DNA of 48,729 nucleotides, taken from Thermodesulfobacteriota bacterium. Its GTDB lineage: Bacteria > Desulfobacterota > Binatia > HRBIN30 > CADEER01. Below are positions 1 through 48,729 of the stretch, piece after piece. The translations under genes and the position numbers were made by a program. Positions within the stretch are counted from its first letter, which is position 1. The number at the start of each line of letters is the position of its first letter. The notes under the pieces are model-generated. The model was given only the letters and a program-made list of their open reading frames with translations, had not been told where the DNA came from and did not search any database. The DNA is taken from assembly GCA_041743795.1 (NCBI GenBank), contig JBGTMF010000512.1:1-48729 (forward strand), given 5' to 3'.

Positions 1-242
1 GCCAGCGAGCGCGGCGGGCGGCCGAGGGGTGGTTCGTCGCGCACGCCACATCATCCTTGCGATGCAAAGTTCCACTGCCTTTGCTGCAAACGATCGCAGC
101 CGTCGGCGCCGCGCCTACGACCAAAGTCGCAATAGGCCCCCCACCCCTCACTTGCCTATAGAACTGCGCAAAGCTCTAGCCTAATCTCATGCGCATTGCC
201 GACCAGCGAATGCCGCCGATGCACTACGAGAACACACCCCAA

Positions 243-551
243 ATGAAATTGTACCAATTGTTCGTTCTGAACATGGCGCTGCAGCTGTTCGACGGCGTGG
301 CGACCTACCAGGGGCTCCGCATCGGCTTCCAGGAAGCCAACCCGATCCTAGTCCAGGCATTCAGCCACGTCGGAGTTCTCCCAACCCTGGTATTCTACAA
401 AGCGTACGCCTGCGGCTTGTTGGTGGTGCTTCACCGCATCACGCCGGCCCATCTGGGTGTACCGATCATGCAGGGGCTGGCGGCCGTCTACTGCGTTTTC
501 TCCCTCGGCCCCTGGTTGGGGAAGTTCGCCTCGGTCGCCGCCCATCTCTGA
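243..551 (+). CDS. small membrane protein, DUF5658-like
   Basis: Hydrophobic ORF with LQLFDGVATY...G..EANP motif typical of DUF5658; ATG at 243 chosen over 189. Confidence 0.7.
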   Translation: MKLYQLFVLNMALQLFDGVATYQGLRIGFQEANPILVQAFSHVGVLPTLVFYKAYACGLLVVLHRITPAHLGVPIMQGLAAVYCVFSLGPWLGKFASVAAHL

Positions 552-589
552 CTGCGAGGGGCGCCCGACCGGGCCCCTCTAGATCCTCG

Positions 590-1339
590 ATGGCAAATCC
601 TGGATCCTGGACTCCGCTTGCAGTGGAGTCCAATGTGCCCGAGCAGAACAAACGTCCGGAGGTCGTGCCGCCTTGGGACACGACCAAGGTAAGCAACATC
701 GCCGCTTGGCAGGAAAAGAGGCGACTGGCAGCGGCAATGCGGCTGGTGATGGAACGCCTGGTGCCGAGCAACGCCCCGGAAGACGAACTGCGCCGCGCCG
801 CCGACGGCCTCGAGCGTTACGCACAAGCTCTCGCTGAACATCCCCGTCTGAAGAACATCCACGGCCATCCGGAGTCGGCGACATCCGGCGACGTCGGCGC
901 CTTCTTCGACCAGAGCCCGTTCATCGGCCTCGCCAATCCACTCGCGCCGCCGATCTCGGTCGGCAAAGCCGGCGAGCGCAAGGCCATCGCCAAGGTGACC
1001 TTCGGCTCGGCCTACGAAGGGGCTCCGGGCTGCGTGCACGGCGGATACGTCGCCGGCGCCTTTGACGAGGTACTCGGCTACGTCAACGCGCTCAGCGGCC
1101 AGGGCGGTATGACCGGCCGCCTGACCATCCATTTCCGAAGCCCGACGCCGTTGCACACGGAGCTGTTCTTCGAAGCGGAGATCCTGCGCATCGAAGGACG
1201 CAAGATCTTCACCCAAGGCAAGCTCTACGCCGGCGAGCGCCTCTGCGCCGAAGCAGAGGGCCTCTTCATCTCGGTCGGCCGCGAGAAGTTTCAGGAGCTG
1301 TTGCGCCAGCGAGAAACCCTGGAGCGCAACCGTATCTGA
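590..1339 (+). CDS. PaaI-family (hotdog-fold) thioesterase
   Basis: YEGAPGCVHGGYVAGAFDEVLG motif, plus TGRLTIHFRSPTPL. Confidence 0.85.
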   Translation: MANPGSWTPLAVESNVPEQNKRPEVVPPWDTTKVSNIAAWQEKRRLAAAMRLVMERLVPSNAPEDELRRAADGLERYAQALAEHPRLKNIHGHPESATSGDVGAFFDQSPFIGLANPLAPPISVGKAGERKAIAKVTFGSAYEGAPGCVHGGYVAGAFDEVLGYVNALSGQGGMTGRLTIHFRSPTPLHTELFFEAEILRIEGRKIFTQGKLYAGERLCAEAEGLFISVGREKFQELLRQRETLERNRI

Positions 1340-1349
1340 GCACGCCGCC

Positions 1350-1772
1350 TCAATCCCATCCTTCGCCGGCGGGTACCAGGTATTTCATGTTGAGCTTGCG
1401 CGAGCGGAACTTCCACCGCCCGGCGACGCGGCTGTAGACGTCATCATAGTAACCGACGCCAGTCATGCTGCGGCCATCGATGGTGCAGCGCAGATCGAGG
1501 TAGCAACGCCCCGTGGCGCGATCGCCATCGAGCTCGATGACGTGGTTGTGTACGAACGGATAGAACGGCGGCCCGGTGATCGCCGCTCGGTAGGCGTCGG
1601 CCAGAGCCGCGCGGCCGACGATCGGCGGGCGGTCGCCCATGTCCATGACACCGTCCTCGGTGAAGAGGTCGATTGCCGCATCCACCTCCTGCCGCCAGAC
1701 GCAATCGGCGTAGCGGCAGGCCAGGTCCCGTATCTCCTCACGGTCCGCCAATCCGCGCAACAAATCCGCCAT
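1350..1772 (-). CDS. NTF2/SnoaL-like protein
   Basis: DREEIRDL..RYAD..., LFTEDG, YDDVY.R..G.WKF.SR pattern; GGAGG RBS before ATG 1772. Confidence 0.85.
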   Translation of the reverse strand: MADLLRGLADREEIRDLACRYADCVWRQEVDAAIDLFTEDGVMDMGDRPPIVGRAALADAYRAAITGPPFYPFVHNHVIELDGDRATGRCYLDLRCTIDGRSMTGVGYYDDVYSRVAGRWKFRSRKLNMKYLVPAGEGWD

Positions 1773-1870
1773 GCAATCCTCCGCTCCGCTCACGGCGTTT
1801 CCTATCCGACTTCCGCGACTTCGCGGCAACCCTCTGGAACACTCTCCTCGAATCACGGATTGTACGCCGC

Positions 1871-3013
1871 ATGCGAGGACCCCTGCACGAAGTCACGATC
1901 GTCGAGCTCGCCGGCATGGGCGCGCTTCCCTATGGTTCGCTGCGGCTCGCCGACATGGGCGCGCAAATCATCCGCGTCGAACGCCTGCGCGACGTTCCCG
2001 CCGAGCGCTCGCCACGGCCGCACAACTTCTGGGACCGCGGCCGGCGTTCAATCGCCGTCGACCTGAAGAATCCGGCCGGCATCGACACGGTCCTGCGTCT
2101 GACGGATACGGCCGACGCCTTCCTCGAATCGTTTCGGCCCGGAGTCGTCGAGCGCCTCGGCCTCGGCCCGGAGCCGGTCATGCGGCGCAACCCGCGCCTG
2201 GTCTACGGCCGACTCACCGGTTGGGGGCAAGAGGGACCGCTGGCGCAAAGCGCAGGACATTCGCTCAACTACGAGGCGATAACCGGCGTCACGCACGCTA
2301 TCGGGCCGCGCGACGGTGCACCGGTACCGCCGCTGCAGATTCTCGGCGACTTCGCCGGCGGCGGACTGCACCTCGCCTTCGGCGTCGTCTGCGCCCTCTT
2401 CGAAGCGCAGCGCTCCGGCCGCGGTCAGGTGGTCGACGCGGCGATGGTCGACGGTGTGATGTCGATCGTCGCCACGTTCTACGCCATGCACAAGATGGGA
2501 ATGCACACCGACGCGCGCGGCAACAACCTCTTCGACGGCGGCGCGCCGTTTTACAACATCTACGAGACGGCCGACGCCAAGTACGTCAGCGTTGCGCCGA
2601 TCGAGCCGCACTTCTATGCGCTGCTGCTCGAGAAGATCGGTTTGACTGACGCCGACCTGCCCGACCAGAACGACACATCGCGGTGGCCGCAGTTGCGCGA
2701 CCGTCTCGCCACGGTGTTCCGCAGCAAGACGCGCGACGAGTGGTGCCGGCTCCTCGAGGGAAGCGACGCTTGCTTCGCGCCGGTGCTCAACTTCACAGAA
2801 GCACTGTCGCACCCGCACAACGCCGCCCGCGGGGCCTTCGTCGACACCGGCGACGTGCCCGAGTTGTTGCCGACACCGAGGCTCAGCCGCACGCCCGGCC
2901 GGCCGGATCGGTCACCCGCCTACCCCGGCGCGGATACGGACGCGGTGTTGCGGGAGCGCGGCTTCGCCGCCGAGGAAATCGACGACCTACGAGAGAACGG
3001 TGTGATTGCGTAG
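1871..3013 (+). CDS. CaiB/BaiF CoA-transferase (alpha-methylacyl-CoA racemase-like)
   Basis: LADMGA, RGRRSIAVDLK, ESFRPGVVERLGLG, TGWGQEGP, GDFAGGG, DGGAPFY motifs. Confidence 0.9.
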   Translation: MRGPLHEVTIVELAGMGALPYGSLRLADMGAQIIRVERLRDVPAERSPRPHNFWDRGRRSIAVDLKNPAGIDTVLRLTDTADAFLESFRPGVVERLGLGPEPVMRRNPRLVYGRLTGWGQEGPLAQSAGHSLNYEAITGVTHAIGPRDGAPVPPLQILGDFAGGGLHLAFGVVCALFEAQRSGRGQVVDAAMVDGVMSIVATFYAMHKMGMHTDARGNNLFDGGAPFYNIYETADAKYVSVAPIEPHFYALLLEKIGLTDADLPDQNDTSRWPQLRDRLATVFRSKTRDEWCRLLEGSDACFAPVLNFTEALSHPHNAARGAFVDTGDVPELLPTPRLSRTPGRPDRSPAYPGADTDAVLRERGFAAEEIDDLRENGVIA

Positions 3014-3114
3014 AATCGTTCGATCGCAATAGAGATCGCATGGAGGGCCGGTTGGCGCTTGGCAGCTTTCCCGTGAAGTGAGAAGGTGCCGCGATCGAGG
3101 GAGGAGAATCACAC

Positions 3115-4155
3115 ATGCAAGTGGAATCATTCGTACCGTTGGACAGCTGGAAGAACGCCGCCAGCGCCGCGCGCGCCGCGGAAGAGGCGGGCTACGACAT
3201 CACCCTGACCAGCGAGATCGGCCACGACCCTTTCGCCCCGCTTGTCGTCGCCGCCATGAACACTTCCCGCATCACCCTCGGCACCAACATCGCCGTCGCC
3301 TTCCCGCGCTCGCCGATGGTCGTCGCCAACATTGCCTGGGATCTGCAAGCCAATTCCGGCGGGCGTTTTTTCCTCGGCCTCGGTTCGCAGGTGAAGGGGC
3401 ACAACGAGCGCCGTTTCAGCGTGCCGTGGAGTGCACCGGTGCCGCGCCTGCGCGAGTACATCCAGGCACTGCGCGCGATCTGGCGCTGCTGGGAGCACAA
3501 GGAACCACTCAACTTCGAGGGCGAACATTACCGCTTCACGCTGATGACGCCTGAGTTCGCGCCGGCTCCGACCGGCCTGCCGCCGGTGCCGGTGGCGATC
3601 GCCGCCGTCCGCGAGCCGATGATTCGCATGGCCGGTCGCATCTGCGACGGCGTCAAGCTACACGGCTTCGCAACGCGCAAGTACCTGACCGACGTCGCCA
3701 TCCCGGCGCTGCAGGACGGCATGGGCAAGGCAGGAATGAACCGCGAGAACTTCCACGTTTCCGGCGGCGGCTTCATCGCCACCGGCGCGACCCAGGAAGA
3801 GGTCGATAAGCAACTCGAGATGATCCGCTACCGCGTCGCCTTTTACGGTGCGACACGCACCTACCACTCGGTTTTCGAACTGCACGGCTGGCTCGATCTC
3901 GGCATGAAGCTGCACGAGATGTCGAAGACGGGAAAATGGGAATCGATGGCCAAAGAGGTAAGCGACGAAGTCCTGCACGAATTCGCCGCGGTGGCCACCT
4001 ACGACAAATTGAAGCCCGCGATCGAGCAGCGCTTCGGCGGCCTCACCGACTCACTCCTCATGGCCTTCCCGGGCACCGCCGCCGCCGGCCTGCAGAAGGA
4101 AGTCGTCCGCGACCTGCAATCGATCCCGTGCCCGTTCACCGGCTTCGCGCGATAA
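3115..4155 (+). CDS. F420-dependent LLM-class oxidoreductase (TIGR03617-like)
   Basis: HDPF, GTNIAVAFPRSPM, GLGSQVKGHNERRFSVPWS, FTLMTPEF motifs; GGAGG RBS. Confidence 0.88.
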   Translation: MQVESFVPLDSWKNAASAARAAEEAGYDITLTSEIGHDPFAPLVVAAMNTSRITLGTNIAVAFPRSPMVVANIAWDLQANSGGRFFLGLGSQVKGHNERRFSVPWSAPVPRLREYIQALRAIWRCWEHKEPLNFEGEHYRFTLMTPEFAPAPTGLPPVPVAIAAVREPMIRMAGRICDGVKLHGFATRKYLTDVAIPALQDGMGKAGMNRENFHVSGGGFIATGATQEEVDKQLEMIRYRVAFYGATRTYHSVFELHGWLDLGMKLHEMSKTGKWESMAKEVSDEVLHEFAAVATYDKLKPAIEQRFGGLTDSLLMAFPGTAAAGLQKEVVRDLQSIPCPFTGFAR

Positions 4156-4178
4156 CCCTGCCGCCGCGCACCTGCGTT

Positions 4179-5405
4179 TCAAGTCAGTGAGGAGTAGATC
4201 AAGGCGCGCAGCTGGCCGCGAAAGTCGAATGTGCGCGACGGCACCAGCTGGGTCATGAAGATGGCGATCAGTTCTTCGACTGGATCGATCCAGAAGATGG
4301 TGCTGGCCATACCTCCCCAAGCGAACTCGCCGACCGAACCGACCGAGCCGCCGAGCACCGGGTTCATGTTGACCGAAAAGCCGAGGCCGAAGCCGCTGCC
4401 TTCGTTCTCCACCTCCGAGAACAGGCCGGTGGTCAGCGCAGTGAGCCCCTTGCCGCCCGGCAGGTGGTTCATGGTCATCAGTTCAATCGTCTTGCGGCCG
4501 AGAATGCGCGCGCCGTCGAGTTCGCCGCGGTTCTGCAACATACGACAGAACCGCAGATAATCGCCGGCGGTCGACACCATGCCGCCGCCGCCCGAGAAGA
4601 AAGTCTTGTCGCCAACCCACGGGCTTTTATCATGCGGGTCGTCGATTAGGCGCAGCGACTTGTCGGCGCGGCGCGTGTAGTTGGCGGCGAATCGGCCGAC
4701 TTCCGTCGGCCGCACGGTGAAGCCGGTGTCGGCCATGCCGAGCGGCCCCGTGATGCGCTGGCGGACGAACTCGGCGAGCGACTGGCCGGAGATTCTCTCG
4801 ACGACGTGGCCGACGACGTCGGTCGCGACCGAGTAGTTCCATGCCGTCCCCGGGGAGAACTCGAGCGGCAGACTTGCCAGCCGTTCCATCCGGTCGGCCA
4901 GGGTCGCGCCCGTCTGCAGTCCGTCGATGTCGAGTTTGCGATAGGCGTCGTCGACGTTGCCGCGGTACATGAACCCGTACGTCAGGCCGGCGGTGTGCGT
5001 CAGCAGGTCGTGCAACGTGATCGGGCGCCGCGCCGGCTCGCTGAGGAACACCGGGTGCTTGCCCGAAATGTAGACGCGCATGTCGGCGAAGGCGGGTATG
5101 AACCGCTGCAGCGGATCGGTCAGCCGCAGTCGTCCCTCTTCGTAGAGGATCATCAGGGCGACGCTGGTGATCGGTTTGGTCATCGAGTAGATGCGGAAAA
5201 TGGTGTCTTCGCGCATCGGCAGGTCGCGCTCGATGTCCATCCGCCCCAACGGCGAGAGGTGCACGACCTCGCCGCGCCTGGCGACAAGTGTCAGCGCTCC
5301 AGCGATCTTGCCCGGCTCGACGTAGTGGCGCTGCAAGTGCTGGTCGACGCGTGCCAACCGCACCGGACAGAAGCCGAGTTCGCGCGCATCCGAGCGCTTC
5401 AACAC
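4179..5405 (-). CDS. serine hydrolase, beta-lactamase family (class C/esterase)
   Basis: FRIYSMTK (SxxK), LLTHTAG, WNYS, SGGGG, WGG motifs; start uncertain (GTG 5405/5414 or TTG 5402). Confidence 0.88.
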   Translation of the reverse strand: MLKRSDARELGFCPVRLARVDQHLQRHYVEPGKIAGALTLVARRGEVVHLSPLGRMDIERDLPMREDTIFRIYSMTKPITSVALMILYEEGRLRLTDPLQRFIPAFADMRVYISGKHPVFLSEPARRPITLHDLLTHTAGLTYGFMYRGNVDDAYRKLDIDGLQTGATLADRMERLASLPLEFSPGTAWNYSVATDVVGHVVERISGQSLAEFVRQRITGPLGMADTGFTVRPTEVGRFAANYTRRADKSLRLIDDPHDKSPWVGDKTFFSGGGGMVSTAGDYLRFCRMLQNRGELDGARILGRKTIELMTMNHLPGGKGLTALTTGLFSEVENEGSGFGLGFSVNMNPVLGGSVGSVGEFAWGGMASTIFWIDPVEELIAIFMTQLVPSRTFDFRGQLRALIYSSLT

Positions 5406-5644
5406 GATCGCCACCACGGCGAACTGGCAGTCGCCGCATGCCGGATCGACACCGGACTCGAGATAGTCGGGAGTTTCATCATGGGACTCACCTCGCGGTG
5501 GCTCCTTCTCTCCAATCGCTCCGTCGCGGTCAATCTCCGCCCGCCCCTTCGGCTGGCAAAAACGGGGAGGCGCCAATCCGCGGTTGGCCGAGCGCGGCGT
5601 AGCGGTTATGGTGGCGCCCACTACCCAAGGGACGGAGCAATACG

Positions 5645-6889
5645 ATGGGAATTCCCGCCAATTTCAATCTCGTTCACCCCAACCACTACGCCGAGCACGG
5701 CTATCCGCACGAGATCTGGACGCGGCTTCGCCGCGAGGACCCCGTCCATTGGTTCGACAAGACTGACGGGATGCCGTTCTGGGCAATCACAAAGCACCAA
5801 GATATCGTCACCGTCGGGCGGCATCCCGAACAATTCTTCAATGGCCCGCGTCTGGTTCTCAGCCACGAGCCGGAGCAGCCCAACGACTTCCCGCCGACGC
5901 TGATCCAGCTCGACCCGCCGAAGCACGGTATCTACCGCAAGCTGATCAACAAGCGATTCACGCCGGGGCGACTGCGGCCGTGGCACGCCGACATCGAGGC
6001 CATCGCCTGTGGGATCGTCGACTCCCTGGTCGAGGAGAGCGAATCCGGCGAGTGCGACTTCGTCGAGAAGGTCTCGGCGCCGCTACCAATCGCCGTCATC
6101 GCCTGGCTGCTCGGCGTGCCGACGGCCGACTGGAACCTCCTCTTCGATTGGACCAACCGCATCATCGGGGCAAACGACCCCGAGTACAACAAAGACGGTC
6201 GGCCGCCGGCCGAAGCGGCGATGGCGACGATGACCGAGCTTTTCCTCTATTTCACCGAACTCGTGAAGGAGAAGAGGAAGAACCCGACCGACGACCTCAC
6301 CACCCTGTTCACTACGCTTGAAGTCGACGGACAACCGCTTCCGGAGATGGATGTGCTGGCACTGTGTCTGATCATCGTCGTCGCCGGCAACGAGACCACC
6401 CGCAACGCGACGACCGGTGGCATGCTGGCCCTGATCGAGCACCCGGAGGAGTTGCGCAAACTGCAGAACAATCTCGCCCTCATGCCGTGCGCCGTCGAGG
6501 AGATCGTGCGCTGGACGAGCCCGATCATCCATTTTGGCCGCACCGCGATGACCGATTTCGAACTCGGCGGCAAGACCATCCGGGAGGGCGACGCACTCGC
6601 CCTCTTCTACCCGTCGGCCAACCGAGACGAGAGTATCTTTGCCGATCCCTTCGCCTTTCGCGTCGATCGCTCGCCCAACCACCACATCGCCTTCGGTACC
6701 GGCGAGCACTTCTGCCTCGGCGCTCACGTGGCGCGACTGGAGATGGAGTTCGCCTACCGGCACCTACTGCCGCGCATCGAGGAGATCGAGGTGGCTGGCC
6801 CCATCGATCGCCTGCATTCCGCGCTGGTCGGCGGCGTCAAGCGACTGCCCATCCGCTACAAGCTGAAACGCGCCAGCGCGGCGGCGTGA
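5645..6889 (+). CDS. cytochrome P450
   Basis: AGNETT I-helix, EEIVR (ExxR), FGTGEHFCLG heme-Cys motif. Confidence 0.95.
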   Translation: MGIPANFNLVHPNHYAEHGYPHEIWTRLRREDPVHWFDKTDGMPFWAITKHQDIVTVGRHPEQFFNGPRLVLSHEPEQPNDFPPTLIQLDPPKHGIYRKLINKRFTPGRLRPWHADIEAIACGIVDSLVEESESGECDFVEKVSAPLPIAVIAWLLGVPTADWNLLFDWTNRIIGANDPEYNKDGRPPAEAAMATMTELFLYFTELVKEKRKNPTDDLTTLFTTLEVDGQPLPEMDVLALCLIIVVAGNETTRNATTGGMLALIEHPEELRKLQNNLALMPCAVEEIVRWTSPIIHFGRTAMTDFELGGKTIREGDALALFYPSANRDESIFADPFAFRVDRSPNHHIAFGTGEHFCLGAHVARLEMEFAYRHLLPRIEEIEVAGPIDRLHSALVGGVKRLPIRYKLKRASAAA

Positions 6890-7059
6890 TTGCGCCGCGA
6901 CATGCGGCGACACGGTTCAGACGACAACGCGCTCCTGTCGGATTGCGCGAGTTCGGCGCCGCCCTGTTCGGGCGAGCGCGCTGCGAACGTCGTCCCGCCG
7001 CCGTAGCTGGTGACCCGTAGCGCCGAGCCATTACACCGGTCTGCCGAAACTTCGCCGGC

Positions 7060-7428
7060 TCACCCTCCGCTGCGCTTGACCCTCCACCCCTTGGCCTCCA
7101 GTTCGCGCACCAGGAGGTCGCGCTGGTCCCCTTGAATCTCGATGATACCGTCGCGCACAGTCCCACCGGCGCCGCACTTCCTCTTCAACTCGCTAGCGAG
7201 CGCCTCGAGGTCGCCCCCGGCCAGCGGCACGCCGGTGATGATGGTCACACCCTTGCCCTTGCGTCCCTGCGTCTGGCGACTGACGCGGACGATGCCGTCT
7301 CCCGCAGGGACGGCAGCCTGTTTCGAACAAGCGCAATTCGCAACCGGCCAGCCGCACTTCGGACAGGTCCGCCCGACCTCACTGGAGTAGACCATCCCGG
7401 ACCGTCCCGGTTTGGCTGTGCGACTCAT
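7060..7428 (-). CDS. yciH: SUI1/YciH translation initiation factor
   Basis: VYSS...CPKC...C.C; GRKGKGVT; [11 protein letters not shown]; IEIQGDQRD. Confidence 0.9.
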
Positions 7429-7622
7429 CGCCGGCAGGATTCCCCATCCGTTCGCGCGCGGCAACTGGTCGGAGACAATTGCCGGCACGGCCGTGCCCGG
7501 GCAGGCCAACGGCAATCGTCGGGCGCCCCCGCCGATCGCTCGCGCAGCGCCGACGCGATCCTCGGGCCTGTACAGGTCCCTCGCGGTCGTGCAATGGAGT
7601 GGAACGTCGAAGGGGGGAAAGC

Positions 7623-9845
7623 ATGCGTCGACTTTGGATCGCCTTCAGCGCCGTGATGATCGTGTCGTTCGCCATCCTCGGATTCGCCGGTATGCGCATC
7701 TACCAGGAGGCTCCCCCCATTCCCGAGCGCGTCGTCACCACCGAGGGCGAAAAGATCATCGGGCCGGGCGTCATCAGCGCGGGCCAGAACGTATGGCAAT
7801 CGCTCGGCGGCATGGAGATCGGCTCGATCTGGGGTCACGGCAGTTACGTCGCGCCCGACTGGAGCGCCGACTGGTTGCACCGCGAGGCGGTGCTCATTCT
7901 CGACGAGTGGGCCCACGCGGCCCACGGGCGGCCGTACGCCATCATCGCCGACGAAGAGCAGGGCGCGCTGCAGCGACGACTCGAAACGCTGATGCGCAGC
8001 AATCGCTACGATGCGGCAAGCGGCACGCTCACCATCGAACCGGAGCGCGCGCGCGCTTTCGCGGTCAATGCGGCGCACTACGCGGACGTCTTCGAGAAAG
8101 GCCGCGGCGAATACGCAATCCCGGCGGGAGCGCTCACCGATCCGGTGCGGCAACAACACTTCGTTGCGTTCATCTTTTGGACCAGCTGGGCCGCTGCGAC
8201 GATGCGCCCAAACGATACCGTCACCTACACGAGCAATTGGCCGCACGAGGCGCTGATCGGCAACCGACCGACGGGGGAAGCGGTGGTGTGGACCGGGGTC
8301 AGCATTCTCGTCCTGCTCGCCGGCATCGGCGCGATGGCGTTCTGGTATGCGACACAACGGCCAGAGCACCCACCGGACGATATCCCCGGTGACGATCCGC
8401 TGCTCGGCACTCGACCCTCTCCGTCACAGCACCCGGTGATGAAATACTTCTGGACGGTAACAGCGCTCATCGTGCTGCAGGTCGGCATGGGGGTCATCAC
8501 AGCCCATTACGGTGTTGAAGGCAGCGGCTTCTACGGCATTCCGCTCGATCAGTATCTGCCGTACTCGATCACCCGCACGTGGCACGTACAACTCGGCATC
8601 TTCTGGATCGCCACGGCCTGGCTCGCCACGGGTCTGTTCATCGGGCCGTCCGTCGGCATCGAGCCGCCCTTTCAGCGCCTCGGCGTGAATCTTCTGTACG
8701 GCGCGTTGCTGGTCGTCGTACTGGGATCGATGATCGGCCAATGGCTCAGCGTCAAGCAACTGCTCTCCGAGGACGCTTGGTTCTACTTCGGCCACAGCGG
8801 CTACGAGTATATCGATCTCGGACGAGCGTTTCAGATCGCACTCCTGGTCGGGCTCTTTCTTTGGCTCACGCTGATGTTGCGCGCCCTCGTCCCGGCGCTG
8901 CGGCGCGACGATGAGCAGAAACCAATCCTTACCCTGTTTCTCATCTCGTCGGCGGCGATTGCCGGCTTCTACGGCGCCGCGCTCGGCTACGGACGCACAA
9001 CCAACCTGGCCATCGCCGAGTACTGGCGTTGGTGGGTGGTTCACCTTTGGGTCGAGGGCTTCTTCGAAGTGTTCGCCACCGTAGTCGTGGCATTTCTGCT
9101 TGCGCGCCTGCGGCTGGTCAGCATCCGCACCGCCGGCAGCGCGACCGTGCTCGCCGCGACGATCTTCCTTTCGGGCGGCATCGTCGGCACCCTGCATCAT
9201 CTCTATTTCTCGGGTACGCCGATGATGGTGCTCGCGTTGGGCGCGGTGTTCAGTGCGCTCGAGGTCGTACCCCTGCTCTTCGTTGGGTTCGAGGCGTGGC
9301 ACAACCTGAAGCTCACCCAGACGCGCCCATGGGTGCAGAAATATCGCTGGCCCATCTACTTCTTTGTCGCCGTCGCCTTCTGGAACCTGGTTGGTGCCGG
9401 ACTCTTCGGCTTCATGATCAACCCGCCGATCGCGCTCTATTACATGCAGGGCCTGAACACGACGCCGGTGCACGGACACGCCGCATTGTTCGGTGTCTAC
9501 GGCATGCTGGGCATCGGCTTGATGCTGTTCTGCTTCCGGGCGTATCGACCGAAGGAGGTATGGCGTGAGGGCTATGTAGGCTTCGCCTTCTGGGCGATCA
9601 ACGGCGGCCTCATGGCAATGATCGTACTCAGCTTACTGCCGGTCGGCCTCATGCAGACGTGGGCCTCGGTAAACCAAGGCTACTGGTACGCGCGCAGCGC
9701 CGAATTCCTGCAGACCGACTTCATGCAGACACTGCGCTGGATGCGCGTCGTCGGGGACACAATGTTCGCCGCCGGAGTCGTCGCCCTCGGCCTCTTCGTA
9801 CTCGGCCTCGCCACCGGACGATCGCTCGAGCCAGAAGCGTCTTGA
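7623..9845 (+). CDS. norB: quinol-dependent nitric oxide reductase (qNor)
   Basis: [64 protein letters not shown]. Confidence 0.95.
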
Positions 9846-10038
9846 TCGCGCGAGAATGGCACCGTCACGGAATCTATCCGCGCGGACGCCGCCCCGTGCG
9901 AGATCTCGGCGATCGAATCAGTTCACGAGGCTGCTTCTCTGGTGTGTTCCGGAGTGACGCGCAAATGCGCGAACGCGGTTGCAAGTGCCTGTAATGTTTA
10001 CTCGGACGAATGGCCTGCTGGTTGTTGCTCACGCCTTT

Positions 10039-10053
10039 CGGCACGGCTTTTGC
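10039..10053 (+). promoter_or_regulatory. putative sigma-54 -24/-12 promoter
   Basis: CGGCACGGCTTTTGC = GG-N10-GC close to TGGCACG-N4-TTGC consensus, ~125 bp upstream of ATG 10179. Confidence 0.55.
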
Positions 10054-10178
10054 GCCGATCCATTGACGTCGGTGAAATTGTCGGCGACGTCAACGTCAAG
10101 GCCTCCCAAGATGGAAGGGCGCGAGACTTGCCCCGCAGGTGGCACCGACTATTGTGGAGTCATCCGCGCGAGGTGCCG

Positions 10179-11195
10179 ATGTCGATCAGGTCTGCTGCCA
10201 AATTCGTTCTCTTTTCGTTTGTGATATCCAGCACCGCGCTGGCCGCCGATTCGGTCGGTACGTTGCGCCTCGCCTCCGACGTCTGGCCGCCGTTCACCGA
10301 CGTCGACGGAAAGGCCCGGGTGGCGATCGACCTGGTGCACGAGGCACTGCGACGCACCGGCGTCGCCGCGAGCAGCGAGGTACGCACGAATTTCCGCGAC
10401 GTCGTCGAAGCGCTGCAGAGCGGCGAGGTCGACGGTACCGCCGCGCTATGGCACAGCTCCGAGCGCGCCGCTTTTCTGCTGTTCTCGAGGCCCTACTTGG
10501 AGAATCGCTTGATCTTGGTTGGCCCCAAGGGCAGTGACCTCAGCGCCACCAGCCTGGCGGCGCTCGCCGGCAAGCGGGTGGCCGTCGTCGCGACGTACGC
10601 CTACGGGGAGTCGATGAAGAGTGCCGATGGGCCGCGTTTCATCGAAGGTGAAAGCGACGGTGACAACCTGCAGAGACTGGTGCGAGGGGAGGTCGACTAT
10701 GTGCTCGCCGACGAGTTACTGGTTCACCACCTCTTCGCGCGCTACGAAGCGAAGGCGCGGCGCCTGCTGCAGGTCGGCAGCCGACCGCTGGTAGTGCGGT
10801 CGCTGCACTTTGCCGTGCGTCGCGATTACCCAGACGCGGAGAAGATCATCGACGGATTCAACGCCGAGGTCCGCCGCATGATCGTCGACGGATCCTACAA
10901 TAGAACCCTGCAAATGGAGTGGATCCAGGCCGACGTCGACGGCGACGGCAAACTAGAACTGGTTCTCGGCGGCCGCGAGGCCGGCACCAAGCCCCCGATC
11001 AGCGGCTACGAAGTCTTCTCTACCGAGGAGCCTTCCGAGGGAGTACTGGAACGCCTGAAAGTGAGCTACTTCATCGCCGGGCAAAAGTACGACGACTGGG
11101 AGAAGGTGCCGCCCGAATACAAGATCCCGGCCAAACACGCCCTCGAACACGGCATGGAAACCGGCCGCCCTGGCATCGTACTATTCGAGTTCTGA
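10179..11195 (+). CDS. extracytoplasmic substrate-binding protein (family 3-like) with C-terminal extension
   Basis: Signal peptide, SDVWPPF, G.VDG, ERAAFLLFSRPY, DGSY; then DVDGDG-containing tail. Confidence 0.75.
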   Translation: MSIRSAAKFVLFSFVISSTALAADSVGTLRLASDVWPPFTDVDGKARVAIDLVHEALRRTGVAASSEVRTNFRDVVEALQSGEVDGTAALWHSSERAAFLLFSRPYLENRLILVGPKGSDLSATSLAALAGKRVAVVATYAYGESMKSADGPRFIEGESDGDNLQRLVRGEVDYVLADELLVHHLFARYEAKARRLLQVGSRPLVVRSLHFAVRRDYPDAEKIIDGFNAEVRRMIVDGSYNRTLQMEWIQADVDGDGKLELVLGGREAGTKPPISGYEVFSTEEPSEGVLERLKVSYFIAGQKYDDWEKVPPEYKIPAKHALEHGMETGRPGIVLFEF

Positions 11196-11394
11196 GAACT
11201 TCGAATAGGCGCGATGCCGCGGAGATGCCGATGTCTCGAGCCCTCGCCATCATCCTCTCAACCCGGTGATTCAGTCGACACAATTCACCGCGTCGCGTCC
11301 TTTCACCGCGCATGGAGGAGGGAATGTAGACTACCTCTCCTGCGTGGGGGAGAAAAAGGAACACTCTACCGTGTGAATGCGGAGGCGGTTTTTC

Positions 11395-12594
11395 ATGGCA
11401 AACTTCAAAGGCACGATCGGCATCCTTACGGGCGGCGGCGACGTTCCCGGGCTCAACCCGGCAATTCGCGCCGTCACCATTCGCGCACTGCGAGAAGGGT
11501 ACAAGGTCATCGGCATCCGCCGCGGTTGGGCCGGCCTCGTCGATGTCTTGCCGGATGAGAAGGCGGACAATGACGACAATTTTCGGGAGTTGACGGAGGA
11601 TATCGTCGACCGAGCCGGGCGCACCGGCGGAACCTTCCTGCACACTTCGCGCACCCGCCCCAGCCACCTGCCGAAAGCAGTCGTGCCTCCACATCTGCGT
11701 GCCACCTACGACGACGAGATCAACGATGTGACGGCTACCGTGCTCGAAAACCTGCGCTGGCTCGGCATCGACTACCTCATTCCCATCGGCGGTGACGACA
11801 CACTGAGCTACGCCTACCGTCTGCACGGTGAAGGCATCAAGGTCGTAGCGATCCCGAAGACGATGGACAACGACGTGCCCGGCACCGACTACTGCATCGG
11901 CTTCGGCACCTGCGTCACACGCACCATCGAGATGACGCACACGCTGCGCACCTCCGCGGGGTCGCACGAGAGATTCCTGGTCATCGAGGTCTTCGGCCGC
12001 TACGCCGGCTACACTGCATTGCTACCTACCATGGCCGGCGCGGCGGATCGCTGCGTCATTCCGGAACACGAGTTCGATATCGACCAGTTGGCCGAGCTGC
12101 TCGTCTACGACCGCAACCGGCATCCGAGCAAGTATTCGGTCGTGCTCGTTTCCGAAGGTGCCAAGATCAAGGGACAGGACGAGATGGCGTTCGAAGGCGC
12201 CGAGACAGATCAATACGGCCACCGCAAGCTCGGCGGCATCGGCGACCGCGTGGCAGCTCGCCTGAAGGATCTGTCGGCCAAGTACAACAACGGAAGACTC
12301 ATCAATGTCGTCAATCAACGCCTCGGCTACCTCGTCCGTTGCGGCGCCCCGGATGCGCTTGATTCGATCATCCCCATGGCCTTCGGCAATCTGGCGCTCG
12401 ACTTGCTGCTCGAAGGCGTCTCCGGGCGCCTCGTCAGCATCCGCAACGGCGTCTATGACAACGTGCCGTTGGAGGTGGTGCATGGGCCGCACAAGGTGGT
12501 CGACGTAGCGAAGTACTACAACACCGAGCGCATGAGGCCCAATTACAAGACCTTCGAGCGCATGCCGCTCTTCATCATGACGAGTGACGTCTGA
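11395..12594 (+). CDS. pfp: 6-phosphofructokinase, probably PPi-dependent
   Basis: GILTGGGDVPGLN, GGTFLHTSR, IGGDDT, PKTMDND, EVFGRYAG. Confidence 0.88.
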   Translation: MANFKGTIGILTGGGDVPGLNPAIRAVTIRALREGYKVIGIRRGWAGLVDVLPDEKADNDDNFRELTEDIVDRAGRTGGTFLHTSRTRPSHLPKAVVPPHLRATYDDEINDVTATVLENLRWLGIDYLIPIGGDDTLSYAYRLHGEGIKVVAIPKTMDNDVPGTDYCIGFGTCVTRTIEMTHTLRTSAGSHERFLVIEVFGRYAGYTALLPTMAGAADRCVIPEHEFDIDQLAELLVYDRNRHPSKYSVVLVSEGAKIKGQDEMAFEGAETDQYGHRKLGGIGDRVAARLKDLSAKYNNGRLINVVNQRLGYLVRCGAPDALDSIIPMAFGNLALDLLLEGVSGRLVSIRNGVYDNVPLEVVHGPHKVVDVAKYYNTERMRPNYKTFERMPLFIMTSDV

Positions 12595-13087
12595 CCGGCC
12601 GCTCGAATCAGGCCAGATCCTCCAGCGGAATAGCAGACGTATTGGCGGATCGCCTCGCGCGCCCGTGCCCGGCTTGTCGACATGGCGATTCATTGTTCGA
12701 GTGAAAAGCGATAGTCCGTCGCGTATTGGTCACCTGACTAACAAAACCCAGAGTCGAAGAACAATTCGAAGAGGAGTCGACGGCCGACTCCCCGCGCCGC
12801 ACGTTCACGCCGCGGCTCGATGTGGTCCGCTGCGGCGCCCAACCTTCTCCCATGGCGGGAGAGATACTCTGCCATGTTCCGCCCAAGCGCTATCCAAATG
12901 CGGGCTATGCACGCCGAGTGGATTCTTGTAAGCGTCATTGCTGTCGTGGCCGTTGCGTCAGATTCCCGCTTGGTCAGACTCTTCGCCGGGCACGGCAGAA
13001 TTGACAAGAGGCTTCCATCGGGTCTCTCCTCCTTGCAAGGTTACTTCCCGAGAATTGAGAGCGCAGCACGACCCGGTTGACACGGCG

Positions 13088-14200
13088 ATGTTCGAACACG
13101 AGGGGGAAAGCCGACGGATTCGGCTCGAGCATCGGCAGGCCGCAAGCTCGAAGAGCAAGCTTGTTCTCCTGTCGATCGTCTCAACGCTCGCATTGATCGG
13201 CGCGCTGGAGCTGTTCGCACGGCGACTGGATTCCAGGACTCTCGGCTTCCAATTCGATGGAAAGGAGTTTCGGCCACCACTCGAGTTTTTTCCGGATCTC
13301 ACGACCAATGCCCAAGGGTTCCACGACGTCGATTGGCCGCCTGCCGATGACGACTCGACTCGCGTCATTCTCCTCGGCGACTCGTACGTCGTCGGCTATT
13401 GGGTCGGAACTGCAAAAACGGTTGGGCAACGGCTGCAAGCCCACCTGACGAGCGGGTCGGGACGACGCCACGTCGTTTACTCGATCGCCAGCTCGGGATG
13501 GGGGCAGCGTCATGCGCTGCCTGCTTTGCGGCAGCACGGTAAGGCGCTGGATCCCGATTGGGTCGTCCACCTGGTCCTCTCTAGCAACGACATCCGCAAC
13601 AACGACCCCAAGTTGAACGCGCGCGGACTCCGAGAGATGGTGACGGGAGTCGGCGAAATTCCCGGCGTCGTCCGCATGCGAGCGGCAGATGCGCCGGGCC
13701 TGCTGTTCCCGGGATCGGTGCTCAATCAGCTCGTGTCCCACCGAGTCGCGCTTCTCAAACAGAAGAAGCCCACCGCCGTCCCATTGGACTACAGGGTGTA
13801 TGACAAGAATCCGGACCCTGCCTGGACGCGCGCCTGGGAAGAGACTTTTCGACTGCTCGACGAGATCAAAGAGGAGACCGAGCGCCTCGGAGCGCGCCTC
13901 CTGTTGGTCACTGCATCGACCCCGCACGGCGTGTTGGGACCGGAGGAGGGTCGCCGGCAACTGGAGGCCGCCTACCCCGCCCTGGTTGCGCTAGATATCG
14001 ACTTGGACCTTCCCGACCGACGGCTGGCCGAATACGCCCGCAGCCGCGGCATCGACTTCCTCCGCTTGGAGTCAGTCTTCCGCGACAGATCGCAAGGCCG
14101 CCGCGGAGCCTTTCACTGGGAGATCGACGGTCACTGGAATGCAGAGGGCAACGACTTGGCCGCATTGACGATCGCGGAACACCTACTGCCCCTCGAGTAG
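13088..14200 (+). CDS. membrane-anchored SGNH/GDSL hydrolase-family protein
   Basis: N-terminal TM, LGDS block I, SND block III, DGHWN block V; start uncertain. Confidence 0.8.
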   Translation: MFEHEGESRRIRLEHRQAASSKSKLVLLSIVSTLALIGALELFARRLDSRTLGFQFDGKEFRPPLEFFPDLTTNAQGFHDVDWPPADDDSTRVILLGDSYVVGYWVGTAKTVGQRLQAHLTSGSGRRHVVYSIASSGWGQRHALPALRQHGKALDPDWVVHLVLSSNDIRNNDPKLNARGLREMVTGVGEIPGVVRMRAADAPGLLFPGSVLNQLVSHRVALLKQKKPTAVPLDYRVYDKNPDPAWTRAWEETFRLLDEIKEETERLGARLLLVTASTPHGVLGPEEGRRQLEAAYPALVALDIDLDLPDRRLAEYARSRGIDFLRLESVFRDRSQGRRGAFHWEIDGHWNAEGNDLAALTIAEHLLPLE

Positions 14201-14243
14201 CGTCCTCCTCCGGGTGAGATTGTCGATTTTCTCCGAAACGAGG

Positions 14244-14319
14244 CTTCGACGAGCTCAGCCTGAGCGGCGGGAGAGTTGTTTTCAAAGAACTTTCTCCGCT
14301 CACCCTGAGCTTGTCGAAG
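14244..14319. repeat. REP doublet (inverted pair, REPIN/BIME-like)
   Basis: CTTCGACGAGCTCAGCCTGAGCGG (14244-14267) is a near-perfect inverted repeat of CCGCTCACCCTGAGCTTGTCGAAG (14296-14319), intergenic. Confidence 0.75.
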
Positions 14320-14515
14320 GGTGTTTCCACGTTTATCGACGGTCTCGGGTAGAGGAGTGAAGTAGAAGACTAACACCTTGCCCGCGGCTTCACCTGAGTG
14401 TCCTAAGGTCGGCCCATCCGCCCGGAGGAACAGAGGGCGGGGGTCGCGGTGGAACGATGCGGTTGGCCACGGTGCCGCCTCTGGACGAACCGATCTTCTC
14501 AGATAGCATCATTGC

Positions 14516-15091
14516 ATGAATACCAGACACCGGACGCGCGCGGCTCGCGCTTTCTCTCCTTGCCTGGCGATTGCCGCCGCGACCATGATTCTTGCCGGCT
14601 GCGCCACGCCGCGAAAACCTCCGCTGCAGTCGCTCGATCGCGAGATCGATCTGGCTCGGTTCATGGGTCGCTGGTACGTGCTCGGAAACATCCCGATCGA
14701 CAACTTCTTCGCCAGCGAAGCCGACGCCTACAACGCCGTCGAGGAGTACGAACTCGCCGACGACGGTACGATCCGCACGACCTTTACCTTCCGCGGGGGG
14801 AGTTTCGACGGCCCCCCAAAGAAGTTCGCGCCGACCGGTTTCGTGCATGACGAGCGCACCAACACCGAATGGCGCATGCAGTTCTTGTGGCCGTTCAAGT
14901 CCGCCTACCTGATCCTCTACCTCGACGAGAACTACGAGAAGACGATCGTCGGCGTCCCCGACCGCAGCCACGCCTGGATCATGGCGCGAACTCCGGAACT
15001 CCCCGGCGGCGAGTACGAGCAGCTCGTCAACGAGCTCCAACGCCAGGGCTACGATCTCACCGGCCTGCGCGAGGTGCCGCAACGCTGGTAA
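14516..15091 (+). CDS. blc: outer-membrane lipocalin lipoprotein
   Basis: Lipobox LAGC, DLARFMGRWY, QFLWPFK..Y.I, WIMARTP. Confidence 0.9.
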   Translation: MNTRHRTRAARAFSPCLAIAAATMILAGCATPRKPPLQSLDREIDLARFMGRWYVLGNIPIDNFFASEADAYNAVEEYELADDGTIRTTFTFRGGSFDGPPKKFAPTGFVHDERTNTEWRMQFLWPFKSAYLILYLDENYEKTIVGVPDRSHAWIMARTPELPGGEYEQLVNELQRQGYDLTGLREVPQRW

Positions 15092-15257
15092 CATAGCCTC
15101 GAGGGACAATCGGTCTGACCAGCACAAGACCTACGTGTTCGACTGCCCATTCTATTCTGCTCGGAGTCGACCCGGGCGAAGGGAACAGCCGAGGAGACGA
15201 GCAAGCCTGCCGCGGCGCCTCTGGTGATTTTGGCGTCGATCTGGTACGCGAACGCGC

Positions 15258-15977
15258 ATGAAGATGGACTGGCGCGGAGTGGCGACTGTCAGCGGACGAG
15301 TAGGGCGAGGGCTTGCCGCCTGGCTTTGTGGATTCGTCGTCACCGGGTGCGGGCTGAACGTCGACATCATGTCGACGCCGAACCCGGCGATGGTCGGCGT
15401 GCCGGTCGAGATGAAGGTGACCGTCGAGAACACCAACGGTCCCTGCACGGTCGACAACATCGAGATCTGCATCTTCCCGTTCTCAGAGTTGACAGCCGAG
15501 CAGCAGGAGCTACTGGCGGTGGCCGAGCAGGCGAAGGCCGAGGCGGTCGCCGGATCCGCCACCGGCCTGAGCTTGCCGAGCATGACGTTTTGCGACTTGG
15601 ATATCGCTTCGCAAGCCGCGGCGGCGGTCGCCTTGCCGGCGAACGGCGTAGTCTGCACGGCTCCCAACGGCAACGAACCGGTCGCCTGCACCCTCGGCCC
15701 GCTGACTCCCGGGCAGAGCACATCGTTCACGATCACCGTCACGCCATCCAAGACCGGCTCGTTCGTCAATCTCGTCGACGCGTCAGGCGAAGTCGTCGGC
15801 AACGGCGACTGCGCGCTGCAGTCCGCCTTCGACTTCGACAGCGAGATCATCGCCGTCTCCTCCGGCGTCGCCGCACCGGTGTTCTCCGGCAACGCGATGA
15901 TCTTGGTGATGACTGCGCTCTTCGGCCTCGGCGTTTGGCGTTTGCGGCGCCGGCAGGACAGTACCGGGCCGAGCTGA
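15258..15977 (+). CDS. secreted lipoprotein with DUF11-like Ig domain and C-terminal TM sorting-like tail
   Basis: VTGC lipobox, PNPAMVG, CTLGPLTPGQSTSFTITVTP, C-term APVFS-hydrophobic-RLRRR. Confidence 0.65.
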   Translation: MKMDWRGVATVSGRVGRGLAAWLCGFVVTGCGLNVDIMSTPNPAMVGVPVEMKVTVENTNGPCTVDNIEICIFPFSELTAEQQELLAVAEQAKAEAVAGSATGLSLPSMTFCDLDIASQAAAAVALPANGVVCTAPNGNEPVACTLGPLTPGQSTSFTITVTPSKTGSFVNLVDASGEVVGNGDCALQSAFDFDSEIIAVSSGVAAPVFSGNAMILVMTALFGLGVWRLRRRQDSTGPS

Positions 15978-16105
15978 AGGTCGGCGGTGGGCCGCCGGCG
16001 TCAAAGCCAGCTCCACCCGAAGATGATCTCAAGGTGCCGGCGAACGCCGGCACGCCGACTCGAACAGCTCGGCGAGCGCCATATGGGAAGTTCGAGCGGA
16101 AGCCC

Positions 16106-16198
16106 TTGCTCGGCAGCGGACGAAAGTTCGAAGACCGCGGCGAGCACTCCCTCGAGGGAATCGATGGCCGCTGGAAGCTCTACGAGGTCCACGCGTAG
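16106..16198 (+). pseudogene. orphan 3' end of class III adenylate/guanylate cyclase
   Basis: LLGSGRKFEDRGEHSLEGIDGRWKLYEV* resembles the conserved cyclase C-terminus (GSG..F.DRGEH.LKG..G.W.LY); no matching upstream part. Confidence 0.6.
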
Positions 16199-16246
16199 CA
16201 GCCCGTTGACGAACAAGACGCGGACGGAGCAAGGAGGCATGTGCGA

Positions 16247-17026
16247 ATGAGTGACGAGACGAGTTTTGAAACGCTGAGTGCAACGGAGGTGGACGCGCTG
16301 GGTCGGTTGACCTTGAACAGGCCCGACAAACTGAATCCGCTGTCCGCGCAGACGCTGCTCGACATCGCCGCGGCTGCGCGCTGGTTCGACACACGGCGCT
16401 CGGTGAAGGTCGTCGTCGTCCGCGGCGCCGGCCGCGCCTTTTCGGCCGGCGCCGATCTCGGTGGCTTCGCCGGTCCGCAGGACCTGACGATTCGCGATGC
16501 CGCGGATCTCGGCCGAGAGATGGCGGACGCGATGGAGCGGATGCGGGCGGTAAGCATCGCCGCCATCCACGGATGGTGTGTCGGCGGCGGGATGGTGTTG
16601 GCCGCGGCGTGCGATCTGCGAGTCGCCAGCGACGACGCGAGATTCTCGATCCCTGAGGTCGACCTCGGACTTCCCTTGGCGTGGGGCGGCGTACCGCGAT
16701 TGGTGCGCGAGATCGGCCCCGCCCGGACCAAAGAGTTGATCATGACTTGTCGCGCGTTCGATGCCGTCGAGGCCGCGGCTATTGGGTTCGTCAACCGCGT
16801 CGTCCCCGCGGCCGACCTGGTAGGCGAGGTCGACGCGCTCGCCCGCTCGCTCGCCGCGAAGCCGGCGCACGCCCTGCTGTCCACCAAGCGGCACGTCAAC
16901 GCCGTGACCGACCAGATGGTGGGGACGATGCGCAGCTGGGCCGACGCCGACGGCCTCGTAACCGCATTCGGCGACGCGGAGTGCGACGAAGCCAGGCGTG
17001 TCTATCTGCGCCGCCGCCGTTCGTGA
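16247..17026 (+). CDS. enoyl-CoA hydratase/isomerase family
   Basis: LNRPDKLNPL, GRAFSAGADL, HGWCVGGG, FSIPEVDLG; AGGAGG RBS. Confidence 0.9.
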   Translation: MSDETSFETLSATEVDALGRLTLNRPDKLNPLSAQTLLDIAAAARWFDTRRSVKVVVVRGAGRAFSAGADLGGFAGPQDLTIRDAADLGREMADAMERMRAVSIAAIHGWCVGGGMVLAAACDLRVASDDARFSIPEVDLGLPLAWGGVPRLVREIGPARTKELIMTCRAFDAVEAAAIGFVNRVVPAADLVGEVDALARSLAAKPAHALLSTKRHVNAVTDQMVGTMRSWADADGLVTAFGDAECDEARRVYLRRRRS

Positions 17027-17160
17027 CGAATGCTCACCACGATCGCGCCCTGCGCCGGCTGAGACTATCGGGCCTTATCCACCATGGGTGTCAGGATGCA
17101 TCCTCGCAGTCACTCCGGGGCAAGAGCGGGCGGGCGAGCGGATAGTGTCGCGGGTACCGC

Positions 17161-17349
17161 TCATTCATCGCTTCGCGTCCGGCCGTCGTCGCCGCGCCGG
17201 TCCGGATGCTGGTAGCGTTCGATGATCGCATGGGCTTCGGCGATCTCGCGGGTCAGCAGGAGTGTCAGCACAACCCGGATGGCTACGATCGCGGCCAGGA
17301 CACCGACGCTGGTCCAATCCGGATGCAGCACCGTCGCGATCAGATCGGC
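17161..17349 (-). pseudogene. 3' fragment of DUF1622 membrane protein
   Basis: ADLIATVLHPDWTSVGVLAAIVAIRVVLTLLLTREI resembles the DUF1622 C-terminal half; 5' part replaced by PT-linker sequence. Confidence 0.65.
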
Positions 17350-17843
17350 GTCGCTGTCGGCGTGTCCGTGCTGGTCGGCGTCGCGGTCAGCGTGGCAGTC
17401 ACGGTAGGCGTCGCGGTGGGGGTGGTGGTAGGGGTGGGCTCTCCGCACAGGGAGGTGGCGCGGGAGCGAGCGATGTATATGTCGCCGGTGAGAGTGCCGA
17501 TGCCTGGCAGGACGATGTCGAGTTCGACGTGGATGGCGCTGACGGTCAGGGTCAGGGAGTCGATGCCGTTACCGCTCTCCACCTGCTCGTTGAGCACCAC
17601 TCTCACTCCCTGGGGTGTCGAGCAGTACGGTGTTGGGAGCGGGGTTGACGGCGATGTTCAGTCCGACGCCCAGACTGCCGCCGACGGTGGCGGTCTCGAT
17701 CGTGGTCGTGCCGGTGGAACTCAGGGTGCCGCAGCACCCCGTCACCTCGGCGCTGCTCGCCACCGTGTCGGCGTCGATGGTGAGCAGTGGTGAGAGCGAG
17801 AAGACGTCGATCTCGAGGTCGTTGACGGTGGCATTGGCCGCAG
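17340..17843 (-). pseudogene. truncated, frameshifted choice-of-anchor-P-like surface protein fragment with PT linker
   Basis: ...NPAPNTVLLDT then frame change near 17610 to GVRVVLNEQ...TVSAIHVEL...DIYIARS then PTPTTTPTATP; upstream in-frame stop, no signal peptide. Confidence 0.6.
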
Positions 17844-18058
17844 GGGTAAGCGGTTGGCCTTTTGGAGTGGGGCTGGGGCTCTGGCTTCGTATTGACTATC
17901 TGACCTGCAGCATGACATCTGTGCTTCGGTCGAACAGTTCGTGAGCAGATGGCGTGGCGCTGCTGAAGTAACACCGCTTGATGCCGACAGAGGAGGCTCG
18001 AATGGCGAGAGTCACATTGCAAAATGCGTCGCTCGGAGGCCGCGGTCATGGGCTTACG

Positions 18059-19804
18059 ATGGAAACGGATGAGCAGAGGGCGGCCAGTCGCGATCGCCGG
18101 CCGGTGCGACGCCAAAGCAAGCTACGCGTGGCGATTCTCGCCGCGATCGGGCTTATGGCTTATGCACATTCGTTCGCTCCAGTTGCACGGGGCGAGATCG
18201 ACATCAGCGGCGGCTGGCAAGCCAACATCTTGTGCATTGGGAACACCACCATCATCCAGACGTTGTACTTTTCGGAGAGCGTGTCGCCGGGATTTTTCCC
18301 CTTTTCTCTGGGGCCGGCCTGCGGAACCCTCGAGTTCGAGGGGCCGGTGCGGCCTCTCGCCGACTGCTCGGCCCAGCCTGGCGTGCAAGGAGGGGTCAGC
18401 GGATCGAGCTTCAGCCTCCCGCCGACGGGAGGCTTCGGATTCACCGGGATTCTGGCTGATCCATACGCTTCGCCGAGCTTTCCTATGTGTGACTCCTTTA
18501 CTCGATACGACGTCCAGCTCCGCATCACCGGAACGATTCAGACTGACGGTGCGGACCGCGCGACTCGAATCGATGGGCAGTGGGACGCCCTGAGCTACTC
18601 GCTCTACAATTCCGACGCGCAGTTTTGCGCGTCAGGCGGGTGTCCCGATAACTGCTGCACGTTGACGTTGCTGCGGAACGACGTCACTCCCGGCGCGAAC
18701 CAAACTGCATCGCCGTACGAGGGCGCTAGCGTCACCTTCGCCGCTGTTGCAACCGGAGGGAACGTTGTCATAACGCCGCTCAACGAACCCGCGGCCCTGC
18801 TTCCCGCCAACTTTCAGATCCTCGATACCCCGATCTTTTTCGACGTTACGACGACGGCTGAGATTACTGCGCCGATCGCCGTCTGTCTTCCCTACCCGGA
18901 TGCCAACCACGACGGCTTCGTCGATGGAACCACTCCTCTTATCGACGAGACGACCCTGCTGCTCCTGCACGAGGAGGATGGCGTGTTCGTCGATCGGACG
19001 AGCAGCCGCGACACGGCGGCGAACGTGATCTGTGCGCAGGTCGACTCGCTCTCTCAGTTTATCTTCGGGGCGGCTGCTGCGCCCTGCGGCGACGGCCATC
19101 TCGATCCGGGCGAGGACTGCGATCTCGGTGCGGGGCTCAACGGTTCCCCGACGTCTTGCTGTACAGCGCTTTGTACGCTCAGGCCGAGCGATGAGGTTTG
19201 CCGGCTTGCCGCGGAAGAGTGTGATCTGCAAGAGACCTGCACCGGTACTTCACCCATCTGTCCGGCCGATGAGTCCGCATCTGCAGGCACATCCTGCGCC
19301 GATGGCACCAGCCCCTGCATCGTGGGAACATGCGACGGCTTGGGGATCTGTGTGACCGCCCCGGTAGCCGACGGTACGTCCTGCGATGACGGGCTGAGTT
19401 GTAACGGCTCGGACTTGTGTCTCGACGGCGTCTGCCTGCATACCGAGGCCAACTGCGCGGTGGTGGCTCCCCACGGTAGCTACAAGTGCTACAAGGCCAA
19501 GGACCTCAAGAACCCGCCGTTTCAGAAGATCAAGAAGCCGGGCATCTCACTCGGCGATGCGTTCATGCTGGACCCCGATGTCACCGTGGTGAAGCCATTT
19601 CACTATTGCGAGCCCGCCGACGTGGACGGCGGTGGCTTCGGAGACTCGCCAGCGCCCCTTTGCTGCTACAAGGTCAGGGGCCGCAAAGTGTTGCCTCCAC
19701 CGACCGTGGCAACCAGCGATGGCTTCGGCGATCTGTCCCTTCTGTTGAGAAAGCCCGATCTTCTCTGCCAGCCGTGCAGCGCGAACATCGCGCCTGCACA
19801 ATAA
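18059..19804 (+). CDS. secreted multidomain Cys-rich protein (disintegrin-like/myxococcal Cys-rich repeats)
   Basis: Signal-like hydrophobic stretch, CGDGHLDPGEDCD, CRLAAEECDLQETCTGTSPICP, C-terminal YKCYKAKD...LCCYKV domain; start uncertain. Confidence 0.75.
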   Translation: METDEQRAASRDRRPVRRQSKLRVAILAAIGLMAYAHSFAPVARGEIDISGGWQANILCIGNTTIIQTLYFSESVSPGFFPFSLGPACGTLEFEGPVRPLADCSAQPGVQGGVSGSSFSLPPTGGFGFTGILADPYASPSFPMCDSFTRYDVQLRITGTIQTDGADRATRIDGQWDALSYSLYNSDAQFCASGGCPDNCCTLTLLRNDVTPGANQTASPYEGASVTFAAVATGGNVVITPLNEPAALLPANFQILDTPIFFDVTTTAEITAPIAVCLPYPDANHDGFVDGTTPLIDETTLLLLHEEDGVFVDRTSSRDTAANVICAQVDSLSQFIFGAAAAPCGDGHLDPGEDCDLGAGLNGSPTSCCTALCTLRPSDEVCRLAAEECDLQETCTGTSPICPADESASAGTSCADGTSPCIVGTCDGLGICVTAPVADGTSCDDGLSCNGSDLCLDGVCLHTEANCAVVAPHGSYKCYKAKDLKNPPFQKIKKPGISLGDAFMLDPDVTVVKPFHYCEPADVDGGGFGDSPAPLCCYKVRGRKVLPPPTVATSDGFGDLSLLLRKPDLLCQPCSANIAPAQ

Positions 19805-20036
19805 GCTGCACGAGCGGGAGATTGCCGAACCGGAAAAGGCTTTGATCTTCTCTCCGCCAACAGAACGGCTGCGACAATGAGAACACCCGAGCCGGAGAGA
19901 CGGCCAACGCAGGTTGAACTGCGCTCACAAGATGATGATCTACAAAGGTCGCGGCGCGCGACCTCGAGTGTGGATTCGGTTTGCCGGGATTTGCGATTGG
20001 ACGGCATCTGGAAGCCGCTGATTGCGAGGTGAGCGT

Positions 20037-20074
20037 TTTGAAGGCTCACAGTCCGGAGACTGTGAGCCTTCAAA
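20037..20074. repeat. perfect 17-bp hairpin
   Basis: TTTGAAGGCTCACAGTC-CGGA-GACTGTGAGCCTTCAAA in intergenic region. Confidence 0.8.
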
Positions 20075-20500
20075 GACAATCGTGTCGCACCAGCCTGCTA
20101 CAGATGAGTCAGTTTCCGACGGTCGTTATGATGTCCGCAACGCGACATCTGAGCGCGTCAACCTGAGTCGACGCTGCGATCCCCAGCGGATTCTGGGCCA
20201 GGTCGACCACATCCCCGCTGTCGGGATCGTCCGTACAATCCACGGGCGCGGGTCGCACGTAGTAGTACGCGCGCACTCCTACGCACGTAGTCTACCGACC
20301 TTTCATCCGTCGCACCCTCTTCGATACAAACGCGTCATGACTTTCGACGCACATTGCTCCGCTAGGGGCGTCTCACCCGGCATGATGCAACCCCGAGGAT
20401 CCCGCCGATTCTGTCTGCAGTACAACAGCGCCATGGCCAATTCGGTAGAGGCGGGGCAGCGAATCCCCTTTTTAGGCCGCCGAGGACACAGGGGTCTCCC

Positions 20501-21301
20501 ATGAACCGGCGTCGGATGAAATGTCCTACGCATCGCGCGGTCTTGCTCGCCGCGCTGCCCATCGTTCTCCTGTGGCACGCTGGCGCGGGTGCGGCGCGAG
20601 AGCCCAACGAGCCGATTGTTCTAGCGTGGGAAGAAGGGGACGTCGCCGGCATGACCAGTGTCCTGGCTGCGGACGGGCGCGAGGTCATCGGCTTCGTCGA
20701 GTATCACCAGCATCGTCGCGGGGATCTCCTCGAGACGATGCGCGTCACACGATTTCGCGATGGTTCCAGCGACGAGGATCACGCCGTGGCGCGCATCGTC
20801 GCAGGAACTCTCGAGGGCCAGCGCGGCCGATCGATCATCCGCGACGTGGACGGCGCTGAGATTCTCGATTGGTACATCGATGTCCCCGCGGGTCGCGTGC
20901 ACGGGTTCGTTCGCGCCGGCGACAAACGAAAGCACTTCGACGAGAGCGTCGATTTGCCGGCCGCCACGTACTGGGGAGCACTGATTTTCATCGTGCTGAA
21001 AAATTTCGATCTGAACGCCGTCGACGGGAAGCTGGTCTTCCACACCGTCGCGCCGACTCCCATGCCGCGCGCAATCGACCTCGAGTTGGTGCGCCAGGGG
21101 GAGACGTCGGTAACGCGGACGGGTGGCCGTCTCGAGGTCATTCGCTTCACGCTCCGCCCAGCCATCCATTGGTTGATCGATCCGATCATCCAGCGTATCG
21201 CGCCGAATACCGAGTTCTTCGTACGCCCGAGCGCCCCGCCGGCCTTGGCGCGATTCGTCGGCCCGCGCAACTACGGCGGCCAGAGGATGGTGATCGAATG
21301 A
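20501..21301 (+). CDS. exported hypothetical protein
   Basis: Signal peptide; stop overlaps next start (ATGA at 21298-21301). Confidence 0.7.
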   Translation: MNRRRMKCPTHRAVLLAALPIVLLWHAGAGAAREPNEPIVLAWEEGDVAGMTSVLAADGREVIGFVEYHQHRRGDLLETMRVTRFRDGSSDEDHAVARIVAGTLEGQRGRSIIRDVDGAEILDWYIDVPAGRVHGFVRAGDKRKHFDESVDLPAATYWGALIFIVLKNFDLNAVDGKLVFHTVAPTPMPRAIDLELVRQGETSVTRTGGRLEVIRFTLRPAIHWLIDPIIQRIAPNTEFFVRPSAPPALARFVGPRNYGGQRMVIE

Positions 21302-22212
21302 GCGTCGGCGCCGAGCGGTCGGACGCGGCGGTACGGCCGGATCGTCTCGCTAGCCTTCCGACTCCTCCAGTTGTCGTTCCCGCGGAAGGGGCGGCGCTCG
21401 CACCGCGACGACCGCGCCTGTTCCGTTTGCGCGCCGACATCCGCGAGCTGCTGGCGCGCGCGCGTGCGCTCGAGAGCACGGCGCCGGAGATATACGGATT
21501 CAATCTGGATACGGCTAGTTGGCTCTATCTGATCACCACCTCCTTCTACCGATGGTACTTTCGCACCGAGGTGTACGGCATCGAGCATCTGCCGCCAGGC
21601 CCCGTCATGTTGGTCGCCAATCACGGCTCGCATGTCCTGTCCTGGGACGGAGCCAACATCCTCTCGGCCTGCCTTCTCGAGGCGGATCCGCCGCGACTCG
21701 TACATGGCATGGGCGGCCATCGATTGATGGAGCTACCCGTTCTCGGCAGCGTGGCGCGCCGTATCGGCGCCGTCGACGGGGGGCGCCCCGCCTGCACACG
21801 TATCCTCGAAGACGGCGGCGTGGTTCTCACGTTTCCCGAGGGCATCAAGGCGCTCGCTCGACCGTTTCGTGAACGCTACCAGCTGTTGCCGTTCGGGTCG
21901 GGCTTCGTCCACGTCGCGATAGCGACGGGAGTTCCGATCGTACCGGTCGCGGTGGTCGGCGCGGAAGAGGAAGCGCCGATGCTCGCCAATCCCGAGTGGA
22001 TCCAGCGTCTGACGCGGACGCCCGTCGCACCAATCACGCCGACGCTCGTGGTACCACTGCCTGTCCGGTACCGGTTGCACTTTGGCGCACCGATGCACGC
22101 GCGCGGGCCTGCGACTCCCGAACGGGTCGCCGAGGGCGTCGCGGAAGTCCGTGATGCTTTGATGGCCCTGCTCGCACGAGGTTTGCGAACGCGACGCAGC
22201 GTGTTCTTTTGA
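21298..22212 (+). CDS. lysophospholipid/glycerol acyltransferase family
   Basis: VANHGSHVLSWD, FPEG, PIVPVAVVGAEE motifs. Confidence 0.88.
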   Translation: MSVGAERSDAAVRPDRLASLPTPPVVVPAEGAALAPRRPRLFRLRADIRELLARARALESTAPEIYGFNLDTASWLYLITTSFYRWYFRTEVYGIEHLPPGPVMLVANHGSHVLSWDGANILSACLLEADPPRLVHGMGGHRLMELPVLGSVARRIGAVDGGRPACTRILEDGGVVLTFPEGIKALARPFRERYQLLPFGSGFVHVAIATGVPIVPVAVVGAEEEAPMLANPEWIQRLTRTPVAPITPTLVVPLPVRYRLHFGAPMHARGPATPERVAEGVAEVRDALMALLARGLRTRRSVFF

Positions 22213-22433
22213 CGAGGTCCGTTCAGCTCTTCGAAGCGACGTGTCCCGATCCATGGGTCAAAACCTGTTGCACCGACGCAGTAGTTGGAATCCCGACCCG
22301 CGGAATTACCCGCGTAGTAGTCCGAGCTTACGCCTTCGTGACCGTACCGGTACGATGTTCACGAACGAAGATCACTCACGCTGGCCGACGTCGACGTTGC
22401 TGGGAAATACCGTCGAAGCGATAGGAGTATTTC

Positions 22434-23606
22434 ATGCGCGCGCTTTGTTGGCACGGAACCGGTGACGTAAGAGTGGACAACGTACCCGACCCGAAGATCG
22501 AGCATCCTCGCGATGCGATCATTCGGGTGACCTCAACCGCGATCTGCGGCTCGGATCTCCACCTGTTCAACGGCTTCATGCCCACGATGGAGAATGGCGA
22601 CATTCTGGGACACGAGACGATGGGAATCGTCGTCGAACTGGGATCGGCGGTGAACAATCTGAAGGTGGGGGATCGGGTTGTCGTGCCGTTCAATCTGGCG
22701 TGCGGCGACTGCTTCTTCTGCAAGCGGACGGAATTTTCCCTCTGCGACGAATCGAACCGGAATGCAGAGATCGCCCGGAAGGCAATGGGACAATCGCCTT
22801 CCGGTTTGCTGGGGTTCTCGCACATGCTCGGCGGATATGCGGGTGGGCAGGCGGAGTTGCTTCGCGTGCCGTTCGCGGATGTCGGGCCGTTGAAGGTGGA
22901 ACTGAATCTGCCGGACGAGAAGGTGCTGTTCCTCTCCGACATTTTTCCCACTGGATACATGGCGGCGGAAAACTGTCAGATGGAGCCGGGCGACACGGTC
23001 GCCATCTGGGGTTGCGGCCCGGTCGCGCAGTTCGCGATCCAAAGCGCCTGGATGCTCGGCGCCGGGCGCGTGATTGCAATCGACCGCGTCGCCGAGCGTC
23101 TGGAAATGGCGAGGCATTTCGGCCGGGCGGAGACTATCAACTTTGAAACTGAAGACGTCTACGACCGACTGATGGACATGACCAAGGACCGCGGACCGGA
23201 TCGCTGCATCGATGCCGTCGGCGCCGAGGCCCACGGATCAGGCGGACTGGACGCCATCCTCGACAAAGCCAAGGCCGCCGTGATGCTCACCACGGATCGC
23301 GCGCACGCTCTACGCCAGGCCATCATGTGTTGTCGCAAAGGCGGTACCCTGTCCGTGCCCGGTGTCTACATCGGTTTTCCGGACAAGATCCCGTTCGGCG
23401 CGCTGATGAACAAGGGGTTGACCGTCCGCACCGGCCAAACCCACACCCATCGCTACACCCGACCGCTGCTGGAGAAGATCACCAAGGGCGAGATAGATCC
23501 GTCGTTCGTCATCACCCACCGCGCGCCGCTGAGCGAAGCACCGGAGTTGTACAAGGCCTTCCGCGACAAGAAGGACGGCTGCATCAAGGTCGTACTGAAT
23601 CCGTAA
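22434..23606 (+). CDS. zinc-dependent alcohol dehydrogenase (formaldehyde dehydrogenase-like, YbdR type)
   Basis: ICGSDLH, GHE, CGDCFFC...[22 protein letters not shown]. Confidence 0.92.
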
Positions 23607-23696
23607 GCAGTCCTATGGGCTGCTATGCAGGCTCGAAATCATCAACGGCTGACCTCGCGTCACGCCATGAAGTCTAACATCTGACCGAGGATCATC

Positions 23697-25229
23697 ATGA
23701 AATCTTCAAATGGATACACCCAGTCGATATGGATGGGGTCGACCCAGCCACCCGAGTACGGCACCGCGAGCGACGGCATCCACGCCGAGGTGATCGTCGT
23801 CGGCGCGGGTATCGCGGGCCTGACCACTGCCTACCTCTTAGCGGCGGAGGGTCGAGATGTAGTCGTCCTAGACGAACGGCACATCGGGTCAGGGCAAACC
23901 CATCGCACGAGCGCGCATCTCGCGTCCATTATCGACGACCGGTTCTCGCTGCTGGAAAGCCGACACAGCGTCGAAACCTCACGCCTCGCGCACGCCTCTC
24001 ACGCGGCGGCGATCGATCGGATCGAGCAGATCGTGCGCACGGAAAACATTGACTGCGCCTTCGAACGCGTCGAGGCCTACTTGTTCGCAGGACCGGCCGG
24101 CGATCCGCAGGTGCTGGAGGATGAGTTCGACGCGTCGCAGCGCGCCGGAGCGAAGGTGGACCGCGTCGACGCCGTTCCGTCGGTCATGGAAACGTTTGCA
24201 GGACTCCGATTCGGAAATCAGGCGATCTTCGACCCCATTCGCTACCTGTACGCCCTTGCGGACGCCGCGACGCGGCACGGCGTCCGCATCTTCACCGGCA
24301 GGCGGGTCGGCGATGTGCAGGGTGCGGATCCCCAGCATGGCACGCCCGCGCGCGTCACGTTCCACGACGACGAAGAGGCGATGACCGCTTCACACGTCGT
24401 CGTGGCGACGAACGTGCCCACGCCGATCAACGACTGGACAGGCATCTACCTGAAGCAGGCGGCTTACCGCACTTACATGATCGGACTGGTGATCGAGCCC
24501 GGCAGCGTCCAAAACGCGTTGTACTGGGACACGGCCGATCCCTATCACTACGTGCGGGTGCATCACCAAGAAGACCACGACGTACTGCTGGTGGGCGGCG
24601 AAGATCACAAGACGGGCCAGACCGGTTCGACGCCTGAACGCTTTGACCACCTCACCAGCTGGGCCCGGAGTGTGTTTCCGAGTCTTGGCAAGGAGGTGGC
24701 CCGCTGGTCCGGGCAGGTGGTCGAAACCGGCGACGGCCTCGGATATATCGGCCGAGCCCCGACCAAGGGAGAGAATGTCTACTGCATCACGGGTGACAGT
24801 GGCATGGGCCTGACGCACGGTACGCTCGGCGCTGTTCTGATCGCGGATCTGATCGCCGGGCGGGAGAACGCGTGGGAATCGATCTACGACCCGTCGCGCA
24901 AGCTGCTGAATCGTGACGTTGTTTCAGAGGTGATGAACTCGAGCGCGCAGTATACCGACTACCTCACCCCGGGCCAGATCGCAGATGAGTCGGAGCTTCG
25001 ACCCGGGGAGGGCGCGTTGATGCGGAAGGGCGTGACGAAGCTCGCGGTCTACCGCGACGACAACGGACAGATCCACAAGATGTCGGCGGTATGCCCGCAC
25101 CTGATGGGCATCGTTCAATGGAACGGGATCGAGCGATCCTGGGATTGCCCGTGTCATGGCAGTCGGTTCGACTGTGAGGGAAAGCTGCTGGTGGGTCCCT
25201 CGGTCGAAGATCTCAGCCAAGCCGAGTAA
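23697..25229 (+). CDS. FAD-dependent oxidoreductase with C-terminal Rieske domain (YhfW-like)
   Basis: VVGAGIAG FAD motif; CPHL...WDCPCHGSRF Rieske ligands. Confidence 0.92.
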   Translation: MKSSNGYTQSIWMGSTQPPEYGTASDGIHAEVIVVGAGIAGLTTAYLLAAEGRDVVVLDERHIGSGQTHRTSAHLASIIDDRFSLLESRHSVETSRLAHASHAAAIDRIEQIVRTENIDCAFERVEAYLFAGPAGDPQVLEDEFDASQRAGAKVDRVDAVPSVMETFAGLRFGNQAIFDPIRYLYALADAATRHGVRIFTGRRVGDVQGADPQHGTPARVTFHDDEEAMTASHVVVATNVPTPINDWTGIYLKQAAYRTYMIGLVIEPGSVQNALYWDTADPYHYVRVHHQEDHDVLLVGGEDHKTGQTGSTPERFDHLTSWARSVFPSLGKEVARWSGQVVETGDGLGYIGRAPTKGENVYCITGDSGMGLTHGTLGAVLIADLIAGRENAWESIYDPSRKLLNRDVVSEVMNSSAQYTDYLTPGQIADESELRPGEGALMRKGVTKLAVYRDDNGQIHKMSAVCPHLMGIVQWNGIERSWDCPCHGSRFDCEGKLLVGPSVEDLSQAE

Positions 25230-25337
25230 TCGGGCGCGGTGTGCTGTACCGAGCGCGCGTTCAATGCTCGCAAGGGGCGGCGCGGTGTGTAGTTGCGCTG
25301 GTGACACCAACGTTGTGTCAACGTTGTGTGAAGCGAA

Positions 25338-25898
25338 TCAGCGCGCCCAGAGGGCCGCAACATCGAACTCGATGGCATCGAAGGGGCGCAGGCGAGCTGG
25401 CGTGTCGCCACTGACTCGCTGGACGATCCGGTAGGTCTCGCCGTCGAGCTCGAGCACCTCGAGGAATCGATCCAGGGGCTCGATGATCCAAACGTGTGCC
25501 ACTTGCTCGCGCTGGTAGACCTCGAGTTTCCTGCCACGATCTAGCGCCCGCGTCGACGGAGACGCCACCTCACAGACCCAATCGGGTCGCACGACGAGAT
25601 ACGCGTCTTCGGGTAGGATCGGTAGCGTCGAGCGCCGCCAGCCCCCCAGGTCCGGCACCACGATATCCGCAAGCAGATGAATCTCCGGCTCGTGAAGAAT
25701 GATCCACCCGCCCGGACCTCCCTTGCCGCGCTTGAACGGGGGACCCAGCTCTTCACCCACCACGGCGGCCGCGGCCGCATGCGGCAGCGCGGGACGGGGG
25801 CTCTGATAGAGGACACTATCGACGATTTCCGCGACGACATGCGGCGGGCTCGACAGGACATCACCGTACGTGGCGGCCTTGCGTGCGGCTTCGGTCAT
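25338..25898 (-). CDS. Uma2-family endonuclease
   Basis: AEIVD, PRP...H, EPEIHL, VPDLGGWR, PDWVCEVASPST...DR..KL..Y. Confidence 0.9.
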   Translation of the reverse strand: MTEAARKAATYGDVLSSPPHVVAEIVDSVLYQSPRPALPHAAAAAVVGEELGPPFKRGKGGPGGWIILHEPEIHLLADIVVPDLGGWRRSTLPILPEDAYLVVRPDWVCEVASPSTRALDRGRKLEVYQREQVAHVWIIEPLDRFLEVLELDGETYRIVQRVSGDTPARLRPFDAIEFDVAALWAR

Positions 25899-26442
25899 GC
25901 CAGCGCAAGATAGCACGATCCGGTGGGCAGGAGGATACCGAATCATCGGAAGCGGGATGACGCAACTGCCCCACGTGTTCGCCGCGTGTCCCGATCCTCG
26001 CCTCTGCCGGCCAGATCGCCAGCCCCGAACTCTATCCCCATAGAACTGCCCCCGTTTGGGGGTACGCGGTTCAGTTCAGTCCGGGTTATCAGATCCGCTA
26101 TCCGGCCGCCGCTGCTTCTGCGCTACGCACAAGCATTCGTTCGGCAGGAAAACGGATCAAACGCTGGGGACTGTCCGCGATTCTCAAAACCGGGAAGGCC
26201 GTCGGCTCGAAGATGTGCGCGATAAAACTCTCCGACTGGAAATTTCTTCCGGGTCGCATCTTGTTTCGCCATTGCGCAAAACTCCGCGACGAACTTTTGA
26301 ATTCGGATGGATCCGCAGTGATTCGTGTTGCTGTCATGAGCGAGACATCAAACGTTCTTTGTGCATCAGACAATGTTGCCGGTCGACATGGTGCAGTAGT
26401 GAAGTTCAAACACCGAGTTTTGCGGTCGATTTAGTTGGTGCG

Positions 26443-28869
26443 ATGGAGGGAGTCATAAAAAGTTGGACGAGATTGCTGACCGCGTTCGTATGCGCCGTTG
26501 CGCTCGCCACGGCCGGATGTGGCAGCGATGACGACTCGGTTCCGGACGAAACTCCGGCGCCGGATCCGACGGCGACACCGGCGCCCGGGGCCGGCATACC
26601 GTCCGGTACGCTCACTGGTGCCATCACCGGCGTCGAGATCGACTCGAGCGACGGGGCGGTCGTCACCGTGATGTTCGAGATCTACGACCGCGCCGGGTTG
26701 CCGGTGTCGGGATTGTCCGCCTTTGAGGTCACGATCGCGAAGCTGCTCGAGAGCGGCGAATATCCCCGCTGGCAGAGCTACATCAATCGCTCGCGGCTGG
26801 AGGAGGGCGGTGCCAACGTATTGCGCGCGGTTGGCGAGCGGCCGACTGCGGCAACCACGAACAAAGTGGAAGAGGTCGGAACCGGCCTCTATCAGTACAC
26901 GATCGGTACCGACATCACTGCTGCCGCCGACTTCGTATACTATGGCAGCGGCAATGAACGCGTTCCGGGCAGCGAGTTCGGAATCGGCAACAACGGCGTG
27001 TTGGATTCGCCGGCGGCGCTCCAGATTCTGCCGACGCTCGACCTCGAATACGATCCAACCGCCCTGCACCGCATTTCTATAGCTGGCCGCAACAGCGGCT
27101 CGCGCTTCAACGCCACCATCGACTTCGTGCCGGTCGACCTACCGGCGCTGAACGCTGCCCATGCGAACATGGTCGTGACCAACGAGTCGTGCGGATCATG
27201 TCATGGGGACTCGGCCGACCGTTCCCAGCTGAGCTTTCCGAACGTCCATGGCAACACCCGTTACACCACGGAGCTCTGCGTCACCTGTCACAACGAGGGA
27301 ACGTACAGCTCGATAGAATCCACCGACACTACCTGGGCGGCGATCTCTTTCGTGGAGATGATCCATCGCCTGCACGGGGACAGCGGCGATTATGCGGTTG
27401 CCGGTCGCGATTACGCACACGTGCACTACCCGCAACCGATCGACAACTGCCTCACCTGCCACGACAACAACCGCATGCCGAAACCGGACGGCCGCAGTTC
27501 CGAGGACGCCGTCGCGTACCAGACGCGGCCGAGTTCGCAGGCCTGCGGCACCTGCCACGAAGTCAATTTTTCCGTAGGTGGATTCAATCACTTCTTCGCC
27601 GACCAGCAGCCTGCGGCTTGTCTCAACTGCCACGGTCCCGGCGGGGTGGCGAGCTTGGACAATTTCCACATCAGCGATTCTTCGACGCCGAACAACCCGC
27701 AACAGCCGGATGGCCTTGTGCAGTTCGCGTACGAAATCGCCTCCGTGACCTTGGACGAGAGCGATCGACCGGTCGTCACGTTCCGACTTTTGGCGAACGG
27801 TGAGTCAATCGACCTGCAAGCTCCCCCCGCCGATATCAGCCTCGGCAACATGCGCTTCATCGCCGCTTGGAGCGTTCCGCAACCGGGGGGGTTCGGCCGA
27901 GTCGGTCCGGCGAACGCCGCACCGGACGACTTCAACAACCTGGTCGACACACTGCCGGTGATACCCGGCAGCGGCCGCCTGTGGTGGGAACTCGACCTCG
28001 GCCTCGATGTTCGCTCGTGGGACCAACCGCAGGCCCTCGGCGACATCTCCAACATCGTTGACACGCTTATGCCGGCGGGCGACGGCTATTTCACCACGGC
28101 TCCGGGCATCGTCGACCCGCCGTTCGCATTTCCGCCCGATGCCATCCTGATGGCCATCGGCATCGAAGGCCGCCCGCAGTCGCAGGAGGTGAGCATCGAC
28201 ACCGCTTCTCTCATCTCCTACGTCGGCGCCCCCCGCCGCGCCGTGGTCGCCGAAGAGAAGTGTCTCGCCTGCCATGAGACACTGCAGTTCCACGGCGGTT
28301 CGCGCATCAACAACCCCAACCTGTGTGTCGCTTGCCACAACCCGCAGGTGTCGAGCAGCAACCTGTTTTCGGGCGTCATTCCGGAGGGCCTGAACGGCGC
28401 GGGGGCGTATATCGACGGCCAGAAATCGATGAACCTCAAGGATCTGGTACACGGACTGCATGCCGGCAAACCAGTCGGGGGCGATCCCATACGCGAATTG
28501 CCGTTCTCGTTCATCCGCGGCACGGTCCAGGGAGGTCAGGGCCAGGGGCCGTATGACTTCAGTGATATCGGTTTTCCGGCTGCACTGGCGGATTGCCAGA
28601 CTTGTCACCTGCCGGGCACCTACAGCCTGCCGGTCGCGGCTGAGGCCCTCTGGTCGGTGGTGGACGGGTTCCCGGGAGCGACGTCGACCGCGCCGCACGA
28701 ACCGGTGATGGCAGATCGCATCGGCCCGACCAGCGCGGCTTGCTACGGCTGTCATGATACGGCAGCCGCCAGGGCTCACTTCGAAGTGAACACCTCGTAC
28801 GAGGGCGGAGTGGAGGCCTGCTCGGTCTGCCACGGTGCGGGACAGGCCGTTCCCGGACACGAGCACTGA
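26443..28869 (+). CDS. OmcA/MtrC-family decaheme c-type cytochrome lipoprotein
   Basis: Lipobox TAGC; ten CxxCH in two groups of five (CGSCH, CVTCH, CLTCH, CGTCH, CLNCH; CLACH, CVACH, CQTCH, CYGCH, CSVCH) separated by a heme-free domain; WQSYIN and PRRAVV motifs. Confidence 0.9.
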   Translation: MEGVIKSWTRLLTAFVCAVALATAGCGSDDDSVPDETPAPDPTATPAPGAGIPSGTLTGAITGVEIDSSDGAVVTVMFEIYDRAGLPVSGLSAFEVTIAKLLESGEYPRWQSYINRSRLEEGGANVLRAVGERPTAATTNKVEEVGTGLYQYTIGTDITAAADFVYYGSGNERVPGSEFGIGNNGVLDSPAALQILPTLDLEYDPTALHRISIAGRNSGSRFNATIDFVPVDLPALNAAHANMVVTNESCGSCHGDSADRSQLSFPNVHGNTRYTTELCVTCHNEGTYSSIESTDTTWAAISFVEMIHRLHGDSGDYAVAGRDYAHVHYPQPIDNCLTCHDNNRMPKPDGRSSEDAVAYQTRPSSQACGTCHEVNFSVGGFNHFFADQQPAACLNCHGPGGVASLDNFHISDSSTPNNPQQPDGLVQFAYEIASVTLDESDRPVVTFRLLANGESIDLQAPPADISLGNMRFIAAWSVPQPGGFGRVGPANAAPDDFNNLVDTLPVIPGSGRLWWELDLGLDVRSWDQPQALGDISNIVDTLMPAGDGYFTTAPGIVDPPFAFPPDAILMAIGIEGRPQSQEVSIDTASLISYVGAPRRAVVAEEKCLACHETLQFHGGSRINNPNLCVACHNPQVSSSNLFSGVIPEGLNGAGAYIDGQKSMNLKDLVHGLHAGKPVGGDPIRELPFSFIRGTVQGGQGQGPYDFSDIGFPAALADCQTCHLPGTYSLPVAAEALWSVVDGFPGATSTAPHEPVMADRIGPTSAACYGCHDTAAARAHFEVNTSYEGGVEACSVCHGAGQAVPGHEH

Positions 28870-28900
28870 CCGCTCAAAACACGGAAACAAAGGGCCATCG

Positions 28901-28926
28901 GGCCGGGGGAGGTGACTCCCCCGGCC
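28901..28926. terminator. GC-rich hairpin between convergent genes, possible terminator
   Basis: GGCCGGGGGAG-GTGA-CTCCCCCGGCC 11-bp stem; no clear U-tract. Confidence 0.5.
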
Positions 28927-29052
28927 GCCTGTTCACCGTGAAATCGTCATGGTCGACGGGCGCTGCCCTCTACGCTTGGGCCTTGCTGCCGAATCAGGCG
29001 CATAATTCTCCTGCGCACGACGTCGAACCTCTCGTCTGGCACCACTTTCTCG

Positions 29053-30030
29053 TCAGAATGCCAGCCGTAGACCGAGGAGAAAGTATAAAGACTCCGTGTC
29101 CTCGCCGTTGCGCGTCGCGATGTGCCGGGTCTCTCCCGTCAGGAATCGGTAACGGACGCCGACGTAGGGAGCGATCTTCCGACTGAACTCGTAGCGGAGC
29201 CGCAGATCGAGGTTGGCATTGGGCATTCCGGCGCCGAAGTCTCGCTCCTCGATGTCCTGAGCGGCGAACGTCAACTCCGCGCGCGGTTGGAGGACGGCTC
29301 GCTGGGTCAAGCGGATGTTGTATTCACCCTCGATCTCCAAGGTGACGTCGGCTCGCTCGGAAATGTAGAGGGATGAGTCGATCTCGATCATCCCTGGTGA
29401 CAGTCCTTGCAGAGCGAGAACGCCCGACCAGCGGTCCTTGTAATTGCTCGATTCCCACGAATTGGCGTACTGAGCGCCGATCTGAGCGTTCCAGAATGAT
29501 GTGATCAGTCGCGAATACAGCAGATCGTTCTCGGTCTCGCCCTCGTCCGTGCCGTCGAACTCGCCTTCTCCCTCGGTCTTCCACCAGAATCGGTCAAAGT
29601 CGTAACCGATCCAGCCTTGCGCCTCCCACCCGATCTGATCCCTGCCCGCTTCGCGCAGCCGGTACTCGAGCTGCTCGAAAACCGCGAACGCCCACAGTTG
29701 GTCGTCGGGTACCAGATCGGGGAAGCTTTGCGGCGGCGCTTGCGCGGCCCGCTCGAGCACGTCATCGAGCGACATCCCCTCGGGCAGCGGCGGCGTCTCA
29801 GGAAGGTGCTGCGGAGCCTGCTCGTGCCGGTGCCCGGATTCGACGTGAGCGGGGCGATCGGCGGTCGACGGCAGGGTCTCCTTGCGCTGGGCAATGATCG
29901 GCGTCGCCGAGAGGATCAACGAGAGCGTAAACGCAATCAGTCTTGCAGCGCGTCGAAAGAATATGTCGTACTTCCGCGCTTCCTCGGCACGATCGGTTCT
30001 GTCCAGGTTCGGTTCGCTACGCGTCTGCAT
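29053..30030 (-). CDS. copB: copper resistance outer-membrane protein B
   Basis: EQLEYR, WIGYD.DRFWWKTEG, LTQR.VLQPRAE, LRLRYEF.R..APYVGV; C-terminal F; overlaps copA stop. Confidence 0.9.
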   Translation of the reverse strand: MQTRSEPNLDRTDRAEEARKYDIFFRRAARLIAFTLSLILSATPIIAQRKETLPSTADRPAHVESGHRHEQAPQHLPETPPLPEGMSLDDVLERAAQAPPQSFPDLVPDDQLWAFAVFEQLEYRLREAGRDQIGWEAQGWIGYDFDRFWWKTEGEGEFDGTDEGETENDLLYSRLITSFWNAQIGAQYANSWESSNYKDRWSGVLALQGLSPGMIEIDSSLYISERADVTLEIEGEYNIRLTQRAVLQPRAELTFAAQDIEERDFGAGMPNANLDLRLRYEFSRKIAPYVGVRYRFLTGETRHIATRNGEDTESLYFLLGLRLAF

Positions 30031-31879
30031 CGATCGAACCCCCGTTGAGCGAGCGAACGACGGCAACGGTGCGGAACATTCCCATCTCCATGTGGTAAAG
30101 GAGGTGGCAGTGAAAGGCCCACTGTCCCGGAGCATCGGCAGTGATGTCGACCGTCAGCAACTCGGCCGGTTGGACCACGACTGTGTGCTTGCGCGGATTG
30201 TCGGCGTAGTCGTGGCCGGCGTAGAGGTCCATCCACATGCCGTGCAGATGGATCGGGTGCGACATCATCGTGTCGTTGATCATGTTGATGCGCAGACGCT
30301 CGCCGTACTGAAAGCGGATCATCTCGGACTCCGACCACTTCTTGCCGTCGAAACCCCAGATGTACCGGTGCATGTTGCCCGTCAGGTGCAAATCGAACTG
30401 GCGCGTCGGAGGACGGCGATCGGGCGGCGTTTGCAGGCAGCGCAGTTGGCCATAGGTGAGCACGCGCCAGCCGTCGTCGCCCAGCCCGACTCCGGGGTCG
30501 TCGAGCCGGCGGTATGCGGCCACCGCCATCGTGATGCTGCCCGGTCCGTGCTTATCGGGGCCGTGCTTGATGCGATCCGGAAGATTCTCGGTGGGCAACT
30601 GGACATCGTGTCGCGGAGCGAGTCCCGGCGAATGCGACGGCCCGCTGCCGTGCACGGCGTGCTTCATGGGAGCTTCGTGACCCGCATGATCGACCTTCAT
30701 CGAGTCCTTTCCGTGGCCACTCATTCCGTTGCTGTGAACCATTCCCATGTCGGCCATGCTGAGCATCGGTCGTTGCCGTCGTTGGGGAATCTCGGCGGTC
30801 ATTCCCGGGCGCGGGGCGATCGTGCCGCGCGCGTAGCCGCTGCGGTCCATCGACTCGGCAAACAGCGTGTAGGCATTGTCGTCTGGTAGGGTGACGATCA
30901 CATCGTACGTTTCGGCAACACCGATGCGCAGCTCGTCCGTTTCTACCGGCTTGACGTTCTGCCCGTCGGCCTGGACGACCGTCATCGGCAAGCCGGGAAT
31001 ACGAACGTCGTAGAACGCCGTCGCCGAGGCGTTGACGATACGCAGGCGCACGCGCTGGCCAGGCTGAGCGATCGCTGTCCAGTTCTCGTGCGGCGCGTGG
31101 CCGTTCATCAAGTAGGTGTACGTAGCGCCGGTGACGTCGGAGAGATCGGTCGGATCCATCCGCATCCACTGCCAGCGCAGCCGCATGGCGATTACCTCGG
31201 CCAGGCTCTTGCCCGTCGCAGCCATCTGGTTGTCGAGATTGACGACAGTCGGGCGCTGGAAGTTGTAATAGCCGTCCATGGTCTTGAGGTTCCGCATCAC
31301 CGCGTGCGGATCCTCGAAGGTCCAGTCGGAAAGCACGACCGAGTGCTCGACGTCGTACTCGACAGGGTCGGGGTCCGCCGGCGCGATGACGAGCTGTCCA
31401 TAGTGGCCAAGCTGCTCCTGGATGCCGGAGTGGCTGTGGTACCAATAAGTGCCGTTCTGTCGGACGGGGTACTGATAGGTGAACGTCGCTCCCGGAGCGA
31501 TGCCGTCGAAGCTGAGGCCCGGAACCCCGTCCATCGTGAACGGCAACAGAATCCCGTGCCAATGGATCGACGTCGACTCGGACATGCGGTTGTGGACGCG
31601 AATCAAGACGTCCTCTCCTTCCCGCATCCGGATCACAGGTCCGGGAAACGATCCATTGATGGTGATCGCCCCTCCCTCCCTGCCGCCGACCAGGACAGGC
31701 CGCCGCTCGAGAATCAGGTCGATGCCGCCCGGAAGACTCGCATCGATCTCGGTCACACGGCCGGCCCGCGGCAGCGCCGCCGCCAACGACGGCGCTGCCA
31801 TCCATGCGTATGTGGAGATCGCCGCGCTCGCGGTTCGACCGAGAAAGTTCCGACGCGTCAAACGGCGATCAATATCCAT
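30017..31879 (-). CDS. copA: CopA-family multicopper oxidase (Tat-exported)
   Basis: TRRNFL Tat motif; HWHG, WYHSH, HPIHLHG, HCHLLYHM; His/Met-rich insert. Confidence 0.95.
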   Translation of the reverse strand: MDIDRRLTRRNFLGRTASAAISTYAWMAAPSLAAALPRAGRVTEIDASLPGGIDLILERRPVLVGGREGGAITINGSFPGPVIRMREGEDVLIRVHNRMSESTSIHWHGILLPFTMDGVPGLSFDGIAPGATFTYQYPVRQNGTYWYHSHSGIQEQLGHYGQLVIAPADPDPVEYDVEHSVVLSDWTFEDPHAVMRNLKTMDGYYNFQRPTVVNLDNQMAATGKSLAEVIAMRLRWQWMRMDPTDLSDVTGATYTYLMNGHAPHENWTAIAQPGQRVRLRIVNASATAFYDVRIPGLPMTVVQADGQNVKPVETDELRIGVAETYDVIVTLPDDNAYTLFAESMDRSGYARGTIAPRPGMTAEIPQRRQRPMLSMADMGMVHSNGMSGHGKDSMKVDHAGHEAPMKHAVHGSGPSHSPGLAPRHDVQLPTENLPDRIKHGPDKHGPGSITMAVAAYRRLDDPGVGLGDDGWRVLTYGQLRCLQTPPDRRPPTRQFDLHLTGNMHRYIWGFDGKKWSESEMIRFQYGERLRINMINDTMMSHPIHLHGMWMDLYAGHDYADNPRKHTVVVQPAELLTVDITADAPGQWAFHCHLLYHMEMGMFRTVAVVRSLNGGSIDADA

Positions 31880-31918
31880 GGCGAAGCCCCCCTGAAATTT
31901 CAGATCAACCCCGCGCGC

Positions 31919-31933
31919 GCAATATGCGTGCCG
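31919..31933 (-). promoter_or_regulatory. putative sigma-54 promoter for copAB
   Basis: Minus strand CGGCACGCATATTGC (GG-N10-GC) ~40 bp upstream of ATG 31879. Confidence 0.55.
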
Positions 31934-32263
31934 GAAAGCACCGAGCAAGAACGAGGGTGGAATCGCGCTGGCGAACTATGTCGATTCGCTCTCATCGGAC
32001 GGATTGGCTGTAAAGTTTCCCAAGCCCCGCCGGTAACGTTCAGCGTGCCTACATTGCAGGCTGTGTGGACGCGCGCGGCTGGGCGGACTTTGCAGCGGAC
32101 CCGGCCTCCCCTTTGCGGCTTGGCGGCTTTGCGCTTGGCGTTGAAAATTGTTGATCGAGGCACTGACCTTCGCGGGTTAGAGTTCGCGTGGGCGCTGTGC
32201 CACCAGCGCATGACGATTGGGACACGGAGCGAGCCGATCCGGAAGAACTGAGAGGTGCGGCAG

Positions 32264-33955
32264 TTACTTCGCATCGCCCGCTGATTCGGATGACTCGCTC
32301 CGCACGCCGACGATGCTCGTGATCGCGTCGGCGACGTTCTCGGCGAGGATGCGGTTGCCAAGCGGGGTCAGATGTCCGAAGTCGCCCGCGAACAAGTCGG
32401 TGAAGATCTCCGTTGCCGGGCGGCCGAGCAGCGCGCGCTTAAAGGCTTTCTCGTTGTCGACGAACACGACGTCGGTAGGCCACTCCAGCAGGCGTTTGAG
32501 GGGTTCAACTCGGCGCATAGGGTACTGAACTGCGACGAGCGGGATGCCGCGCGCGCGCAGCAGTGTCAGGATCTCGCGGTAGTTCTTGCGCGTCACCGGG
32601 TTGTCCACGACTTCGAGAAAGTCCTCGATCTCCTGGTGGTACGACTCGGCACCTTCTCGATCGCCGGCCTGCCACTTCAGGACCGCCAGTTGGCCGACGG
32701 CGCTGAGGCGGAGGCTGGCCCTTTGCGGATCGAACGTTGCCGCCATCTCCTCGAGATCGCGGGTCGCCTGTTCGATCTCCCCGCTCACGACATCCTGCGA
32801 AGCGGCTTGCAGCCGCAAGGCGACGAAGGCGGCCGCCATCTCCTTCGCCGGTTTGAAGAACCAGCGCCGCGGGTCCTGCGCACCGACATCGGGTTCTGCG
32901 CCGGCTTTCGCGTCGACGAGAGTCGAAAGGAGAGGCGTATGAGTCGCCGGTGTTGCAGCGAGAACTCTTGCAAGCTGCGGGTCGACGTCGATTGCCTGCT
33001 TGTATCGGGTTCGCGCATCCTCCGGCATTTGTGCTGCCAGCAACGCGCCGCCTTCGATGATCATGGCGACCACGTTCTCGGGGTCGGCGCTGGTCGCCTG
33101 GCGGGCCAGGTCCAGGAAGGTGTGGGTTTGTTTCAGGCGCATGGCCAGGAGGGCGCGTGCAGCGAGGGCGTTGGCGTCCTTTGGAAATTGCGCCAGAGCG
33201 GCATCGAGCGGTGCGTTGGCTAAGTCAAGGGCCTCGATCGTGCGAGCGAGGACGGCCGCCGGTTCAATCGCCAGGACCTTGTCGTAGAGCTGCCTCGACC
33301 TCTGCGATTCGCCGAGGCGAGCCTGCGCTTCCGCTAGGATCAGCCAGGGCCGTGGGTCCGCCGGCCTGAGCTGCGCAGCGCGATCGGCGAGACTGGCCGC
33401 GACCTCGGGCGAGGCGCGGATGACGAAGCCAGCGCGCTCCACCAGTCGATCGGGCGCACCTTCCCCGTCCTCGTTGCGCCAGGTGTGGTAGAGCATCTTC
33501 ACCAACTTCCAGACACGAAGCCGGCCACCGACCTGGAATCCCGGGTCGATCAGATGACCGTCGTTGATCCCCATCATGGTTACCACGATGTGCGGGTTCA
33601 GCTTGTCGAGGTGCTCCGACAGCCTGGCGAGGATGACGTCACTGGTGGTGGCGATCACGCCGCCGTTGATGACTCTGAAAGCCGCCTCGCCCGCCGCCCG
33701 TGCGTTGAGGATTCCTTCGAGTTGGTTCGGGTACGCCTCGTTGCCCCGACCGAGACCGGCGGTGGTCGATTCGCCGAGACAGAGTATCCTATAGGTGTCG
33801 TCGCGCTCGAGCGTTACGTGGCTGACGGCTTCCTGATGGGATTGATAAATCCTTCCGACGGCCCGCAGAGCGAATTCCACGAACGCGAGCGCCGCAACGC
33901 ATCCCAACAGAACCAGCGCACCTCGCCCAACCCATTCTCTCAGTCGACTCGGCAT
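32264..33955 (-). CDS. membrane-anchored SGNH-hydrolase-like protein with inserted TPR repeats
   Basis: N-terminal TM, CLGESTT, MMGIND, central helical TPR-like repeats, DFGHLTPLGN. Confidence 0.75.
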   Translation of the reverse strand: MPSRLREWVGRGALVLLGCVAALAFVEFALRAVGRIYQSHQEAVSHVTLERDDTYRILCLGESTTAGLGRGNEAYPNQLEGILNARAAGEAAFRVINGGVIATTSDVILARLSEHLDKLNPHIVVTMMGINDGHLIDPGFQVGGRLRVWKLVKMLYHTWRNEDGEGAPDRLVERAGFVIRASPEVAASLADRAAQLRPADPRPWLILAEAQARLGESQRSRQLYDKVLAIEPAAVLARTIEALDLANAPLDAALAQFPKDANALAARALLAMRLKQTHTFLDLARQATSADPENVVAMIIEGGALLAAQMPEDARTRYKQAIDVDPQLARVLAATPATHTPLLSTLVDAKAGAEPDVGAQDPRRWFFKPAKEMAAAFVALRLQAASQDVVSGEIEQATRDLEEMAATFDPQRASLRLSAVGQLAVLKWQAGDREGAESYHQEIEDFLEVVDNPVTRKNYREILTLLRARGIPLVAVQYPMRRVEPLKRLLEWPTDVVFVDNEKAFKRALLGRPATEIFTDLFAGDFGHLTPLGNRILAENVADAITSIVGVRSESSESAGDAK

Positions 33956-34181
33956 CGGCGCGTCAACCTGCCGGAAACCGAGGACTGCAGCCCCAAGAAG
34001 TACTACGATGGCTAGCGTTATCGGGAGGTAGTGAAATACAAACTCCTCGACGACTGAACCGCCGCTCCCGACGCCTCACCCCGTTCGTCGCAACGTTCAC
34101 CCCACCCCCCGAGATCGTTCGGGTCGTTTCTGCGTCCCCCTGGCGTTCCGCCGACCAGATCGCTGCGCTCATCCTCGGCTC

Positions 34182-34517
34182 TCAACCCGCCCGCCGGATC
34201 CAGCCGAGTAGTGCGGCGCGCATGGCCTGGTGCAGGTTCATGTTCTTGCCGCGAGCCTTGCGTTCCAACTCGGTCCAGATTTCCTCCGGCAGCCGAACCG
34301 ATCGCGCCACGGTGGTGCGGCGCTTGCCCTTGCCAGGGTGACCGCGCCGCAGCAACACCGCATCGTTCGCCAGCTGCGGCATCGCCCAGAGAGCCAGCAG
34401 GGAGGGACCGCCCGTTTCCCCCGAGCCGGCGAAGGCGTTGCGCCGCACCGGCCCAAACCGTGAAAAGTCGACTTCGCCGTCGAGCGGGTCAATCGTTTTC
34501 GTAGCGCGTTTTCTCAT
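34182..34517 (-). CDS. putative antitoxin (BrnA-like position, RHH-type C-terminus)
   Basis: Overlaps brnT 3' end; EVDFS motif; RSVRLPEEIWTEL...A....MNLHQAMR.AL RHH pattern. Confidence 0.65.
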   Translation of the reverse strand: MRKRATKTIDPLDGEVDFSRFGPVRRNAFAGSGETGGPSLLALWAMPQLANDAVLLRRGHPGKGKRRTTVARSVRLPEEIWTELERKARGKNMNLHQAMRAALLGWIRRAG

Positions 34518-34755
34518 GTCTGGTCGCCTTTCGTGCGCTGATGATCCGGATCGCCTCCGGCGTCACCTCCGCGTGCACGACGTAGAGCAGTCGCTGTCGA
34601 CGCGAATACCCAATCAGAATGAATCGATCCTCGTGCACACTGTCGGGGTAATAAGCGCCCAGCTCGTCCTCGAAGGCGGAGGATGCTTCATCGAACGACA
34701 CTCCGTGCTTCTTGAGATTGGCTGCCGCCTTTCGCGAATCCCACAGGAAGCGCAT
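34489..34755 (-). CDS. brnT: BrnT-family toxin
   Basis: F.WDSRKAAANLKKHGVSFDEA, EDRF..IG, IRIISARKAT. Confidence 0.92.
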   Translation of the reverse strand: MRFLWDSRKAAANLKKHGVSFDEASSAFEDELGAYYPDSVHEDRFILIGYSRRQRLLYVVHAEVTPEAIRIISARKATRHEKTRYEND

Positions 34756-34837
34756 GAATCTTATGTATGACAATAGATCCCGCGATTCAATGCGCGCGGC
34801 GTCCAACCTTGATCCCCGGGGCGGGCCCGGCGGCGGA

Positions 34838-36598
34838 TTACTTCGGCGCGGCGTGCGTGGCGATGCCGAGGGAGGCCGGTTGGCCGTGCTCGAGCGGGTG
34901 CAGATACGAGCCGCACTCGGCGGCGGGTTTCTCCTCGTCGACGGCGATCGGATGCGCGAGCGCGTAAACGTCCCTGCGCACGCCGGTGACTAGCCAGGAG
35001 ACCTTCTGGCCGGGATCACCGCCGGCAATGCGAAAGGTGTTGTCCGCGATCTCATCGGCGACGTAAACCGGCGCGAAGCGACCTATGCAGGTGAGCTGGT
35101 AGCGGAAATCGCCGTTGAGCGCTTCGAACCACTCCGGCAACTCGACCACCGCCTCGCCGTCGTCGTCGAGAACCGCGACTCCGTCGTAAATGTTCTTCAT
35201 GTCCGGGCTCTCTACAAAGGAGTGGGACAGGTACCGGTTGGCAGGATCGAGGGGATGGTCGATCTTGAAACTTCCCGCGCCTTTGATGAGCTGGCCGGAT
35301 ACAAGCAAGTTGCCGTTCACGGTCGTCGTGCCCACTGTCGAGGCGTTGACCTCTGACACCCGAAAAAGTTGGTTGCCCTCGCCGTTGTAGATAGTGAAAA
35401 ACGATGTTGAGTTCGTGTTGCCGTTTTGTCCGAGGCGCACGCGGACGTCGTCCTGCGGCTTCAATTCGAGATCACCACTAGGCTGCCCAGGCTCGGACGC
35501 AATGATGCCGTCGAAGTTGGTCCCGCTGCCGCCGAGCACCAGGTCCGGCAAGGAATTCGTTCCCGACGAGGCCATGAGGGCGATGTAATTGAAACTAGAA
35601 AAAAAACCACCCAAACCATTTACTGACGTACTGTGCACGCCACTGGCGTCAACCGAACTGGCTTGGACACCACGGCCCTGCTGACTCTGAGCCCGCACGC
35701 CCGTTTCGCTTATACTACGTCCGTACACACCATCGTTGGTTTGACTGAACCCGATCACGCCCTCGCGAGCGCTGCTCTCACCGAACACACCGAACCCAGT
35801 CGCCGAGGTAGCGATTATTTTCAGACCGGTACTGCCAGTCCACGTTTCCCCCAGGTGATTGTGATCACTGCGCGATACCGACACATTCTGGCCGCTGCCG
35901 GCGAAGTTCACGCTCAACGCCACCGCTCCCGCGCTGCCGCCGCCGGCGAGCCCAGCCCCGGCCGTCACCGCGGTGATGTCCCCCCCAGCGGGTATGCAGA
36001 TGACCGTGCCGTCGTTGGCGATCGCCGACATTGCCATGCTGGCCGAGCAGATCCCGCTCACCCGCCGCTGAATCGAGTTGACGTCGACATCGTCGACCAC
36101 GATGGAGCCGTTCTTGATGTCTACGCTTTCGATGCTGCCGTCGCTGATCTTGTCGGAATTGACGGCATTACTCTGCAGTTGCGCGGCGCCGACTGCGCTC
36201 GTCGCGATCGTGTCGGCGAAGTAGGCGTAGGGCGCCGCTGTGAGCGCTTGGCGCGGCTGTAGAACGGTTAGCCCGTCGCCGCAGTTGACGCTGATCTCCA
36301 GCCAGCGGTTGCCACTTCCCAGCGCGCCGCCGCCGAAGTCGAGCGTCGTCGTGAAGACGCCGCCGGTGACCATCACCGATTGTGGGCCGACCGTGCCGGC
36401 GAGGTTACCGCCGACGGCTTGGTCATAGAGCTTGAAGAGCATGCTGCAGGTGTTGGTCACTGGACTACCGCTGAGCTGAAGCTGGCCCTGGTAGGTAAAC
36501 GCCGCCTCACCCTGCGCCACGCGCGGAACTGCCGCCAATATCAGTTGTGCTCCCAACCCGGCGGCCGCCATGGACGACCGCATCGATCGATGACCCAT
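34838..36598 (-). CDS. secreted tail-fibre-like/adhesin protein
   Basis: Signal peptide, FTYQGQL...RWLEI...PRQAL.AAPYA N-domain, GDITAVTAG.GL.GG, GV.G.S repeats, C-terminal FKIDHPLDPANRYLSHSFVESPDMKNIYDG domain. Confidence 0.75.
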   Translation of the reverse strand: MGHRSMRSSMAAAGLGAQLILAAVPRVAQGEAAFTYQGQLQLSGSPVTNTCSMLFKLYDQAVGGNLAGTVGPQSVMVTGGVFTTTLDFGGGALGSGNRWLEISVNCGDGLTVLQPRQALTAAPYAYFADTIATSAVGAAQLQSNAVNSDKISDGSIESVDIKNGSIVVDDVDVNSIQRRVSGICSASMAMSAIANDGTVICIPAGGDITAVTAGAGLAGGGSAGAVALSVNFAGSGQNVSVSRSDHNHLGETWTGSTGLKIIATSATGFGVFGESSAREGVIGFSQTNDGVYGRSISETGVRAQSQQGRGVQASSVDASGVHSTSVNGLGGFFSSFNYIALMASSGTNSLPDLVLGGSGTNFDGIIASEPGQPSGDLELKPQDDVRVRLGQNGNTNSTSFFTIYNGEGNQLFRVSEVNASTVGTTTVNGNLLVSGQLIKGAGSFKIDHPLDPANRYLSHSFVESPDMKNIYDGVAVLDDDGEAVVELPEWFEALNGDFRYQLTCIGRFAPVYVADEIADNTFRIAGGDPGQKVSWLVTGVRRDVYALAHPIAVDEEKPAAECGSYLHPLEHGQPASLGIATHAAPK

Positions 36599-36649
36599 TA
36601 TCGCTCCTCCAAGACTGCTTCGCTGTCCCGCCGCGCTCCGATCACCCGC

Positions 36650-36799
36650 TTACGATCCTGTCGTCGGCAACGCGGTCCCCATCTCGACCACGGCGCATCC
36701 ATCGAGCGCGTTGCCCACGGCGATGATGATCAGCTCGATACTCACGAATTCGTTACCGTTGCAGTCGCCAGCGCACCCCGGCCCGGGGTGTCGGTTCAC
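36650..36799 (-). pseudogene. collapsed dockerin-like (CxGDC) domain remnant
   Basis: CAGDCNGNEFVSIELIIIAVGNALDGC = start of repeat 1 joined to end of repeat 2 of the domain seen intact at 38343-38621. Confidence 0.5.
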
Positions 36800-37077
36800 A
36801 GGTCGTGATTGGGCGGATAGTCCGTAGGGCTAGGTAATCGTTGCCAGCAACCGCAAGGGGGCCGGTGCAATCGGGCTTGCCTTGGCGAAGGGTGGGCAAG
36901 CCATAATGTCCAACTCGAACGTGCGCCGCAGCAAATTCGCCCCCGCATGGTGGCGCGCGGACGTAGCTACCCCGCGAACTTAGGCGGGGGCCGCGGCGGC
37001 AACGCACCGCCGGCCGTTCGCGGGGGCTCCTCGCTCTCCCCTCCTGCGGCTTTCTCCAGGAGACCTTCCCCGGATGG

Positions 37078-37866
37078 CTAGATCGGCCGCGCGCCGAGAG
37101 GCTGACCGCGGCGCAGGTAGACAAGCGCGACCAATGCAAGGGTGCCGACAAGGATCCCGAGCCCTATGTTTCCGACCGCGGGAGCTCCGACCGACGGCTG
37201 CGGCGCTGCGGCGAGGATCGTGGTTTGCCAGTTGTCGATGCCGGCGGCGAGGGTGTACCCGCCGCCATTCAAACCGGTACCGTTCGCCCGGAAGAATCCG
37301 AATTGGATGGGCGCGCCGGCGGCGGAAAAATTCGGATGCTGACTATTGTCGAAGATCGTGGTCTGCGTCACGTTCACCAAGCCGAAATCCGCCGCAGTTA
37401 AGGCATTCAGCGTATGCGGCAACCAAGCGAGGCCCGGCCCGGTGATGACCGAGCTGCTGCTCAGGATGTAGAAATTCCCACCCTGTGCCAGCGCGGGCCC
37501 GGTGGACTGCCCATCACCGAAGCAACCCGACGTGCACGCCGCATCCTCGGCATAGTCGAGCGACCCGATCGCCCCGCTCACGGCCGGGTCATAGGTGAAT
37601 GGCGCATAGATGTGGGTGCTGAGGACGATGGTCTCGCCTCCCGCGGGCGCTGCATTCAATTGATTGGTCACGTTGCGATACGGCCCGGGATTGCCGCCAG
37701 CTAGGACCTGGGCACCCGTGCTGGTGCCGCCATTGCCTGCCACGAACTGAGTGCCGGTCCAATTCGCGTCGAGGAACGTGCTGTCGGAGACCGTTTGCGC
37801 CGCTACGCACGTTGGCAGCAAGGCCAGGACAACCCAAAGTACGTAAGGTCCGCGAGTTAATTTCAT
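37078..37866 (-). CDS. secreted protein with C-terminal TM sorting-like signal
   Basis: Signal peptide, AGGNPG..., GIDNW, tail APAVG-hydrophobic-LRR; AGGAG RBS. Confidence 0.8.
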   Translation of the reverse strand: MKLTRGPYVLWVVLALLPTCVAAQTVSDSTFLDANWTGTQFVAGNGGTSTGAQVLAGGNPGPYRNVTNQLNAAPAGGETIVLSTHIYAPFTYDPAVSGAIGSLDYAEDAACTSGCFGDGQSTGPALAQGGNFYILSSSSVITGPGLAWLPHTLNALTAADFGLVNVTQTTIFDNSQHPNFSAAGAPIQFGFFRANGTGLNGGGYTLAAGIDNWQTTILAAAPQPSVGAPAVGNIGLGILVGTLALVALVYLRRGQPLGARPI

Positions 37867-38342
37867 GGAAGACTCCTGTTGCGGAAACGCTTAAAGACCA
37901 AGTCCACTGGGCGTGCGGTGAAACGGAAACGAAATGTCTCGAAGTAGTAGTTCGAGCCTATGCAGGTTGTCAACGACAGTCTCGGCGAATGTCCGGCAGT
38001 GATTGCCACCGGATGCATTCCGCATCTGCGCCCAACGGCGCAGGGAGATTCGACAGAAAGTGATCGCCGAGGACCCGGGTTTGACGATCACCTAGTGACC
38101 TGGGGGACGTGGGAAAGGGGGACGTGGTCCGATACTCCGATTCTCGACCCCAGCTCTATAGATAGCGCCTCAGCCTAGGCGGATAGTCCGGACAAGTGGG
38201 AGATTTGACGCAACTGGCGAGTATCGGACGTAGGATATCCGCCTGCGAGGGACGAAACGACGAGCGGCGGTGATGACAACGACCGAGAAAGCGGCGACAC
38301 GGGCTGTATGCGAACCTTGTGTTCCCCTCCATGTCTGGGTAA

Positions 38343-38621
38343 GTGCGAACTAAACGACGCGTTGGGTTTCGTGCGGCCGCGATTGCAGTCGTGGCCTTGT
38401 CGTTCGTGGCTTTCAGTTCGCCGTCGCAGGCGCAGTCCTGTCCCGGCGACTGTGCAGGGAGTGGGTCGGTCTCGATCCCTGGGTTGATCATCGGCATCAA
38501 CATCGCCCTTGGCGAGGACCCGCTCAGCAGGTGCCCGAGCTTCGACATCAATGGCGACGGCCGCGTGCGGATCAACGAGGTGATCGCCGCGGTCAGGGCG
38601 GCGCTGAACGGCTGCCCCTGA
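38343..38621 (+). CDS. small secreted stand-alone dockerin-like (EF-hand) protein
   Basis: Signal peptide (SQA-Q) then CPGDCAGSGSVSIPGLIIGINIALG...CPSFDINGDGRVRINEVIAAVRAALNGCP. Confidence 0.7.
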   Translation: MRTKRRVGFRAAAIAVVALSFVAFSSPSQAQSCPGDCAGSGSVSIPGLIIGINIALGEDPLSRCPSFDINGDGRVRINEVIAAVRAALNGCP

Positions 38622-38694
38622 GACTTGCTTTTCGCGTCCCGTAAGGGGTTTGACGCGGAGGGGAAGCTATGGCTCGCCCTCGCGATGGCTTAGA

Positions 38695-39279
38695 CTACGA
38701 CGTCCATCGACGGCGCAGGAGGGTCACGCCCGCGAAGCCCAGCAGCAAGGCGAGAAGCAGTTCCCCGTAGTGCGACACCGCCGGCGCAGCGGCGGTAGAA
38801 GTCGCCATGCACACGCCTGGCGAAACCGGATTGTCGCAGGACTCCCCCTGCGGGCAGCTGGGGTCCACGCAGCACGTATCGTCGACACAGTTACCTGACA
38901 TGCAGTTTGCCCCAGCTTCGCATCGCGAACCGTCGGGAAGCGGGGTGTTGGTCGGAGTCACCGTCGGTGTCGGGGTCGAAGTCGGCGTGGGAGTGAAGGT
39001 CGCGCAGTTGGCCTGGCAATTGCCGTCGTTGGTACAGCTCAAGAGTGCCGAGCCCTCAGCGCACAGGTCGACCTCAGCGCTCAGACACGAGGGGGCGTTG
39101 TCGCAAATAGCCTGGCAGATCTCCTCGCTCGTTTCTTCGCTCGCGATGCAATTCGTACCGGCCGCGAACGTCCTCAAACAGCACCCCGGCAGAGCCAGCG
39201 CCGTCTGCGGCGTCAGGAAGATCGCACCCCTGGCCACCAGCACGGCGGCCAAACACAAGGCCCTCGAGAGTTCGCGCAT
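38695..39279 (-). CDS. secreted Cys-rich protein with PT linker and C-terminal TM sorting-like signal
   Basis: Signal peptide, Cys-rich domain, TPTPTSTPTPT, C.SGNCVD..CC, tail APAVS-hydrophobic-RRR. Confidence 0.8.
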   Translation of the reverse strand: MRELSRALCLAAVLVARGAIFLTPQTALALPGCCLRTFAAGTNCIASEETSEEICQAICDNAPSCLSAEVDLCAEGSALLSCTNDGNCQANCATFTPTPTSTPTPTVTPTNTPLPDGSRCEAGANCMSGNCVDDTCCVDPSCPQGESCDNPVSPGVCMATSTAAAPAVSHYGELLLALLLGFAGVTLLRRRWTS

Positions 39280-39298
39280 GGAGACGCGTTTCCCACTC

Positions 39299-39427
39299 GT
39301 CGGCGTGCTCCGCGAGTACATGGACCTGTCGCTATGGAATGAGGCCGACGTCGAAAGCGTCGCGATTCAAGAAGCGGCGATCGCGCAACTCGACGACCTG
39401 GGGGCGACACTCATCGATCCGGGTCCA
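39299..39427 (+). pseudogene. internal amidase-like fragment
   Basis: VGVLREYMD...AIAQLDDLGATLIDPGP resembles the amidase-family segment RIGV.RE...A...L..LGAT.VDP. Confidence 0.45.
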
Positions 39428-39527
39428 GTCGGCCGTGCCGACGAGTTCGCGGTGCCGGAGACCGCGCTCAGTCGTTCGCTCGAAGGTCGCGGCGGTGTCG
39501 TCGGCATCGTTGCTTTCGTCTTCACCG

Positions 39528-39944
39528 TCACTTTTCGCTGGACTGCAACACCCAGTTCTCGATCTGTAACGCCGGGACACGATTGAATTCGTTGACGTTG
39601 TTGGTGACGAGCACCAGCCCTTCGCTGCGCGCGTGAGCGGCGATGTGCACGTCGTTGACGCCGATGGGTTGGCCCGCACGTTCGAGAGCAGCCCGGACCT
39701 GGCCGTAGTGCTGCGCCGCCTTCGGTGTGTAGGGCAGGACTTCGAGTCGGCTGACGAAATCGTCTACTGCGGCATGGTTCAATGCCGGACGACTACTCTT
39801 CTCGGCTCCGTGCAAGAGCTCAGCCAGAGTGACGACGGAGATCGCCATACGCGCGGCGTTTGCGTTGAACCGCTCCAGCACTTCCATCGGTCGGCGCTTG
39901 ATCACGTAGATGACGATGTTCGTGTCGAGCAGGTAGGTGAGCAT
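39528..39944 (-). CDS. vapC: VapC PIN-domain toxin
   Basis: YLLDTNIVIY, ELLHGAEKS, GQPIGVNDVHIAAHARS, LVTNN..EF.RV..L. Confidence 0.95.
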   Translation of the reverse strand: MLTYLLDTNIVIYVIKRRPMEVLERFNANAARMAISVVTLAELLHGAEKSSRPALNHAAVDDFVSRLEVLPYTPKAAQHYGQVRAALERAGQPIGVNDVHIAAHARSEGLVLVTNNVNEFNRVPALQIENWVLQSSEK

Positions 39945-40177
39945 CAGAACGGTTCACGCTCACCCTGGTGCTGGGAGGCACGGGCCTCCATGAAGTCGTC
40001 GGTGACCTCCGGTCCGTCGATGAAGAAGCTATCCCAAGTCGAGTTGAGCGGCGCGATGATGCGCTCCTTGCCGCGAGCGCGCACGCTGACCTGCTTGACG
40101 CCCTCGGGAAGACGCAACTCGGCCGGCAGCCGCACCGCCTGGGTCCGGTTGTTGATGAAGACGGAACTCTTCGCCAT
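39944..40177 (-). CDS. vapB: VapB antitoxin (AbrB/MazE fold)
   Basis: VF.NNRTQAVRLP, WDSFF, DDFM..R...Q.ERE; stop overlaps vapC start. Confidence 0.93.
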   Translation of the reverse strand: MAKSSVFINNRTQAVRLPAELRLPEGVKQVSVRARGKERIIAPLNSTWDSFFIDGPEVTDDFMEARASQHQGEREPF

Positions 40178-40447
40178 GACAGCACCCCTCTTAGTATATG
40201 GCGGACGTATATCCCACGAGGACGCTGATCGCAACGCTTCCTAGCCGGTCCGGGCAAACGTTACCGGACGAAGTCGGAAAACGGCGTCGCCGACGCTTTG
40301 GACATCCACTGGCCGTTGAAGTTGCACCACTCAGCGCCAAGCTCGCGGCCCCGCCCCAGGACTCTCGAACACCATGCGACTTCCACGCCCAAATCGGATC
40401 CCTGAGACGTTTTGACGTTAAGACGTCCAGGCGCTACTTTATGGCGC

Positions 40448-40672
40448 ATGGCTCAAAGAGCGACGATCTACTTCGATGAGGACGTTCACCGGGCCCTGCG
40501 GCTCAAAGCCGCGGCGACCGATCGATCGCTGTCGGACATGGTGAACGAGGCAGTGAAACTCGCGCTGTCCGAGGACGCCGAGGATCTCGAGGCGTTCGAT
40601 ACGCGCAAACGCGAGCCTTCGGTGAGTTTCGAAACTTTCGTGAAGGGGCTGAAGGCGCGTGGGGCGATATAG
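40448..40672 (+). CDS. RHH/CopG-family antitoxin
   Basis: RATIYFDEDVHRALRLKAA...SLSDMVNEAV; overlaps relE-like gene. Confidence 0.85.
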   Translation: MAQRATIYFDEDVHRALRLKAAATDRSLSDMVNEAVKLALSEDAEDLEAFDTRKREPSVSFETFVKGLKARGAI

Positions 40673-40922
40673 CGTCCGCCTCCTACGCTCGGCTGCGAAG
40701 GAGATCGAGGCGATCTCGACGAAGAAGGAACGCCAGGCCATCGTCCGCCGGATCGAGGACCTCGCCGGAGATCCCCGCGGGATGGGGTGTGAGAAGCTTG
40801 CCGGTCGTGAAGATCGTTACCGCGTGCGCCAGGGGCGGTACCGCATCGTCTATTCCATCGAGGACGACGTGCTGACGGTAGTGGTTGTGAAGGTCGGCCA
40901 CCGCAAGGACGTGTACTGCTAG
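40659..40922 (+). CDS. relE: RelE/ParE-family toxin
   Basis: SAAKEI, DPR..GCEKL.G, YRVRQG.YRIVY, KVGHRKDVY. Confidence 0.9.
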   Translation: MGRYSVRLLRSAAKEIEAISTKKERQAIVRRIEDLAGDPRGMGCEKLAGREDRYRVRQGRYRIVYSIEDDVLTVVVVKVGHRKDVYC

Positions 40923-41065
40923 CGGCCTGTCGGACGTTCTCGGCACGCCGTGTGAATCGGCGCCGAAGTTTGATCGCTTTCGGCGTACATGCGTCAGAGT
41001 CGACCCACGCGGTCAACGAGGACGACGACGCCGAAAACTTCGCGCACTTCCACGAGGAGGAAGAA

Positions 41066-41158
41066 TGGTCGCGCGTGGATTCCCTCCTTCGCCGAAGGCT
41101 ACAAAGGACAAGCGAACCACCCTCCTCCGCCAAGGCTACAGAGGACAAGCGGACCTCC
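41066..41158 (-). tRNA. tRNA-Val 3' fragment, copy 1 (interrupted by REP-like inserts; att-site remnant)
   Basis: TGGTCGCGCGTGGATT[31 nt]CGAACCA[30 nt]CGGACCTCC; removing inserts restores the sequence of copy 2 with one mismatch. Confidence 0.8.
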
Positions 41159-41186
41159 CTCCTTCGCCGAGGCTTCGGAGGGCGAG
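41082..41186. repeat. three ~30-nt REP-like hairpin units
   Basis: CCCTCCTTCGCCGAAGGCTACAAAGGACAAG (41082-41112), CCCTCCTCCGCCAAGGCTACAGAGGACAAG (41120-41149), CCCTCCTTCGCCGAGGCTTCGGAGGGCGAG (41157-41186). Confidence 0.85.
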
Positions 41187-41230
41187 GGGTGTTGCACCGA
41201 GGCCTCGGGAGGTCCGAGGAGCGTTGGGTA

Positions 41231-41273
41231 TGGTCGCACGTGGATTCGAACCACGGACCTCCTGCATGTGAGA
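41231..41273 (-). tRNA. tRNA-Val(CAC) 3' half, copy 2 (att-site duplication, not a full gene)
   Basis: Minus strand T-CTCACAT-GCAGG-AGGTC-CGTGG-TTCGAAT-CCACG-TGCGACC-A: anticodon loop, variable loop, T-arm, acceptor 3' strand, A73; no 5' half. Confidence 0.9.
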
Positions 41274-41411
41274 GTGGTCAGGCGAACGTCCGGCCTCGTC
41301 CGCGGGCGTCCGAAGTTGTCGATTCAAAGCGGCAATCGAAGACGCGCTGATTCCGTCTGTGTCCGCAGATTTCCGCCAATATGCGCGGCCTTGGCTACAG
41401 TTTGGCTACAG
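41274..41411. promoter_or_regulatory. putative integrase arm region (copy A)
   Basis: GTCC at 41288/41298/41308; TTGGCTACA at 41391 and 41402; homologous to 46391-46527 and 47577-47713. Confidence 0.6.
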
Positions 41412-41490
41412 ACGCAACGGACGTGAGCATGGCGCCGCTGGCCTTGTTTCAGGTGACCGGATCATCGATCCGGGGTAGTGTCGTCGGGCC

Positions 41491-41778
41491 GTGACTGTTC
41501 AACGGAATGTGGTTTTCCGGATTCACGCGATCCGCAGAATGTTTGAGCGAGCGATCGGCGTCGACGATGTGCGAGCCGTCCTCGCGACCGGCGAAACGAT
41601 CGAGGAGTATCCCGACGATGCCCCCTTCCCAAGCCGACTCGTATTGGGAAGCGTGGGCGACCGCCCCATCCACGTCGTCTCTGCCGACGATGTCGACCGT
41701 GGAGAAACGATCGTGATAACCGTATACGAGCCGGACCCGGCGAGATGGGACCCCGGCTTCAGACGGAGGAAGCCATGA
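41491..41778 (+). CDS. DUF4258 protein (putative toxin)
   Basis: HAIRRMFER.I, GETIEEYPDD.P.PS.L.LG, PIHVV, ITVYEPDP..W. Confidence 0.88.
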   Translation: MTVQRNVVFRIHAIRRMFERAIGVDDVRAVLATGETIEEYPDDAPFPSRLVLGSVGDRPIHVVSADDVDRGETIVITVYEPDPARWDPGFRRRKP

Positions 41779-42002
41779 AGTGCGTCATCTGCAAGCAGGG
41801 CGAAACTCAACCCGGCAAAGCCACGGTTACGCTCGAACGAGGGGGCTCCGTCGTGGTCTTCAAATCCGTCCCGGCGGAGATCTGTTCCAACTGCGGCGAA
41901 GAGTACGTCGACGAGAGCACTACGGCGAGGTTACTGTCCGCAGCCGAGGACGCGATGAAAACCGGTGTGCAAGTCGACGTGCGAGAGTACATCGCCGCGT
42001 GA
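41775..42002 (+). CDS. YgiT/MqsA-type zinc-finger antitoxin
   Basis: MKCVICKQG...VPAEICSNCGEEY; ATGA overlap with DUF4258. Confidence 0.88.
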   Translation: MKCVICKQGETQPGKATVTLERGGSVVVFKSVPAEICSNCGEEYVDESTTARLLSAAEDAMKTGVQVDVREYIAA

Positions 42003-42172
42003 GCGACGATTCGCGTCGAGTCCAAACGCGCTTCGCGCGGTCCCAAGCAGCTACGCCGCGCCCCAACGCGACTGCATCGCGGTCCAAAGACGCTCGCCGT
42101 CGCCGGGGGCCGAGCGGCCTGCCCGACGCCAGCGCGCGCCGCTCTCGGTTGGATCCGGATCGAGGTCGACGA

Positions 42173-42715
42173 TCAGCGTTTCTCCGGCACGACTGAAGGC
42201 GGCTTGGACTCGGGCAACTCGTTGGTGAAAGGCCCTCCGCGAGATGGACGTACACCCGACACGACAGCGCCGGTGGACTTGTCCTCGATCCAAGCTGCCC
42301 AGCTGCCCTTTGCGCCGCCTAGGCGTGCCTGGAACTCCTTTCCAAACTCGCGCCAGAATCCTTCACGGAGCACCTCGGCCTTGACCTCGTAGTGGTGTCC
42401 GGGATGCGCGACCAGAGCCAGCACCGCGTTCTCGGTAGAACGAGTGTATCCGCTGCGAAAGGAACACTCGATGACATGTTCTCCCGCCTCGACTTCGATC
42501 TCGAGCTCGACTCGTCCCCAAAAACCAATGTCGATGTCCCGAACCTGCTTACCATCGACCCACCAGACAAACACGTGCCCCTTTTCGAATTCATGCTGTT
42601 CGCTCACCCGTGCGGTCGCGGATTCGCCTTGATCGGCGAGACGAACTTTTGGGTAGCTGTGACATCCAATCGCCAAGGCCGCGAGGCTACAGGCGAGGAA
42701 AACCGTCGCATTCAT
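42173..42715 (-). CDS. hypothetical lipoprotein
   Basis: MNATVFLACSLAALAIG-C lipobox; beta-rich body. Confidence 0.6.
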   Translation of the reverse strand: MNATVFLACSLAALAIGCHSYPKVRLADQGESATARVSEQHEFEKGHVFVWWVDGKQVRDIDIGFWGRVELEIEVEAGEHVIECSFRSGYTRSTENAVLALVAHPGHHYEVKAEVLREGFWREFGKEFQARLGGAKGSWAAWIEDKSTGAVVSGVRPSRGGPFTNELPESKPPSVVPEKR

Positions 42716-42953
42716 AACGGCACGATAGACCGAATAAGCTAGAGATTTGAAGTAATCTCGGCGACGGGAGGTTCGATCCTCCCGAGCAGAGCTTCGACGC
42801 ACCTCGCCCAACGAAGGCGCCGCGCCCCGTGAATTGCAGTGAGCAGCTGAATCCAAATCCATCCACCTCTCCAGAGGGAGAGGTCGCGCGCAGCGCGGGT
42901 GAGGGGACAACCAATGATCTCGCGCAGCGAGACTCCGAATTTCCTGGCCCAAC

Positions 42954-43172
42954 ACCACCGCCGAAGCCGACGTGATCGTCGAGCGCAACGGCCTGTTGTA
43001 CGGCATCGAGGTAAAGGCGACGGCGACACCACATCCACACCACCGTGAAAGCATCGCGCGCTGGCTGGAGCTGGTCGGCCAAACCGCACACGGCGTAGTC
43101 GCCTGCGACATCGAGCGCCCCAAGTCACTCCGCCGCGGGATTCGCGCCGTCCCTTGGCACCTCGCCTGGTAG
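42954..43172 (+). pseudogene. 3' fragment of AAA-ATPase/DUF4143 protein
   Basis: EADVIVERNG...GIEVKAT PD-(D/E)xK-like C-terminus; no ATPase part upstream. Confidence 0.6.
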
Positions 43173-43299
43173 TGTCAGAGGAAAGAAGGAGAGGAAAGAA
43201 GGACACCCACTCCTCGAAGGCCAGCCAACTCGTTGATTTCATTCACAATCGAGTCGCCCATCCGAGTGGGTGTTCTTCGAGAGGGTGTCCGCATTCGAG

Positions 43300-43555
43300 T
43301 GGCTTGCGTATGAGCCGCAGCTCCCTGAAGGCAGGCCTGGCCAGAGAACGGACCACGTTTCAGTCGATCCTGACCGAGACCCGCGCGGAAATGGCTCGCG
43401 ACTACCTCTGCCACGGGCACTACTCCATCAAGGAGATCGCCTTCCTGCTCGGGTTCGCCGACGCGACGACCTTCACCCGCGCGTTTCGCGCCTGGACGGG
43501 CGAACCTCCCGCACGCTTCGCCGCCGCCCGGCGGCGCGGCGGCCGCGCAACGTAG
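43300..43555 (+). pseudogene. AraC HTH C-terminal fragment
   Basis: TTFQSIL...R...A..YL....SIKEIAFLLGFAD...F.RAFR.WTG..P; sensing domain absent. Confidence 0.7.
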
Positions 43556-43893
43556 TCGGTCATCGGGTTATGCGGAGATCTGCGGTCACGGGGGCGATCA
43601 CTCCGTACAGCAACGTTTCGATCACGGCGCCGACGCGCCGCTCACTGACCTGCTCGTCGGCGCCGGCGAGCACGAGCAGGGTGTAGTGAGACCGATGGGG
43701 ACGTATGTATCGAATCGTCCACGCCCGAGGACGCCGCGCCGCCGACCGAAGTTCACACAACGCGGCAACTCGGCTGACTCGTTACCTACGTCCCCCGCCT
43801 TCCCCGAAGTTCTGGCCTTCAGCGACCTTCATTCGAGGAAGCGTCGGCCGACTAACGCCGCATGGTCTAGATCTCGAACGCGAGAGATCGAGC

Positions 43894-44631
43894 ATGGCGG
43901 TGAATCTGCGCAAGAGGATCGTGAGTCGCTTGGAAGCCTCGGTTCGGCGGCGAGGCTATCCGCGGACGGCCGTGGCGTTGGCGATCGCGCTGGCTGCTGT
44001 CTCCTCGCTGATCTTGTCAATTGTCCTCCTGCGATGGGGGCTCACTCACATGGGAGTTCGCTATTTCCTGTGCGCGGCATTCGGTTACGGCGTCTTTCTG
44101 GTCCTCCTGCGTATCTTGGTGTCGCGACATTTCCATGAGCTCGACCCTGGGTTGGACTTGTTGAGCCCGCGCGATTTCGCTGACCGACCTCCGTTGCCAT
44201 CTGGAGGAGGCGGCGAGTTTGGAGGCGCGGGGGCGAGCGCCAATTGGAGTGACGGATCGGCTCTCACTTCGTCGTCGACACCCACGGATTCCGATGCAAT
44301 TGGCGGAGGAATCCCGGACGTTGATCTGGACGAGGGATGGGTGATTGCGATTCCGCTCATAATCCTCGGCAGTGGGATTCTAGCGGTTGGCTATATCGTC
44401 GTGATTGCTCCTGTGCTCGTGGCGGAGATCGTCTTGGACCTGGCGATCGCTGACGGTGCCTATCGCGGAGTGATTCGATCGCATCGCCGGCCATGGCCCG
44501 GAGGCGCTTTTCGACGTACTCGACTCGCGGCGCTGGGCCTCGTTGTTTTCGTGGGTATCGGAGGCTCTGCGCTGCAGGCGGCGGCACCGGCCGCGCATAC
44601 GATCGGCGCAGCCGTCACGAGCCTTTGGTGA
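43894..44631 (+). CDS. hypothetical membrane protein with GGGGEFGGAGAS motif
   Basis: Several TM stretches, Gly-rich linker; start uncertain. Confidence 0.7.
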   Translation: MAVNLRKRIVSRLEASVRRRGYPRTAVALAIALAAVSSLILSIVLLRWGLTHMGVRYFLCAAFGYGVFLVLLRILVSRHFHELDPGLDLLSPRDFADRPPLPSGGGGEFGGAGASANWSDGSALTSSSTPTDSDAIGGGIPDVDLDEGWVIAIPLIILGSGILAVGYIVVIAPVLVAEIVLDLAIADGAYRGVIRSHRRPWPGGAFRRTRLAALGLVVFVGIGGSALQAAAPAAHTIGAAVTSLW

Positions 44632-45071
44632 GGAGGCTTTCGAACGTCCGGAAGCCGCTTTCTTCGTTACATTTCGCTGTTGCTCGACGCATTGCGCTCG
44701 TCGTCCCCAGCGCCGATGCGTCCGGGTGATGCATTCAAGTGGATCCGCGACAATACCGAAGTACCGGAGGAGGATCTCACCCGAACCAATGTCGGTGTCC
44801 TACATGCGCATCAAGGCGACGGGAACCATCAAGGGGCAGGGGGACGATCGTCGAACAACTCCACCCGGCCGGATCGAGGAACCAGGGGTTCGATACCGAT
44901 ACCGAGGCATGGGATGGCGGAACAGCGCGCACGCTGACGTCGGGCGGCGCGGTCGCTTTGTGGATTGTGCCACTGTGGCGAGAGGCCGTCCCGAGAGGCA
45001 ATGGAGCGATCGGTACCCTCGACAACGACAGGCGTTGTCAGATGAACGCGGATGCGCGAGATGTTTGTGAG

Positions 45072-45566
45072 ATGGCAGCGAACGTCGACAAGAAGGAAGT
45101 CATCGGAGAGTTGCGCGGACGGCTTCGCGAGAGGCTGAATGGGCTCACCGCTGCGCAGGGGGCGGCTCAGTCGGGTGCCGTGCACGAGGAAACTCGGCAA
45201 GAGGATCCTAAGGATACCCGGGCGATCGAGGCCACCTACCTGGCGCGCGGCCTGGCCGAGCGGGTGGAGACTCTGCGCAACGACATTGCGGCCGTCGGGT
45301 CGATGGAACCGCGTGTGTTCGCGCCGGACGATTCGGTTGCGCTCGGCGCTCTGCTCGGCCTCGAAGAGGTGGGCGGCAACGAGGTGGTCTATTTTCTCGC
45401 TCCGTGCGGCGGCGGCGAAAGGCTCGCAGTCGATGGTGTCGCCGTTCAGGTGTTGACGCCGACATCGCCGCTAGGCAGCGCGCTGATCGACAAAGGCGCT
45501 GGCGAGGAGGTCGACGTCCACCTGCCGGCCCGTCGACTCCAGGCGCTCATCACATGGATCGCATGA
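45072..45566 (+). CDS. GreA/GreB-family protein
   Basis: AVHEE..QEDPKDTRAIEATYLARG, LTPTSPLG.AL..K..GEEV. Confidence 0.82.
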   Translation: MAANVDKKEVIGELRGRLRERLNGLTAAQGAAQSGAVHEETRQEDPKDTRAIEATYLARGLAERVETLRNDIAAVGSMEPRVFAPDDSVALGALLGLEEVGGNEVVYFLAPCGGGERLAVDGVAVQVLTPTSPLGSALIDKGAGEEVDVHLPARRLQALITWIA

Positions 45567-45730
45567 TTCCCACGCTCGAGGGCTGGCAGGGGATGTTCCC
45601 GAATGCCTGAGTTGGAGTAGTGGAGAATGACGGGAGGTGGGGTGTTCACCCCCTGAGTGCTCCCGATCGTGTATCATGCACACACACCGGTATACGGAGT
45701 GGAGCCGTCTCGGGCCGGAGGGAGGCAACG

Positions 45731-46231
45731 ATGAGTGATGCGGCACGCGCGTGGGAGGATCGCGACGCGATTCAGCAGTTGATCTACCGCTACTCCGACG
45801 CGGTGACGCGGGCCGACTATGAGCAGATGGCCACGGTCTTCGCCGCCGACGCCGTGTGGGAGAGCCCGATCCTCGGAATGCACTTCGAGAGCGCACGCGA
45901 GTTCGTCGACTTCCAGATTGAAGGCTGTACGGCGGTCGATGTATTGATCCAAACCGCCGCCGGGCCTGTTGTCGAGCTGCTCGGTCCCGACCGCGCAGTC
46001 GCAACCACGAACATCCGCGAGATCATCCGGGGAACGACGACCGTCGACGGGGTGGGGCTTCCTGCTGGGGCCGACATCAACGTCGATCAATATGGGATCT
46101 ACTTCGACGAGTTCAAGAAGATCGACGGCGCGTGGAAGTTCACCCGGCGGGTCTTCGTTCCGATCCTGATCGCATCGGGCCCAGTGGTCGGGGACATCAC
46201 GACTACCCGGCCGGTCGCTCGACCTGGGTGA
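45731..46231 (+). CDS. NTF2/SnoaL-like protein
   Basis: DRDAIQQLIYRYSDAV..., FAADAVW, YFDEF.K.DG.WKFTRR; GGAGG RBS. Confidence 0.85.
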   Translation: MSDAARAWEDRDAIQQLIYRYSDAVTRADYEQMATVFAADAVWESPILGMHFESAREFVDFQIEGCTAVDVLIQTAAGPVVELLGPDRAVATTNIREIIRGTTTVDGVGLPAGADINVDQYGIYFDEFKKIDGAWKFTRRVFVPILIASGPVVGDITTTRPVARPG

Positions 46232-46288
46232 GCCTCCAAGCAGGCGCGCCAGACCTGCCGATCCGGGTCCTCGCGAGGCGTCGGATAC

Positions 46289-46390
46289 GGTCGCACGTGG
46301 ATTCCCTCCTTCGCCAAGGCTACGGACGGCAGGCGAACCACCCTCCTCCGCCAAGGCTACGGAGGACAAGCGGACCTCCTGCAGGTGAGA
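46289..46390 (-). tRNA. tRNA-Val 3' half, copy 3 (two REP-like inserts)
   Basis: GGTCGCACGTGGATT[46304-46333]CGAACCA[46341-46370]CGGACCTCCTGCAGGTGAGA. Confidence 0.85.
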
Positions 46391-46527
46391 AGGATCAGGG
46401 AACAGTCCGCCACAGTCGGCAGACGTCCCAAATTGTAGATCGCAAACGGATTCCTAAGAAGCGCTGATTCCGCCCACATGCGCCGGATTCAACCACCGTC
46501 CAACTCGTTGGCTACAACTGGGCTACG
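46391..46527. promoter_or_regulatory. putative integrase arm region (copy B)
   Basis: GTCC/GTCG/GTCC at 46405/46415/46425; TTGGCTACA 46508 and TGGGCTACG 46519. Confidence 0.6.
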
Positions 46528-46593
46528 AGTTCTGCAGGCCTCGGATTGCGCTGGTAGCAGACAAGCTGCCGGAACACGCCTATGTTTACCGAT

Positions 46594-46699
46594 CTATCGG
46601 CGAGCCCTCAAGTACCAAGGTTCTCGACTGCAGCGCATGACCGCAACGATAAGGACGAAGTCTGGCTCGATGGCGTAATGCACGCCGTACCGAAACGCG
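46594..46699 (-). pseudogene. 3' fragment of ParE/RelE-like toxin
   Basis: AFRYGVHYAIEPDFVLIVAVMRCSREPWYLRARR* resembles FPY...Y.......I.AV.H..R.P.YW. Confidence 0.6.
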
Positions 46700-46765
46700 T
46701 GGGTGCAGGAGTTGATAGATGAGGAATGTCCCCCTGTGAGCGAAACGGACCGGCCGGCTCGTTGC

Positions 46766-47335
46766 TCAGGCGTTGCGAGCCGCCGCGTAGATCTCGTCGA
46801 TCTGTAACTCGACGCCGATTGCGTGGAGAGGAACCGCCTCGCCGCCACCAAACGAGCGAAGCTGCCAACCGTCCCCGCCTCGGGTCCACAGCTCGAAGCG
46901 CTCGGAGGCGTGATCCACGATCGCGATCGCTTCGAGCGTTCGGATCGTCTTGTAGTGCTCGAGCTTCTCGCCGCGATCGTACTCGGCGGTGCCGGGGCTG
47001 GTGATTTCAACGACCACCTTCGGGTTGACGACGTGCGCTGTGCTTTCGGGGTCGCGCTCCGACGGGCCGCAAATCACGGTGACATCGGGATAGGTTGCGA
47101 GCCCGGTGGCGAGAACGCGAACGCGGAGGTCCGAGCTGTAGACGCGGCACGTTTGCGGGTCGAGTTGACGGCCGAGAGCGGCGGTGATCGTGGCCGCCAT
47201 CGCCGCGTGTTCGGGCGTGCCGCCGGCCATCGCGTAGATTTCACCGTCGAGAAACTCGTGTCGAACGCGAGCGACTTCTTCGAGATCGAGGTACTCGGTG
47301 AAGGTGTAGGCGTGTAGCGCGGCGGGGCGGTTCAT
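46766..47335 (-). CDS. Uma2-family endonuclease
   Basis: EYL..E....RHEFLDGEIYAMAGGTPEH, YSSDLRV, TYPDV, EITSPGT..YDRGEKL.HY. Confidence 0.92.
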   Translation of the reverse strand: MNRPAALHAYTFTEYLDLEEVARVRHEFLDGEIYAMAGGTPEHAAMAATITAALGRQLDPQTCRVYSSDLRVRVLATGLATYPDVTVICGPSERDPESTAHVVNPKVVVEITSPGTAEYDRGEKLEHYKTIRTLEAIAIVDHASERFELWTRGGDGWQLRSFGGGEAVPLHAIGVELQIDEIYAAARNA

Positions 47336-47533
47336 GACGAGACGATAGCGGATGCGCACCGGCAAATCACGCGCGAAGGCGCGAGGACCAAGCCGTTCCT
47401 GGCAAGGATCGACGCCTGCCATTCTCGCTCCCGAAGGTGGTGTGAACACCCACCCAGCCTCGGCGGCGAGGGCGGCTTCGCCGGGGATGATGACGAAGCC
47501 GCTAACGTGGCGCAATTCCTCGAAGAGGAAGAG

Positions 47534-47576
47534 TGGTCGCACGTGGATTCGAACCACGGACCTCCTGCATGTGAGA
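47534..47576 (-). tRNA. tRNA-Val(CAC) 3' half, copy 4
   Basis: 43 nt identical to 41231-41273. Confidence 0.9.
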
Positions 47577-47713
47577 AGGGTCAGCGAACAGTCCGCCACC
47601 GTCCGCAGACGTCCCAAGTTGTCGATCGCAAACGGGTTCCGAAGAAGCGGTGATTCCGCCCACGTACGCCGGATTCCACCACCGTCCAACTCATTGGCTA
47701 CAACTTGGCTACA
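47577..47713. promoter_or_regulatory. putative integrase arm region (copy C)
   Basis: GTCC at 47591/47601/47611; TTCC/GTAC/TTCC/GTCC at 47654/47664/47674/47684; TTGGCTACA at 47694 and 47705. Confidence 0.6.
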
Positions 47714-47793
47714 AGTTGTGCAGGCGCCAGCGTGTGCCGATAGCAGACGAGCTGCCCGACGAGCTGCCCGACGACCTGCCTATGGTTCCCGCC

Positions 47794-47880
47794 CTATCGC
47801 GAACCCTCCAGTACCCAGGGTCTCAACTGCAGCGTATGACCGAAGCGACGAGGATGAAGTCGCTCGATGGCGTAATGCAC
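47794..47880 (-). pseudogene. second, more decayed ParE-like 3' fragment
   Basis: DNA-homologous to 46594-46683 (VHYAIE...DFILV...CS*DPGYWR) with indels and a stop. Confidence 0.55.
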
Positions 47881-47985
47881 TACGCACGGAGCGCCGGTCC
47901 AAGGGGTCAACGGTTCCATGTGCGGACGGTCAATCCGAGTGCAGCATGCTCGCACGGCACGACCGCAGCGCCTACATGACTGGAC

Positions 47986-48057
47986 TCATCGGAGCCCCAA
48001 AAACGACAGAATCACCAAGACGACGACGATCACGCCAATGATGTAGAAGATGTTCAT
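47986..48057 (-). CDS. 23-aa single-TM small protein (MNIFYIIGVIVVVLVILSFLGLR)
   Basis: AAGGAG RBS 5 nt before ATG, uniformly hydrophobic ORF, upstream sigma-54-like promoter; below the ORF-track cutoff. Confidence 0.7.
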   Translation of the reverse strand: MNIFYIIGVIVVVLVILSFLGLR

Positions 48058-48095
48058 GTGGGCTCCTTCCGATTCGCAATGATAACGGAAGTCAC

Positions 48096-48110
48096 GCAAG
48101 CACCGTGCCG
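48096..48110 (-). promoter_or_regulatory. putative sigma-54 promoter
   Basis: Minus strand CGGCACGGTGCTTGC (GG-N10-GC), ~40 bp upstream of small-protein ATG. Confidence 0.6.
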
Positions 48111-48263
48111 GACCTGATCGGTAATGCTAGAGCCGCATCGATCATGCCCTTTCACTTCAGCATGGAATAACCCGGCAGTCTTTGTAAGGATTGCACCAAT
48201 TTCCTCCGCGAAGACGGAAAGCTCGACCGCGAGGGGCCCCCCAAAACGTTGTGGCCTGTTACT

Positions 48264-48729
48264 CTAGCCCTCTCCTCCGCGCTCCCGCGTGCGTGGGCCC
48301 GGCACGGACTCGTCGAGCGAGGCGAGGATCGTTCGCAGGGTGTCGATGTCGGCAGGCTTGATGAGGTGGTGGTCGAACCCCGCAGCGCGGGATCGACGCC
48401 GGTCCTCCTCCTGGCCCCACCCCGTCACGGCGATGAGCGTCACGTTCTTCAAGGCGGGATCTCGTCGGATGCGGCGCGCCACTTCGTGGCCGTCCATGCC
48501 CGGCATCCCGATGTCCAGCAGCACGACCGTTGCCGCCGCGTCCAGAGCCTCCTGGCCGCTGAACGTCACCTGAACGTCGACGCCGAGCAGCGTGAGGAGC
48601 ATGCCCACGCTCCCGGCCGAATCGCGGTTGTCATCGACCACCAACACGCGGTGCGCGCGAAGCATCGACGACGCGGTATCCGCCGCCGCGGGGACGTCCG
48701 CACTGGCCCGCGCGGCCAGCGGCAGGCGG
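48264..48729 (-). CDS. C-terminal receiver domain of a probable hybrid histidine kinase (5' end outside window)
   Basis: RLP..linker..RVLVVDDN, VLLDIGMPGMDG, IAVTGWG, HLIKP; frame open to window edge. Confidence 0.85.
   Translation of the reverse strand, partial: RLPLAARASADVPAAADTASSMLRAHRVLVVDDNRDSAGSVGMLLTLLGVDVQVTFSGQEALDAAATVVLLDIGMPGMDGHEVARRIRRDPALKNVTLIAVTGWGQEEDRRRSRAAGFDHHLIKPADIDTLRTILASLDESVPGPRTRERGGEG

Follow-up and report, generated by a model that had tools for sequence, protein, structure and literature searches.

Tandem islands with integrase-less members have already been described for both tRNA and tmRNA targets, and the locus analyzed here adds no new category to them. 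According to Islander, crossover in the anticodon loop is the commonest class, with 2083 of 3919 tRNA islands (PMC4383910). The ICESt1-related islands of Streptococcus thermophilus exemplify tandem accretion at a target gene's 3' end, where cis-mobilizable elements called CIMEs, bounded by att sites and deprived of their integration and transfer genes, are described as lying in tandem with a later, integrase-bearing element; a CIME keeps functional attL and attR and is mobilized along with a functional neighbor (PMC5704250). In Dehalococcoides, the ssrA-specific tandem islands are reported to be marked by direct repeats of the gene's 3' end downstream of the intact gene; the system relies on DsiB, a serine recombinase, its 20-bp repeat lies at the tmRNA T-loop, and 15 islands without an integration module were read as possible CIMEs or fixed remnants (PMC3146451). 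The tycheposon islands of Prochlorococcus, as their description has it, are accompanied by fragmented integrases and partial tRNAs scattered from older integrations (10.1101/2020.12.28.424599).

The window, by which we mean the whole stretch of 48,729 nucleotides that was analyzed, is the entire contig C512 of assembly G000. The tRNA-Val array that it carries is best read as a composite genomic island of a well-known type, not as a new integron-like system, and the window is probably the distal part of such an island, located 3' of tRNA-Val(CAC) and shaped by accretion followed by deletional decay into CIME-like remnants. As in CIMEs, its segments have no integration genes, are bounded by att sites, and would lie in tandem with a later, integrase-bearing element at the 3' end of the target gene, and their descent from an integrase-bearing element is shown by integrase-tail remnants. 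The differences are that no genes for conjugation or mobilization came to light here, that several att sites are visibly damaged, and that the host lineage is uncultured and GC-rich, known from hot-spring and soil metagenomes. Pavlovic et al. (2004) is said to be the original paper on CIMEs and tandem accretion. Like the Dehalococcoides islands, the locus has many direct repeats of a 3' end that delimit tandem, partly integrase-less islands; here, however, the enzyme is a tyrosine integrase, and the 42-nt repeat begins in a tRNA anticodon loop. With the tycheposon islands, the locus has in common integrase fragments and additional partial tRNAs left by older integrations, but the window showed no replication module. 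For an uncultured, GC-rich lineage, the locus illustrates with good resolution how a tRNA hotspot builds a patchwork island whose att sites decay.

Table 1. Features of the array and of the tRNA-proximal integrase (window coordinates unless a contig is named; w/o, without).
Feature	Coordinates	Strand	Evidence or remark
Two toxin-antitoxin pairs	39528-40922	PIN + MazE/AbrB-like (-), RHH + ParE (+)	Pfam
P' remnant 1, decayed 3' tail of integrase frame, w/o GGCTACA	41018-41065	+	82% to 47486-47550
Copy 1, degenerate core	41066-41193	-	17+7+7 tRNA-Val 3' letters interleaved with three 30-nt repeat units
Copy 2, exact core	41231-41273	-	tRNA-Val(CAC) 3' half, anticodon loop to discriminator
P arm, segment A	41274-41412	+	nhmmer E=5e-54; ends in GGCTACA tandem repeat 41393-41410
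Toxin-antitoxin-like pair, DUF4258 + MqsA/YgiT zinc finger	41491-42002	+	Pfam, NCBIfam
Open frame with AraC-type helix-turn-helix	43154-43555	+	PF12833, E=3e-17
Membrane protein, multi-pass by eye	43705-44631	+	Hydrophobic segments in translation
Weak GreA/GreB C-terminal match	44739-45566	+	PF01272, 24.1 bits, below the 26.9 cut-off
SnoaL_4-fold protein	45620-46231	+	PF13577, E=2e-16
Copy 3, complete core but split	46289-46380	-	Sequence read directly; one Logan contig spans it
P arm, segment B, plus extension common to copy 4 and C549	46381-46693	+	nhmmer E=5e-43
Uma2-family putative endonuclease, sole gene of segment B	46766-47320	-	PF05685, E=3e-32
P' remnant 4, last 63 nt of integrase frame, w/o GGCTACA	47471-47533	+	91% to C263 4868-4972
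Copy 4, exact core	47534-47576	-	Alignment; 43-nt identity with copy 2
P arm of next segment, plus extension	47577-47890	+	nhmmer E=1e-62; GGCTACA repeat 47696-47713
Response-regulator receiver domain, runs off contig	48264-48728	-	PF00072, E=1e-18
Tyrosine integrase, 443 aa	C263 3662-4993		Frame ends inside tRNA-Val(CAC); Phage_integrase + SAM_3 domains

A repeat finder placed a four-copy family at 41067, 41232, 46289, and 47535, with every copy pointing the same way, on the window's minus strand; successive copies are spaced 5058 nt (2 to 3) and 1245 nt (3 to 4) apart, and longer repeat families flank copies 2, 3, and 4 on their right. The first-pass annotation had taken them for four 3' halves of tRNA-Val in one orientation, three of them complete. 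The four pieces are real, but copy 1, at 41066-41156, is no half: read directly, it lacks the anticodon part and consists of a 17-nt stub and two heptamers; it falls in repeat families D3 and D4 and shares 91% identity with 46289-46379. Copy 3 has a single substitution in the anticodon loop, and its T-arm is interrupted by a 30-nt unit after the T-loop GATTC and by a second such unit 7 nt on. Because copy 1 is fragmentary and copy 3 is split, the uninterrupted complete copies number two rather than three (copies 2 and 4, identical across 43 nt, as the annotation had stated), and two of the four cores in the window are damaged. In three species, such 30-nt units are found repeatedly within the T-arm portion of displaced tRNA fragments.

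ARAGORN calls no tRNA gene in the window, and Rfam has no matches in 40500-48729. The assembly has 47 called tRNA/tmRNA genes, and the sole tRNA-Val(CAC) lies at C263 c[4930-5004]. Copy 2 is identical to C263 4931-4972 at 42 of 42 positions, from the first anticodon-loop base to the discriminator base, so the identity is anticodon centered as in Islander-type islands. This agreement between cores and tRNA upholds the view that the repeats are att-type duplications of the tRNA 3' half from the anticodon loop. Moreover, an intact tRNA-Val(CAC) and a tyrosine integrase had been predicted beyond the window, and both are present on C263. The integrase has a SAM_3 domain at residues 71 to 127 and a catalytic domain at residues 179 to 355, and its residues 1 to 70, where a heterobivalent integrase would have its N-terminal arm-binding domain, match no Pfam family. 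It is the only matching integrase left and adjoins the intact tRNA; an integrase beside a regenerated tRNA, as expected of an Islander-type island, is a property of the tRNA-proximal element only and not of the window segments. A profile search of the genome found PF00589 at 12 places and PF00239 at 2, none of them on C512. The segments between the tRNA copies are therefore without a recombinase, as the first reading had held, and Pfam detected no integration or transfer families among 20 open frames scanned on C512.

Could the tRNA pieces have multiplied without an integrase, by local segmental duplication or as a spreading repeat that contains a tRNA fragment? In the related genome G004, the ~70 nt left of a displaced fragment are nearly the same as those left of the intact tRNA, and the 30-nt units show that small repeats have multiplied in the region. 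Nevertheless, we give such duplication scarcely any credence: the identity block stops exactly at the anticodon loop, which is the commonest crossover class of tRNA islands, an integrase frame directly adjoins the intact tRNA, with copies of the frame's tail at the joints, and the cargo differs among segments.

The left flank that copies 1 and 4 had been noted to share is real, and it proves to be the last 63 to 70 nt of the integrase frame. P' remnant 4 matches integrase residues 402 to 442 by tblastn, in agreement with local alignment. For P' remnant 1, the local alignment to the C263 integrase tail is weak (~67 nt, score 37), and a repeat finder gives 82% identity over 65 nt between 41018-41082 and 47486-47550. 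Three further joints occur in G000, on contigs C36, C549, and C547, and a metagenome contig, L037, also has one. At least seven joints are present, in states from exact to split. On the left side of the cores, the terminal 63 to 91 nt of the integrase frame reappear at copy 4, C547, C36, and L037 and weakly at copy 1; local alignment gives lengths of 63, ~67, 83 to 86, at least 85, and 91 nt at these five joints, none of which retains a larger integrase fragment. The same method found no P' left of copies 2 and 3 and the C549 core. Since the common left flank is a 3' integrase tail, the segments descend from integrase-bearing elements, and the notion of a family of non-autonomous mini-elements is not supported.

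To the right of the core, a ~150-nt arm is found at six places in the genome (nhmmer, E<=5e-43). The P arm of copy 2 shares 78% identity with that of copy 4; the segment B arm contains a GGCTACA-type repeat at 46510-46527 and is 81% identical to 47557-47880, and the arm right of copy 4 is 92% identical to C549 5856-7073. Paired GGCTACA occurs 10 times in 5.54 Mb, against a chance expectation of ~0.7 that is a rough estimate, and 7 of the 10 are at arms (six P arms and one integrase tail). The pairs stand ~105 nt right and ~75 to 91 nt left of the core, i.e., on both attP arms. From this placement, we infer that the GGCTACA repeats are candidate arm-type sites for integrase binding; repeated candidate sites on both attP arms, away from the core, are a feature shared with heterobivalent lambda-type systems. 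With an integrase tail on the left and a conserved arm on the right of the core, the joints are attP-like (P'-core-P), as serial site-specific integration predicts. The attP layout, with its core, two arms, and candidate arm-binding motif, can be read straight from the joints, which together with the one surviving integrase make an easy experimental system to learn which pairs of joints are still able to recombine.

The proposed course of events is as follows. Related elements whose attP consisted of a P' arm, the 42-nt core, and a P arm would have integrated serially through a tyrosine integrase, with crossover at or near the anticodon loop. With every integration, the tRNA would have been made whole again and a hybrid joint, P-core-P', would have formed between adjacent elements. 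Older elements would then have lost the integrase and most of the backbone by deletion, and short integrase-less segments with toxin-antitoxin pairs, a Uma2 nuclease, and small accessory genes, bounded by att joints in various stages of decay, would be what remains. The order of integration and decay events is a reconstruction from the present joints, and the toxin-antitoxin pairs may stabilize the remnants. Signs of decay are the disrupted copies 1 and 3, the varying P' lengths, and the missing P' at copies 2 and 3 and at C549. Copies 2 and 4 are perfect and the intervening copy 3 is damaged, a pattern not predicted if joints simply grow older with distance from the tRNA.

A different reading, which follows the idea of the first-pass annotation, is an active, non-autonomous cassette array, in which units of a P arm and a ~90-nt P' are moved by one integrase acting in trans or in cis. 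The P' remnants at five joints end within a 30-nt span beside unrelated cargo, a clustering that speaks against decay, as independent random deletions would not obviously yield it. The joints on C547, C36, and L037 and that in G007, a relative of another genus, keep the GGCTACA repeats in P' without an integrase; in G007, the paired motif lies 80 to 91 nt from the intact tRNA, which also counts against decay. The exact cores of copies 2 and 4, a matching integrase in the genome (C263), a low-depth soil contig from Logan that joins 44646 directly to 47519, and the 97.7%-identical metagenome contig whose content differs beside a joint all fit an active array too. We nevertheless consider it unlikely, because in no segment of the window are both ends intact. 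The left core of segment A is exact, whereas its right core (copy 3) is split and without P'; segment B begins at a split core, and its right P' lacks the GGCTACA repeats. The composite of A and B has exact cores at both ends. No excised or circular form was seen in the assembled contigs, data in which none would show up.

Comparison with relatives also bears on this question. Segment content does differ in the 97.7%-identical metagenome contig, but the difference between G000 and L037 is an indel with one end in ordinary sequence and the other at the second GGCTACA repeat; it does not span core to core. L037 carries P', core, arm, and Uma2 in one piece; its Uma2 gene is 88% identical at the DNA level to that of the window, likewise follows core and arm, and has other genes, not a P'-core joint, after it, which makes the 1.2-kb segment of the window look truncated. 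In seven of seven tRNA-bearing loci of relatives, the 5' flank of the tRNA keeps its phasin-like gene and its hydantoinase-B homologue, and the variable DNA therefore lies wholly 3' of the tRNA. Among the closely examined relatives, which were picked for two hits or arm matches and are not a random sample, five (G004, G005, G007, G015, and G016) have a core fragment at 1.5 to 4.6 kb from the tRNA and no intervening integrase. At E<=1e-10, G005, a complete genome of the same genus, yields no homologue of the C263 integrase; matches in the remaining four reach just 32 to 45% and lie elsewhere. G037, by comparison, has a full 10.4-kb element with integrase and primase-like gene at tRNA-Val(CAC). 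Given five relatives with integrase-less segments, one of them without an integrase homologue, fossils fit better than an active trans-mobilized system.

A broader form of the same idea is a true cassette system at tRNA-Val(CAC) throughout this bacterial family, with units that need only ~150-nt P and ~90-nt P' arms, both with GGCTACA repeats. Tight P' retention beside unrelated cargo recurs in three G000 contexts, a metagenome relative, and another genus. If such a system existed, cassette units would be excised, reordered, and exchanged between the arrays of different cells by whichever family integrase is present, and the 63- to 91-nt P' retention would reflect selection for mobility, not chance deletion. 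The 30-nt units may belong to it as well and, where they split att cores, could lock segments in place. We hold this to be quite unlikely.

By the Islander principle, an intact tRNA gene and its displaced 3' fragment share orientation and replicon (PMC4383910). The intact tRNA and the window pieces are on different contigs; the pieces match the tRNA exactly, and their orientation fits the arm order. We infer that all joints belong to one locus. A chimera of strains or species, joined through the 42-nt core during assembly or binning, would mimic an array, and the assembly is a bin of 647 contigs (5.54 Mb, 89% completeness, 3.9% contamination) with paralogous contigs 87 to 97% identical to parts of the array. 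Logan contigs also stop at copies 2 and 4. However, one error-free Logan contig covers copy 3 (45489-47543, runs X1 and X2) and one leads from copy 1 into copy 2, each in two runs that are possibly the source samples, and the arm of copy 2 is just 78% like the others, leaving only 43 nt ambiguous there. Moreover, the P'-core-arm-Uma2 order is unbroken on the independent contig L037, and in G005 and G007, complete or near-complete, single contigs hold both the tRNA and, beside it, core fragments. An artefact is thus very unlikely.

Integrons, to which the first-pass annotation had likened the array, hold short gene units between recombination sites and have a single integrase, located at one end of the array. 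Their attC sites are imperfect inverted repeats that fold as single strands, and their cassettes are mostly promoterless and lie in one orientation behind a common promoter, Pc. The locus resembles them in having short gene units separated by recombination sites and one terminal integrase. The likeness goes no further: the sites here are direct tRNA-half repeats with asymmetric arms, not attC hairpins, the genes occupy both strands with their own operon structure, including self-contained two-gene toxin-antitoxin pairs, and the integrase, encoded next to a tRNA, is of the ordinary Phage_integrase/SAM_3 kind, with no attI or Pc known.

Gene content was assessed with Pfam and NCBIfam over open frames of the window. 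The DUF4258, MqsA-like, SnoaL, and Uma2 genes of the earlier cargo list are confirmed; its GreA-like gene falls below the cut-off, and its "lipoprotein" is a membrane protein without a Pfam or NCBIfam match. The DUF4258/MqsA pair is the first cargo past the P arm of segment A and has a paralogue of 87% DNA identity in the same position on C36 (blastn, C36 7924-7510). Similarly, 44935-45580 is 94% identical to C547 1848-2495 (blastn). The Uma2 domain begins at residue 131 of a long open frame. The two leftmost toxin-antitoxin pairs, assigned to the island by the P' remnant at 41018 alone, are probably cargo of a still older remnant. On the opposite side, the response-regulator frame is cargo of the segment right of copy 4, and C549 6875-7073 matches the final 200 nt of the window at 97% identity.

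ARAGORN called no tRNA gene in the window, which is a complete contig (C512) of an assembly of 647 contigs and 5.54 Mb, and 47 tRNA/tmRNA genes in the assembly as a whole. Only one of these is a tRNA-Val(CAC), on contig C263. A tyrosine integrase frame runs into its 3' end, such that the intact tRNA and accompanying integrase anticipated by the first-pass annotation both exist, on a contig separate from the window joints. Within the window, a repeat finder recovered the tRNA-derived copies as a four-member family (41067, 41232, 46289, and 47535), three members of which have longer families to the right, in agreement with the copy coordinates and the spacings of 5058 and 1245 nt reported earlier. 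The minus strand carries all copies. Copies 2 and 4, identical to each other over 43 nt, match 42 nt of the tRNA, beginning with the first base of the anticodon loop and ending with the discriminator. Copy 3 has the entire 3' half with one anticodon-loop substitution, and is interrupted by two 30-nt repeat units, one after the T-loop letters GATTC and the other 7 nt further on. Copy 1 retains just 17+7+7 tRNA letters, with 30-nt-type units in between.

Coordinates of the features described in the text
Feature	Contig or locus	Position	Remark
Copy 1 (tRNA-Val piece)	C512 (window)	41066-41156	
Copy 2	C512	41231	
Copy 3	C512	46289-46380	
Copy 4	C512	47534	
30-nt units in tRNA-Val fragments	C512	41083-41193, 46305-46371	
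30-nt units in tRNA-Val fragments	L021 (relative G005)	8690-8850, ~11990-12160	
30-nt units in tRNA-Val fragments	L030 (relative G004)	7060-7125	
Intact tRNA-Val(CAC)	C263 (L031)	c[4930-5004]	
Tyrosine integrase	C263 (L031)	3662-4993	443 aa
Large serine recombinase	C263 (L031)	524-2413	minus strand, 629 aa
Intact tRNA-Val	L021 (G005)	c12163-12236	
Displaced tRNA-Val fragments	L021 (G005)	8690-8860	
DUF4258 + MqsA/YgiT-type protein	C512		confirmed by Pfam/NCBIfam
AraC-type helix-turn-helix frame	C512		confirmed by Pfam/NCBIfam
SnoaL_4 protein	C512		confirmed by Pfam/NCBIfam
Uma2 nuclease	C512		confirmed by Pfam/NCBIfam
Response regulator	C512	contig end	confirmed by Pfam/NCBIfam
PIN + MazE-like pair, RHH + ParE pair	C512	left of copy 1	confirmed by Pfam/NCBIfam
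Membrane-protein-like frame	C512	43705-44631	
Dispersed repeat, MITE-like	C512	14203-14363	~130-150 nt
Short dispersed repeat	C512	32054-32188	
Dispersed repeat	C512	36964-37088	125 nt
Three GGCTACA repeats, P-arm-like	C217 (L035)	23-52	contig begins here
Integrase	C217 (L035)	3235-3951	contig end, opposite strand
tRNA-Arg(ACG) with integrase fragment	C3	12602-13235	

The C263 integrase is an open frame with Phage_integrase and SAM_3 domains, and its tail is the left flank common to copies 1 and 4, a similarity noticed previously and measured by the repeat finder at 82% over 65 nt. Copy 4 retains 63 nt of this tail (91% identity) as its P' arm, and copy 1 retains ~67 nt with a weak match. Copies 2, 3, and 4 are each followed on the right by a noncoding P arm of ~150 nt that has a tandem GGCTACA repeat at its end, and the integrase tail has the paired motif as well, 75-91 nt to the left of the tRNA core. 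Paired GGCTACA occurs 10 times in the genome, with 7/10 occurrences at arms (rough chance estimate, <1), and we infer that it is a candidate integrase-binding motif. Because the flanks are integrase tail on the left and GGCTACA arm on the right, each joint has the order P' arm, core, P arm. As read from its sequence, such a joint would be the hybrid produced where a tyrosine integrase with arm-type sites has inserted two elements in tandem. C263 also encodes a large serine recombinase (Resolvase domain, distant XisF/Ccr-type matches) 1.2 kb upstream of the tyrosine integrase beside tRNA-Val; therefore, either both recombinases belong to the tRNA-proximal element or a second element is nested in it. 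A 237-aa open frame adjoins the tyrosine integrase.

An nhmmer profile built on the core and arm detected six arm-bearing sites in the genome, of which the window has three and C549, C547, and C36 have one each; the tRNA itself also matched. The P' arm is retained over 91 nt on C547 and over at least 85 nt on C36, where the contig ends, and is absent at window copies 2 and 3 and at C549. C36 and C549 overlap by 52 nt (100%) at their left ends, one as the reverse complement of the other. L037, a metagenome contig, connects C549 to C547, with 97.7% identity to C549 10083-12763 and 97.6% to C547 1-1749. Also, C549 6875-7073 matches the final 200 nt of the window at 97% identity, which probably explains the contig break there.

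The data fit a history in which elements would have integrated serially at tRNA-Val and then decayed by deletion. In the terms of the IME review (PMC5704250), the array is a tandem accretion in which CIME-like remnants are left. Two other reports describe the same pattern: the ssrA islands of Dehalococcoides, 15 of which are without an integration module (PMC3146451), and the islands of Prochlorococcus, where elements and remnants are separated by partial tRNAs (bioRxiv 10.1101/2020.12.28.424599). In the Islander study, anticodon-centred att sites are the commonest class (2083/3919), and tandems of at least three elements, each with its own integrase, are rare (4) (PMC4383910). The first-pass annotation had instead likened the array to an integron, an analogy that fails because site type, gene orientation, and integrase context all differ. 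Its underlying idea, that the segments are cassettes mobilizable in trans or in cis, strikes us as improbable, even though the P' remnants fall in a narrow cluster of 63-91 nt, a larger integrase fragment is kept at no joint, paired GGCTACA repeats are retained next to integrase-less cargo on C547, in L037, and in the relative G007, and the cores at copies 2 and 4 are exact.

A metagenome pattern scan found two contigs. L037 is without a 1.6-kb block, containing the GreA-like and SnoaL genes, that stands before P' on C547. After the P'-core of L037 come a copy-3-type arm and Uma2 gene, 88% identical to 46371-47412; past Uma2 the contig diverges, with no second core within the 1.3 kb examined there. 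The left edge of the indel is ordinary sequence and the right edge is the second GGCTACA repeat, indicating that the event was not core-to-core. The gain or loss of content for which relatives were to be compared is seen in part: content at a joint differs between L037 and C547, but not by a core-to-core indel, as mobile cassettes would have it. A low-depth soil contig in which 44646 is connected to 47519 through unknown letters (71 letters on its shorter side) weakly suggests another arrangement.

Single error-free Logan contigs cover 40500-41260 and 45489-47543 (including copy 3) in two runs, X1 and X2, which may be source samples; none spans copies 2 or 4. Logan depth was rejected as a sign of excision: the contig over 41244-45030 has a depth of 39.9 versus 57.4, 51.3, and 56.2 for its neighbors in X1, and 20-21 versus 22-23 in X2, a pattern that fits no core-to-core interval and offers one value per contig. 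Logan "skips" were likewise rejected as excised or circular joints, as most are paralogous contigs, and contigs cannot reveal rare forms. Among the paralogous cases, the skip from 45566 to 47514 is the C547 arrangement and 46326/47531 (5 letters between) is that of C549. The skip from 41087 to 46664 is anchored on one side by just 23 letters. GC content gave no compositional signal, at 0.626-0.633 in the island part versus 0.627-0.646 elsewhere on the contig.

With the copy-4 joint as the query, 37 of 41 genomes were matched, this one included, mostly at the tRNA itself. Ten loci from eight genomes were fetched for having two matches or arm matches and are a biased sample; seven hold the intact tRNA. 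Conservation of its 5' flank, with a phasin-like gene and a hydantoinase-B homologue, in 7/7 of these places all variability on the 3' side. Five relatives (G004, G005, G007, G015, and G016) have a core fragment 1.5-4.6 kb from the tRNA, mostly with a partial arm and with no integrase in between; the intervening cargo, judged by eye from translations, comprises toxin-antitoxin pairs, an ATPase, an IS630-type transposase, and small open frames. G005 (3 contigs, 100% completeness) has no match to the C263 integrase at E ≤ 1e-10, and searches of the other four gave only 32-45% matches, elsewhere. The integrase-less segments of these five are therefore most simply fossils. A search of wider loci with the C263 integrase matched one relative only, at 31%. 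G037 has a 10.4-kb element at the same tRNA with an integrase that is 40% identical, and in G001 the tRNA is 516 nt from a contig end and hence uninformative. Window 26000-41100 showed no synteny near tRNA-Val in five same-genus genomes, and tblastn with the window's proteins as queries recovered no syntenic match at the loci of the relatives.

The T-stem of the intact tRNA in G005 is unlike that of its own displaced fragments, which share theirs with the tRNA of G004. Integration predicts such a mismatch because the displaced piece is old host sequence, and the sequences are consistent with a present 3' half supplied by an element. In displaced tRNA-Val fragments, the 30-nt units interrupt the T-arm letters at intervals of 7 nt. 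They number 23 nhmmer matches in this genome (5/23 in the window), and in three species of the genus (this one, G004, and G005) they occupy an identical position in the T-loop, after GATTC; further G005 stubs have units at nearby positions. Similar units lie immediately 3' of the core on C549 and of intact tRNA-Val in two relatives, G005 and G001, and the units may be derived from native sequence downstream of the tRNA. They were rejected as hairpins, folding no better than shuffles (z 0.0 to -1.7).

Domain searches upheld DUF4258/MqsA, SnoaL, and Uma2 in the cargo originally listed; the GreA/B match was below the curated cut-off, and the supposed lipoprotein has no family match in Pfam or NCBIfam and is membrane-protein-like. 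No tyrosine or serine recombinase domain was found on C512, as had been claimed for the stretches between copies, and the 12 PF00589 and 2 PF00239 places in the genome are all on other contigs. Positions 40500-48729 have no Rfam match at E ≤ 1. The stretch 42972-43172 resembled the end of a DUF4143 ATPase gene, like those adjoining the arm in G004 and G005, but was rejected as a pseudogene: neither of these proteins matched the window by tblastn (E ≤ 1e-3), and there was no Pfam match.

Other contigs carry related sequences. The integrase at the end of C217 is 58% identical to that of C263, and this contig may be a further member of the array, one that has its own integrase. C151 encodes a paralogue (59%), and C17 a 44-residue integrase fragment (82% identical). 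The integrase fragment on C3, within 250 nt of a tRNA-Arg(ACG), is 42% identical to the C263 integrase, and the locus, at the end of a contig, probably represents another tRNA island. Dispersed repeats are also present. Other contigs contain >20 copies of the window's MITE-like repeat (90-95% identity), and the short repeat matches at least 11 contigs at 75-86%. The 125-nt repeat (90%) recurs at the left end of C263 and on C230, C331, C62, and others, and may be a place where the assembly broke. A ~141-nt repeat at the right end of C17, found at 95-100% identity on >40 contigs and often at contig ends, is a major cause of assembly fragmentation.

Follow-up and report, generated by a model that had tools for sequence, protein, structure and literature searches.

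The window, that is, the whole 48,729-nt stretch of DNA analyzed here, corresponds to one complete contig (C512) of the draft genome G000, which comprises 647 contigs (5.54 Mb, 64% GC, 89% complete). ARAGORN called no tRNA gene in the window, and a 41-nt sequence found four times in it (Table 1) corresponds, in antisense, to the tRNA-Val(CAC) 3' part that runs from the anticodon loop to the acceptor end. The true tRNA-Val(CAC) gene of G000 lies on contig C263 at c[4930,5004], and copies 2 and 4 match its 3' 42 nt without a difference, copy 3 showing one change in its anticodon-loop part (TGCAGG versus TGCATG). Three further copies of the tRNA-Val 3' part are carried by contigs C549, C547, and C36, each with the same ~150-nt right arm, which brings the att copies of the draft to eight, real tRNA included. 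Arms homologous to that of copy 4 lie to the right of copies 2 and 3 as well as on these three contigs, and TTGGCTACA direct repeats are present on both arms. The left flank of copy 4 is a remnant of an integrase 3' end and resembles the flank of the C263 tRNA gene, toward which a 443-aa open reading frame (C263, 3662-4993, + strand) with Phage_integrase (E 2.4e-26) and SAM-like domains is headed before terminating within it. Small cargo genes (PIN, ParE, MqsA-like, AraC, SnoaL, and Uma2) are found between the att copies of the window. Because copies of the tRNA 3' part, an integrase adjoining the intact tRNA, arm repeats, and interposed cargo come together here, the window copies are, on sequence grounds, att repeats from a tandem array of tyrosine-integrase islands that has decayed.

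The array and its cargo cassettes span positions 40659-48729 of the window, with related contigs C263 (L013), C549 (L010), C547 (L011), and C36 (L012); the segment C549:5856-7073 is 92% identical to the last 1.2 kb of the window and represents either a paralogue or a strain variant. The C263 integrase frame remains open for 88 residues beyond the catalytic domain, which places the att core inside the int reading frame, and in copy 3 the same int frame is open across both 30-nt inserts (ORF 46132-46467, no Pfam match).

Table 1. Features of the att-Val array in the window
Feature	Coordinates	Strand	Description
att copy 1	41067..41156	+	Antisense tRNA-Val(CAC) 3' end, split by units 1a and 2a
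att copy 1, tRNA pieces	41067-41081, 41113-41119, 41150-41156		Second piece CGAACCA, third piece CGGACCT
Unit 1a	41082-41112		31 nt, site 1 of copy 1
Unit 2a	41120-41149		30 nt, site 2 of copy 1
Third unit	41157-41186	+	CCCTCC...GGAGGGCGAG, directly after CGGACCT of copy 1
att copy 2	41232..41272	+	Intact (empty site)
att copy 3	46289..46389	+	Split by units 1b and 2b
att copy 3, tRNA pieces	46289-46303, 46334-46340, 46371-46389		Second piece CGAACCA, third piece CGGACCTCCTGCAGGTGAG
Unit 1b	46304-46333		30 nt, site 1 of copy 3, decayed
Unit 2b	46341-46370		30 nt, site 2 of copy 3, intact hairpin
att copy 4	47535..47575	+	Intact (empty site)
Conserved arm right of att core	47576..47725	+	Direct repeat TTGGCTACAACTTGGCTACAAG, putative arm-type integrase site

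Paired inserts in two att copies

Direct reading of the coordinates confirmed the original prediction that inserts occupy the same two points in copies 1 and 3, one following GGATT and the other following CGAACCA. Site 1 is the center of the T-loop (TT^C/C^GAA) and site 2 the foot of the T-stem (CCA^CGG). Also as predicted, once the units are removed the tRNA sequence is whole again, without target duplication and with a 1-nt (C) ambiguity per junction, and the empty sites are visible in the uninterrupted copies 2 and 4, to which C549, C547, C36, and the real tRNA can be added. The view of the units as discrete inserts with exact ends and without target duplication holds for the att-Val, tRNA-Ser, and REP sites alike. 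Allowing ≤3 mismatches, the 19-mer that follows the inserts on the right matched 3 times for 0.02 expected, an excess that, together with the absence of matches in the reversed control described below, excludes chance. Moreover, contigs from a second assembler, built from two runs, spanned both interrupted copies with 0 differences, these runs being probably the source samples and thus not independent data.

The tRNA homology of copy 1 stops at the third unit, and the 45 nt beyond it are the left flank of copy 2; the three units of this copy occupy the three borders of the adjacent heptamers CGAACCA and CGGACCT. As a side observation, the tRNA sequence between successive units is 7 nt long in both copies, and the two heptamers are alike at 5 of 7 positions, for which our own arithmetic gives a chance of ~0.013 for a given pair, the observation being post hoc. 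The 7-nt spacing may reflect a ruler or a heptamer-phased target. When folded as single-stranded DNA, one of the five window units (unit 2b) is still a good hairpin (-6.6 kcal/mol, z -2.9), and both site-1 units are decayed, with loss of the stem. An Rfam search of window positions 40000-48729 and of 10 unit loci returned nothing relevant, the sole sound match being a tRNA.

Relationship between the two filled copies

In both copies, column 8 of the unit alignment is T in the site-1 unit and C in the site-2 unit. Between copies 1 and 3, 1 of 30 positions differs in the site-2 units and 1 of 31 in the tRNA pieces. This shared T/C difference, coupled to the near identity of the site-2 units, favors one filled ancestor. 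The site-1 units are 5 substitutions and 1 indel apart and share no derived change, versus 2 differences in the other 61 nt, and the left flanks are unrelated, that of copy 1 resembling the flank with the integrase tail seen at copy 4 and at the real tRNA and that of copy 3 resembling copy 2. Hence, the divergence of the site-1 units and the unlike left flanks keep independence open. The other att-Val copies in G000 are empty at both sites in 6 of 6 cases. At least four positions in or next to att-Val copies hold units (the T-loop, the T-stem foot, the position after CGGACCT, and a position 5 nt off on C549), and, as judged from these alignments, the att-Val region as a whole was clearly hit repeatedly. 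As for the doubly filled T-arm, one filled ancestor that spread between att repeats appears slightly more likely than independent double hits, at about twice the odds.

Architecture of the 30-nt unit

An alignment of 57 distinct units from G000, its genus, and a few genomes of the order gave covariation support for a 6-bp stem pairing columns 1-6 with 21-26. Five of its six pairs change on both sides (23 cells), a value that 0 of 500 shuffles reached and that exceeded all slid controls. The fold proposed originally, TCCTCCG/CGGAGGA (columns 4-10 with 20-26), was not supported, as it showed no covariation and 252 of 500 shuffles reached its paired percentage. The stem begins with T/C, C, C and encloses a 14-nt loop conserved in sequence (T-Y-CGCCAAGGCT-W-C); it is followed by a 3' tail, C-A-R-G plus one variable base. 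Each 30-nt unit contains one hairpin. The reverse strand begins C-Y-T-G-T-C-C, and the TC of its TGTC falls within the covarying stem. The GTAG noted earlier on the other strand is indeed read in units with A at column 19; as a family tag it does not stand, being internal to the loop and not conserved. Column 19 is A or T, with T in the 57-unit consensus, and T units read GAAG on the other strand.

Filled and empty sites elsewhere in the genus

The sister species G004 carries a classical GTAG-REP, GTAGGGGCGA[CG]GCATGC[GC]TCGCCC, often as inverted pairs. Its palindrome GGGCGA[CG]GCA^TGC[GC]TCGCCC has 85 matches per strand, nearly all of those listed being the uninterrupted 18-mer, and 26 of the 29 fetched G004 units, each with one extra base, sit exactly between the GCA and the TGC of this palindrome. 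With respect to the GTAG tag, units are found in either orientation, and in two REP doublets (L264 and L280) both units lie on the same strand though the two REPs are inverted, which argues that orientation follows the strand and not the host repeat. GTAG-REP/REPIN loci of G004 are L023, L033, L039, and L261-L280. The palindrome pattern was without a match in G001, G003, and G005, and G002 had just two, both long-gapped.

In G001, a second tRNA-Ser(TGA) 3' fragment located ~1 kb from the intact gene holds a unit between AACCGG and TGACGG, in the same orientation relative to the tRNA as in the window, and in G003 two units lie within the palindrome GGAATCGGTCTAG/ACCGATTCC. No target duplication was found at the att-Val, G004 REP, G001 tRNA-Ser, or G003 palindrome sites. 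At the unit locus downstream of tRNA-Leu on C97 of G000, relatives keep the tRNA and the upstream side, not the downstream side. No filled/empty polymorphism was seen in public runs at the level of contigs, in which rare variants would not show; two soil runs with small shares yielded only short, diverged pieces. A scan of metagenome contigs for att sequences with site 1 filled gave 85 pattern matches, all due to chance and none with a unit, and thus revealed no intermediate between empty and doubly filled sites.

Two other repeat families host the unit. A MITE-like repeat of ~200 bp, with terminal inverted repeats TAGCAGCCCGTTGAAAAACAGG ... CTGTTTTTCAACGGACTGCTA, contains the unit close to its center in each of the 8 aligned copies (G000 contigs C76, C88, C96, C124, and C372, L001-L005; G001, L040 and L052; G005, L037), and compensatory stem changes of the unit distinguish these copies. 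On C75, C289, and C318 of G000 (L006, L007), units lie between the arms of a hairpin, CCTCTCCCA ... CCGGGAGAGG, with CCCCTCACC ahead; this hairpin is widespread and forms the second family.

Insertion preferences

Among the matches listed, 12 of 121 loci (323 nt each) contain a whole tRNA gene within 150 nt, for an expected share that our own arithmetic, based on 46 tRNAs in 5.5 Mb, puts well under 1%. Ten of these 12 loci place the unit downstream of the 3' end of the tRNA, with a single relative orientation, and in 3 the distance is only 2 to 3 nt. A T-arm motif within 150 nt was also seen at further loci for which ARAGORN made no call. Of the 11 G000 units within 6 substitutions of the consensus, 4 fall in the two filled att copies, the 31-nt copy being a fifth; moreover, C549 carries a partial unit 5 nt beyond the att 3' end, and one unit lies 80 nt from a tRNA-Leu gene. 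The favored foldable places are the T-loop center, the T-stem foot, the REP palindrome center, and tRNA 3' flanks. Thus, of the site preference put forward originally, a strong preference of the family for the tRNA-derived region and for foldable DNA is retained; the independent double insertion is disfavored by the shared column-8 difference and by site-2 units differing at 1 of 30 positions.

A CG dinucleotide had been proposed as the target. Over 122 units drawn from many phyla, the first base past the tail is C in 60 and the second is G in 22, and the logo of their flanks, suggested as a check, has all upstream positions below an information content (IC) of 0.1 and no position outside the unit above 0.3; the actual site in G004 is GCA^TGC. 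On these results, CG was rejected as the target. Landing at hairpin apexes was rejected as a general rule, since a perfect flanking inverted repeat of ≥6 bp was found in only 5 of 120 units across phyla (permuted control, mean 0.7, maximum 3), and site 2 and the tRNA-Ser site are helix feet, not apexes. In other phyla, units also occur inside heptamer-type arrays, e.g., CACGGAT around L148, L149, and L213. In G004:C536 (L296), the best match to the 3' half of tRNA-Leu(GAG) is accompanied by two additional ones a few hundred bases away, which suggests a second tRNA locus of the genus with tandem att fragments.

Copy number and phyletic spread

At ≤2 mismatches, a 22-nt core has 10 matches in G000 and its reversed control none in all 41 genomes; looser searches bring the total of G000 to ~20 units. 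In the five other species the genus comprises here, matches number 8, 0, 6, 27, and 14; the 12 genomes of other genera of the same family have none, and 5 of 15 genomes of a second family have 1 to 4. The doubly interrupted att is confined to G000, i.e., 1 of 52 genomes of the order. This count and those over 41 genomes include G008, which is flagged as unpublished and on which nothing else rests.

With one genome per species, the exact 23-nt core occurs at no fewer than 121 loci, from 3 of the 64 parts of the collection, and ~2,900 stored stretches are estimated across the whole. The hosts comprise Saccharibacteria, other CPR groups, Omnitrophota, Bacteroidia, Verrucomicrobiota, Kiritimatiellia, Planctomycetota, Acidobacteriota, Myxococcales, alpha-, beta-, and gammaproteobacteria, and cyanobacteria, with cultured Geomonas, Mesorhizobium, and Plastoroseomonas among them. 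By these core matches, the unit family is pan-bacterial, its core being almost letter-for-letter the same across many phyla. A literature search for 12-nt loop words found no paper carrying them. As a side observation, locus L031 (G035:C148, 100-189) has three units head to tail, in direct tandem with a 30-nt period and no spacer. Phylum-wide, none of 401 matches was a tandem pair under a pattern that is too strict even for the decayed copies of the window.

Search for the moving enzyme

Seven matches to Y1_Tnp (PF01797) were found in G000, itself 89% complete. The unit had been assigned to the GTAG-REPs, with a RAYT or Y1 gene expected between units. None of the 7 Y1_Tnp loci has a unit within ~1.5 kb on each side (shorter at contig ends), and GTAG is not a terminal tag, so this membership was abandoned. 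Two 159-aa RAYT-like Y1 genes, 91% identical (L016 on C245, 1453-1932, + strand; L017 on C292, 286-765, - strand), share a flanking repeat that has no relation to the 30-nt unit; the spurious ORFs lying across it read ...SRWLSEAIPPV... and ...PEGSKRLAGG.... RAYT-like homologues are present in 7 of 10 genomes with units versus 7 of 31 without, these genomes being related and not independent, and G004, the genome richest in units, yielded no homologue. The link of the RAYT-like protein to the unit is at most a weak lead. The phyletic profile of PF05635, present in 34 of 41 genomes, showed no pattern with the unit. No transposase could be tied to the unit by these flank searches and profiles. The missing target duplication, the strand-bound orientation, and the hairpin point to a possible HUH-like single-strand mechanism.

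Discussion

REP and REPIN elements and the RAYT (TnpA_REP) transposases are reportedly the subject of work by Nunvar in 2010 and by Ton-Hoang in 2012. Like them, the unit is a small GC-rich extragenic hairpin, dispersed and sometimes clustered, with presumed movement as single-stranded DNA and no target duplication. Unlike a GTAG-REP, it has no terminal GTAG and combines a 6-bp stem with a conserved 14-nt loop; unlike REPINs, which are inverted doublets in hundreds of copies, it occurs as singlets or direct tandems at 0- or 7-nt spacing, with ~20 copies per genome. Moreover, in contrast to the REP/RAYT system, it does not lie beside a RAYT gene and is itself inserted into the GTAG-REPs of a sister species. 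The phrase "downstream of tRNA" was not found among the matches listed in the REP literature.

Insertion sequences of the IS1397/IS621 type target the center of REP palindromes and are full ISs with their own transposase; the unit likewise lands at the center of palindromic repeats but is a 30-nt passenger. It shares the lack of target duplication with the IS200/IS605 miniatures (PATE), which have two different subterminal hairpins and insert 3' of a fixed tetra- or pentanucleotide, whereas the unit has one hairpin and, over 122 units, no flank position with an IC above 0.3. The SDR1-8 of Nostocaceae, reportedly described by Elhai et al. in 2008, are said to be 21- to 27-nt hairpins with compensatory changes, restricted to one cyanobacterial group and nested in other repeats, SDR5 being inside the short palindrome HIP1. 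Similarly, the unit is a 30-nt hairpin with compensatory changes that nests in repeats, sits in short palindromes, and enters some heptamer arrays; it differs from the SDRs in being pan-phylum, and the likeness is one of description. The SDRs are also touched on in a passage of PMC5861425.

The CGTC/TGTC REPs, according to passages of Di Nocera, De Gregorio and Rocco 2013 (PMC3733652), have 8- to 9-bp stems starting with A/T, loops of 4 to 5 nt, and a CCA tail. Such REPs bear an unpaired terminal CGTC, TGTC, or CCTC tag; TGTC does stand on the reverse strand of the unit, but with its TC in the covarying stem. No dedicated transposase is known in either case, and some of those families are found in several phyla and inside genes (PMC3733652), whereas the 6-bp stem, 14-nt loop, and C-A-R-G tail of the unit differ from them. 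Neither GCCAAGGC nor CCAAGGCT nor their complements occur in the supplement files of PMC3733652, a search that a consensus printed only in figures would escape, and GCCAAGG and CCTTGGC are absent from its main text. The Rickettsia palindromic elements (RPEs) and intragenic REPs, as summarized in the same article, are palindromic repeats in genes or RNA-related loci, tolerated where function allows (PMC3733652), and the unit is similar to RPEs in this respect; unlike RPEs, given there as about 100 to 150 bp and of one lineage, it lies in dead tRNA fragments and not in coding loops. In the relevant passages of Bertels and Rainey 2011 (PMC3116915), REP singlets are regarded as immobile remnants, whereas the singlets found here have filled and empty sites. 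Altogether, the unit behaves as a miniature hairpin element of the REP or SDR type and stands apart from the GTAG-REP/REPIN class, the published CGTC REPs, and the two-ended IS200/IS605 derivatives.

We propose a model in which the units are pan-bacterial, ultra-small insertion modules of a single hairpin, moved as single-stranded DNA, and in which the doubly filled T-arm arose once; we give this model about even odds (a probability of roughly 0.5). An enzyme acting in trans, possibly an HUH-type nuclease, would move the unit through a single-stranded DNA stage. Exposed hairpins would be the preferred landing places, and tRNA genes and their fragments would supply them. In live tRNA genes, only flanking insertions would survive, whereas in dead att fragments internal ones would persist and accumulate. 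The doubly filled T-arm would then have been copied to a second att by recombination or gene conversion between att repeats. The divergence of the site-1 units and the unrelated left flanks fit poorly with one origin unless gene conversion is invoked. These same two features, together with the four or more occupied positions in or next to att-Val copies, would be expected if a site-specific element had struck copies 1 and 3 independently, twice each and at matching positions; the similar heptamers bounding the insertion points could provide a target feature for it. Nevertheless, both copies share the T/C difference between sites and nearly the same site-2 unit, the six other att-Val copies of G000 are empty, the doubly filled form is limited to a single genome of the order, and no flank motif is conserved across the 122 units, so that we hold independent hits to be possible and not probable.

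That the unit does not move at all, and is a functional hairpin (a transcript end or stabilizer downstream of tRNAs, or a protein-binding site) kept by selection and carried along with flanking DNA, would agree with its orientation bias, its closeness to tRNA 3' ends, and the conservation of its loop across phyla. Compensatory stem changes inside a conserved MITE, all 8 copies of which keep the unit, could likewise mean selection for function and not mobility. The exactness of the inserts, which in three unrelated contexts leave the tRNA or REP sequence around them unaltered, the decay of units in dead att fragments, and a near-identical core across phyla that is hard to obtain without horizontal spread make such an immobile hairpin quite unlikely. 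As a small GC-rich hairpin reading GTAG on the other strand of window copies, in a genome with RAYT-like Y1 genes, the unit could pass for an ordinary GTAG-type REP or REPIN moved by RAYT; yet this GTAG is internal and not conserved, inverted doublets are absent and copies few, a different repeat flanks the RAYT-like genes, and in G004 the unit is a foreign insert inside true GTAG-REPs, all of which leaves this identity very little credit. An assembly artifact of a repeat-rich metagenome bin might be suspected from a draft of 647 contigs with att copies at or near contig ends elsewhere, but the second assembler reproduced both interrupted copies and the family also occurs in isolate genomes, so an artifact is scarcely conceivable.

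Our study adds a combination that is new, namely, the size of the unit, its conserved loop, and its pan-phylum spread, with clean empty sites for a singlet. Insertion of such a unit into other repeats and into tRNA-derived att sites is also new. Although small hairpin repeats are a common find, how single hairpins move is unsettled, the REPIN model treating singlets as dead, and the att-Val locus and the REP-center sites of G004 provide exact ends and empty sites for a 30-nt singlet. With these exact ends, empty sites, and a near-unchanged core in many phyla, the family constitutes a practical substrate for finding the enzyme. A bolder reading, about which we are doubtful, is that the 30-nt hairpin is a complete mobile element, pan-phylum, with structure-guided targets (tRNA arms and REP centers) and maybe a 7-nt ruler, able to disable att sites. 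If true, this would be a mobile element far below the size of REPINs and MITEs, and riddling tRNA-derived att sites with it could put integrase sites out of action and immobilize island cassettes. Beside these considerations, tRNA-linked inserts can confuse the annotation of tRNAs and att sites, and they may affect whether genomic islands still excise.
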